Below, piece after piece: positions 1-64,000 of a stretch of 64,000 nucleotides of DNA. The translations under genes and the position numbers were made by a program. Numbering within the stretch: position 1 is the stretch's first letter; every line of letters starts with the position of its first letter. Source of the DNA: Laetmonice hystrix (Eukaryota); NCBI GenBank assembly GCA_965235115.1, contig OZ249436.1, positions 53,568,001 to 53,632,000 of the forward strand, given 5' to 3'. The notes beneath the pieces were generated by a model, which was not told the DNA's origin, made no database searches, and saw nothing but the letters and a program-made list of their open reading frames with translations.

Positions 1-1010
1 CCGTGGAAGAACGTGTCTATATTGGGACAACATCCTCAAATATACATCTTGTTCTAAATGGAAAAGGGTATAAATCCCTTATGTACATACCCAGGTAAAT
101 GGTTGTTCGTTGAAGGTCTCTTTTGGTAGTTTTTTACAAACTGTCTTGAAGAATTCAAATGCAGAACAGTGGTTCAGATCTGCTGATGTGGCTCAACATC
201 TACTATTTTTAACTAAAAAAGGGAAAAGAAAAAGAGAGTTGATGTTAGAATTTATTGAATGAAAAGTAGAACAAGAACATAGAGAACATATATCATTAAC
301 TCGACCCTGACCGACCTTCATCTCCAACTGATAAGATCATCCTGGTCATGATCAGTATTCAGGGGATGATCCCCGCCAGGATACGAGGCGGTGGCCGGCC
401 TGGATTAGCAGGGATAATCTACTTTCATGATGGGTGAGGGCACAGAGCTAGGTGTGCCGAGGGAGGGGGTTGGAGACTTACCAACTGTTTGACATGACAG
501 AGTGGAACTTCTCCAGTCAATAACGCAGTGCTGAATACTGTAATTGTTGAATTTCGTAGAAATTCTAAATTGACAAGTACACAGGTGCATCTTGTGTCTA
601 GAAACGTTCCCGAACTGAACTAGAAATGGCATGATTCCATCACCAAAATCGTTGCTTTGTTAAACGTTTAACATGAAACTCAACAAGGGCGAACCAGAGT
701 CATGCATATTCATTGTGCCTCTAATATAACTTTGGAATGATCGAGTTGTGCGTTCAGTTCCAACCTCCAGTAATGTAAGGTGGTCATGCCATCGTTAGCT
801 TTGTGTACACACAAATGGAGATTGGTGTTAATCTCAGAGCAGCAGGTGGGGGAGGGAGGTTCAGCTTCTGAAACCCGGCCATTCCCGCTGTGTGGCGCGG
901 AGGTCGGCCTGGGGTGAGGCCGTGGTGGTGCCGGGGCAGGGCAGAGACCGGGGAAGAATCCGCGGCTATTGCCGATGTGACCCCGGCACCGGACACGTCC
1001 TGGGGACGTC

Positions 1011-1138
1011 ATGGCGGGGGTGACCGCCGGCCTGAGGACATTGTGGCTCCTGCTGGTTACCTTGACGACCAGGATGGTCCAATGCGCCTGGGCCGCCATG
1101 GTCAGCCTGCATGACATGGTTCATCATGGCATTGTAGG
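1011..1138 (+). CDS. Candidate alternative first coding exon of the Rab11-FIP3/4 gene (MAGVTAGLRTLWLLLVTLTTRMVQCAWAAMVSLHDMVHHGIV-G)
   Basis: ATG in strong context (gacgtcATGG); in-frame TGA at 978-980 with no AG between it and the ATG; donor GG|GTATGT at 1139; phase 2, matching the acceptor at 1402; lies in a CpG-rich patch (~860-1130). Confidence 0.6.
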
Positions 1139-1401
1139 GTATGTCTGCGATAAGCGGCAGAATATAGACCTTCTGATGGTCAGCCGTACTCTGTGCTTGT
1201 GGTGTGTAATAACAATAATGTTAAAGATAGCCTTGAATTTCATAAGATGAGTAGAATGAGGCAACTCTTTGGGAATAAGATGAAAGTTATTAAGAAAAGC
1301 AAACTTTCAGCTGACCGTTTTTATTATGACAATGAAACAGGGACATAGATCACTGAATCGGAGATAGACATTCAAATGAAAACCTTATTTCTTCTTTTCA
1401 G

Positions 1402-1483
1402 CCTCCAGCACATAGAACGGGAGTACTTGATTTTGAAGGAGGAGGCACCACGGCTACGGTCAGAATGCGACAAGCTCCGCAAG
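1402..1483 (+). CDS. RAB11FIP3/4: Rab11-FIP3/4 (nuclear fallout-like) coiled-coil exon, LQHIEREYLILKEEAPRLRSECDKLRK
   Basis: Acceptor cttcttttcag and donor AAG|gtcagc; in frame with downstream exons; resembles human FIP3/4 LQQLDEENSELRSCTPCLKANIERLEE as I recall it. Confidence 0.85.
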
Positions 1484-1906
1484 GTCAGCAGACCGTTTTG
1501 AAAGTCTGAAATTAAACAGGAGCAAAGTATATTGCCAGACTGATGCATCTTATCCCATTCATCCTTATTTTAATTTAATTTAAAGTTTCTTGTAATATTT
1601 TATAACATAGCGTTAGATCTACGGTTTGAGCACGGAAACTTAGGTGAAACTGTAACAGGAACAATTTTGTGAAAGGTATTTCGATTTCCATGTTCTGCAT
1701 TTTGGGATACATCTCACTAAAGCAAAGATGTCTTTGCAAGAACAGTGCTAAAAGAGTGCATGCAGTGAGGACTTATTGAAACGGCACGTTTCCAGCGACA
1801 TCTTTTTGGCTTGTTGAAATGCATCCCTAGTGTGTGGTGATGCCGTCAGAGGGCGCGGCAGGCTGCGCTCTGTGCTGTTGTTGACGGAGTGGCTCCATAT
1901 TTGCAG

Positions 1907-2044
1907 GAAAACGTTCACCTGGAAGAGAAGCTGGGCGAGACTAACTACCAGCTGCTAACGTTAGCCGAGGAGCACCAGGAGATTCAGGACAGGTCACGGG
2001 GTTACAAGGACGATATCGAGCAGGAGCGTCAGGTTAACGCCCAG
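1907..2044 (+). CDS. RAB11FIP3/4: Rab11-FIP3/4 coiled-coil exon, ENVHLEEKLGETNYQLL...EQERQVNAQ
   Basis: ttgcag acceptor, CAG|gttaga donor, 138 nt, phase 0-0, heptad-rich. Confidence 0.88.
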
Positions 2045-2168
2045 GTTAGATCACACACACTTTATAACTTAAGACTACCCTTTCATATGGGGAATTAAAT
2101 CACATTTTCCTGGCACAAAATTCCAGGTTTTCCTGGCACAGCTCCTTATATACACCCTTCGTTTGCAG

Positions 2169-2318
2169 CTACTAGATGAGTTAAGCAAAGAGCTTGAAGA
2201 ATTACGAAACTACAAATTAGAAAATGAAGGAAGAATTCGATCACACAGTCAGTCGCCAGCTGATCTGAAAATGGCCCACCGAAAAGAATTAGAACTGCAC
2301 GTTGTCCGACTGAAAGAA
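2169..2318 (+). CDS. RAB11FIP3/4: Rab11-FIP3/4 coiled-coil exon, LLDELSKELEELRNYKLE...ELELHVVRLKE
   Basis: tttgcag acceptor, GAA|gtaagt donor, 150 nt; matches the FIP3/4 pattern LIEDLRKQLEHLQ...ELEQEVRRLKQ. Confidence 0.9.
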
Positions 2319-5072
2319 GTAAGTAAATTTGTGTACATGTATATATCTTTTCAAGAGATCAAGCGTCACCCTGCGTTGCGATTGACCTGATCAAGTTGCT
2401 CTCTATAATCGTGTACTGTTGTGCCACAAGAGGGCGCTACTCATGCTGCCATCTCGTGGCAGTTGGGTTCATGAACATTGACAGCCGGTTGGTTACTACC
2501 GTAATCTGTTTGGAAAGTGTCACATGTCATGGATATGAAAAGATGATGGACTCGAGGGAGGGGGGAGAGTAGGGGTGTTTTTTTTTGGGGGGGGGGGCAA
2601 CACTATTATGACATATCCCCTCTGTGATCGTGGTTAAGCAAACTATCATTTACATTTATGTGTATTTAATTTTGACAACGCAAGCTACTTTGCAAGAAAA
2701 CGATATTTCTCATGCCAAATGACTGTACTCCAACTCATTCCTACTCCAAACCACGTTCCCTAGTCAGTAAGAAAATAATGTAAACGGATTTGTGATACGT
2801 CAGTTGTCCCTTTATGTACCAGGGGGGGGAAAGGAAAGAAAAAAAATGAGAATACAAGTAAAAACGTGCCTGAGGAATGATGGGCAGAACCATGAGATGG
2901 GATCTTTTTATTCCACTTCGCAGACTAAGAACTTTGGCCTAACAGCCACTTAGCATGTCGGCATTTCAGCATGTGGTGTGTGGCCATTTTTGTTAGTAGA
3001 TGGTTGCATGTGGTGCTATATGACTGCCGTTCACTTATTTTTGTTGAACAAATGGATAAGTTTGCCACAGGGCATAGTTACAGAGCCAGTGTGATTTTTA
3101 AAAAGCATACCCTGGTACATTTATTATGATATGGGAGAGTACTGTTCATGTAACAGGAACAAACGTATCGTTATAATGAAACTGATGGGTTCTACACATG
3201 CCCATGTAACTAGCACTTTCTCAAATTCTTTCAACGTAATTTTAATAAAACTACATTGTATTTTGTCACTTTGGTTATTACAAAGATTGCTCCTTTCTGA
3301 GTACTCAATGTCCGAACTTGTTATGGTAGGGTAGGGAACATATCTTCACAAGCAACTGGTTAGTTACGGCTGAATTCACTTACGACAGCATTTGGCCAGC
3401 CCCACCCAATTCTTGTGCTGCCGTTCAGTAGCTCTGTGATGACAGCTTTAGGTTTTAGAGTACAAAGTGCGAGTGTCAACCCGACTAGAGTGGGCAGCAT
3501 TTTTTCAGAGTACCGATAACTGGCTGCTTGAAACATTCCCTATGGCAACAAGCGAGTTGAAACTGAGCCTTTGTTTGAATCGATATTTTCTGGTTGACAG
3601 ATGGTAACCACTGGATACGGTTGATCACACAGAAATATGCGGAAAGAACAACCATTATCGACATTTCGCAATCATATAATCATGAGAAACAAGATTTGTT
3701 TTGAAACAAGATACATGTACATGTGTAACAAGTCAAACTTCATGTATGTTAGATAATATCACATTTGTGATCGCTAATATTGGCTTTCCTTACAAGTACT
3801 GAAATTCAGGGTATCAACGAAGTTGCCTAAAGGGTAAACCCTAGTCTACCGGTACCTATATCCTTTGGGCTATAGAGTTTACTGCAATCACTCATGGTCT
3901 TGCATCTTAGTACATTTTTGTACTTCAAAATAAGTTTCTCACGGTGGGAGCTCATGTAATTGATGTCAGATTGCAGCAGGATATGGATGCACATTGGAGC
4001 ACCAGTTATTTACTGCAGCGTTTCCACATGGTCGAATACAATAACATTAGAGTAGGTCTATAGCACCATTTGACAAATAACATAAATTCGCTATGCAGGG
4101 GAGAACTGTTATGCAGAGCGATGCAGAGCGAAACTGTTATGCAGAGCAAAACGAAAAACACTTTAAAAAAAGATTGGGAGGGAGGATGACAGTAGACTGA
4201 GTAGTAAAATATAGTTAAACCCAGGATTATAGTAACTTGATTGCTTGATCTATTGGAGGTGTCAGTTGTATCCGGTAGGTTGATGGACCTCCTGTATGAC
4301 CTGTCATCTTCCTCCATTTATGAGTATGGATTACCGGAATTCCTAAAAAAAATCCCATTTTGAAAGCTGTTGTATTTGCTAGCGGATTCGTGACAGCCAA
4401 GGCTGAATGAGTTGCTCATCTGCAGTTGGAGCATCGCGTGCATCCTCTGGCAGAAAGCTTTGACGACGCCCAGTTATACGTATAGCACGACAGCCATCAT
4501 TCCTGCACCCATCAACTCCATTCGAAATGATATTGTAGTTGAAACCAAAACGGCTACGTGATTTACATAACAGATGGTTGATTTTAGCTTGCTGTATTTC
4601 CCTATATATCTATAGAATTCTTTTAGTCAGTACAAATGACAGTTCGGTTCCATGGTGGCCAGTTCATTAAGCCCCATATCTGGCCTTTTCAGCATTATGC
4701 AATATTGGTTTTCCCTGAAAGTACTGAAAAGATGATGATTTATTTAATTGTATCACCTCAGATTTGGTTTTCTGGTACCAAATATTATTGTCAAGTGATT
4801 TCCAATGATTAAGTCAGATGAGAATTGATTACCGTAATATTGAGAGATCGACTTAAGAAATAAAATACGAGAATCGCTCAAAATTATTCATTTGTCAGAC
4901 ATAGTTTCTCGGTCAGTAACTGATCACCTTTCAGACTGCACAGTGAAAAGTCAAAAGCCGGTACTAACATATCATACGTATAGAAAATGTTATTTTCAAA
5001 AATTGAGGGGGGGGGGGGGGGAGCTGATGAAAATATGGACTAATGCCAAACGTCCCAACTGTGTTCTTACAG

Positions 5073-5213
5073 GAGAATGCCAAACTCAAGGAGCAGAACG
5101 AAGACCTCCATGTACAACTACTCAACAAGCGACTGGAGGAGGGTCGCAGCTTACTCCAGGACAACGCTGAGGCTTCGCTCGCCGCCGAGCTGGAAACGCT
5201 ACCCCGGGATGAG
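5073..5213 (+). CDS. RAB11FIP3/4: Rab11-FIP3/4 exon, ENAKLKEQNEDLHVQLL...SLAAELETLPRDE
   Basis: ttcttacag acceptor, GAG|gtacgc donor, 141 nt; matches DNRNLKEQNEELNGQI...SLAAEISSVSRDE. Confidence 0.92.
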
Positions 5214-8200
5214 GTACGCAATATATGTCATCGAATGCACGGGGGCTTAGTGTTCTATATAATTTGGTAAAATATGCCGTTTTTAGTGATCAGTGGAAGT
5301 TGGTCGACCCAAAGCATGAGTTAGCCAACTGTTGAACATGTTATGATGTTAATGACAGTGAAGCAGAAATTTCGGAGATCTGAGTCAAGGAGAAGGGTTT
5401 GATGAAGGCCATGTACACGCCATGGCCATGGTGAACAGTAGCTCAGTCCACACTCGACATTCCATGTCTATTTCTGTGCCCAATTAACCAGCCAGTCCGT
5501 TAAGTGTCTATTTGTAGTAACAACATACAATGAACACCTGAGTCTGACAGGTGGACGGGTGTACTTATTGTCTGCATCGGATTGTCCAGGAGGAGTTTGT
5601 TATAGTGAAGATAATAATAGACTTTGGTAATTGCCAAAATAAGTCTTGCGATTGCTGGACCATTGGCTTGTTTTCGTGTTTATTGTGGCAGTTATTTGTG
5701 TATGACACGGAAGGTCAGCGGCAAAATTGATAGTCTAGTCTTAGAATGCTTATGTCTATATGCTAGGTTCGATTCATGTTTTCGTTAGGTATCTGTGGGG
5801 GAGAAGACTCGATTTAAGTCTTAGAGTGGATACTCAAGGGGTCCCAGGTGCATCCTCCTGCTTCAAACAAACATTCCTAATGTTGGCTGTATACGTTCAG
5901 GAACTCAGATTTCCGGTAGGGTTAGTTCATAAGGTCACTGGTGGAAACTTGAATGGTAAAAAACGAGTTTTGTTTATGTGTCCAGACTTCCGCCACACGT
6001 TACTGAATTCTCGAATTGAGGTGGAATGGTAAAGTTATTGGTGATTTCAGTTTACTGGCCAGGTCCCATTTTATCCCGTGTTATCCCCTTCTTTGATCCT
6101 CTCTCAACTTCCGCATTGTTTTTGATAATAGCGCAGTAGGAGCTACCATTTTATCATACATCACAAAAGTCATTTCAGGAAATAAGAATGTACATGTATG
6201 TACTGAAAATGTAAAAGAAATGTATCTGAAAAGATAAATCTGGAGTTCTGTGATGTGCCGCATAAGTCCACACGGAGTAAAAGGTATGACCTCCTGGTTC
6301 AGGGTGCCCAGATTAGGCTCTGTGTCGTACCCTGGTATGGGAAATCGGTAGATCTCCCATAGAAACATCTTCATCTGGTGGTAAAAACGGAAGATTAACA
6401 ACTAATCCTAACCCCAGACCCAAACCTAACGGGTTCTCGAACCCCCACCCCCACCCAACACTTTTCCATATCATGGGGGAGAACCCCTCCAGTGTCAGCC
6501 TGTAAAATCTCCATTTGTTAATGGTCAGCCCAGAGGTAAACAAACGTGTAGGACACTCTTAATCTCAATGGCTGTACTTGTAACGAACGTTAATCACTGC
6601 CAAAGAACGCGACACGAATTCAATAATAAAAGAGGAAAGACAGTCAGTATCGTTGAAAGTTTGGGGTTTAAGTGCCTTTTATCGTCGTGTCAGGACCCCG
6701 TTGTCAGGCGGGAGAGGCGGTGTGACATTGGCTGATAGCGGAGGTGGCGACCGGCTGAACAGTGCTGGCCACACACAGTGTCACAAACAATTCAATCACT
6801 GTGACCGAAGGCACCGCACATTGGCATGTGTTGTGTTATAAATTGACTGCACCCTTTAGCATTAATCTGCTAAAGTAAGCAATTCAAACTAGAGAAATCA
6901 AGTTAACAGTCTGTGAGGCATCAGATTGGCAGGTCCTTGGAGTTAAAAGTGGTCTTTGATCTGGCATCTTGCAAACAGGCAAATATGCTTAGCTTACTTG
7001 TTATAACTTATTTTCTGCCTCATCTGCAAAAATTTGAATTCGGCTTGACCACTCAGAAGATATCTAAGGACAAGTCAGTTGAGAAAAAATTGCGAGGTGT
7101 AGACCGATTAGAAAGGGCCGAAGAACTACTATTACATTCGTCTTTGACGTGGCTTTGCCCCCCTGTGCTGTGTATCTATCATGTGACTGCCCTTTCTAGT
7201 CTTGAAGCATTTATTCTTTTACAAGTAGCCATTCATTTAAGAACCTGCCATCACCAATATGACCCTCTGCTTTTGCAATTTGCAGAAGAATTCGAACGAC
7301 GGCATTCACAGAGCTGAGGTACTCCTAATATTCAGATCCTTGCCACCCCCTCGCCTGCGATTTGTAGGTCTGCCACTGGTAGAAAGAATAGATAACTGAC
7401 CTGTAATACTTCCACTTTAAGAACAATTATCGGATTATTCCAACACATCGTAATTAACTTTCCTAGTTGATTCAGCTCACAGGTTGGTTTGATCTGTTTC
7501 ACTCTAAAGTTTGTACAAAGTTGTAATAAGCACTATGTGTGATTGTTTTGAAGTGAGTCATTAATTCACTGTTAGTCATTATAAGTTCATTCCATGAGAC
7601 TGTCTATAGGATCGTTTGTAAAGTAGGCTCGCACACTGAAATCGGGTCAAGTAGATCTGTTTCGGAAGTCACTGTGTGGAGTTCGTACGATGTGTTGGAG
7701 ATACCAACAAATGATATTGTAGCTACAACATAACCAGATCATTTCTCACTCATCTCATATTTACATCAGAAATGTTGAGAGATGTGGATGAGTTACGTGA
7801 CTGGGGCTTTTCTGATACCCTAAATTTTTTATCTGTCTTGCAATCCTTGGATGTGGTTTTCTCTGGAGAGGTGGCCAAAATTAGGAGATATTTTACTTTA
7901 TCGATCTGTGGCATGCTTCTAACATATTGCATAATATAAAGAGCCATAAAATGCTTACTGAAATGCATACACCGCTAAGGATCTAAGGATAAGGCATTGT
8001 CAGAAATTCAAGCAAGTTCCATAGGTCACATCCTTCACCTGCTGATATAGATTTTGATATTTCATAGTATTTCCTACCTGGAAATAATCTAAAGCAAAGT
8101 CGGAGTCGGAGTGGATTCAGATTATGTCACTCTATTAGAATTCCGTTCTATGGTCAAGTAACGAGTGTTAGTGGCAGAAAGTAACAGTTTAAAACATGAT

Positions 8201-8246
8201 TGAACATGAATTGTTAACCATTTGAATTTTCTATGTGTGTTTTCAG

Positions 8247-8402
8247 TTGATGAAGGCCTTGAAGGACCAGCAAGAGGCAAATCAGAAGTTACGAGAGTAC
8301 ATTGACCGGATCATGCTACAGATAATCGAAAAGGACCCGTCCATTTTAGAGGTGAACAATCACAAAACGAATAGCAGCAACAAAGCAAAGAAGAAGGCAT
8401 AG
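8247..8402 (+). CDS. RAB11FIP3/4: Rab11-FIP3/4 terminal exon: FIP Rab11-binding domain, LMKALKDQQEANQKLREYIDRIMLQIIEKDPSILEV + NNHKTNSSNKAKKKA*
   Basis: tttcag acceptor; signature L..YID.I...I.E..PSILEV of the FIP-RBD; TAG at 8400-8402. This exon is absent from the supplied ORF track. Confidence 0.95.
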   Translation: MMKALKDQQEANQKLREYIDRIMLQIIEKDPSILEVNNHKTNSSNKAKKKA

Positions 8403-11400
8403 GGAAAGCCTCGTGATAGAGCTGCTAGACATCACACGTCCAACATGTTGTGTTGGAAGGGAAGAGAAGCTTTATTACCAAATGAATAGTTTACTATTTT
8501 TACTATTTCCACAGAATCCTCTGGTATGTTTTCATGAGACATGAAATCCGAAGCAATACGTCATGGATAGCTTTTATCGATCTCTGTTACGTTTGAATCA
8601 GTTTGAGACTAAGTGTTTTTAGATCATATAATCCCAGACAGAGGAAGAGCTCAGATTTTATTCGATCCCCAGAATTGACATGTGACATTAGAGAAAGGGA
8701 TCAGGTCTCAACCTTTGGGAGTATTAGCACAGGGGCCTTAGCCCGAGGTACGAAAGGGATGTGTAGCCTACATGCGATGTCAGTGACCAACAGACCGGAC
8801 ACGTGTCGCCATCTACCGGAGGCGATCCCCAAAGGTGTCTCCACGCCAGAAGGCATGGCATACCGTAGGAAACGTTTATTACCGTGAGCTAAATGTTCAT
8901 TGATGTGAAACATTATTACCGACTGTTGGGTATGAAACATCAGGACTACGATTTTCAGTGGTACCATCTCCAATATTGGAGTTTTCCTCCCGATATTGAT
9001 TATTTAACAATTGTGTCAAAACGTTTTTCTTCGAAAAGAGAAGGTGCAGTCAGTATTTCTTGATTAAATGTATTTAGACTGAGTCATGAAAAGCAATTGT
9101 TATTTATCGATTTTCCTCGAAATGCAACAACGAAAGACAAAGGTTTCCTCATGGGTCGGTTAACCCTAGAGAAAACAAGATCAAGAATAATATGTGATAT
9201 TTATTTTGAAACAAATTGACGGTCGTGGTATCAGTTTATCAAAATGAAATTTGTGTTCCAAAATTACTTGTATGTATCTGTACTATACCATAATGAACTT
9301 AATTGGGACGTAATGTGAGACCATGTTCATAGAAATGATGGAGACAGCTTCAAGACACTGGATCAAAAAAAAAACCTTGCTAGTTGTAATGAATCATGTC
9401 TGTGCAGTATGCGTTAATTAGTAGTATATGTCTCGCCAGTCATGGAGTGTCAGTTTTTGGGATTCAGTATGGTGAACCTGAGAGATAAGGTAATGACACC
9501 CGAGCCAGCATTGAGCGTGTCAACCGGAAAGGACTGATTGAAGGACCAGCCTCTATCCAGGCGTTGTCTTTGGTACAACAACCGAAAAACAATGATAAGG
9601 ACTGCTAGGTCAGGTGCCCATGTTTCTTTGATGTGGTGTCCATGTCTAAATGTAACGAAATAGAAGTTTGTCTTCTAACATTAGGACACCAGTGGTTATC
9701 TAGACCTCACGCAAGTACAGCAGAGTTGGTTAAGGTATTCCTCTGATAAAGCCAAACTTTCGAAATGGTGTGTGTCGTTGGACTGACAGTTTCTACGAAC
9801 ATATCTCTAACGTGTAGTTATTCCAGCATGGCAAGTATGTTCCTTCCAGTGAGCTTCGGTCTGTTTGCATGCCAGACGTAGGGAGAGGACGTCCCTACGT
9901 CAGACGGTTTCCGACAGACATGTCTGGTCCTGTGACGCGCAGTTAGGTGCAATTAGGTGCAGTCTGTCCCCACACGTCAGACCTGTTGAGACCAGTCAAG
10001 GTGTCCGCACGCCTGACGTGCCGGGACAAGGCCAGTTTGGTGAGGGGCACAGCGTGTCTGGCGCACTGAACGCGGTATGTACTTACGTCCGGCAACAGTG
10101 CGAGGTTGCAAAAAGAGACGTTTTCGGGTCGACAGTGAAATGCAGAAATTCATTGTTGCTTTGAATGGAAATGGATATTTTACAAGATAGAGTTGCCCTT
10201 CTATGAAGGGAGACCCATTACTACCGGTGATACACCAGAAAAAAGCAAGGTGTTAAGAAAGACCATAATGGTCCATCTTACTGTTACACTGACACACATG
10301 AAACCTTTGGCAACTCAAAGGCTGGGGAAACAGCACGTGTGAAACCCATATTTTGATAAACTTTCTAATACGGCGAGATTGAATAAGGCATTGATTTGTA
10401 AACCAGGTATAATTGTATTGATTCCTTAGTAACTCAGTAATACCGTAAGCTGTACATGAATTTCTGCAAATGACTGTCGTTGTTTTGTACTTGTGCATAT
10501 GGTTTTTTCCTACTTAATTATGTGCAGACTGTATATACTGTAGACTCATAGTGTTAGACCATAAAATGCAAGTCAGCCAAATGGTCTCTGTTTTAAAAAA
10601 TGTATATAAAGTACTTTTCTAATCTTTGTATAATGGTTAATAAATCCGATACAAATATATTTGGGGAAGTGGGTGTGTATAAAGATGAGCTATTTAGAGT
10701 GTTTTGGTATAGGGAGAGCACCAGTATTGAAAGTGATAACCAGAGGCAACTTAATACGGACACTGTACTAAACTACCTATGATATTAATAATCCTCGTGC
10801 CTTCATACTAACTGACCTGTCAGTTTTGCTGGAACAAAGCTTGAGCAGAGGATATTTGTAATGTATTTTTACTCAAACCATGTTTTGCTTAAATTCTACA
10901 CTTATTCTGATGCAGTTTTTATATGAATACGCCTTGGAGTAACCTCCTTCTAATTACCGGTACGGGGTAACAGTTTTTCCAGCCGTTTCTAAGTAATAGA
11001 CTTAGATAGGTTGCTTGATAAATCTAGCTTTTACCTTTATTATACACTCGCTTTTAAATAAGTAGTTACTGTATGAAGAGGAGGATGTATTTATATGTTA
11101 TGAATGACATCCTATTTCTACAATATATACACGCCTTGTTCGACAACTTGGTATGTGGGAGATACACATTGTTTTAACCGTCATTCTTCAGCATTTTATC
11201 CTGTTGATTTTCTTTTAAAGTGAATCAAAATGAAGTGGACTTTACAGAAAATTAAGCATATCTTATTTTAATTTATTTAGTAAGCCAAGAATTCTTTTGA
11301 ACTATGCGCCTAGCATAATATGTAGGTCCATATTTAATGAAACCTTGTCTGTTTTGCTATCGTATAAATCTTGTCGATGTATAATGGTAATACTCTTCAC

Positions 11401-13062
11401 CGAATTCCCATAAAGCCATACCTGTTTAAAAGTTCAGTTTGCGCGCGCGCATCCGCCATAAATATCTGAACGTGGGTGACAAACGAGAGGACATTTTATG
11501 TTTATTCTATTAATTTTTGATAATTTAAAAATTACCACAGGAAGACTTCCACTATTCGTTTCACAACGGATTTACGTGGGGTAATAGGACATTTTAATTT
11601 TCTAAATCTTACTGACCTCGAATTGACGACAGTAGAAGACGTTAAGTTGCCTTTTTTATTTTTTATTTTTATCTGTCGCCGACACAATACGAACCGTTTC
11701 GCAAACTGGACTGTTAAAAAAGTATGGTCTAACCAGAATATTTTTCTCAAAGATATCCTGCAACAGTAACCACTACCCATTGTTACACTGGTTCGAATTA
11801 TCAACTATGCATCATATCAAGAAGTCCCTCCCGCATCATGTATAGCAACAACAATACCCCCATAAAATGGGAAATAATGCTTCTCTATCTTGAACTAGAC
11901 AGAAATAAGAGGGACTTTATGTATTATTACACATCAAAGATAGCATATAAACTATTTTGTCTAATATGTTGACGAATTTCTTGCTTTACGGTGGATGCCA
12001 TTGTATGACATTCCAACAAGTGGATCTCAGATGTGTAGGTTATAGCTGACGTGATATATAGGGTATGGTGACCAGGCACTGAAGCGTGAAGTCATTCCAC
12101 AGCAGCCACAGTCCGTCAATGGACCTGATGTGATCATGACCTTTCAGGCTTTTATCGTGGAATCAAACTTTGTCCACCGAATCCTACGATAAAACAAACG
12201 TCTAAGATGTCGCTATTCGTTCAGGGTGTCAATCAGATTGATCTGCGAGTGCCTGTTCATGTTAGATCAAACATAATCATTTTTCCTTGAATTTCAGTCA
12301 AATTTCCAGAGCAAATTAACATGCAGTGTGCATGTACAGATCTATGTGTCATAAACAGTACCAATTATGAACCGCGATGTTTTGAAACACCTTGTATGTC
12401 ATAAAAGCTTCGTTTTACACGTTTGTTGTACCTTTGGATTTGTGAGCGGATTTACCGCACCTTGAGCGGGAAGGTTGACGTGTCTCCTTTAATTGTAGAA
12501 CAGTTGTGGGAACGGTAAATGTAAATATACCGGGAGTCTTGTACTGAAACATTCGATCATGTAATCATGTATTTGTAATGTATCTTTGACAAACAGAGGC
12601 CTTCAAAGTAAAAACGTCCACTTCTCCTGTGATGATTTGCTGGTGCATAGATTCATACCTTTTACATGTTCTCTTGTGAAGATAAGTTATCTCACTAAGG
12701 TGCGTGTGTTGACCGATCAGGGGTATGTTTAAGATCGCTTATATATTTTAGGTCAAAGAAGTAGTAACACCTATTGTGGAAAAGAAGAACGGAGGTTTCA
12801 GTTTAAAGCGCTTATGACATGTCGGCACAAAAAGAGGAAGCGAAAGGATGTCCATCAATGTTTAAATGATGACATGTAACCTACTTTTGCATTCAGACAA
12901 AGGTTTGACATTGAAGTGCTACAACAGTTTTGCTAAGTACACCTCATGGGTGCTCAGAAGGCCAGATATAATATCGTTTGGGTTATACTCCCCGGTGTAT
13001 TCCGGAACCTTTAGGTTGCCCTTCCGTATGCATTTTGGCATCCTAAAAAAGCGGGAAATAAA
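8403..13062 (+). other. Probable long 3' UTR / downstream region of Rab11-FIP3/4; end uncertain
   Basis: No coding signal, AT-rich; AATAAA hexamers at e.g. 10639-10644 and 13057-13062. The true polyA site cannot be determined from sequence. Confidence 0.4.
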
Positions 13063-14849
13063 TAGAGTCACAAAGATGAAACGATGTTTTGTCTCTTCAG
13101 ACAGCACAGATTATGATCCACTGGTGGTTTAATATTTTCACACACATTAATAACCTTCAGACCATTGATTCTTTTCTAGAAATGTAGTTATTCTGACAGC
13201 GCAATGATCGCCATTTAAAAACAAACTACATTGGGGCTTTGTTCCACCCAAGCCTACATTGTTTGTACTTTTGTCTTATGTTGAACCACTAACATGTGCT
13301 GTGACTCTTCGGCAGGGAACCGTGTGTGGTGTTGCTGCACCGGTAGAAAGCCTGTTGAACACCAGGACGCGAAGTGTACCAGCAAATTGTTGACTGAACC
13401 ACCTCCATTCATTCAGTAGGATACTATTCTAGCATAACGAAAACTGGGTAGATATTATACCCGAATGTTACAATAGCCCAGACCATCGGCATGCAGTCTG
13501 AGATTTATGGACAGGCAGCCCATCATGTACCGTAACTCTTTCCAGTATATGCATGAGTTCACACGTTTGAAAGCTCCTGACACTATAGATTAGTTACCGT
13601 AGCTCACAGTCAAGCCAACCAGGGACAGAATAGACAAACAAAATAATGTAGGCGTTTAGGCCTACTGCCTGATATGCTGATCAGGAGGCAGAACGACGTG
13701 GTATTTTGAATGTCATGTAGGCCTAATGCTGCCTTCAAGCTGTATCGTTCTGGTAAACAGGCCCAGTCTTGTGTTCCCTAGCTGTCCGTTTGGAATGGGA
13801 ATACATGCGTACACAAAAACTCCTTCTGACTCCTCCAAGACCATTCATCATGAGCGGAATAAAATATTGAAAACACTGTATCGTTGTCTGTGTACGTATC
13901 CCATCCCATCTGAGGGTAATACGGCGAGTCGCAGGCCTGGATCGGAGGGGGGCGGGGGAGGGATGAAGAACAGATATTTTGCCGTAGCCCTACTTAGTAG
14001 TAGGCCTATTCACATTTTTCGTCAAAAATGGTCGGGTACGCCTACTTACACGTGTTTTGCCATGTCACGGCAGACTTGCATGCCTACACTACATGCCTCA
14101 CAGGTCATAATTTTTTAAGGCCGACTATAGCTTTCGGATCAGCCGTAATTTCATTATTTTCTTTGCCTTAAAGAAAAATGAATAAAATAAAAAGAGATTT
14201 AATTAGGAAAATTGTTAAACCTTCGGCTTTGCTTTGGCAAAAGCTAGGGGTCCGTCCGTGCTTCCGTAGACCTTCTATAGACAGCAATTTCTCAAGGAAT
14301 TTCTGATCTCACCCAAGTTGGCCGCCCGGTCGCCATATTTGACAAAAACTCGTGTACTATAGGTGTAGGTGGCTATAAAATTTGAAGGGGAGGCTGGGTC
14401 ATGATGAGATACGGACCGTACGTTCCTTTTGTTAGCCAATTATATTATAATGTTGGGTAGGGGGGGGGGCTGAGGGGGAGCTAGAGAAAATATGGGGGGA
14501 GTCCCCCCCCCCTGGCGCCGCCACTGCCACATAGAGAGAGGATAGCGGGGGACATTATGTAGGCCTAGAAGATAGCCTAACAGTATATTTAATTGAGATG
14601 GCGGCACGGCAAAAAAAAAAACCACTTCGTATTATCTATATAGACATAGGCCTAGACTTTATATCTCAAAGAATAGCCCGTTTCTTTTTAAACTTGCACA
14701 AAGACAGAGGACAGCAAGCTAGATTATAATCTTTATGTCGGTGAGTAGGCCCCTCAATCTAGGCTATATTTTAACATTCAGATCCAGGATGGTGGTATGC
14801 AGCCATATTTGATTTCGTTCGGCCATTTTAGGGCTGTTGGAGTCAATAA

Positions 14850-15156
14850 GGGGCGGACCATTTAATACAGGGGAAGGGGGGGGGGGGGCTATGGGTTTTC
14901 TTCATGACCAAGATTTTTTTGCCCCCAGGCCGAAGCTATCTCCTTTAATTAAATCATTTTTGCCCCATTTCGACTATAGCTACTGTATATTTTTTTTTTA
15001 CATATGGAACAAACTATTTCCCCCCGAATTGGGTGAACAGATTATTTAGCCCCCCCCCCCCCTATTTCCACAAAAACACTAAGACCCATAGATCTATCTA
15101 TAGGGCCTAGATCTATAGACTCCTAGACCCCCCCCCCGTATCAAAGGGTCCGCCCC
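14850..15156. mobile_element. PIF/Harbinger-like MITE (~307 bp)
   Basis: Imperfect TIRs GGGGCGGACCATTTAATAC / GTATCAAAGGGTCCGCCCC flanked by a TAA duplication (14847-49, 15157-59); no coding capacity. Confidence 0.7.
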
Positions 15157-15599
15157 TAACAGAAAAACTCTCCAAGATGTGTCCTTTGTTCATCCGGGGT
15201 AGTACTTTTAGCCCTAATCATGGATAGGAAGTCATATAGCTTTCATTTTCACCATTTCTGTTGACCTTTCGTGACCTGGAAAGGTGATACCAAGGTCATG
15301 CAAACTTTTCAGGGCGTAGGCAGCCTACCCCTATCCACGGTCATAGGCCTATCTAGCCTACTCATAGTTGCTGATAGGAACTCAAATATGATCGAGCTTT
15401 CGCTTGGCACCATCTGTGACCTTGATTCACCTGGAAAGGTGACACAAAAGAACACTGTCTAGGCAGGCCGACACTGGCTAGTTGGGACGGCCTAGACTTT
15501 TAAAAATTGTTTTATCGAAATATCGAGCACCTAGCTGTTTGTCTACAAGTAGGGCACTTTTAGGAATATCATGAATTTAAGACGCCCCTCTCCGGACTT

Positions 15600-16342
15600 A
15601 TTGGTCCATTCATAGACGTAGAGTTCGACATGGTCCATACTCAGTGGTGGACGCTGCCTTGATTGGTGGCCATTGTTCATCTGTTTCTCGCCAGATGTCG
15701 CCTGATCCTACTGCCGGTCGGGGCCCGAGCTTCGTGACCCAGCCAGGCTGAATTTCAAAATAATGGCCGAGATCAGATGGCCGACGATCCACGCGCCCAG
15801 CTGGATCAACGCGCACTTAATCAAGAACCTAATGACAATTTAGTTTCCTTATCTAGCCCTTTGATGTATGTATTGTCATAGTTTATCTCGAACTCTGCAT
15901 GGCATCACTCTATCGCGCACTGCGGCCTCGTCATGTGACGAAACCAGCAGGTACGCGGCGTAGGAATATGACCCACCTAGACCGGCAAGTGAGGGTTCCC
16001 CAAATGCCGGCCAGACAGACAAATAGTGCATTGTATTTCCGTTGTTTTTATTAAATACTAGGATTGTTTTGCCAGCGACTTCCCACTCTGTGTATCACAT
16101 CTTTCTCTCCCCATCAGATGGTGCGTAAGGTTAAGGTTGTTAAGGGAAAGTAAATGGTTAAAGCGGTATTTTAATCCGCAGAGAAAATCCGAGTCGAGGC
16201 GGTGAAGAGGCCCTTCCTATTCACTGCCCGGTGTTTGGATTGGCGCGATTTCGAATCCGACCGGGGTGTTTGGCTCTGAAATTCTGCTGATTCCAAACGG
16301 ATAGCAATATCAATTTAAGAGCAGCAAGAATCAGTTATCAGA
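15600..16342 (+). promoter_or_regulatory. Lgl promoter region and non-coding first exon (5' end undefined)
   Basis: CpG-rich; inverted CCAAT boxes (GATTGG, e.g. 16238); consensus donor GA|GTAAGT at 16343 pairs with acceptor tttcag at 16560, just upstream of the ATG. Confidence 0.6.
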
Positions 16343-16591
16343 GTAAGTATTTTTCATTTTTCCTTAGGCGGGCAAATCGTAAATGCATCTCAACGGGATG
16401 GTTATTATGGGTTGGGGGGCAGTGACTTGGTTCACGTTGCCGCATCTTGGCCTGGGTTGACGGTCGATGTATCGACAGTCGGCTTTGTCTGTTGTGGCCG
16501 TGGGTGTGCGAGAAGCGGGTGCGCCAGAGTAACGTGGACGCGTCCTTTATTTAGTTTCAGGTGTTTCGCAAGTCACAATATCACCGACACC

Positions 16592-16681
16592 ATGTTGAGG
16601 AAATTCGGATTCAAGAAGTCGGAACCCAGGGAGAGTGAGGCCCGTTTGAAGCTGCAGAAGGAGTTGTTTGCATACAACCGG
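16592..16681 (+). CDS. LLGL1: Lgl coding exon 1, [30 protein letters not shown]
   Basis: gacaccATG; donor CGG|gtaggt; matches Lgl ...KLKQELFAFNK. Confidence 0.92.
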
Positions 16682-19600
16682 GTAGGTGTACATCTTGACC
16701 TCCTCAGCCGCCGGCAGGGCCGCCCCGGCGGATGGTCAGATGGTGCAACCCTCGCGGGTCTGCCCAGCCACAGGTGGGGTAGGGGTGACAAGACTGGGGA
16801 CAACATGACGCCGCACACACACTAGCCTGACATGCGGTCATCATTGCCAACCCGGCATTTATTGCCCATCCACGTCCATATATTTCTTTCATTTCTGAGA
16901 AGAAATGAAGGGGGAGAGTGAGGACGATTAATTAGGAACATAATAATGCCTGGTATTTTAGAAAACTTTTCATAATTTATTTAACTTTGTGGAACTGGTG
17001 TGTTGAAACCGTAAACTGGGTGCATATTTATAAATAAAACAATGGGGAGGTAACTGTCCTAGATGACTGGGACAGCCATATGAAAGTTGGATGGGAAAAA
17101 GGTAGACTGAGCCCTGGAAACCAAAGCCCAGTTATTTCAGTATTTTCATGAATATATTTTATAAGATAGCGGTTTTCTAAGCCTAAGGCCTAATCTTTGA
17201 AAATGTCAAAAGTTTGAACAATAGTAACATTCTTTAAAAAATGGCAGATGCCAACCAGGCCCAACCCTAAACTCTGATCAGAGACGTCTAGTTCAGTTTT
17301 TGTCTAATTCTAGTATTTGATCATACACACAGATTTTTGAATAGATTCCATGTGAATAGATTCCTTGTGTCATGTGAAATTGTATTTTTCAACTATAGGC
17401 CCTATAGTTGTAGGCCACCCAATAAAATGGTACATTGTTCAATTTCTGAGTGTATTTTATTTGAGAAAGGTAAATTTGCATCAAGGGCTACAAACTCTGA
17501 TAATATTTGCAGGCTGTTCAAAATGCTGCATGCAGGAGATTTTTTTGCAAGTTTAAATTTAAACACTGTTTCCGTTATGTAATTTATCCTAAATGTAGGC
17601 ATATGGCTACATTTAAGATAAATGAGATGTTGATATGTGAAACATCTAGGCTTTATTCTGATCCTTTTTTTTATAGTGTGTGGAGCATGGCTTTCCTCAC
17701 AAGCCAAGCGCCCTGGCCTATGACCCAAAGCTCAACCTGATTGCTATTGGGACCAAGAATGGATCTGTTAAAGTGTATCCTTTTTGATAATTTTAACTCA
17801 GGGATCCAGTTGATGCAAAGTAAGTCTTTATTGTTCACAATATCAAAAACTGGTGGAAAGTTACTATGAGTTGACAAGTTGAATTTTTAGATGGTCAATA
17901 TCGTTTTTGTGCTATGAAACATGCATCCAATTGCTATTTCCCATCAGAAGTCTGTAAGTACAAAAATTGCAGGTTGCAAAATCGAATGATGAATTCATGA
18001 GTTTACAAAGATTTTCAGGGGTTTGCGGTAGAGGAATTAGTTGATTGGTGTACGTGTATTTATCTTGGACAGACCAAGCTGCTTTGTTGGCTTTCTGTAT
18101 AGTTAAAGACCCGTGCAGTTTTCAGTTAATGGCTTGTAACATTTGGTTCATATACTCTAATAGTAATAGGGGCCCAAGGCTGTTACAAGCCTCTGTACCT
18201 TTGGTATTATAATGTGTTAGTCATAACTGGGCCATGAATTCCATGGCCAGATGCATACATGTGCAGCAGACAAGTTGACCGGACAGCAGACTTTAGCATT
18301 TCTGTGGTCAAGTTCTGTGGACTAGATTCCGGCATCATATCATCAGTTGTGTGTAGCAGTCAGAATAGGATTTCACTAAAACTTAATGTGCTATAGATGG
18401 AGAAAGAAAAAAATTTAAATGAGCTTGTGGCTTTTTTTTCTAAAAGTAATGTTCAATAATGTTTCTGGTCAATACAAGGAGGGATATTGATTTGGAAGCT
18501 TAGATTTGAAATCCAGAAGACTGCAACTGAGGGGCATGGATTAAAACTGTCCTAGAAGGGGAAATAAAGAAGATGTTAGTGTGCCGGAATGGTACAACTT
18601 CATCCAGGATGTTGAGTACAAAGTTGACTGTGACAGTGAATCCTTTTGTAGCTCTAGTCTATTGGAGTTGTGTGAGCGTGTTGAGGTCCTGCATAGATCT
18701 GTTGCCTATCGAAGCTGTTATCGAAATCTTAATCATGAAGAGGTAAATAGACCCTTTCCAGTCTGACCATGTACCCTGCCAGGAGGCTGGGGGGTTTTAA
18801 AGCCAAAATTACACACAAAAATTCACAGGAAAAAACTTTTGATATTTTAAGCAGGTTAGATATGATTGGAAACATATATATATCATTATTTTGGTAGGTT
18901 TGACTGTTGACCCTGGCCTTTAACTTTTGACCATTCAAAAAAATAAAAATTCATCCCTTAGTTTTTTTTATCCTGCATGTGATATGGGATAGGACTGGAA
19001 AGGTTTAAAGGGAGTCATAAAATTCATTTTTTTCGATTTATGGCAGTCTTAGAAACATATGATTCGCATACCTTGGACTCCCAGTAACATCATGTGAGAC
19101 TGTTATGGCCCAGCGACCAGTATTTAGTAAGGAAAATATGCCAAATCTCTCGCAAATACGTAGCTTAGAATTAGCGAGCGGCCCACAGGATATTTGAGTT
19201 GGCCGCGGTCGGGCGATGATGACGCGTGATCACGTGACTTCCGGGTGTGGAAGGGAATCTCCCTCTAGTCTAGTGTTGACCTAAATACCGCATGTACACC
19301 CGGAAGTCACGTGATCACGCGTCATCATCGCCCGACCGCGGCCAACTCAAATATCCTGTGGGCCGCTCGCTAATTCGGAGCTACGTATTTGCGAGAGATT
19401 TGGCATATTTTCCTTACTAAATACTGGTCGCTGGGCCATAACAGTCTCACATGATGTTACTGGGAGTCCAAGGTATGCGAATCATATGTTTCTAAGACTG
19501 CCATAAATCGAAAAAAATGAATTTTACGACTCCCTTTAATACTAGTATTTGCAATGTCTTCCTTACAATGATGTTTTGATAATATAGTTTTAAATACAAC

Positions 19601-22600
19601 ATAGCTTTTCCATCTTGTTACCATTTTGCGTCAGTCTACAGTAAACTGTGCATATAATTTTAGTAAAATAAAGAAAAGGTTTAACTGTGACATGAGAGTG
19701 AGACTGAGAGTGCAAATTATGTCAACGGTGACCTATTAGAAACAGAATTATGAATACGGAGGCTCAGAAGATACTGAATCTACACTGATCTGCCTGCTAA
19801 AACCCTTGACCTTGTTTTTAAACAGCACTTGACTGAGGTATCTCCGTAAGCCATTGGGTTTCTGGAGCAGGCAAGGGGTGAGAGTGTCAGGGGTTAGGCT
19901 GGCCTGGTGGGAAACACATGGCGAGCTGCCAAAAAAGTGGGTGTGGTCTCCAGCAGAAAGAAACCATATTATATATTAACTTGCTGATCAGACAGTGCGC
20001 TGAATAAAGAGGCAGTTGACATGGTTGTAGGTTTGAAATATATCTTGAAACTGTGTCAGATTTGGCTTGAAGAAAGGGTTTAGTTTTTTACACAGTTTCC
20101 TGTTAAGACTTATGACTTGAGATAGAGATTACTAACAAAAGCATTAAATTAAAAAAAAATTGACATTTTTCAAATGGATCAAATCCTATTGTGAGATCAC
20201 TGGGTAAATCTATGTATCCCAAAAGGCAAAACCAGATCTACCCCATCGGTATTAGGCATTGGAATTTGTACAGAAGGGGCCAGCTGAAGGGTTTCACACA
20301 TGTTTATGTTTGCCATGATGGGCATGTTGAATGGGCATTACGCCTCCCGCCGAGGGCTGGAATTTGTAGCTTGGAATCATGCTTGTTGAGAGTAACGACC
20401 CCCAAAGGAGCTTTACCCGAGTAGGGCCCTCTCCCAGAGGTGGGCGCCCCCCAAAGGCTACAGACACTCGGGAGTTGACACATTAGGCGGTCATACCCGC
20501 ACTCAGCAGGTCAAGTAGCCTCCAGATAGGTCATATTGGCCAAATGAAGCAATGCCGACCCGAATCGGATGTGTGTTTAATTGTAAGGGCTTGACACATG
20601 GCAGGGTGACACACGTCCCTTGGGGGATTTAACTACAATACTGGACTGAGTTTTATTCTAGTCACGAAGCAACACACCTGTTTCATTGATTTCACGTTAC
20701 TTGATTAAACAGGTCACACTTTTGATTACACCAGACGGCCTGTTCTGTGTCAGTGAAACTGACTAAATAAATATAATTACAGACTTAATGGTCTACATGT
20801 ATTCAAAGAGTATATGTAAGTTACATGTGAAGAGAATCAAGATCTTGCAAAATCGGCATGAATTCTGTTAGGAACATCGATTAAATAACAAATGGTTCTT
20901 TTAAAAGTGTGGAGTATTTTAAAAAGAAGGCAGTGTAGCACAGCTTAGCAGAACGACCATCTAGCTGTGTATGGCATTTACACTTTAAAGGATATTTAGT
21001 TGTTCCAGGAGTATTTTAATGTGGACTACACGTATAGCAACCGTATGTACATGTATTTGTTTATTTTTATGGAAGCAGTGCATGACGGCAGGTGTACATG
21101 ACAAAGTACTCATTTCTGTGATGGGGGGGGGGGGGGTAAATTTGATTCATAAGTAGGGTTACAGTAAGTACCAGTAAATGCTTGGAGAGGGAAAAAGGAA
21201 AAATTTAGGAATTTAGGTAATTAGGAGGATAGCGGGTAGATCCAGACTGTAGATTAAAGTCTGTTTGACCAAGGAGACTAGTCTAGTCTCGTTGGTTTGA
21301 CACACGTAAATCCGTACACTTTTAGAGTACCGTACCCCGTACTTAAGTCCACATTGAAGAATGGACACCATACTTTCAATTCTTCTACATTTTCCTGTTT
21401 CAACAGTGCCTCAGTGAAAGCATTCTGTTTTTACCTCAAAAATGTTGCAAAGTGACAACTTAATGCAGAACAAGGCTTGAAAGAAAATATTAATCCTATT
21501 ACAAGCAATTGCTGAAGCACCTCGTAGAGTCGGGTAACACTGGCATGCCTAAAACTGAAAAAAACCTGATTCTTTGTTGGTTTTTATGGGAAGGATTTCA
21601 GTTTTGGACCATTCCATCTGCTCCAAGTGACATTTGCAGGTGTCAGGAAGAACTATTTTAAGATGGTCAGCGGGTCCCCAGTTGCCGGACCGTCTGCACG
21701 GTGTTTTCATCCTTAAGGCCTGCCCTAGAAGCGTCTCCGCGTTGTTGAAATACAGAAAGAGAGAGATCATTTGCCGTTTGAATGACTTGAATGATCCCGG
21801 TACTGAATGGACCTGTCACCTCGGCCCATCACCTGACTCAGACCGGCACTCTACATCAAGTCCCTGCAGACTTGTGTTTGCTTGAACTGTGGCGAGCAGT
21901 AGGTAGAGATTGAGTAGGGAGAGAGGGGGTTTCACGATGTGGTCCAGGGATCGCCCCCGGGGGACAAAATAGATGAGTGCATGGGCCCTCTCCCAAACAT
22001 AGCTCTGATTGGCTTGTTGTTGGAGAGGGGCACAGAGTCAGTGAAGTGGAATTAGAGAGATTATAATTTTACATTATAATCATTAGTTCCGGTACCCTGC
22101 AGATTATTACACGGAGGATAACTTTTGATAAAATTAGCGATGACTGTTAATGGTATGATTTGTACTGTAGATTGTGCACACGGAAATGGCAAATTGGCAG
22201 TGACGAGTCATGATGCAACAGTTGAGCATTACATTTTGGCCTATCTTTCTAAAACTACTATACATTCGTATGCCAAAAATGTAGGTCTTGGGGGTAATGC
22301 AAAATATTGCTGTGGTCTGATTGGCTCATTGCCACTGTGGTAGTATTTAGTAGTTCTGAAGCAAGGTGTAACATTGCCCTAGAACCACTCTAGAAGTCAC
22401 AGGAAACAAGTCATCGGGAAGATGACCTTTGTTGCAGAAAGGTGCCAGTCGCATTCTTCTGGTTTTAGCAGAAGATGCAAGAACAATACATATTTATGTG
22501 CGTGCATCTGAGCAGAGAGCCAGGTCCATCAACTCATGATTGTTAAAATCCATTTGTGTTAGCTTGACTTGTGATTCTGGGGTGCGTTTCACGACAATGT

Positions 22601-25600
22601 AACCCTGTTGTGCGTAAAAATCCTCCTTGAAAATACATTGGTGTTTACGATCTACGACAAGCTTACGGCAGGTGCAGTGCACTGCTGAGCTGCAGTAGGC
22701 CACCATAATAGAAGGCAGTCCTGCAGCACCGAAGAGTCTTTTGGTGGCGCCCTGATGATAGATACAATTCGGTAGAGCTCCTGTAGTGTTATCCCCTTGA
22801 TGTCGCATCAGGAGAAAAGGGGCAATATACGTGCAACTGCTTCATGTATTCTAAAGGAAAGGCCACAAACCATTAGTTTAAATCACCATGGTTGGAAAAA
22901 TATGTATGGCACGATAATCATATACCAGAGATTCGCAGCCCATGCTTGGTTTAATATTTGTATTAAAGCTAAAAAATACACCTAGGACAAAAAGTGTTGA
23001 CGAGTCTGCTTGTCACTGTCTATGAATCGGTACTTTAACCTGAAACGTCATACGGGAAATAGATGTGGTTAGTCTAGAAAAGCTGTGGTTATCTGCTTCA
23101 CCTTACTGTTTTTTCACACCTAGATCAAATTTGACTATTCCATACTGGCGCTGGGAAGAGTGGGGCTGATGTTGTGCCAACGTAGGTATTACTGATTTTG
23201 ATAATTATTTATCTTAGTAGGCCTATATTCTTGGACTAGTCTCCAGAATCTAGACCCAGTATATGTGTTTTAAAACAAGATTGTTTGTGTAACAAGTGTT
23301 TTTATTTGCTCCTGGATCCAGAACACTTGTCAAAAACGAGGCAGACTCAGACTGTCAGACAGAGGTATAAAGAGAGGGGACTTGGTACTGGTGAACCGGG
23401 ATCAAATGCCTTGATCATCTAGGTGTACTTTAATAGAAGCAGAGATGGCCAGTGGGTATGGCTTTGGAAGAATTGACCCACATTATGGATAGTGATGTTG
23501 ACTGAAGTGGTTGGTGGGTGCCAGGGCAGACAGACATCTGAGCGCAAGTTCAGGGTCCATGCACATTGGCATCGCGTATATAGAACACTGTGAAAGGGTG
23601 AAGGCCGATGTCTGTGCAGGGACAGTGGCTTGGACTCCACTACCGGTCCCCGGCGTCGTGTTTAAAGAAATGTATGCAAATGTCCTTCATATGGAATTAT
23701 GAGTGGTAACACAGCGGACATAAATGGAAGGTGATATTTTTTCTAAAGTCCGTTATCAGTTGTAGCATGTCGCAGATGCGGTGGGTTTGTTTGTCAGCCT
23801 GAATGTTTGTTCATAGGCATATCTTGGCTTGGCTATACATGTATACTAAAATATGGGGCTAGCTGTCGTGTCGAACTGGTGACTCACACAACTGGGGCAT
23901 AAATCAGCCAGACTGTCTGACCCTTGTTACAGCCCCAGCACAATTTGCGAGCAGCTCTATATATTTGTAAAGGCATTACGGGGTAGTTGTAATTTAAAAA
24001 AAGAATCACTAGATCCTGCTCAGGTTGAATGAAACTCTTCAATGTTTAAACGTACCGGAATGTCGTGTAGGTACCTCAAAAATAACTATGAATGGTGTAA
24101 TATATATTGTACAATGTACATCAGTCCTCGAAAAAACCCACGTCCGATCGTCCGAGACGACTAAAAAATTGCTTTGGACGAGTAAATATTAATGTCAGTC
24201 GTCCGACCGGACGAGTAAAGCAAAGACAAAGAAAAAAATCAACCAGGCCTTGTTCTCGGCCTAAGATCTACGGTGACCACATGCCTCCACTTTGAACCAC
24301 TTTTGGGGTGACTCTGACTTTCACGAAACCGAGTGTAACTAGTAACAAAACCGACCGAGACCAGCTGGTTGTGCCACCTTGTGACAGGATAGTATATTTC
24401 CCTTCAGCACCCCCATACAGAAGACATGCAAGACTTATCAGTCGGCAATGGGGTCAACTTTAATGATATAGAGGCACATTAGGGTGAATACTCGCTGTTT
24501 TTTGCGGATGCCAGAGTGTAACAGTTCCTTCCAGAATTACTTATTGTCATTGATTAATTGGGGTTCACACCATTATTATCGATAAAATCTCCACTATCTG
24601 TAGAAATTACAGGCAAGGACCTAATTAGATGCAATACAATCCAACTTGCCAGTAACAAAATCTCTGGCCATACCATGAATTGCCCAGAGGGGGGCTGTGT
24701 GTAATGACCTATAATGCCTCAATTGGCTTGGGACCACGTGTGAGCACTGTCACTGAGTGAGCAGTTGTTTACAACAAGCAGCACTTGTCAATTTGGCGCT
24801 GGCTTAATTGATCATGAGACCAACAGTATAGTTTAGCCAGAGAAAGCAAATAAAAGCACTAGATTTAATTGATAGACTTGTCACTTATAAACAGATCACA
24901 GGTTCTATGATAAAACAATAAAAACGAGGCTTTTGTTTCATTCCTATTTTATTAAATACCTTTAATAAATAAGTAGAGAATTCAGTGTAATTTCAGTCAA
25001 AGTTCTACAGATGAATTTGGGCAAGTGAAAAATAAGTCGGGCAAGTAAAATTGGGCTACTACTTGCCCGATGGGCAAGTAGAGTTGGTAGATTTTTTTCG
25101 AGCCCTGTACATGTTTTATGTGAGATTTTCTTTTGCATTACAAAACGCGAGTGGCCGGCTTCAGTGACGTTTACTACAAAGCATGCACCGTTTTACAAAT
25201 TGAACCACAGCAACAAATGTAATTCGATACCGACATGGGATCGTGCAGTGTACGAGCAGTTCCTTATCGTGCCGTTAGGATTGCGGTAATGCAGGTAGAA
25301 GTTAGGCCAACCTAAATGTTCAAAGGTTGCATCACATACATATTAGCATGAAGTATGTTGGTGGAAAGTACGTCAGTTGCGTCGTGCAGTATGATCATAC
25401 GAATTGCATTTAAATTGTGACCATATATACACCCACCCACCTATGACTAACGTTTATAATAATAATCGAAGTACCTGGCTGGTTTCTGCCAAGTGGGTGA
25501 GCCACCTTTCAGGTCAGAAGGTGTTTCACTCATATTGACACTTTGATAAGAGAGACCAGCTGTCACAGTAATATTGACTTTGTATTCCAGTACCTCACCC

Positions 25601-28600
25601 GCTGTCTGATTCTGTGAGGTTCTAGTGCGCTGTTTATGGTAGCCAGAGAAAGGCATACTACACACTGCCAGTGCCACTCCTCCCGCAATAAATTCGTTTT
25701 TACAGAAAAGAAGAAAAGAACCTAGCTTTGCCTGTAAACTTATGATAAATTGAGAGTAAGACATTGACATGGGCAGGAAAAGACTTGGCCAAAGAGTAAA
25801 GTATAGTTGCTGTGTATGGTATCCAGAAAATGAGAACTATTGAAGGGGAATTGTTTAAGGTCAATAAAAAAAATTGCCAAACGATGTAGTGAGGCACAGT
25901 AATCGGTAAATTTAGAATAGTGAATTCAGTTTTGTTTTAAATTAAAGGTCTTTAGTTTAGCCCTCTCTTACTTAGCTATTTTTTGTTGACCAGATTGTTA
26001 GTTGATAATGATAGGAGATGTGGTATGTTAGATTACTTGCATGTTGTCAACTCCAAGACTAATTTGAATCTAAAAGAGAGATGCTCTCGCCCCACCTCCT
26101 CTCACCCCCTCCACGCCCCCCCCCCCCACCCCACCCTCAAACTCGCACACAATTCACCCTGGGCGAATACATAGGAAGGGATATCTTTACAAACCCGTAT
26201 CAAAGAAGCTTTCAGTAGCGGTCATGAAAGAGGCTACCTTCCCAGGCGGCCGGTAAATGCCACCGAACAGTCAATGTCAAAGTGTCTTAAAGTTGGTGAC
26301 CTATATCTGTGGCGGCGGACCCATTGAATGGGAGAAGGAGAGGAGCATCCTTTGCTGAAGTCGGTCACTCCTTTCCTTGGGCAGCATCACACGACTGACT
26401 GGTGACCGGTGAAAAGAAGTTTTGGTGCAAGCTTGGTGCAGCTTGTGACAAGCAGGGGGGCACTTTGTGAAAGACTCCCGTCAGGGGAGTGTACGTGAGG
26501 ATCAGCCAACAGGTTTAATAATGGCCACTGCCCAGATCTGAGTTGTTCTTGATGTTGTTTATGGTGTCGGGTTGTTAGTTGCAGTATTTGGGAGACACAT
26601 TATTAGTGCTATGTGGAGCGGGGTATGGCTGATGCGCTAGTCTCCTGAATTAATTGGTCTAGGGTGTGAGTGGCCGCATTTAGCAGCACCGGTTGGAGCA
26701 GGACGGAGGTGACGCAGTGTGACCAGAGAGATAATTAATTAATCTAATTCCAATCCAGGTGAAGTTACAGTGACATGACAGTTGCTGGTCACATTGTAGT
26801 CATTCATGTCCTTTGGCCACTGACCTCTGTCTAGACCTCATCCTGTTAATGCTAAACGGCGCCTTTTCTAAAGGCATGAAGTTTTAAAAGGTTGAGTCGC
26901 AATATACTGGGCAAAGCTTTTGGTGGTGCAGTCTATCTGTATCTATTTTTTTGGGGTGGGGTGGGGGTGAGGGGGTGGGGGGTCTTGGGTGGGGTGGGGA
27001 TGTGGATGGGTGTTGGGGGGGGGGGGGTGGGCGGGTGGGGGTCTTGGGTGGGGTGGGGGGGTGTTATATGTGGATGGGTTTGGGGGAGGGGGGGGGGGGG
27101 TCTTGCTGTATGCCTATAGATTTGATTGGTTGACCTGGACAAGGCGTTAAGTCACTATCATCCATCAGGTTAAGCTATAAATTTAGTACAACTAGACATT
27201 GATGATATATTAGCCCATTAGTCAGAGGATCATTTTTTTGTCAGCAGGCCTTGTTAATTCTCCCGAGCTTCCACAGTTGAGCACTCCAAACGTGGAACTC
27301 CACTTTGCCAGTTGCTCGCCTGTACACAGAGTAAGGGGGTACTTAGACTGGCCGGACAGCACAGGACATACTGCAAAGTGCAAATGGTACAATTGACAGA
27401 TCACTCAGACACTAGCCAGCCGAGTTAATGCTTTGACACAGAGGAACATTTTTAAAAACGTTTTTGATCGGTGGAAAATTATTTCCTTCAGTTTCAGAAG
27501 ATGAAAGAGTATCTGCGGTAGTCAAATTTGTCACGGACATACCTTGGGTGTCTGTGATGCTATTTATAGAGGGAATGAAAGGGGTTAACGCTTTCTGAGG
27601 CCAGGTCGTATGCGCGCTCGTGACTGGATAGGAGAAGTGCATGGCCGATTTTAGAAAATGTTGAGCTCTCACTCAGCACTACCACAACCATTGGCTGTGG
27701 TACTTTCCCAAAGTGAAACTCATCTTTGCAATTTGCAGAATGAACTGTCAGAAAGCTAGAGGAGGATAAGCTTGGGGTCGAAACTGTTAGTTTTTTTACG
27801 ATTTTTTTTTCTGACCCCAGTGCCCCTTTGGTTACCGGTACTTTCTAGGTCCCAGGTCATGTGATGAAGAGACTAGTAAAAGAAAATCGCGGATTTAGTT
27901 ATTGCCAACAGTATGGTCTGGTGGTTGGGGCCATGCTATGGGCCCCTTCGTCTACTAGGAGTGCCTCGCCCGATTTCTGGGTGATCAAGGGTTTCCCATT
28001 CCTGTCGGCCAAGGATATAATTACATCTCGGTAGGGAACCATTAATAGTACAGCAAGTATAAGATGTTGCCTATTGGATGCAGACGTTGACACAGGAAAT
28101 CAGATCTGATTCTTTGCTGGACATGAGAAGACCATGATAACTGGTCCTTTACATTTGAGATATTTGTGTATACAACCTAGGTAATGCTACGGTTACTGAA
28201 CGATGACATGAATCTTGTTTGAAAGAAGATCGTTCAATATAACAAATTTACACAGTTTACTTGCCAAGAAGGTCAGGTTTATAAAGAGATAAGAACTTGG
28301 TAGCCAGTGATGAACAGTTGGTCTGTTGGGGGCGAGGTAAGTCAAGATGGCCCCCATGTGTTGCGTGGGATATCCACGACATACATGTGCACTTCATAAA
28401 CCACTGAAGAAGCGGCAGGCGGGCACCTTTTATTGCTTCCGGGGCCATATAACTGGTACCTCACTGTGATATAACCGTAAAATGCAAATTTCAGACTGGG
28501 CCACAGTGTAAACAAACCTACTTTTTTTAAACCATATAATAATGAGTTGTAATAGGCTGCCCTTTGAGTACGACATAATATTAGCCGGTTGAGGTTGGGC

Positions 28601-31600
28601 ATGATGAGGCGTGTGTGTGTGTAGGCCAGACTCGGCACTGTCTGACCGGCCGTGGGAGCCGGGGGCGTTGTGACATGGTGCCGGTAGTTGGGGAGTTCAC
28701 AGCCGCCGGGATGGAGGGCAGTCACATAAATACATGTATTTGGGTGGGGTGGGTTGGGGAGTGGTGCTGGCGGTCGGCAGGCAGGCAGTGCTGGCCACAA
28801 TCCAGGTGGTCGGTCCGCCGGCCGGCCGGCTGGCCGTGAAGGGTGGGCCTGGCTCCGTGACTGCCAGACACAGACCACCCAGACGGTCGGTGGGTTGGTG
28901 AAGAGAGGAACGATTAACCTATGGGGTCGCTTTTGATGTTTATAACCTCGTTTACTTTCGCTTAAAAACCTCCCAAAACATACCAGTATGTAAAAAAAAA
29001 CGGTAGCAGATGTTTTTGTGGAAAGAATTATGGTGGTGGACCGTAGTTTCGCTTCGATTTTGAATTTATGTTTACTTGCAATCGGCAAAAGATTGTAAAT
29101 TTACGTCAGTGGGTACATGCTGTTTGTGTGTGAGAGAGCTCAGGTTTATCGTACCGGGTTTGATCGGGAAGGAGATGGCTATGCATGAATACAACCCGGT
29201 GGCGAATCGCAATGCTGTGAAGTAAAACATTTTGGAAAGTATGATTTTTTTTCTCTCCGATCTCCTAAATACGTTTTCGGCAAACCTATTGCTGATGGTA
29301 TTAGCACCTCAATTATAAGTATTTGCTGGACGTGTGTGAATATTGGCAGTCCGGACCAAGTTGGTGCAGCCAGGCTAAATGCTGGATCTGTAAGTAGCAC
29401 AGGGAAATGGTACCGAAGTGGCGGCGTTGGTTGCTGGTGGAGTATGGAGCAGTCACTGTTCCTGGCGATGATCCCTCACGGCCTAGGTAAGCTGACCTTG
29501 GCCGGGGATCATCTGCTCCATCCAGATGGCGATGTACGTAATGTCATACAGCTGTGACTGGCGATCACTTGTGTTTACAAGCATGATTCGAGAATTTCAC
29601 CGCCTTTCTCTTGATGACTGGATAAAGGAAAAGTTCTTTGGTGATGAGTGATGCGCAGCCGTACGACGTGGTAGTGTAATGTAGATGTCGCATTTACGGA
29701 TGAGGAGTCTCATGGTGGGTTTCCCCCATTCGTCACACAGACAACACTTCACCTGATGGGATTTTGTCTTACCTGAAGGAATTTTACTGTTAGCACTAAA
29801 TGACCCAGTTGCTGTACATGGCAACAGTTGGGTCGTCATAACTCGATGGTATGAGCCCTGGTTTCTGCTCGATTGCTGCAGAGGTAATGAAATATTAAAA
29901 TGTGCCCTGGATGGGGTCAGAGTCTTATGAAAGATTGACAAATTTCCGAATGTAGGGTAGGTTAACTACTAGAAATGGACCTTCCTGCTGAACTAAAAAC
30001 CTCTACCAGTCCAAGCAAATGGACCTCGTTATTTTCCTCGCCTTTACCGATTTGATCACAATGTTCAGGCCTGTGAGTAACTGGGGCCATGCTGACCAGA
30101 CCAAGTTTCTTGATAAAAATGAGGATAAAGAAGAAATTCTGCATTAAATACAAATTTAAAAAAGAGAGAAAAACTAGAAACAGACTTGATCAGTCTTGTT
30201 CAAAGAGGTGGAAGAAGATCTTACAAATGACATTAGCAAAGAACAAATTTTGGAAGTAAATTGTAACAAATATGTGAAGCAGAATATAGAAAGGTTTATT
30301 TTTTATGTAGGGCCTACCACCAGTTGGTAAAGAAAGCCGGCCCATCTCTACCTGTTGATTATGCGTCAGGCTGTGGAAAGCCGGACTGAGCAATGAGTAA
30401 AACTTGGGGCAGGAATAACATCCTGTTATTCCATGTATAAGTTCTCAAGTTGACTGTAGCACCTAATCGGCGCGTGTGGTGCACGTGCTGGGGAATTCCA
30501 TGCATGAAGCATTTGTTCGGGCGCCTTTGAAACCTCCACCAAGGCCAGCTGGTAGGGAGCGAACTGGGCTGCCAACAGAAATAGGATGAGTCATGGCAGT
30601 AATAATAATAACACTTGCTCTAACTATAGGTCTGCGCTACAAGTGTCTTGGATAAGATGCACCGGACTATGTCAGGTGACAGTTGTTGCTATGGAGATGG
30701 AGATGGGGGTGTACGAATTGACCTGACCTAATTTGAAGGATGCCAGACACGGTGGCGCCGCCGTGTCATGGCTGGCGCCGTGTAACTCACCTGCCATGGA
30801 TACTGGGAAAACACTAGTTGCATGGTCTAATAGTGAGTATGGATGCATGAAATGAGAACAAAGATAACATCGCGAAACTCGGTAATGGCTGGAACGTGAA
30901 AACATCTTCAAGATTGATTCTTTTACTGGTTCTTGGTTACTTGGTCGATATAATATTAAAAAGCCTTCTTGATTGAATGATTTTTGAACGGAATAGATTG
31001 AAATCCAGATCGTCTCTGTGAATGGTGACTGATAGAGCAAGTCGGCCTTGGCACCTGGGTAGGGGTACACAGGTAAGGTGGGGGGTGGGGGGTGGGGGTT
31101 CACTCAGACAGCACGGAGCCAAGAGTGGGGTCTGAGGTGACACAGCCCCACAGTCACGCCAGGCCCCAATCACCGGCAGGGCAGCCTCCGGGTGTGGGTG
31201 TGAGAGGAGCCCACTCAGACTGCAGGGGACCAGTAGACCAAACTGCAGGGATCCAGTAGACGGGTGTGACTTGACATGGCTTCACGGTCACGCTAGGCAC
31301 CATTCACCGGCAGGGGTTGGTATGAGCAGTTATGCGTACACTTAGACTGCAGGGAGCCAGTATACGGGTGTGATGTGACATGCCATGCCCCAATCACCGG
31401 CATGGCAGCTCTGGGTCGGCCCACTCAGGGAGTTGGGGGGGGGGGATCCTTGCCGGGTCCTTTGCATAACCAACCATCCAGCAAATATACCTAAGACGTG
31501 GTAATGAGCTTGACGTAGAAAAAGTTCCGTCTCAGGCTTCGATTTGAAGCATTTAATTTAATTTTAAATCTCATTGAAATACATGAGACATTCCCACGAT

Positions 31601-34600
31601 CTACCAACTGTGTAGAAATGCGTGTCACAGTGTGGTGTGTTGTTTATGATATGATTGGTATCAGGACCCCCTCCTACCTGTGCTCGGCCTAGCATGGCCT
31701 TCTGTGTTTATTGTACAAATTTAGTCCTGGTACTTTTTAGATTATTGAAGTGTTGTCATCTGACGCAGTAGCCTGAGGGACTGCTCAGTGTAGCTAACTC
31801 AATTTGTTTCACTGCTGATTTAGCTTTTAACGCTGGAAGTTTTTATTAGCCGACTGGCAACCAAAAAAATCCGATGGCCATAACATGAGTGATTATAGCC
31901 GACAACCCACACGTCTAGACTTGGAGCGCCAGTCCTCACGAATGGTGCAAATATATAGCGTGCCTATGCAGTCACAGACATGACATTGTATGTGCATTAT
32001 AGACGTACTCTGTTTTGTTTCAAAATCGATCGATGTATCTGAGCACTTTTGATAGTGTTAAAATCACAGTCCTTGTGATCTGGGCTGCATCACTGCATGG
32101 GAGTTGTCATCGGGATTGTCTGTATCATATTTAATGGACAGGTCGGCAGTTGTTTGGAGTACATTGTTTGTATGTACTGACTAGTACTGTTTCCCTGAAG
32201 CTTTTTGAGAACGCTCGCAGGGTGGGGCACCGCTCAGGAAATGCGATCGTAAAATCTTGTTTATTTGGGCAAATCAATTAATTAAGACGCTGACTCCAAA
32301 TGAACGGTCGGTGCATGTCAGTTGTGCCATAAAATTGTTAGCTGCTAAACAAAAACCTCAGACATATTTGGAGTCCATCAAAATTGTTCGTTTTTTTCGG
32401 GGCCTGGCAAGTCGCTACAAACAGGGGGTGGGTGACCTCAAACGGTGATCACACACATTGAGGAATGTCAGCAATTTGAGATCTAGTCAGGCCGGAATGT
32501 GGGAAATCTGACCCGACTTATTGTTGACCTTATCCCACAGCTTGGTGATATCAGTGTGTCTCAATAGTATAAATGATTCCTGTGGGGCAGTAGACGGGGG
32601 ATGGGCCATTTCATGAACTGTGGGATGCACAGGAAGTATGGTTAGCCTTGTTTAATGGTCAAGTTTGAGGAAATGACCCATTGCTTCGTAGTGACAGCAT
32701 AATGACTGCTAAAATTTGACAGAATCCCAAGTGTTTGAAAAGGCATTGTTCAAAGTGGAAGTGTATTTCACTCCGGGTGAAAGGACATACGAGATACAGG
32801 CACTAAAATGATAGGGGTGCACACACATTGGCGGGTCGGCTGGCCGTGGTATTGTGAACAGCATAATTGTAGAATAGGGGTAAAGTGAAATGGTGAAACG
32901 GGGGCACCAGTTACTGTAGGTGGCCTGATCCTATTACAGAAAGTGTTGTTATTAGTAGGCAAGGAGAATAAGGATAGTGGGGGCGGGGCAGATACTAATC
33001 GGCGGCTAATTAGCAGAAAGTCATTATAGAATGACACCATCCGTGGCGACCGTGTCTCCAGCGTATGAATGGTTTTGATTTTGATGTAAAGTTCACAGCT
33101 GAGATCTTAGCGACGAAAGAAACATCACAGTCGTCCAGACATGATAAGGCCAAAAAAAAAAAAGTTTCGTTTCTTGTCCCTGCGCACGTCACCTAAAACC
33201 CCCCGCGTCAAGTCTTTTATTTTCAAATCCGACTGTTTTATAATGGTGGGCAGTGTAGCGCTGTGACAGAACGTTGCAACAGTTCTTTGGCGTTGGCGTT
33301 TTTCTGTTAGTCTTATTGCTTTTTATGTGAGTTTTACACATTCTTTAATGAAAACACTGAACATCAGTGCATTTAGTCTTTTCTTTAAGATTTCTTCATG
33401 TACCCAACAGCAATTGCATTCGAAGAATCGGCCGTTGTCTCGTTGCATCCAAAAAAAAAAGAAAGATGAAAAAAAACGCGTCACCGCACCAAATTTTTGA
33501 TATGAAAGGAGAAGAAACGAAACTTTTTTTTGTTTGGCCTAAATCCTACTGCAGGATTTCGATGTTCAATATCTATATTTAAGATAGCGAGTTTCTTAGA
33601 CAACAGTCTACGACCAGTTTTGTAGTCTCGTGTATTAATGCATGTCGGTCGAATGCCAATACACAAAGACCAATTTCTGTCCCAGTTCTTTGTACCTTGA
33701 ATGCCCAATAGTAGAAATAAATTGATTAAAATACAAGAAGTGCACAAATTATGAGAGCGAGACTAATTGAGTTCAACCCAGAAAATAGGTCTGCTAATGA
33801 AAGAAAGCACGTTAAGTCAGATCAATATTGTTGAAATATTTATAAGTTGTGTGCAGACTTTCAAAAGGGTCCATGTGCACTATGTCAGGGGACTGCCCGT
33901 GTTTTCGCCTTGAACATGGCCTTAGAGGCCGACATGGCATACAACCATCAACACGTACCTCATTCAGATACTATTGCCTGTCCTGTTTAATAGGGTCCTT
34001 CACCTAGATTGTTGGCCTGACATCGAGATCATGTCTTTTGTCACGTACACAGAGTCGTGCTCTATCTGAAGAACCATCAGACAACAATCATTTCCATATT
34101 TTAAGATGAAAAAAATTAAGTGAGTGAAGGAGTGCTTCCCATCTCAAAGTTTGATTGACATGGTTAGACAGGTGTCTCCATCAGTAAACGTCCTTAAGTA
34201 TTCTCCCTTCCCCCTGAATTCGTTCTGTTCTGTGTGTTTTGAAACTTCCTTGACCAGTGTGTTCAGTCTAGGAGCTCCCGGTGTAGAGTTTTCGGCTCAG
34301 CATGAAGAAGATGTCCAGATCACCAAACTCTTCTTCCTTCCGGAACAGGTACGTTCGTCATGTCCTTGCAGATAAAGCTTCAAATCTGTACACGAATTTA
34401 AGGTTTTAATTGGAAAATGCACTCAATCAGCTGAGGTAGATGCACTGAGCTCTGCCGATCTAAATCTGTGGAACTCTTATTGCTGATTGGCTCTCATCAG
34501 TACATAAGTTGGAGAATATTAGGAACCAAAAGGAAAAATGTTTAGGTGTTGAAAGGGGCTCCTGACTTGTGGATAATTTAAAGTTTCAAGAATGTGTTTA

Positions 34601-37600
34601 GATGGTTTTGTAGATAACTTCGGGTTGTCGGCATGTGGTGTTGTGTTTGTAGGGCCGGCTGATCAGTCTGACCAACAACAACTCGCTCCACCTGTGGGAG
34701 GTGAACGTTAAGGATGGCAAGTCGGAGCTGGAGGAGGTCAAGGAGTTCTCGATGGAAAACAGGTACACAACACACATGTTTGAATCCGGCTTTGGTTTCT
34801 TTGACGTATTTACTGCATACTAACTTCCAAAAAAAGGTTGTGGTTACCTATACGTGAAGGCGCTCCACTCTGGAAAAGAGATTGTTTATTTTCCTGGAAA
34901 GAAGTCGTAAGAGGAACAAACAAAAAAAAACAGAAAAGAAAACTAGGTGTACTCATATTTAAGTGGGTGAATTTGAATGAATCTTTAGGAGGCGGCGGTA
35001 TTGGTTGGTTGGGAAGTGGGATTTCTAATTAAAGTCAAAATTTTCCCTATCATCCAAGTGGATAGAGTCATGAACAACATCAGACCGAAATCTCAGCCAC
35101 CAGGGATTTCTAAATAGTAATACGTATCCTAATAAGAACCATATTACTCTATGATTTGGTCGTTATGACTAATTAGTCACAGGTCGCTGTCTGGGGAAAA
35201 GTGAATCGTCTGGAGGCTGTTAATGCAAAGAGTAGAGTTTGAAGGCTTACACGGTCAAAGAGGGCACACCTTCACTCCCGTGAACATGTATTCCAGGGTA
35301 TTATTGCTAGATGTTGGCCTGACCCGAAGACACGTTTTGCAATGAGGCCACTCACCGTACGAGCTGCTTTTACATGTAGACTGATTGAAAAAAGTGTAAC
35401 CTCAGGAGAGACCTTCACAAGTGGGTCAGGTTTCCTGACAGCTGTGACATCACTGAGTCATAACAAGACTTGTTGGCAGAAGTGTAAGGCTCAAGATAAC
35501 ATTCGGTTTTGACCAATTCTCATGCCGAATTGACTCGACTTTCTTCCTAGAGCATGCTAGGAGATTTATGTAGTCGAAGTGTTTCAAGAAGAGATAGCTT
35601 GGCAAGAGTGGTTCAAGAGTAGTGCAGTTGTAAGGGTCAGCATGTATAAATAATGAGCTGAGCCAGTACCAGAAGACTAGTCTTGCCTGCAGGATGGCCA
35701 GTTCCGAGCCAGATATAAAATTGTTTGCTCACTCTCTATGAAAGCCATACATCAACAAGTGGCAAGCATGTATGCCAGATGCAAGTATTCAAAAGAATAA
35801 GTAATGTTTCTAATTTTGGATTTTATTTCTTGGTGTCTTGAAATATGACCATTGATAATGGTATACATGTTGTACATGTACATGGTAGTTGTGCATAATT
35901 AAACAATAAATTTCACAATTGTCTAAAATGTAGATAATTCATAATGCTTCTAGGCTGTACCTCCATGTTGCAGTTTATATTAATATTTTGCAATACGTAG
36001 CATCTTTTCTATCAGGTAATCATTCCAGAACCCATACCTCATTTTGATATTTATTTCCTGAAGTCAGTAATTTAATCTGATCTGCGTCAAATTAGGTGAA
36101 AAATCATCACCCCCCCCCCCCGCCACAGCCAGAACTATTGCATTCGTCATTGTTTTGTCTGTGCCAAGCTTTGCCCACTGTCGGTGAATCAGATAAAAAC
36201 ATATGGTAGTACTTCTAGAGGCAGGAATACACACAAAAAAACCGTTGCGTCATCTGGGGGCAGTTGTATGCACCCGTAATCTGTTGCAGACGGTCCCCAC
36301 TGTTGACTGAGGGCCTTATGGGCTCAATAACGAAATCTCTACAAATATAGGGATACTATGTTTGAAATGCTGTTCCTGTAAGAGAGTAATATACGTGTAA
36401 CAGTGACAGAATTTATTTGTATGTGCATTGTGTTTGCTGAAAATACCATACAAACCATTGTGTTAGTGTACTGTAGGAGTAAATTGCTGTACGAGGGAGG
36501 CGGCGTTACCCTGAGTGACGATGGGCGGGGAGGAGGGGTGGCGGCCCCGGTACCCGGTTAGGGTACACATGTTCACAGGCCGGTTACCGGGTCAGAGGCG
36601 ACAGGCCTCGATCCACGCCAGACACCATGGTGGCAGCGGCGGCTCCGAAAACAAAACAAAAACTGCAAGCTGCGCTTTGGCCCAGTATGCCATAGTATGC
36701 AATGGTCTCCGAATTGGGGGCATTCCCTGACAAGGAGCCCCGGCTGGAACGCCCTGCCCGCTCGCAGCTCCGCCCATCTCCGCCGTGGGTGGGTGGGTGT
36801 GACCCACTCGGTGCGGAGAGAGGCCCTTGAGATACCCGGCACCCCCGGCCTGGGACCTCGGCCGCTCTAACCGAACCCGTCATTTCCTCCCACGCTGCCC
36901 CCTTGCCAGCTCACCGTGGGGGTGTTTACGGGGTTAAATCACTTCACCTAGCCCCAAATTCAGGACCGTCGGAACATTAGGAACAGCCGCTGTCTGTATG
37001 CAAGTGGGGGCCGCGGGGACGGGCTGTGGGTGGACTAGTACCCACCAAGTTAACACCTTAGGAAGAGCTACCTTGGGTGTTGAATGTGGGTCGTGACCTT
37101 TGGTTTACCTGTAGAAACGGGCCCCGAGGGGCTGTGAGGAGGCCGCTGCCTGTCTTGGCCGTCGCCATAGAGACTGGTCTGTCTGCGTACTCATTGTCCA
37201 TCCTCACCAAGTCGGCCATCATTGAGCTGGCACTAACCATTCAATGACTTTCCATACAGTTCTATACACAAGTGACAATAAATCTTAAGACGTCTAAGGA
37301 TATAGTTTCATGGAACATTGGAGTGAAAATGGTGAATTGGACGTGTAGAACACGGCCAGGAGGGGCTTGGTGTACTCGGTGACCTTTGAGTTGAACTCTG
37401 CAGTGAAAACGCATTACTTGTTAGTTTTAAGGTCATCGAATGATTACAGAGATAGAAGAGATGAAAATGTCGGACCTTCAACCTCACGGAAATGTCTTTA
37501 GGTGGAAATAACATGCCGACATGAACTTGGATTATGTATCAAATTCCAAATTACTTGTCGGCTTGGACTTTAACTTGTTCATGCATCAGTAATTTAAACT

Positions 37601-40600
37601 TGAGAAAGGTGCTGAGATAACAGCAATTCGTTAATGGGCTCACTTTTGGTCATTGTAAGAATAACTGGTGATTTCACATTAAGTATACCAAGTGTTTTTT
37701 GAACAGTCAAGGTTCAGTCGATATACATGTACTCAACAGTCCGGGACGTCCCGGGTGATTATAACATTGTGACAACTTGACCACTGTGACCGGCTATTTG
37801 CTGTGCCCTGAATCTCTGACCCCAGGCCGGACTGCCCGGAGAGGGGCATTGACCTCGACACGTGGAACTCGAGCCGATTTCATTGACAGTTAAATGCTGA
37901 TTTTGTGCTGCTGGCATCTAAGTGTTCAAGGCAGTGTATGACAGCAGTGCAAGTCCAGATTTTACCCTCCGCGCATATATTCGAAAGGAACATTATCTGA
38001 GCTGCATTTAGGGTGATTAGATAATCGACAATTGTTGATCTTCTGAAACTATCCGCATCAGCCCAACTGCTGTTTGAGCCCCACTGGGAGGTGGGCCCAG
38101 GATCGGCCCTGTGTGGATGGAGTGGGAGTTGGTGGGCTGTGGGCGGTTTGCTCCCAACCGTCTCCCTCCCACCAAGCTGACTCGTGGGTCTAGATCCAGC
38201 ATTGTGAATGGTGGATCTAGACCTAGGTATATAGGTGATTGTGATGGCTCATCCCGAACCCATTTAGTCCAGTCTGACCTGTAAGTGAAGTCGCTCCCAC
38301 TTGTCAAGGGGGCTTTGTGATAGTTCAGGTGGCCGTGAGAGAAAATTCACAAAGGGTTTCTATACGCTGGTCAGAGGAAAGCTATCCATTCACATACATA
38401 GTTGTCAGCTTGTACAGTGGCACCGTTGATGTTTTTCACTACTTTCTATGAATATCTAGTGAAGAAGTAGAAGTCGCATAGCTCTCATAACGTCCTCGTT
38501 GGCCGTTTTCACGTGAATGCCTGGGTGGCGGTGTCACCGGCGACCCTACCGCAGTTATGTGGACAATTCCACCTGTTATAGGCAGGGATCTGTACTCGCA
38601 GGTCACCTGCCACCTGTACTCGCAGGTCACCTGCCACCTGTACTCGCAGGTAGTAGTGTTAAGGTGACCGTCGTTACATACTATAAGGCTTGTTAACGAG
38701 AAAGTCAAACCTGTTGAAAAGTAATTGTCCTTGATCTTTGTGTTTGTCTTCCGCATCTTATCAGCTATATTGAAGGATTCATGAAGTACGATTGAAGTCA
38801 TTACCTGATTCAGGTGTTGGAGTTTGGGGAGTTATTGATAAAGATATCTACCAGGCCAGGAGAGGTCATGCAGATACCTGTGTAATGCACCCATTTTTCC
38901 TTGCATGCTCACCGGCATTATCACATCTCCAAGTGTGCTAGTTTTTATGGTTCTGTTGACTTGGAGTGATTATTAAAGTGGAGTTGAGCGTGGGATAAGG
39001 GTTGGTTTGGGGAAGGGTTGAGGGTGTGGTTGGAGGGGGTGGTGGGGGAAGGGGGCATGGCCGGCAAGCATTGTGTGGTACACACTGGCATGCAACACTG
39101 GCTGGGAAAAGGTGTGCATTCTTATTTAAATGGGGCTCAGTGAGGCAGCGCCACCATGCCATAGGTGGTCATTAGGTGTCCAGGGCAGCGCCAGGTGAGC
39201 AGCCCTGTGTCACTCACACACATCGTGTAGTACACCTTCCTTGACCTCAGCACCTCCTCCGCTCCCCTCGGTTTGTCCGAGAGAGGATCGAGACGAGGCT
39301 GACCACAGTACATAGTGAAACCTGCTCCTACATGTACATGTGACATCCTTGTTTGGTGGTTGGCAGTCGGTCCTGCTGTGGAGACTGAAGCAGGTGCTAT
39401 GATATAAACGTTTGCTCCTAGCAAAATTAGATCATAATATTTCATACTGCACCAGGAGCTAATGTGGGACCCAAGGCAAAACCAGTCAAAGAAACATTCA
39501 CTCCCGTGGTTCAAACAAGTCTATCCCATGTTCATGGTTGTGTGTACACTCCCCAAAACTGAAATACATGTAGTATATCTTTTTGGACCTGCAAGGATTT
39601 GCGAAAAAATCATTTCTATTTGCTGATTCAAAGCCATGTAAATAATAAACAATATAAACAAGGTATATTTCTAGCGTGCCTATTCCATATGCGTTTTTTC
39701 GGTCCATTACCAGAACCATAGATTGACATGCGAACAAATTGGTGCAAATGGATTCTTAATATGCCGGGTGTTCTGTAATGTAATCCATTGTTGACAGTGA
39801 TTCTAATAGGTCTAACCAGTATTTATAGCTCTGTCTGAAAATAGAGGTCTAATTTGATAGTGCCTGTTAGTGTTAGACTTGATGAAGTAGGTCTAAGTGG
39901 ATACCATTCCGTCAGGATTTCGATGACGGATTCAAGAATCTGGAGCATTATATACGAATGAGATCTCCTCATTGTTCTAATGTGAATGAAGAGTAATAAT
40001 GAACATAGTAAATAATAATATAATTTCCTATTTTGGTCTTGATGAAATGAAACCAAGAGCGTTAATTTAAATGAAATAATTCACTTGCGGGGGGGGGGGT
40101 GCCATGAGGATGGAGGTGACACCAACATCAGGGAGGGCACTGAGGTAGAGAATAACCGGGGACTTCCCAGTGTCAGTGAGGTGACAACTGATGGCGGGCA
40201 CTCACCTCATGTCCGTGTGTGCTTTAGAGGAATTTCACCCGCCCATGCATCTATATTTAGATTTGTCCTCTAAGTGTCGTTGCCAGCATCCCATTGGTTA
40301 GTTCCATATAATTCAAATGGTTCAAATATAAGTGCCAACATATTGTCAAATAGCACAAAATCGAGGTGCATAAAGACATGTTTTTTGCAAAGAGACATAA
40401 AATTCCGGCAATTGCCAGGTAATATAACTTCTTTCGCGCACGTTAGATTACAGGCTGTTGATGTCTAGACAAGAATCAGCAAGTTGATGCTTTGATACGA
40501 TCAGGGCGGGTCAGCAATTCTGCTGTAACAAATCAGAATACCCCCTCCCCTCCCCAAGTGTCTGGGATGCCAGCGTAGCTCTCTAGCCGCTGGTATTGAC

Positions 40601-43600
40601 CCGTCGGCGGTAGAGATCACCCCGCCCCTGTCTCCCCCGCCCCCCGGTAATAACCCTCACATTGCTGATCGACCAACTGTCGCCCCCAAAGCCGGCCAAT
40701 CATAGCAGTTGTTACACAGGACAATATGGACAGAATGGAGCCGGTCAAGGTTCACTGACCGCAGACAGTACGGCCTTGATTTCTGTGCTTACCTTTGATT
40801 GATGACACCCAGTGGTGTGGAGCCCGGTCTACAGTTTCGGGCCAGTCGAGATACGGGTTGTAACAATACTGGTACCAACACCTTTTGGTGTACACTCAGA
40901 TTATGTCCATCAAATGGCGCCGTAATCGGAGCCACGCATCAAGTCTTGCTGTTTTAGAAAGCTGGGCTGTTAGCGCTGCCCCTGAGTTTGGGGTTTCATC
41001 TCCAGGCACTGACAGAGAGGGACCAAGACTTTAGATTTACTGATTGGAATTTGTCCTACGTCAGATCATTTACCAGTTTGGTTTCAGATAACTTGTTTTA
41101 ACAAATCGGAGTGATCATCTTGAGAAAAATAGGCTTTTTCTTTCCGAAGAAAAGTTGAAGAAATCAGAATATTGGCAATGTGCCGTGAGAACAACCCTCT
41201 GTTTTCTCATTTCAGGGCAAAGTTTTACCATTAAGGACTTCAGTACAGTTGAATATATTGAGTATGTGGTGAAATGGGAAATAAACGCCCTTATAACTCG
41301 GACTTTATACTTAATGTTGAGGCTGATTAGTTTTTGCCTCGTTATCTGTAAACATATGCCAGTCAGATGATCTGTCAGACAGTTGAATCAACCTTCCTTC
41401 TATGATGTTTTCTGCAGACACAGAAACAAGGCATTGCTAACCTTCACATTCTATGACTAAGCTCCAAAAACCATCAAACTATACACACGTAACGAGTAAG
41501 GCCCTCAGGGGTTGTTCCTTTGTTTATTGGATGAAAATGGTGGAAGGCATTCTCGCGTTTACAAGTGTTTGTATAAGGCTCTCGTAAAGAAACTTTTAAA
41601 GCCCGTTTGAACGCTTGTTTTTGAACGTCTGAAATGAAGACTGGTATAAGGGGATCGGTTCCCAGCAGTGTTATTTGGGTCGCCCCTACATGGAATGGAG
41701 CGGGCGGGCGTGGGACGTGGAACCATTTAACATAGTGAAGTGTCATTTCATAATAAAACCTGTTGTGATCATTAGTCTACAACTACTCGATGTTCATGTC
41801 ATTGTGGTCGGTAGAGTTCACAAGTACCAGGCCTTGCGACCTGGTGTAACCGTTCGTCCAACGGTTACCACAGCCGGGCCGGTGGGGAGTGGGGGGGGGG
41901 GCACGGTGTCATAATGGGAGCCTAGCCCGGGGTGAGTCTGCCTCAGTAGCCAGCCGTACCATATGGCTCATCATACTTCCTGTTCCTGATAGCATATGAA
42001 TGGAGCTGTGAACCAGGTCAGTACGTGGCCTGTGCCAGTCACCCCCGTTGATGAGTGGTGAGTCAGCCATGATCTGACCTGACATACAGATCAAAGGCCA
42101 TACACTGAGAGGCTTTCAACCGTACTTAGAAAAGTTGACTGCGGGTTGATTGTCTCTTGTTGGAATGATAAACTGACAACTGATTGACCTAGAAACTATG
42201 GAATCATATCAAGATGGTTTTGACTGGAGGTGAAAACGATGAGCACTGAATTGTGTTTGTGGGTCCTGGAGGAACGTGCTTTGATCTTGATGCCCTCCGG
42301 GGGGAAACCATTGTTAGGGGATACTTTGGAAGTTACTCGGGAATGTGCTAGAGATCTGCATATCTGGCACGTAACCTACCCCGAACCAGGATCACTGTAC
42401 ATTACTGGGCTCACACTCTGACCTGATCTGGGTCAGGCAAGCTTGTGTGGTAATGAAGCTCATAAGTATATATACAGTGTGAAACTATAGGCCCCGAGGC
42501 GACACTTACACGGTACGGTGGTTTGTGACACGCACAGGCAGGGAGATAGGAGGGATGTGGGTTAGAAAAATTTGTTATAATCGTTTGTCCCTTTCCGTAG
42601 TGTTCGGTCAATGATTTGTGAAAATCATTTATAAATATGGCAATCCTTGTGAAGTTGTCTGACTGCAGTAGTTATAAAAAAAAAGAAAATATTAATGATA
42701 TTTTAAAATACATCGATAATAAGGTTTTTATTAATTTTTTGATTAAGCTTTTATTAATGGCAGCACAGAGAAGTGCGATATAACCAGTCGGCTGAATAAT
42801 ATTTTTAGGAACGTTTGTATATTGTCAGATAGGAGACTAGTCGAAATTTGTCGCCTCACCCTGTAAGTTCTACTCTAACACTTGTAGAGATCAAACACAT
42901 TTTTTTGTCTCCTAGAGTGATAGATGTTTCCACAGCATGTAATACTGGCTTTAAAAAACAGCCTGAAGTAGTGTTCGGCAGGACTTTGGTAGCAAACCTG
43001 ACAAGTTAATGCAAAGTCAAGGGCTTTGTGCACAACTGTGGCGGCGGACAGCATAGCACCGCCAGGTTCCCGTGGACCTTTTCGCAAGGTTGTCATAATA
43101 TTGAATAAAAGACTAATAATAAAAAGTTGGTTGTGGTCTAAATAAGGCCAACAAGGAATTACACGGAATTAAGAAAACTAAATTGAAAGTGGATTTGATG
43201 TACGTATGTCTCCCTCATTGTTTAACAAAATATTTCTGTTGCTGTTTCTAGCAAACTGAAGACAATTTCCGCAGTCTGTCTGACTGGCGACGCCTCTCAG
43301 CTGTTGATGGGAACAGAAGGTGGTAACATTCATCTGCTCGATGTGGCCTCGTTCACCCTCAGCGACCAGATCATCTACCAGGATGTGGTCATGCAGAAGT
43401 AAGTTGGTGTACATACACCATTTTATCTGTATCTCAGGTTCTGTTGTTAGCTTTATTGTAGAATGGACATGAGGAGTAGTAACGTTCATCTTTGAGAACC
43501 TTTTATTGGGAAAGTTAGTATGTTTGTATGTTTCTCTGCCAATAACATAATTTTCGGTTAAAATTCACGTTATCAGAAGGGAAGGAATATTAGAAATGGA

Positions 43601-46600
43601 TATGAAGGGTGGATGTTAGGCTACCGTAAAAACATACAAATACATTGTCAAGGTCGTTGCCATGACTGTGGAGGAATATCTCCAACTAGACTCAACTTTA
43701 GGTTTGATAAGAGAAGTGTAACTGAAAGGTCAGGGACTGATTTTTTTATCCGTCAACTATATTGTCAGCAATATGCTGTGGCATTCTTTTCTGAATTAAT
43801 GTGATATTGTAATATGTGCTGTAGTTAAGTGTTATCTGAAAGTATGTCTGATATCTACGAGTACTACTATTGTCAGTTGGTATGTTTAGATAGTTGGGTT
43901 GTTTTTAGTGGACCGGTGCTAGATGTGAACATGCCATGTCATGGATCTGGCCGGTTGAGGGGATCATGTTTCCAAAGCATTACACCACCAACTCCAAACA
44001 GAACCCAGTTATCCTGGCCTTGTTGGCATGGGAATAACATAGCAAACCGGGGCTGCAGTGTCCCTCACCAGCAGTTGTATCTTATGGTCTGGACTTTGGC
44101 TGAGCCACTGGTGGAGATTTTCCATGTCGCAACATCTCCTGGTCTTAATATCACACCGTGTACACTTTTTTTGACCTCTCGATTTTAAATAAGCCATTTC
44201 CACCAAGAGTTAATTCTGCCAGTTTTAAAGACATTGTAGCGGGGATGTTAGATGATGGTTAAAGTAAATCACAAATTTCTCTTATTTCAATGACTCCAAA
44301 ATGAAGACATGGGCTGTTAGGTTAGATTTAAGGCCCTTAGACTACATAAATCAATAATTGTATACCCACAGAAATGGAGAAATCTAATGAAATTCAACAT
44401 TCAAATTGCCTGTTGCCGCTGTGAAGCGATCGATTTATGGCTGATTGTGGACAAAAAATGTGGACAATAGTTGACCTAGCATTGACTTGAACAGCTAGTG
44501 AAATTCGTCGGGCGATGTTTGATAATTTCAAACTGGTGGTAGAAAATGGCGTTGTAAAGAAGGTTTGGATTGGATCGTGTGGCGGTCCAGGTAGTGGAAT
44601 AAGTTGGCATAATATGGCAACTTTTGACTTAGCAAAGTGTTGGTACACTTTACATTGGTAATTCCTAGGGGGATGATGCCTCTAGCCAAATTAAGGCTGA
44701 TTTTGTTACTTTTAGATATTCATGATTTGCATTAAGAGGTGCCCCTCCAGGTCTTGTACAGACTTAACCTCAGCCATGCTGTTCCATGGCTATTTTCATC
44801 GCGATCACCCAAATCAGCCTGCTCACAAATAATTGCAGAGGATGCCATGATTCGATTACGGGTATTTTTAGGGCGGCATGGGAATGATGCCTGGCCCCCA
44901 TTGTGAATAAAGCCTGTGTAATTTCCGTTAATTAATTAGTGGCAGAGAGGGTTAGATCATAAAAACGATGAGCACTACCAAGGCACAGACCCGAGTGACA
45001 CTTTCCTGTGGTCTGTAGGGAATTTTCAAGGTCCTTGTGGACAAGACCACTGAAAGGAAAAGAAAGGGTTATGTCAGAGGAGAACGGGGCTGTGGAGGGG
45101 CAGGCATGTGGTGAAGGACTTTGGCCAAATAGAATACCGGTTATTGTAAATCATAATTATGTTAGAATAATTGGCTGAAATATGTGAGCAGCAAAGTGAC
45201 TATCAGAAAAACATTCATTGTTATTAACCTGTTATCAACAGTCCAGATTCATAAACTAACAAACAAAATTGTCGGCTGTACTGGAGTAGGGACTTGTTTT
45301 GTCATCGTTGCTTTCCACATCTTGTTAGCATCACTCGCTGCACAACGCTGACGGATATCCCAGCCCGGGTGGGGGTGGGGGGTTATTTACGGGGAAACGC
45401 TCAAGAATTCCTTCAATCATCATTAGGCCGAAAATGTTATTTTCGACTCTTATCAGATTTGTTATCAAAGCTCCGAGGATGTGAAATAAAGTATGCAGAT
45501 ACAAGGCAGGAAATGAATAACAAACAAAAGACATATAAAATAAAGGCTGTGAGAAAAGTGCTAACGTCGTATTCCTGAGCTAGTCTTGTATAGCTGCTTG
45601 GACCTTGTCGTGTGAAGCTGGTGGAACCATCACTCATTGGTCCAAACGATGGCCACTTGCCGACCCACCAGGTTATCTGTTTGCGGTCAGGCCTACATGT
45701 CATCCGTGGGTGAATCCCCGCGTGTAGGCCCGGTCAGAAAACACACGCCTTGATTGCCAAGGAATGTAGCCGCCTGACCCAGAGCTGACCTGGCGGGGAG
45801 TGGGGCCCGGGGAGACGCGGGGGGTACGGTTCGGGTGGACATGCTACCCTCCTTCCTGACAGTTGGTAGTTGGGGTTTATCAGACTACGGCAGCTGGAGA
45901 GGACCACTCCCACTTGTCATCAGTCAGTGGGCCGACCGCAGACAGCACGCCAACAGCCACCCCTCACTGTGAACAATCACGCACTCTAAAACTGCCTGCT
46001 GATTCTCTCACATACAACAAATTCTCTCAGAATGTCAACAAGAAGAATTGCAGCAAAGGGTGTTGTATACTTTGTTAGATTGGAGAGCACTCTGAAGTAG
46101 GAAGAACTTTGAACAGTTCTTAGTACCCTTTGGATTTAGTTCTTTTCAGTTGCCTGTAGCGATTCTGTTGGCATCGACAGATGACCTTCATGTCGTCTGT
46201 TGGTAGAGTTCCTTGTGACCTTGGCAGTCACCTACTTGTGTATTGGTAGAGTTCTGTGACCTTGGCAGTCTGCTAACTTCCAGTTGTTGGTAGAGTTCCT
46301 GGTGACCTTGGCAGTCTGCTAACTTCCAGCTGTCTGTTGGTAGAGTTTCTGTTGACCTTGGTAATCTCCTAACTTACAGTTGTCTGTTGGTAGAGTTCCT
46401 GGTGACCTTGGCAGTCTGCTTACTTCTAGTTGTCTGTTGGTAGAGTTCCTTGTGACCTTGGCAGTCACCTACTTGTGTATTGGTAGAGTTCTGTGACCTT
46501 GGCAGTCTGCTAACTTCCAGTTGTCTGTTGGTACAGTTCCTTGTGACCTTGGCAGTCTGCTAACTTCCAGTTATCCGTGGGTACAGTTCCTGGTGACCTT

Positions 46601-49600
46601 GGCAGTCTGCTAACTTCCAGTTATCTATTTTTAGCGTTCCTGACGACTTCAAGGTAAACCCTGGTGCAGTGGAGGACATCGCCCAACACCCAACTGATCC
46701 AAGCAAGGTACTCAAAAATTACCACCCAGACGTTCTCTCCTGTTGGCAGTAAATTTGCAGGAAGTCCTCATTGTCTTCTTAGATTTTGTGATATTATAAC
46801 TCGCTGACATCATCGGATGTATCTATCAGCATTTAGTTATCACTTGTGGATGCATTCACCTTTCTGCTGGTTATGTGTAAATATATGGGTCTTTAAGCGG
46901 CAACCTTTTTTTTTAGCTTTATAAGTATGGTATTGGTATAATGAATTGCTTTAACTTTCCTTTTTCCAGTTTTTGATTGGGTACAACCGTGGCCTCATTG
47001 TGTTGTGGGACAACAAGGAAAGCAATGCCGATCAGACATACAATGCCACACAAGTAAGTCTTTTTAGGATCCCGCCATAAACTCGTAGAAACAATGGATA
47101 GTAAACAATGACACGCTGGTAGGAGCATTACAAAAAAAGTCGCTATATTTCAGGCACAGTGAGCAAGTTTTCTTTTTGTGCACATATCTGCAAGAACGTG
47201 TTAAAGGGTTATTTCTGACTGAACGTTGGTACGTAACTTTATCTCAAATTGATCAAGTTGGCTGCCTGTGTATACTTTCCTCTAAACAATGATTGTTGCT
47301 CCCCTCCCAGGAAAATATGTACTTGGTAAGATGAAGTGGTAGCACTTCTTTTTCTATTGTGGTTGGTGATTTTACAGATTTTGTCAAGTGCCACTGTTAA
47401 GGTTTCAGACTTATAACAAAGCATGACAAATTGGGAAGTCCATTATTATTATATGAAAGAGCAGGTTTCAAAAACAAAATAAGGAATATGGTGTAAGAGG
47501 GGTTAGGTGTAAGCGTTACATGGAGATGGCTATGAGGATGTGGAACATTAGCTTATGAAGCTGTTCAAGTAAATGGTGGTACTAACTGACCTGGTTTACT
47601 ATTGGTTCTGCCTGGCCAGGGAGAAGAAGAGGTAAATCTTTAATGCAAGATTTTAGTTTGTATGTTTAGTTTAGCCGTGATGAACAAATATTATTATACA
47701 GTAGAATGAGAAACATTGAAGAGAGAGAAGTGATTTATATCCTTACCATGTCTGCTTCCATAACATCATGTCTGTGATGTCGCCAGGCTGGTGTCTGTGG
47801 TGCAGACTGTAGACAGGTGGTTATAGTGGTAACTTGATGTGGAAAAGAAGATTTTTTAACCCCCCTTTTCTTTCTCATGGATTATATGGTTTTTGTAGAG
47901 TGCATGTTTGCTGCATGAATGTGTAGTGGGATGATTCAGTGGAGTGGGCGAACGGAAGAGCATCTACTTTGGAATAGTCATCTAAAATTTGTCGTTGTCG
48001 TCATTTGACCATGACTGGCACGTAATATTGCTAACCCGACTGTACTGTAAGTCTAAGGGAATATGGCAGCAACCATTCTGAGAGTTTCGCTAGTCTTCTG
48101 AAATAATCCCATCCAAATTAGGGGGCTGAATGTCCATTACCAAAAAATGGTGCAATTGCAGGGATTGTGATTTCACCAGGTTTATCCAATGTTGGAGATT
48201 AAAAAATGAAAGAAGTTTTGACTTGTGTTTCAAGGCCTTGAGTGCTAGCTCAGAAAGGCCCACCGTGTGCGGTATCTTTGTGAAGGCTGTTTGTACACTT
48301 AGCTAATGGAAACATCAATATCATTCTGGACATGTACGGTATTAATGCAGTATTATGCTGTACTAATTAGTGATTCCATTATTGAAAAGGAAAATGTGGA
48401 AATCCCCAACCAAGTCTTGCAGTCTTACGAATTCGGACGTTTGCCAATGTCTGCCTGAGGATTTTCACAAATAAATTTGCATGGGAGAAGAATAAGGAGG
48501 CACAAACTAGATGCAGACATCAGTAATATTGGGCTAAGCTCTCACTAAGTTCACTTTCTTCCTTCACAAAGCCTAATGACGCCGTATTTGTGGCTTAGTG
48601 AAAAACTAACGTCGATCAGATAAATATTTACTGCACCATTTTCCAGTTGTGATATGATCTGAGATAACAATCCGTTATCCAGATCTACAGACTACCTCTC
48701 TCATTGTGCCTGGATAAATCGATTGCGCCCAGTCCCAAACTTTGATTTGGGAAACCGAATCGACCTATCTTTAGGATTTCTGATGAAAGTTGCACTTTGA
48801 TACGGGTGGTTAGATGGATCGGTGCCGTTTAAGTGACCATCCAGTGGGGAGATGGGCGTGGCAGTATATTATGGTGGCCATTCTATACCGGCATGTAGGG
48901 CAGGGGGTCGGGGGTGGCGGTAGTGGGGTGGGGGTGCGCCGTCAGTCCTGGGTTGTCAGTGTCGACCAGGCAGCCACCTCACTCCATCAACATCAGGACA
49001 TGGAACATTGCCGTGATAGAGGGAGAAAAATATCACCGGACCAGTGTCGACCTGCATGTGTCCCGGTTTTTGGATCTACCTCCAGTTATATTGCTTGACT
49101 CAGACCCCATTGGTAAAATACGTCGTCTTTTTCCAGCTCGGTTGTAAAATATAAAAAAAAAACCACTTCAGACAGATCCTGAGAGAGCTCATAACTCGAG
49201 TGAATCTAGTTCTGTGAGCTGAGTGACATTTATCTTAGACGGAGGGGTTAGGAATGTGAGACTGAGAGGGTGTGACTTTGTATCTTCGCACGGAGACGCC
49301 AACGTGACCTTTTGTATAGAGAAGGAGCTTGGCAGACGGAGAGTAGAATGCTGATTATGACATGATGTCTATGGAGCGGAGGCTGAGAGCGAACCGGTCA
49401 ATGGTGCCTTGTCTGGCACTGCCAGGGGCCACCACCACTGGCACTGCAGGTCGCTCTGGTCTCCGGGCCACCACAGTGCTAGGGGACCACTAAACACAAA
49501 GTCACGTCAAGTTGTGTGTGAGAATAATATAAACTGAAGAATTCTGGCAGGCCATCTTGGGAGAGAAACAGCATGGAAGCAAAATCTCGCTGAGTGTAAT

Positions 49601-52600
49601 ATTATTGATTTTTGTCATGGCTTCAGTGCATGATCGAAAAAAGTGGCCAGTTTACTGTCACGTTAATTTGCACATAATAATATAAAAGTTATAGAAGACA
49701 TTTTGAGTTCATTCTATTTATTTATATTTTATTCTTGGAATGTTTGATGTTCGAAATAATTACTAAGCCCAGGTTTTATTATGTAACTTGCATGACATTC
49801 TGTTTCTGAACATAACTGCTTACCACTTACTTATTGCCATGAATAAGAAATAAATGTATGGTCATGGCTTCGAATGAAATTCCAAAATGCTAACATTGAC
49901 AGAAAAAACAAGCCTTGAGGAACTGAAAAAAACATCTGTTTAGTAGTAACCAACCATATATACATTTGCTGACTAGGCATACATCATGTAGTATGTGCCC
50001 AGCGTGTGTACATTAGAAATTTGCATCGTTAATCTAATCTTGTTAAACACATCCCTTCCTGCCTATTTCTAATCTGCGTTTGAACCGACAGACTGTACTA
50101 GCCTCACTTTTCTTTACTCCTTCCATTTCTTTATAACACCATTCCCGGTGCTATTCCCATGGCAACGAGATGTGTGTTTTAATTGGTCTTGGTGTTTTTT
50201 TTGTTTGTGCTTGCAGCAGCTGGAGTCGCTGTCATGGCACCGCGATGGTACCCAGTTCATGAGCGCGCACGCTGACGGTAGTTACATCATCTGGTCGACA
50301 ACCGACTCGACCAAACCCAAGGAGCAGGCCAACACCCCCTATGGTATGTACTGATTTTACCGATTGTAAGGGATCTAGAACAAAGGTTTGGACATGGCCA
50401 GGATTGTCCATTAGTCCACTATAGCATGTGGTTGAATTGGGGTTAATTAAATTCACAGCAGATTGATTGCACTTTTAAATAGTGTCCTGGTCGGGTGAGT
50501 ATTTTGATGTAGGAGCAAGCAATGAGATAAGGTAACCAACGTCTTGTTGTTTACGTTAGCCTTGGGTTAAGGTCAGAGGTCAAGTTGGCAGACGGCCATG
50601 TGGTGTTTGAATGGGAGCATTTCCTTGAGGTGTATGTTGAGAAGCTGCAGGCTTTTTTTTACTTGGCATTTAAAAAATAATGGCACTTGAGACATCTTGT
50701 TTGGGTAATGGATTATACATGTATGTACTCATGTACTGACATTCAATCAGTAGTCGTTATGATTGGATGTGTATGATCTACAAGGGAAAACATCGAAATA
50801 AAAAACCTCTGCCAAACTTTTGGCTTTACGGCCTGTTAGTACATCAGTAATTCATTAGGTGTGGAGTCGGGATAGTTTTTGGTGTTAATCCCATTGACAT
50901 TCTATTTACATTTCGGTTTCTATGTTAGCATGATGTCCTAAGTTCATGGTATACCTTGTTATAGATTTAATACACTTGTCTCACATATTGAGGGCAAACA
51001 ATGAAGGTGCGAGTTTGGTTATTTCATTGGAAGCTTTCCTTACCCGTTGCATTACCATGTAAGAGTAATTCAGAGTGCTGCCATTGGAATTGGATTATAG
51101 GTGGATTCCCGAGTGCTCAATGTGTCAGAAAGATCTAGTTTATACAGTCACAGTGAATTGTTTCCCCATATATCATAAATCTGTGAGATAATGGGTCCCC
51201 AGAACCCTCATACAACTGTGGATCATATCGCGTCTGTAGACAGGCAGTTCAAGATCCGCCTTGGGGCCTCATATCGTTAAATTCCGACAGGCAGGCTGGC
51301 AGACAGGCAGTTCTGAGACTAGGATCAGACATGTCTGGGCCTCCGACTTGATGAGAACACGGCATTCTACCGTATCAACCTGACAGAGATCTTAATGACA
51401 TGGCTCGCCGTTCTCAGCTCTGTTTGTTGTCTTGATTGCGTCTCACTATCTCAATGGATGTTTTAATTATACTGCACTTACCATTCAACCCATGGCAGTT
51501 TTACCGACATGTATAGAAAAAGTGATATATTTTCTTGTACATGAGATTTAAACGGTTGTGTTTGTTTTTACAGGACCTTTCCCATGCAAAGCTATCACCA
51601 AAATCTCTTGGAAGAATGCCAAAGCGTAAGCACCGTTTTCTTCCTCTTTATTGACATTTGGAATATTGTGAATGACCTCGGACGAGGCAGCAATAGCATG
51701 CATACAGATAAACCATCCAGGGTTCCATTGTAGTGTAGCAGCAATCCGCTAGGTGGCGGCAGTGATAAGGAACCTATGTAGCAAAGATTCAGAGCAGCCA
51801 AACCTAAGCCCCAAACTCCTCCCCGCCATGGGTTTTTGTGAAAAAACACTTAATCTTTAAACTACATAGGAAGGTTAACATTTATTACATCAGTCGTTTT
51901 TAAGACTGAAGATTTATGCTCGATTCTGAAAAAAAAACGCTACAAAATACCAGCAGGGTTAAACAAAAATCTAAGATGATATTTAGTGTTTGACTTGTCT
52001 CAGCAGTTTTGATTTCAAGATAAATGGGTACCATATCTATTGATACAAAATAATCTACCATTTATTTCACAGGCCAATAGCAAGAATATTTTTGAGGCCA
52101 AAAAGTGATAAAATATATCCTGAGGGATGATGATTTTAAAACTCCTTATAACTAGGGTCAATGTCACAGAATAAAATCTGTTTCTCTGTTGTGTTGACTT
52201 TTTCTCATTGTGTTTCAGAGAGCCGTATGTTATTTTCGCTGGTGGAATGCCACGGGCCAGCTATGGTGACCGTAACACCCTCAGCGTTACCCAGGGTGCC
52301 AAGCAAGTTGTATACGACTTCACTTCAAGGGTTGTGGACTTTGTTGTTCTGTCTGCAGCTGATACACTGGATGATCCTGACAAAGGTAGAAACCAACTTG
52401 ATTCACTGTTATGGTTGCCAGTAAGTTCCGTTGTAAATGAAGTTAGATTTACGTTGACCAAATGAAAGTGTTATTAGTGCAGTTAAGGCATTGTATTTTG
52501 TCCTTCAGATTCTGCTCTTCAGATTTATTGTGTGCCAAATTCTGAAAGTCTTGTTGCTGTACCTTGAGAACAGTTGCATGTTATGATCTCGGTGGGATGT

Positions 52601-55600
52601 CATTTGGACGTTGTGTTGTCTTTCAGAATATGATGACCCTCATGCTATCGTCGTACTGGTGGAGGAGGAACTGGTGGCTATCGACCTCCAGTCTGAAGGC
52701 TGGCCGTGCTTCAAACAACCCTACCTGTGCTCACTCCATTCCTCGGCCATCACCTGCGCTCACCACGTCGACAACGTCCCTGACCAGCTCTGGACCAAGA
52801 TTCAGGAGGCTGGCGACCAGCAGATGAGCAACCTGTCCTCGCAGGAGTGGCCCATCTGGGGCGGTAAGAACAACAACACAGCACCGACCGCTAAGAACCT
52901 CCTGCTCACTGGGCACGAAGATGGAAGTATTCGCTTCTGGGATGCTTCTGACATCACAATGCGCCTCCTGTACAAGCTGACTACATCCAATGTGTTTGGA
53001 ACGGACATGGGGGCCGGAGACCACCCGCACGCTGAGGCTGAAGAGGAGTGGCCACCATTTAGAAAGGTTAGTTGGCCATAAAATGACAAGGGGTAATTTT
53101 ACAATTAAGACATGCCTATAAACCTATGAGAGATTTGTCATGTGAAGAAGTTATTTGCCATGGTTGGGGTTAATATGTGCCATTATTCACTGCTGTTGTA
53201 TATCGTGTTTCCATTTTACTCAACCTAAACCACCATTGTGTTGTAGGTTGGCACCTTTGACCCATACAGTGATGACCCTCGCCTTGGCATTCAGAAGATT
53301 GCCATGTGTCCCCTGAGTGAAACCCTCGTGGTTGGAGGCACATCTGGCCAGGTTGTTGCCCTGCAGTTCGAGCGTGAGGAGCGTGAGATTGAGATCAAAT
53401 CGGTCACTGTCAACATCGTGAGCGATCGCGATGGCTTCGTGTGGAAGGGCCACGAAGCCCTCAATGTGAAGGGAGGAAACATAAAGTTCAGCCCTGGCTT
53501 CCAGACGCAGTGTGTCATGCAGCTGTACCCACCAGCTGCCTGCACAGCACTGGCACTCCACTCTGAGTGGCAGCTGTAAGTATTTTATGAGCTGTCTAAC
53601 CTTATATCAAGGTATCTCGTTATTTTCTTTTAAAATATGATTTTTCTAGACATTTTGTTAGACAATGCAAAAAGTACTTTTTCTATCAGGCGCCTTAGTG
53701 TGGTCCCACTCCAAGTCACTAAATGGCACATTGAATGTGGCTGTAAGACACGACACATTTCTGAGTCTCTGGCTAGCCTTTTGTGTCGACATGCCTAAGC
53801 AGTGTATCCTAATAAAGCTGTGTTGCCTGTCTCAGGGTTGCTGCTGGTACAGCCCATGGTTTTGGAGTGTTCGACTATGGCCAGAAGAAGGAGGTCAGCA
53901 CCAAGTGCACTCTCAATCCAAGTGGTAAGCAAGATTTTTTACAAATATTGGGATTCCCCTAATGCAAGCAGTAGCTGCTTATCCGTGTAGCTTGAAAATT
54001 TTCAACACTGCTGTGTGATTAAAGATGACCAGATCTACACAAAATGAAACAGTCTGTGAAATGTATTTGTATATCTTTAGACATAGGTCTAGTATGTTGA
54101 GGTTAGGTGAAAGGAATTTTTCCAAAAAGACATTGTTTATCACTCCCTGGTTAAATTGTCACTAGATCTTACTGGAACAAGTGACAGTGCCATGTCAAGA
54201 CGTAAATCCTTCAAGAAGTCATTGCGCGAGTCATTCAGACGTCTACGCAAGAGGCGCTCTGATCGCCGCAAGAAGGCTGCTGAGGACAAGGATAAGAAGA
54301 AGGATGAAGGCAAGAAGACTGAGGAACAGAAAAGGTACATGGCCATCCTTATGCCCATAACCCCGGTCCATGTTACACAACGTTTTGTTACAATGCCCAT
54401 GAATTGTGAGAATATGAATTCTCTCTTCATAATTCTGATCCTTGAATAACATGCTTATGTGTGAGCAGGATTTCCACAGGTTATAAATATTCCGTGATCT
54501 TGCATCAGAGTATTTGTTGTGTCACAATAGAAAGTATTGTATACTGTTGTTGGACAGCCAAGAATATTGCAGTTAATTAACTTGTTAGTTAAAGAAAGAT
54601 ATGAAGTTCCGAGTTGGTTATAAGAAAATTTCACCTCTAGTGTGTACTTCATGTTGCCAGTGGTGAGGCTGGTGCTGCAGCTGCTACGCCGGCAGCCGAT
54701 GCCCCTGCTTCCACTGAGGGAGCAGCTGCTGCAACCACACCAAGCACGGAGACTGCTCCAGCTGCACCAGCTGCTGAATCACCCTCCACACCACCACAGG
54801 CTAGCACTCCGACTGTGGCGCAGGAGGTCGCCACTGAAGTGTCCCGCACCATCGAGCGTGCGATTGAAGCTCGTACGACTGACGATGCCATGTCATCCAT
54901 GGTTCGGTATCTATACTTCGCCGACACCTTCCTCATCAATGGTAAGGCACTTATGTTAATCACTTGGTAGAGAGGTATAATTTATCTCCAGTTTGTTAGG
55001 CTTATTTTGTTGGGTTTGATGTGACTTTTTCTTTTCAAAGTGGATTGTAAATTGATGTGTTGTTTGTTACAGCCCAGAATCACACACCCACCTTGTGGGC
55101 AGGCACCAATGCTGGCACCATCTTCATTTACCAGATCACCATGCCTGCCAATGACAAGAGGGACTCAGAGGCCATTCAGTGCGTCCTTGGTAAGTGGCAG
55201 GGGGAAGACAAAACAACTCAAACTGGTCAACCCCAAATAGAATACAGTCAGATTCCGTTTATGTGAATAATTTTGTTCCCTAGTAATTCTGTTTGGATGT
55301 CGGAGGTGTACAGATTATGGGGACCATTTAATATATAAGTTCGGATATCGGGGAAAACGGATGACTGGAGTACAGATAAACGGGGTCACCGTCTGACTTC
55401 AAAGTGATAGATACTTGCATACCATGATGTACATAATTATGCTTAAATGTAATATAAATGTGCTGGGAATTGACAAAATTTAATACTTGTAATTCGGGCA
55501 AGTGTTAAAAATTTTGACTTGAGCAGACCCAATGATGACTTTCCCTATGGCTAATGGGAATAGAACCTTTTTCATTTTAATTATTTTGATAGGATGAAAA

Positions 55601-58600
55601 AATGAAATTTTGTTGTACAAAACTGTATGAAAATGAAAATAGGAAAACAAAATAAGATGATGGCACCGTTGATTAAATTCTGCTTGCCTGGGCTAGTGGG
55701 TTAGTGTAAATGTAATGCCTGTTCTACTTTTAAATAGAGATGGTAAATACAGTTTTGAAACACAAACACCATCACAGTAAACATTCTCAGTGGTTATGTT
55801 TAGCAAAATCTTCTTGTATTTTACAATGGTAACCTGCTCTATAATGGTGACTGGCCTTTCAGGGAAGGAAATTCACCTGAAGCACCGGGCCCCTGTGATT
55901 TCCATCACTGTCATCGACCGGAACGCATGTCCTCTGCCTGGAGCACTGGAGGTACAGCACGAGCGAGCCAAGGCGCCGGACATGACTGGTAGCCACCAGG
56001 TCGTCATTTGCTCTGAGGAGCAGTTCAAGGTCAGAATCAGTGAATAGAACCTTGGATAACTGTCAAGTTACTTCTTTTTCTCAGTGTTAAAATACAGAAT
56101 AATTGGGAACTTTTTTGCCGTAGACTTACGTCACAGTGTCTGTTTTTGTGTTCTGCAGATCTTCTCTCTCCCGAACCTGAAACCTCAGAATAAGCACAAA
56201 TTGACTGCTCATGAAGGTTCCAAGGTTCGCAGGGTCGGCTTTGTCAACTTTAGAAGCCGCAGCGGTAAGTCAGCAACAACTGATTGTTCTTTTACAGTTT
56301 CATAATGTGAGTGATAATCAAGTAATGGTGACAAAGGAAAGGGAGCTGAACTTATGAATCCACAAATTTAACCAGATCAGATTTTGATTTTGACTATAAT
56401 TTCCCTAATTCTAGCTGGGTCTACATCTTTAATTCCCCCTTTATTTTTAACACTGAGTACCTTTTCAAAAAGGAGATTTACTGATGTAACACGGTGTAGG
56501 TAGTGTCAAGGAAGTTTCCAAGATAGTAGGGCAGCAATTTAAGAGGAAGATGTAAAGTGAAAGCTTGCATGATTTAACATTACATGGTACACATACCTTC
56601 TCACTGGAGGTTTTAACCTTTTGTTATTTCGTTATTTGTTTAAATTGTCACCTGCAGTCAGAACTCGTTTGATCAGCAATAGTATCTGTTTAGATTATGA
56701 CTTGTAAGGTAATCAGAGAAGCACAAATTTATCTCACATAACAGGAATGTTTGGAGTTGGGCTCCTTCCAGAAGTCATCTATTCATATTATGTTGAACAT
56801 GACCAATCAGTTGTGGTAATATATGTGTTGTATGGACTCTTCATAACGGCGTTTTTAGTTCGAAAAAAAAAACCATCAAATTTGGTTGAAAATGGCTTAC
56901 GTAAACTGCTCCCATCTCTAGTGAACATCTAGTTGTTTCTTTATTGGACCCTTCCCCCACATCGTCCTATGTCGTGGTTGACATGCATCCCCTGCACTAC
57001 CCTTGACGCGGTCTTGTGGAAATTAATTCTTCAAAAATGATCTTTTGTCTCTGCTTCCATCCATGCTGCAATTTCAGAAGATCCTGATGCAGGTAGGAGG
57101 TTGTTGTCTGCCAGTACAGCAGTGGGGACAAATTGGCATGAATTATGCAGAATGTCTTGTTGTGAATTTAATTTGAACATTTGCTTTGGTGGAGAGAGAA
57201 AACTAGATGTGAATCAAGCGAGATTTCTGAAGTGCAGAATTAAAAATTGTTTGATCTAATGGAGCTTCAAAGTCATGTTTTGAGGAACATGAAAAGTTAT
57301 ATTTTGCCACACCGGTATGTTCTTTCCGTGGTTTGTAACCATGTGCCTCTGCAGGTTTCAGACTTCGTTTTCCACAGAGATAATTATGAAGTAAGGAAGT
57401 GTGCTTCACTAAATCATTTTGTAAATTTAGTCCAAAGTTCTTGATCTATTGATGCTTTTGTGCCCTCCCAAAATGCCGCAATCATCGGTAAGAATGCCGT
57501 AACCAAAACGCTTTTAATACATATATGTTACCCCAATTGATTGCCTTAATGTACAACATTGTGGTATTTGGAACAAGTAACAGGATGGGAGCAGAGCAGT
57601 TGAAAGGAGAAGAAATAAGAGGTTTTTTTCAGGTTTTTAGTAAGCTGAATGAAGGATGGGCATATTTGGAAGCTCTTGACGGTGGCTTTTCTATGTTTGT
57701 ACAGACGAGAACTACAATGAAAATGATCTTGTCGTGCTGACCAACCAGGGTGACATGCAGATCTTCACAGTTCCTCACCTACGCCGTCAACTTAAGGCTG
57801 AGGCCATCCGCAAAGAAAATGTCAAGTAAGGTCACTCTCTCAACAAAGAAAAGAATTATTAAAAATCTTTCTTATATTTTAAGGGGTTCAATTTCACTTA
57901 GATTCCGATGTATTTTAAATTTTCACAAGACATTGCAAAATGTGGTATTTAGGCTTTATGAAGTATAAAGATCTCCAAGAAGCTCACTAAACTTGCTGAA
58001 TTTGTTTTTATTAGTGGCATCGTGTCATGTGTGTTTGCACGCAATGGAGAAGGATTCTTCCCTGAGTCGCCATCCGAGTTTGTCCGCTTCTCACTGTCAG
58101 CACGAAACATCTCGCAGCCCAAGTGTGAGGTAGAGCTGAAGGAGGGCATGCGACCCCCGCCCCCGGAGCCCACACCGGAGCCCGAGACTGCCACTGAGAC
58201 AGAGGCTGCACCAGCAGAGGGCGCTGAGGGTGCAGCGGAAGGGTAAGTATCGCCTGGTCAGTGGGCGGAGTATGGAGGGTTTCTAACCTGAAACACACCC
58301 CTCCCTGAGTAGCACCTTCCATTTGGTCTCCACCTGATTACTTTCTAACGAGGTCGTGGGATGTGGCTATGGACGAGAGTAGATACAGTGTTTATAGAGA
58401 GAATGTTGGATATTTGCCACCCTGGGAAATTAGGTATACTTAACTAATTGTTAAACCCTCCTTAATTTTGAATCGTCAGATCCCTTTAATTATAGATGGG
58501 TAGAATTCTCAGCTGTCTTATCACAGACAACTGTTCGGTTTTAGTGGTCAGGTCCATGAGGAAGAGTTTTCACACAGAACTGTCAGAGGACACAACAGAA

Positions 58601-61600
58601 AATGCATCCAACAGTTCATCAAGTAGAGTGTATCACTGATGTTTACAAGGTTACCCTCTTCCATAGTTAGCCCAGTGGATTGATCGCATGGCCTCATGAC
58701 AATGCTGGGTGTGAAAGGGGTGTTAATGGTAAAACTGCTCTAAAATATACTGATAAAATATTGATGTCAAATTAACTAGTTTTGACCACTTTCTGCATTT
58801 CTAATCATAACCATAAGGTTCACCAGAAAGGCAGGGAGTCTCTTGGAACACATACTGTCTTGATTTGGCTGATATTTTTAGATTACAATGTATAAAAAAG
58901 AGAAATTGTGTTAAATTACACCCCTTTGAACATGTCAGGCGTTTTAGCTCGTTCTCAATATACAAATGTATATGCTGATCAACAACTCCAAAGCAGGCAT
59001 GACGTTTTCCTTCCCTCAATACATGACGTCCAGCTATGGATTTTTACCCAGTTTTTTTTTGCCATCCTGAAATGCACAAAAAAGTGAAATGTTGCATTCT
59101 TCATTTAAAGCACTTTCAAAAATCCCACAATCCTTGCTATTTCTGTTCTGATTTTTTTTGGTGATGTTGTCAGGATTACAATCTGATCACGCTTTCCATA
59201 TCTCCTGTGATCAGTGCTTAAAGTAATCCCAGGGTGTTTGAGCGAGCAAGCTGTTGCTATTTGTAGCGATGCCGAGGCAGCAGATGGAGCTGATGACAGC
59301 AAGTTGGAAGGCGATGACACAATTGGCCCTAACGAGTCCCAAATGAGCCAGGACTTAACCATGGACAGTGTTAAAATACATCTGAGGTAAAGACCCATAC
59401 AGAGTAGTGCACACAGATGACTGTTGTCAGTGGTGCAGCACCATATAGCTCAACGTTTAGCTCGTCCTCACAACTCGGGTAGTCCGTGATGTGTGTTGCT
59501 TGTCTCTGTTCTTAGGTTTCTCACTCTGTAGTGTGTTCTAACCTGTCCATTGTATATGCTTCACTTACATAGTGATTACATTTGATTAGGTAACAAACGT
59601 GTTACTGATATTTCTGTACAACTAGAGGTAACAAGAGAGGTATCATTGCAGTGTAACATGTCTTGACATACTGACACACTCGCACCACTTGTGGCTTACT
59701 AATGGCTGTCTGCCCTCTCGAACACTAACAGTCTCGGATGACTCACATATAGCCGTTTTTATCAAAATGCATGGTCACTTGGTGTAGTACTTCTCCAAAA
59801 CTCAGTTTAGGAAAGCCATGCTGGGTTGAAGACTCGCACCTCCAATATTTTCTTTTCTCATACTATTAGAAGGCCTGCAGAATGCCATTTAGCAGAACAA
59901 ATGCCCCATACTGGGGTTAGATCTGTTAGTGCCCCTAAGATTCTCTGAAACGTGGAAGGGATGTAAAACCCATGGGAACCCAATATTTTACAAGTAGAAC
60001 TTTGAGAACTGGATATCCGTTATGGATATGGCAGGAGGTGAAATCGAAATAAAAGTTCCCCAATTATTTATTAACAGAAGTAAACTGAACAAATGTTTCT
60101 TGGACAGACAAAGCCAGGTGCTAGTGATCTAAGTGATTAGAGCGGGTATAAATAGCGTCTAGTTGTTTTAAGTACTGAAACTTTAACCTGTACTTAGTAT
60201 ATTTATAATGCCATACTTCAAGGGTAGATTGTTCATAGTCGGTAGTCCCCTCTCCTGCCACCTAGATCTTACAGTTAGAATTGTGCATGTGTGACATAGT
60301 TGATATTTTGTTTGATGGGATTGCTGTGGAAGAAAACTTGGTAAAATGTAAAATGCTGGCTCAATTCCATAAGGCTCGGGTTATATCTCTGAAAATGTAG
60401 TTCCACACTTATAACATGGCTGTAAAAATACTGTTTGAGAAAATACTTGTGCCTGCCTTTTTATACATTCTGTGGCTTGATTTCTAGCTGAATCAGTTTA
60501 ATATGTAGATAGGAAGACATAAAGTTATAGATGTTAAATTTAATTTAACAACTTTGTGAAGATGTCATGTAAATGTGGTGTTTAATTAAAAGTCTGTGAA
60601 GTGTTATTTTAGTTGTATGCAACTTACGCAAGTCACAAGTGTTTTCTACTAGACTAAACTCTACATCTGATTCAGACTTTTGGTCGGCTGTGCTTATATC
60701 AGGTGTAGCTAAGTCCTGTTCAATTGAATGGATTCATCGCATTGTCTTGGTGCACCTAGTGTTGTTTCATCATAGTCACGGAAGTGATGCCTCAAAAGAG
60801 TTGTTGGTTTGTTCTTTTGTCTGATCAGAACGTTGTGTTTCAGTGAGATGGCAAGTGAGGCCAGTAACATGATGAAGAGTGAGGTCCTTCAGACATCAAG
60901 CAGCGTCGTGCGAACAGTCGTCACCCGGACAGTCGTACAAGAGTCGTCTGTCGGTGATGAGCCAGCTGCCCGTGTTGTCCAGTCAGAAACGACCACAACA
61001 CGCACGACAATGCAGGATGGGGATGTCACGAGCACAGAAACCTCGACCGTTGTAGAGCAGTCAGGAGGTAAGGCTCATTCTGGATTTTTAGATATTAGAA
61101 GGTGTCAGGAATATGCTTAATATGATCTATGCTTTACGGTAGCATGGTCCTGAAGCAATGGACTGCATGTTGGCAGTGATAAAGGCTTTAATATGCGAGA
61201 GGAGGAGAAGATGTGGAAATGTCAGGTTTTATTTACTCGTGTTGGGAAAATTGGGCATACAGCAACCTCGCTGCTCCTGTCGATGCCATAGTCCGGTTTC
61301 TAACTGCCATATTTATTTAGAGAGCAAGTCGTCTGTACGAAAAGTCATGCTATAGGGCTGAAGAGATATGGTGCCACCGAATCTCTAGTTGGTCAGAATA
61401 AGAGCTTTCTGAATGCTGGCAGGTTACATTGGGTGAAGTGCAATCAAAAGTGATGTCAAGTTTCTTACACTTAGTTACAGTGAAGGGCTTAGAGGTGTGA
61501 ATTAAGAATTTGCTTCAGAGAATAATATGACATACACTGGTACAGATGGAATTCTATACCCACAGCTGGCCTGCACACTATGCCTGAAAAGAATGACTGA

Positions 61601-61820
61601 ATGTCGCTTTAACTAGTGGCTCTAAACCTTCTCTATCAAACTCTTTGAATGGTAGTGGTTGACTTCAAACTCTCTCATAGTCTCGACAAGTCTTTCTGAG
61701 CTTGGGGTTGAGGGACCAGAATTAATCTCTGATTGACCGTTTTCCCTGTCAGCCGTTGCTGCCAACTTGGACGACGACACCAAAACGAAAATCACTCAGG
61801 CTGCTGAAGAGGTCAGATAA
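16592..61820 (+). CDS. LLGL1: Lethal(2) giant larvae (Lgl/LLGL) polarity protein, whole gene span: 23 coding exons, ~1160 aa, WD40 double beta-propeller
   Basis: Manual join of GT-AG exons gives one open frame of 3480 nt to 61811. Recognisable Lgl motifs: [74 protein letters not shown]. The N-terminus and aPKC cluster fit Lgl rather than tomosyn. The symbol denotes the family; this is probably a co-orthologue of LLGL1 and LLGL2. Confidence 0.97.
17677..17774 (+). CDS. LLGL1: Lgl coding exon 2, [32 protein letters not shown](V)
   Basis: ttttttatag acceptor; ends phase 2 at a GTATCCTTT donor. Confidence 0.95.
19009..19535. mobile_element. Palindromic non-autonomous DNA transposon (Kolobok-like MITE), 527 bp
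   Basis: 240-bp inverted arms (19009-19248, 19296-19535) with 3 mismatches by eye and a 47-bp spacer; TTAA on both sides (19005-08, 19536-39); termini AGGG...CCCT. TTAA plus RR termini fit Kolobok; piggyBac begins CCC. Confidence 0.85.
24122..25107. mobile_element. hAT-like non-autonomous element (~986 bp)
   Basis: 15-bp TIRs CAGTCCTCGAAAAAA / TTTTTTCGAGCCCTG (2 mismatches); subterminal repeats GGACGAGTAA (left) and GGGCAAGT (right). No clean 8-bp TSD (atgtacat vs tacatgtt), so the superfamily call is tentative. Confidence 0.55.
26950..27103. repeat. G-rich low-complexity array with an internal ~60-bp duplication (GGTGGGGGTCTTGGGTGGGGTGGGG...ATGTGGATGGGT); G-quadruplex potential
   Basis: More than 15 runs of 3+ G; explains the Gly- and Pro-rich spurious ORFs at 26892-27142. 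Confidence 0.75.
31164..31430. repeat. Degenerate local direct repeats (CAATCACCGGCA... / AGACTGCAGGG..CCAGTA.ACGGGTGTGA), 2-3 copies
   Basis: Motifs recur near 31167, 31301 and 31390, and near 31218, 31240 and 31345. Confidence 0.55.
33148..33539. mobile_element. PIF/Harbinger-like MITE (392 bp)
   Basis: ~28-bp TIRs GGCCAAAAAAAAAAAAGTTTCGTTTCTT / AAGAAACGAAACTTTTTTTTGTTTGGCC with a TAA duplication (33145-47, 33540-42). Confidence 0.8.
34267..34348 (+). CDS. LLGL1: Lgl coding exon 3, [27 protein letters not shown]
   Basis: Phase 2 start completes Val; matches YGAPGVEF...HFLTGQ; donor CAG|gtacgt. Confidence 0.95.
34653..34762 (+). CDS. LLGL1: Lgl coding exon 4, [36 protein letters not shown]
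   Basis: tttgtag acceptor, AG|gtacac donor; matches GRLLSLLDDSSLHLWE. Confidence 0.93.
38590..38650. repeat. 24-bp tandem repeat (CTGTACTCGCAGGTCACCTGCCAC x ~2.5)
   Basis: Read directly; contains four CACCTG E-boxes (38604, 38611, 38628, 38635). Confidence 0.85.
43252..43398 (+). CDS. LLGL1: Lgl coding exon 5, [48 protein letters not shown]
   Basis: tttctag acceptor, AA|gtaagt donor; GTEGGN motif; frame-consistent. Confidence 0.93.
46195..46622. repeat. ~50-bp minisatellite, ~9 copies (GTCTGTTGGTAGAGTTCCTGGTGACCTTGGCAGTCTGCTAACTTCCAGTT)
   Basis: 50-bp period visible (46381 vs 46431); variant units 1-2 recur as units 6-7; ends 12 nt before the exon at 46635. Confidence 0.92.
46635..46707 (+). 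CDS. LLGL1: Lgl coding exon 6, [24 protein letters not shown]
   Basis: tttttag acceptor, AAG|gtactc donor; matches VPDDYRCGKALGPVE...DPTK. Confidence 0.92.
46970..47053 (+). CDS. LLGL1: Lgl coding exon 7, [28 protein letters not shown]
   Basis: tttttccag acceptor, CAA|gtaagt donor; matches ILIGYSRGLLVIWN. Confidence 0.93.
50217..50343 (+). CDS. LLGL1: Lgl coding exon 8, [42 protein letters not shown]
   Basis: Tandem CAG|CAG acceptor; G|gtatgt donor; matches QLESLCW...SHSDGSYAVW. Confidence 0.94.
51574..51625 (+). CDS. LLGL1: Lgl coding exon 9, (G)[16 protein letters not shown]
   Basis: tttttacag acceptor, GC|gtaagc donor; GPFPCKAI motif. Confidence 0.94.
52219..52385 (+). CDS. LLGL1: Lgl coding exon 10, [23 protein letters not shown]...DFTSRVVDF...DDPDK
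   Basis: tttcag acceptor, G|gtagaa donor; LLGL-domain motif. Confidence 0.95.
52627..53066 (+). CDS. LLGL1: Lgl coding exon 11, [20 protein letters not shown]...[11 protein letters not shown]...EEEWPPFRK
   Basis: tttcag acceptor, AAG|gttagt donor, 440 nt. Confidence 0.97.
53247..53575 (+). CDS. LLGL1: Lgl coding exon 12, [17 protein letters not shown]...GFVWKGHE...ALHSEWQ
   Basis: ttgtag acceptor, CT|gtaagt donor. Confidence 0.97.
53836..53924 (+). CDS. LLGL1: Lgl coding exon 13, [29 protein letters not shown]
   Basis: ctcag acceptor, G|gtaagc donor; matches VAFGTSHGFGLFDY...CTLHPND. Confidence 0.94.
54166..54334 (+). CDS. LLGL1: Lgl coding exon 14, with the polybasic aPKC phosphorylation loop ([22 protein letters not shown], 54195-54260)
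   Basis: Three Ser at i, i+4, i+8, as in the aPKC target cluster of Lgl proteins; actag acceptor, AG|gtacat donor. Confidence 0.96.
54661..54941 (+). CDS. LLGL1: Lgl coding exon 15: Ala/Pro/Thr/Glu-rich linker, then [32 protein letters not shown]
   Basis: ttgccag acceptor, G|gtaagg donor; conserved VR.LYFADTF motif. The real frame is not among the ORFs in the track. Confidence 0.93.
55073..55189 (+). CDS. LLGL1: Lgl coding exon 16, [38 protein letters not shown]
   Basis: gttacag acceptor, G|gtaagt donor; PT.WAGTN.G motif. Confidence 0.94.
55863..56029 (+). CDS. LLGL1: Lgl coding exon 17, [11 protein letters not shown]...[13 protein letters not shown]
   Basis: ctttcag acceptor, AAG|gtcaga donor. 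Confidence 0.95.
56159..56264 (+). CDS. LLGL1: Lgl coding exon 18, [35 protein letters not shown]
   Basis: ttctgcag acceptor, G|gtaagt donor; KLTAHEG motif. Confidence 0.95.
57078..57092 (+). CDS. Candidate 15-nt alternative microexon of Lgl (adds EDPDA)
   Basis: tttcag|AAGATCCTGATGCAG|gtagga; phase 1-1, frame-preserving, stop-free; upstream pyrimidine tract with TGC motifs. Confidence 0.55.
57705..57825 (+). CDS. LLGL1: Lgl coding exon 19, [39 protein letters not shown]
   Basis: ttgtacag acceptor, AA|gtaagg donor; matches LTNLGDVHVFSVPGLR...IRKEDI. Confidence 0.94.
58015..58242 (+). CDS. LLGL1: Lgl coding exon 20, [37 protein letters not shown], then a Pro/Glu/Ala-rich tail
   Basis: tttattag acceptor, GG|gtaagt donor; matches [29 protein letters not shown]. 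Confidence 0.95.
59267..59386 (+). CDS. LLGL1: Lgl coding exon 21, [39 protein letters not shown]
   Basis: tttgtag acceptor, AG|gtaaag donor; frame-consistent; D.T.DSV..HL resembles the Lgl C-terminal motif as I recall it. Confidence 0.85.
60844..61067 (+). CDS. LLGL1: Lgl coding exon 22, Thr/Val/Ser-rich C-terminal extension ([32 protein letters not shown]...VVEQSG)
   Basis: tgtttcag acceptor, G|gtaagg donor; phase 2-1, consistent with neighbours; GC-rich coding-like composition. Confidence 0.8.
61753..61820 (+). CDS. LLGL1: Lgl coding exon 23, [19 protein letters not shown] then VR* (TAA 61818-20), or spliced at GAG|gtcaga (61812) to an unidentified exon
   Basis: tttccctgtcag acceptor, phase 1; the true C-terminus is ambiguous. 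Confidence 0.7.
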
Positions 61821-62477
61821 GTTCTCCAGGCTTGTTCTCAGTAGACACTCCCTGCCCGCCTTACTCGACTAATGATGCCTGCCTAACTACTCACTCATAT
61901 CATTAATCTTTCCTTGGCATAATGCAGCTGTGAAATGAGCATAGATTTTGACGGAGGACATAGCAGTACCTGTACACAGATAACGAGGTGTTGATGAAGA
62001 TAGTTAGGGAAGGGTTATTCTAAGAGTGCTACATAGGGGTGTGTTAAGATGTGTGTCACAGCCGTGCAGATACAAACTAATAGCTCGCTCTCATGTGTGT
62101 AGTCAGCTTATGTAGATAAGGGCAGTAACAGTTTTGGCATAGGCTGAACCCAAGAGACAATCTTTTGGTTCCGTTCTTGGGTTCTGTCATTTTTGCAATT
62201 TAGATAAAAACTGATTTTGATGCTGGAGATATAGTTGTTAAGATGTTCTGTAATGAGTCTTTTTAGAAATGTAGTAATGCATGATCAAGATAAGGTACAT
62301 CCTTTGAAAATAATGATTATGCTTGGACTGACCAGTGGCCTGTTTGTATAATGAAGGAACTGCAGGAACTAGTTGTCTCCAGACGACTGGTTACCGGTAT
62401 GCCCCTCTGACAGGATGTCCGTTTGCGCCAGAATGTCCATCTGCGGCCATTCTTGTCCTGGGAACGGTTTTCTGCTC

Positions 62478-63626
62478 TGGGCTGTCCATGCCCCTGTGAC
62501 AGACTGTCTGGTGATGCCTGATCTTGAGCTCATGGCTGTCCCTGCCCCTGTGACAGACTGTCTGGTGATGCCTGATCGTGAACTCATGGCTGTCCATGCC
62601 CCTGTGACAGACTGTCTGGTGATGCCTGATCGTGAGCTCATGGCTATCCATGCCCCCGTGACAGACTGTCTGGTGATGCCTGATCTTGAGCTCATGGCTG
62701 TCCATGTCCCTGTGACAGACTGTCTGGTGATGCCTGATTGTGAGCTCAAGGCTGTCCATGCCACTGTTACAGACTGTCTGGTGATGCCTGATCGTGAGCT
62801 CATGGCTGTCCATGTCCCTGTGACAGACTGTCTGGTGATGCCTGATTGTGAGCTCATGGCTGTCCATGCCCCTGTAACAGACTGTCTGGTGATGCCTGAT
62901 TGTGAGCTCATGGCTATCCATGTCCCTGTGACAGACTGTCTGGTGATGCCTGATATTGAGCTCATGGCTGTCCATGCCCCTGTGACAGACTGTCTGGTGA
63001 TGCCTGATTGTGAGCTCATGGCTGTCCATGCCCCTGTGACAGACTGTCTGGTGATGCCTGATCGTGAGCTCATGGCTGTCCATGCCCCTGTGACAGACTG
63101 TCTGGTGATGCCTGATTGTGAGCTCATGGCTGTCCATGCCCCGGTGACAGACTGTCTGGTGATGCCTGATTGTGAGCTCATGGCTGTCCATGTCCCTGTG
63201 ACAGACTGTCTGGTGATGCCTGATTGTGAGCTCATGGCTGTCCATGCCCCTGTGACAGACTGTCTGGTGATGCCTGATTGTGAGCTCATGGCTATCCATG
63301 TCCCTGTGACAGACTGTCTGGTGATGCCTGATTGTGAGCTCATGGCTGTCCATGCCGCTGTTACAGACTGTCTGGTGATGCCTGATCGTGAGCTCGTGGC
63401 TGTCCCAGCCCCCGTGACAGACTGTCTGGTGATGCCTGATCGTGAGCTCATGGCTGTCCATGCCCCTGTGACAGACTGTCTGGTGATGCCTGATCGTGAG
63501 CTCATGGCTGTCCATGCCCCTGTGACAGACTGTCTGGTGATGCCTGATCATGAGCTCATGGCTATCCATGCCACTGTTACAGACTGTCTGGTGATGCCTG
63601 AACGTGAGCTCATGGCTGTCCATGCC
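62478..63626. repeat. 54-bp tandem array, ~21 copies (GCTGTCCATGCCCCTGTGACAGACTGTCTGGTGATGCCTGATCGTGAGCTCATG)
   Basis: Highly homogeneous units, stop-free in three frames (ORFs 62373-63650 +, 62369-63505 -, 62391-63647 -); AATAAA downstream at 63733-38. Confidence 0.97.
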
Positions 63627-64000
63627 TTTGTTTGGGCAGTCTGCCAATGACTATGCGTGCCATTGGAACACATTGTTTTCTCATGGCCGTCTGTCTCCTG
63701 GCTATGGGTTCCTTTTTGGACAAATTGGTTTTAATAAAAAGGGACACCTAAAGACAAGCTTTTATTAGTGACCTTTAGAACCCTGTATGCCCAATTTTGG
63801 CTGTGTATGGTCGTGGGGGCTATGCAAAAAATGTGCATTATATTTATAATACTTCTTTGCTTGGCTATATGTTTATTTTTACTGAGAGGCAAATAGTCTA
63901 AATATCGGTGTACTTTTGACGTAGCAAATAATATATGCTGATGATAATTACATGACATTTTAAGCTGGTGATTAAGGGACCCGTTTAGGCGTAACTTAGG

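Follow-up and report, generated by a model that had tools for sequence, protein, structure and literature searches.

The window, which denotes the whole 64-kb stretch of Laetmonice hystrix DNA that was analysed, carries a gene, hereafter lgl, for which a tblastn exon map revealed about 20 collinear exons spanning 16.6 to 58.2 kb. A total of 888 homologues of its protein were found, the best full-length ones being named lethal(2) giant larvae or LLGL, and the LLGL domain PF08366 was matched above the Pfam cut-off (E = 6e-07); on these matches the gene is assigned to the Lgl/LLGL protein family. Features of its 5' region are summarised in Table 1. The first two coding exons are separated by a GT..AG intron, the joint running from 16680/1 to 17676/7 in a contig of run X4, while the following intron, with which we are primarily concerned here, interrupts codon 63 in phase 2, after 30 and 32 complete codons and a further 2 nt. 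The first-pass annotation had described it as exceeding every other intron of the gene in length, and this holds within the window, where the next longest is about 8.5 kb.

Table 1. Features of the 5' region of lgl and of its U12-type intron (window coordinates; a caret marks a splice junction)
Feature	Position	Strand	Evidence or remarks
5' UTR exon of lgl	16225..16342	+	Contig of run X4, spliced; next intron 212 nt, GT..AG
Start-codon exon of lgl (ATG 16592-94; 30 codons, MLRKFGFKK...FAYNR)	16555..16681	+	Contig of run X4; U2-type donor GTAGGT
Coding exon 2 of lgl, 32 codons + 2 nt (GT)	17677..17774	+	Translation, tblastn, contig of run X4
U12-type GT-AG intron of lgl, 16,492 nt, phase 2	17775..34266	+	Motifs and contig of run X4
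U12-type 5' splice site GTATCCTTT	17775..17783	+	Read as AAAGT^GTATCCTTT; with exon flank, 12-mer AGTGTATCCTTT
Foldback MITE, piggyBac-type, 527 bp	19009..19535	.	Duplicated TTAA flanks; heterozygous in the sequenced animal; high-copy in the genome
Interspersed repeat, ~1 kb	24117..25114	.	Genome copies 96-99% identical
MITE-like repeat, ~400 bp, terminal inverted repeats	33140..33542	.	Inverted-repeat and genome-copy searches
Second branch-like motif TCCTTAA	34191..34197	+	
U12 branch-point sequence TTCCTTGAC, branch A 34253	34246..34254	+	Read directly
3' splice-site AG in use	34265..34266	+	Loose-end letters of the X4 contig
Coding exon 3 of lgl, T + 27 residues	34267..34348	+	U2-type donor GTACGT; translation, tblastn

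The 5' splice sites of U12-type introns need neither an exonic AG nor a G at position +5, and at their other end the branch-site consensus is TTCCTTRAC, with the branch adenosine located about 10-15 nt from the splice site and no polypyrimidine tract in between. The donor of the lgl intron agrees with the U12 consensus ^RTATCCTT(T) at nine of nine positions. Near the acceptor, the branch adenosine lies 13 nt from the intron end and the interval, CCAGTGTGTTCAG, lacks a polypyrimidine tract. A closer AG, at 34256-57, comes just 4 nt after the branch adenosine and use of the next one, at 34270-71, would break the reading frame. The first-pass annotation had also drawn attention to the second branch-like motif listed in Table 1 and, although the motif exists, its distance of 69 nt from the acceptor makes its use implausible and it is probably irrelevant to splicing. 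Exact-motif look-ups in the tables of the minor-intron database MIDB served as a stand-in for a formal classifier score. The 12-mer spanning the donor and its exonic flank is present 16 times in the minor-intron table, with scores of 95-96, and the branch core TTCCTTGACC also recurs in MIDB minor introns, for example those of CHD1L, PPP2R2C and DCAF1. The earlier designation of the intron as U12-type, made from this donor, the branch site at 34246-54 and the AG close behind it, is therefore upheld.

From base composition, about 1.2 copies of the donor 8-mer GTATCCTT are expected over the 64 kb of + strand in the window and one is found, placed precisely where coding exon 2 ends in frame. An expectation of about one copy leaves room for the motifs having arisen by chance, with the true gene structure differing through the use of other splice sites or the presence of extra exons inside the 16.5 kb. 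However, one contig of run X4, 1,300 nt long, matches 16225-16342, 16555-16681 and 17677-17774 and then reads TCTAGGAGCTCCCGGTGTAGAGTTTTCGGC, identical to the window letters from 34267 (34267-34296 compared). The junction 17774^34267, proposed in the first-pass annotation, is spliced exactly as predicted, as confirmed in this one assembled contig. Run X4 is not recorded as RNA and was taken to be so because of its GT..AG joints, the lack of cover of the intron and its origin in the sample used for the assembly. Its contigs show no cover in the unique intron part 17775-18947, and contigs cannot gauge levels, while cover of the intron by the DNA runs X1-X3 is unbroken over the mapped 6 kb on the donor side. 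Read mapping was confined to that side, stopping short of the remaining 14 kb (20001-34266), and the acceptor was identified from the loose-end letters of the contig; the dependence on a single contig and the restricted mapping thus leave the chance reading some support. Against it, the reading frame and the 10 residues encoded across the junction conform to the family pattern [KR]-[IVL]-[YFL]-G-x-x-G-V, representatives of three other phyla or classes have matching motifs at this site (see below), and neither a Pfam-recognisable open reading frame nor an Rfam RNA was found in the intron. We consider that this reading retains almost no probability and that it is already largely refuted.

The genome encodes all four snRNAs specific to the minor spliceosome, each above its Rfam gathering score, with 135.7 bits for U12, 101.9 bits for U6atac, which is present in two copies, 95.9 bits for U11 and 96.2 bits for U4atac. 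Boxes in three of these RNAs are complementary to the intron sites over six contiguous base pairs each, namely AAAAGG in U11, AAAGGA in U6atac and AAGGAA in U12, and the branch site pairs with the GUAAGGAA box of the U12 encoded in the same genome. Removal of the intron by the minor spliceosome is inferred from these complementarities and the splice-site motifs. U11, and later U6atac, would pair with the 5' splice site GUAUCCUUU and U12 with the branch site UUCCUUGAC, bulging the adenosine 13 nt upstream of the AG, and the minor spliceosome would then join 17774 to 34267 and restore codon 63 (GT^T, Val). An initial U12 call made from sequence alone has proved right, in a genome with a full minor spliceosome.

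It is also conceivable that the intron is a hybrid that carries U12-like motifs but owes its excision, in whole or in part, to the major (U2-type) spliceosome. The GT-AG termini are compatible with this, as are a branch sequence CUUGAC that fits the loose U2 consensus yUnAy and a pyrimidine-rich sequence 20-70 nt upstream of the acceptor; moreover, components of the major spliceosome have been proposed to contribute at the mouse Llglh intron (PMC8848931). The 5' splice site GT^GTATCC, however, fits the U1 target only at positions +1 to +3 and lacks a G at both -1 and +5, whereas all nine U12 consensus positions are matched and the identical 12-mer scores 95-96 in MIDB. Since the 13-nt spacing between branch site and AG, devoid of a pyrimidine tract, is also the U12 arrangement, such a hybrid mode is very unlikely and we favour removal by the minor spliceosome.

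Introns of U12 type were read directly at the same codon, and in phase 2, in three lgl orthologues. The shared position falls after the second base of the codon next to the conserved K/R of the motif G-x-x-K/R. In alpaca LLGL1 the intron of 1,824 nt reads AAG AT^GTATCCTTT ... CCTTGAC, 14 nt, AG^C TAC GGT; in l(2)gl of the hemipteran Halyomorpha it reads AAA GT^GTATCCTTT ... TTCCTTAT, 13 nt, AG^T CTT GGA; and in LLGL of the nemertean Tubulanus, where it is 94 nt long, AAG AT^GTATCCTTT ... TTCCTTGAC, 11 nt, AG^C TTC GGA. A tomosyn-like paralogue in L. hystrix shows the donor CGA AT^GTATCCTTT; its acceptor was not found within the 10 kb following the donor, nor in a 10-kb piece located 20 kb downstream. 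The Mytilus lgl locus was also examined and the sequence available there is without the N-terminal exons.

MIDB lists minor introns for both human and mouse LLGL1, LLGL2, STXBP5 and STXBP5L, with donors GAT^, GCT^, GCT^ and AAT^GTATCCTT, and these triplets are consistent with a K/R codon followed by an I or L codon split after its second base. The homologous site in LLGL1/2 and STXBP5/5L can be written GxxK(I/V/L)^(Y/F/L)G, and both the database entries and the direct readings in orthologues place a U12 intron at this position, which the first-pass annotation had singled out for comparison. The vertebrate LLGL1/LLGL2 minor intron (MIDB, Olthof et al. 2019, PMC6717393; mouse Llglh, PMC8848931) belongs to the same family and shares the codon position, phase and GT-AG subtype of the Laetmonice intron, together with the GTATCCTTT donor, a CCTTGAC-type branch site and a spacing of 13-14 nt between branch site and AG, as checked in alpaca LLGL1. 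Apart from length, the Laetmonice branch site differs in being nearer the consensus than those of mammalian LLGL1/2, and the spliced codons specify V-L rather than the I/L-Y of mammals. For the tomosyn genes STXBP5 and STXBP5L, the human and mouse entries in MIDB place the U12 donor in the corresponding R/K-(I/L) codon, as in lgl, and their introns are also long (15-87 kb), but they belong to a different, paralogous gene family.

The lgl intron is, therefore, already catalogued and ancient rather than a discovery. The supplement of the IAOD paper contains no LLGL or STXBP5 entries, and a literature search yielded no paper joining LLGL1 with a minor intron. Since the lgl intron is orthologous to the minor intron of LLGL1/2 and STXBP5/5L, it most likely predates both the Lgl/tomosyn duplication and the bilaterian ancestor. 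The earlier interpretation is partly supported, in that the U12 type and the junction were borne out and the proposed gating was not. Its concern that gene predictors may mis-model such an intron did not materialise for the nemertean, bug and alpaca orthologues, for which the NCBI models carry the correct junction residues. That the minor intron ancestral to the Lgl/tomosyn family persists in Laetmonice lgl has little import beyond correct annotation, and it provides one more record, from a spiralian, of an intron common to mammals, an insect and a nemertean.

Intron class, position and phase have been kept and length differs about 175-fold across the orthologues, and the only species-specific trait of the Laetmonice lgl intron is its length. 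The 16,492 nt compare with 94 to 1,824 nt in the orthologues read directly, and with MIDB values of 2,456 nt for human LLGL1, 2,011 nt for human LLGL2, and 1,787 and 1,079 nt for the mouse genes. Nevertheless, 16.5 kb is unexceptional among U12 introns because MIDB holds examples of 86,662 nt (human STXBP5L) and 32,462 nt (mouse Stxbp5).

The 240-bp hairpin noted earlier within the intron is real and corresponds to the foldback MITE of Table 1, its arms (19005-19248 and 19296-19539) being 244 nt long and 99% complementary. The MITEs mentioned in the same annotation were likewise recovered, along with other repeats, and the intron has grown to 16.5 kb within the lineage at least partly by insertion of young transposable elements. 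CpG-rich patches, also reported there, do exist as a few 200-bp windows, although these lie mostly within repeats and, with an intron CpG observed/expected ratio of 0.59 that equals that of the window, they were rejected as meaningful islands. Rfam detected no RNA family in the 64-kb window. Open reading frames of at least 90 aa in the intron look like chance occurrences and the two longest are without a Pfam match; a nested gene is, therefore, not supported. Taken as a whole, the observations are best explained if 17775-34266 is a GT-AG U12-type intron of lgl, orthologous to the minor intron of LLGL1/2 and STXBP5/5L, removed by the minor spliceosome and enlarged partly by young transposable elements, and we hold this to be very probable.

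A further proposal was that the intron acts as a rate-limiting switch, in which slow or regulated minor splicing over 16.5 kb would determine how much Lgl is made, and a retained intron would lead to a 66-residue stub or to nonsense-mediated decay. The general idea has been published (Younis et al. 2013, PMC3728624) as the model that minor introns are embedded molecular switches, for which the instability of U6atac and the retention of introns were measured in human cells. Laetmonice lgl resembles that model in having a lone U12 intron among many U2 introns and in that retention would abort the frame early. The intron occurs early in the gene, and reading into it yields V-Y-P-F followed by an in-frame TGA at 17785-87, which accords with the earlier statement that retention would truncate Lgl after about 62 codons. 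Moreover, four distant lineages and both paralogue families have preserved the U12 type here. Such conservation of type is, however, typical of U12 introns generally, and the brevity of the orthologous introns implies that length has not been conserved. One study reported splicing of the mouse Llglh intron to be insensitive to SMN deficiency, which lowers the supply of minor snRNPs (PMC8848931), and the X4 contigs, which in any case do not measure levels, leave the unique part of the Laetmonice intron uncovered. A switch function is consequently unlikely; the putative gating of Lgl output by this intron restates the general hypothesis of PMC3728624, and it would gain interest only with retention measurements.

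A more specific variant, which we consider extremely unlikely, would make lgl splicing allele-dependent, with presence or absence of the recent, heterozygous 527-bp MITE in the expanded U12 intron tuning the dosage of this tumour-suppressor and polarity gene via retention. Under this variant the MITE, whose position is 1.2 kb downstream of the U12 donor, would fold into double-stranded RNA over 244 bp in the lgl pre-mRNA.

The lgl intron at 17775-34266 (16,492 nt, phase 2) is very probably U12-type, as the first-pass annotation had proposed, given the donor and branch motifs and their spacing, read in the window, and an observed junction. A single copy of the motif GTATCCTT is present on the + strand of the 64-kb window and none on the - strand, against about 1.2 copies per strand expected from base composition, i.e. 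without enrichment, and the sole copy coincides with an in-frame exon end. The branch A (34253) lies 13 nt from the final intron base. An AG at 34256-57, closer to the branch A, follows it by just 4 nt, and the next one downstream of the acceptor (34270-71) would break the reading frame; therefore GT(17775)-AG(34266) constitutes the sole canonical in-frame pair. The second branch-like TCCTTAA reported at 34191-97 is also present, 69 nt from the acceptor. From these motifs, removal of the intron is expected to depend on the minor spliceosome.

Features of the lgl locus, its orthologues and related genes (window positions unless a contig of the same genome is given; a slash marks a splice boundary)
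Feature	Position	Strand	Sequence or description
Separate lgl 5' UTR exon	16225-16342
U2-type intron before the ATG exon	16343-16554		212 nt
End of lgl exon 2	up to 17774	+	...GGA TCT GTT AAA GT
Intron donor	starts 17775	+	GTATCCTTTTTG
Foldback MITE	19009-19535		527 bp, nearly all two 244-nt arms; TTAA duplicated at both ends
Interspersed repeat	24117-25114		~1 kb; copies 96-99% identical
MITE	33140-33542		~400 bp; terminal inverted repeats
Branch site	34246-34254	+	TTCCTTGAC, then CAGTGTGTTCAG
Exon after the intron	from 34267	+	T CTA GGA GCT CCC GGT GTA GAG TTT
Alpaca LLGL1			GTC AAG AT/GTATCCTTT; branch CCTTGAC, 14 nt to AG; AG/C TAC GGT GCC CCC
Halyomorpha halys l(2)gl			ATT AAA GT/GTATCCTTT; branch TTCCTTAT, 13 nt to AG; AG/T CTT GGA CGG CCT
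Tubulanus polymorphus LLGL			ATC AAG AT/GTATCCTTT; branch TTCCTTGAC, 11 nt to AG; AG/C TTC GGA AAG CCG
Tomosyn-like paralog, donor	G000:C6:23806186-23806278 (L006 1498-1600)		TCA TTG CGA AT/GTATCCTTTTCC
U6atac gene copies, two (101.9 and 70 bits)	G000:C4:22886946-22887061; G000:C12:25418485-25418597

The locus was found in four sequencing runs of one sample (X1-X4). X1-X3 cover both exons and introns and are DNA runs. X4 carries no RNA label and comprises 59 million letters of contigs; of the words making up an exon-plus-intron stretch, 24% occur in it, and its spliced joints and absent intron cover point to RNA. Among the contigs placed on window 16000-20000, an X4 contig of 1,300 nt and depth 100 aligns in blocks at 16225-16342, 16555-16681 and 17677-17774, separated by gaps of 212 and 995 nt, each GT..AG. 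Past 17774 it continues as TCTAGGAGCTCCCGGTGTAGAGTTTTCGGC, of which all 30 letters equal window 34267-34296, and thus the predicted junction 17774^34267 was observed, in a single assembled, spliced contig of a kind that gives no retention levels.

The lgl gene comprises about 20 collinear exons between 16.6 and 58.2 kb, located by tblastn with three homologues as queries. Its 147-residue exon at 52629-53069 matches Pfam LLGL and has 888 homologues; full-length ones, from molluscs, a nemertean, arthropods and mammals, carry the names lethal(2) giant larvae or LLGL, and the closest are spiralian, with 55-63% identity within that exon. A spiralian invertebrate is the likely source of the DNA. The region 15801-16700 looks promoter-like because its CpG o/e is about 1.0. 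The ATG lies at 16592, and exons 1 and 2 contribute 30 codons and 32 codons plus 2 nt, respectively, so that codon 63 is split by the intron. Retention would, as claimed earlier, truncate the protein after about 62 codons, with a predicted read-through of V-Y-P-F followed by TGA at 17785-87. The intron is indeed the longest in the gene, the runner-up (34764-43234) being about 8.5 kb.

Human and mouse LLGL1, LLGL2, STXBP5 and STXBP5L each have one minor intron in the MIDB supplementary tables, with donor 12-mers GATGTATCCTTT (LLGL1), GCTGTATCCTTT (LLGL2 and STXBP5) and AATGTATCCTTA (STXBP5L). Positional homology was compared on genomic DNA of alpaca, Halyomorpha halys and Tubulanus polymorphus, and a U12 intron does occupy the homologous position in LLGL1/2 and STXBP5, as read on DNA for alpaca LLGL1 and as the MIDB entries indicate for human and mouse. 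Relative to the three orthologues, class and place are kept whereas length differs (16,492 nt versus 1,824, 958 and 94 nt, respectively). A second family member of this genome, on contig 6, is similar to proteins named syntaxin-binding protein 5-like, and the homologous exon of this tomosyn (STXBP5)-like paralog ends at the same U12 donor; no acceptor was found for its intron (>10 kb from the donor). All those compared share phase 2 and a position in the codon after a conserved K/R, which marks the lgl intron as an ancient U12 intron shared across the Lgl/tomosyn family, and the spliced peptide at the junction fits the family variation [KR]-[IVL]-[YFLIHV]-G. The intron is already catalogued for vertebrates and is a known family feature.

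A search of the 627-Mb genome (35 contigs) yielded minor spliceosomal snRNAs that all exceed Rfam cut-offs: U12 (135.7 bits), U6atac (101.9 and 70), U11 (95.9) and U4atac (96.2). U12 starts with AUGCCUUAAACUAAUGAGUAAGGAAAAU, whose AAGGAA is complementary to the branch-site UUCCUU, while the following U is able to wobble-pair with G and the A stays bulged. The U11 5' end CAAAAGGGCC is complementary to the donor CCUUUU, and U6atac GAAAGGAGAGA to UCCUUU. Judged by complementarity, these boxes fit the lgl intron sites. A few positions 3' of the conserved 5' box distinguish the two U6atac copies.

A gate or switch at this intron, as first suggested, would carry over to lgl the general minor-intron switch model of Younis et al. 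(PMC3728624). SMN deficiency reduces minor snRNP supply, and in one study the orthologous mouse intron (Llglh) was insensitive to it, with major-spliceosome components suggested to help (PMC8848931). At 16.5 kb the intron falls comfortably inside the known U12-intron range, since longer examples in MIDB include human STXBP5L (86,662 nt) and mouse Stxbp5 (32,462 nt). The concern that gene predictors may mis-model the intron was not borne out in orthologues, whose annotations have the junction correct; prediction tools thus do not fail here as a rule.

Turning to the intron contents, the reported hairpin is real, with 244-nt arms at 19005-19248 and 19296-19539 that are 99% complementary, and the reported MITEs were located at two sites, together with a further interspersed repeat. 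This hairpin makes up the 527-bp element, a young piggyBac-type MITE; at least 40 of 762 candidate copies elsewhere in the genome show 99% identity, so the family was recently active. The empty site, with 19004 joined to 19536, also occurs among the X1-X3 contigs and the insertion is therefore heterozygous in the sequenced animal. A few CpG-rich windows exist, as noted earlier, but they lie mostly in repeats, and the intron as a whole has the same CpG o/e as the window, 0.59. Neither Rfam families nor a convincing ORF were found inside the intron.

Further into lgl, a tandem array (50 bp x 8.4 copies, 46195-46642) has a unit ending ...CTAACTTCCAG, and therefore a branch-like site and acceptor in each copy; its final copy adjoins the exon starting near 46633, and the array reads as a row of putative duplicated 3' splice-site cassettes. 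A second array, downstream of lgl at 62480-63626 (21 copies of a 54-bp unit, with 94% matches), has one frame open for 425 codons, with peptide unit ...PVTDCLVMPDRELMAVHA. Upstream of lgl, a + strand gene with coiled-coil exons (about 1800-8400) has a last coding exon ending ...YIDRIMLQIIEKDPSILEV, which we take to resemble the Rab11-binding domain of Rab11-FIP3/4.
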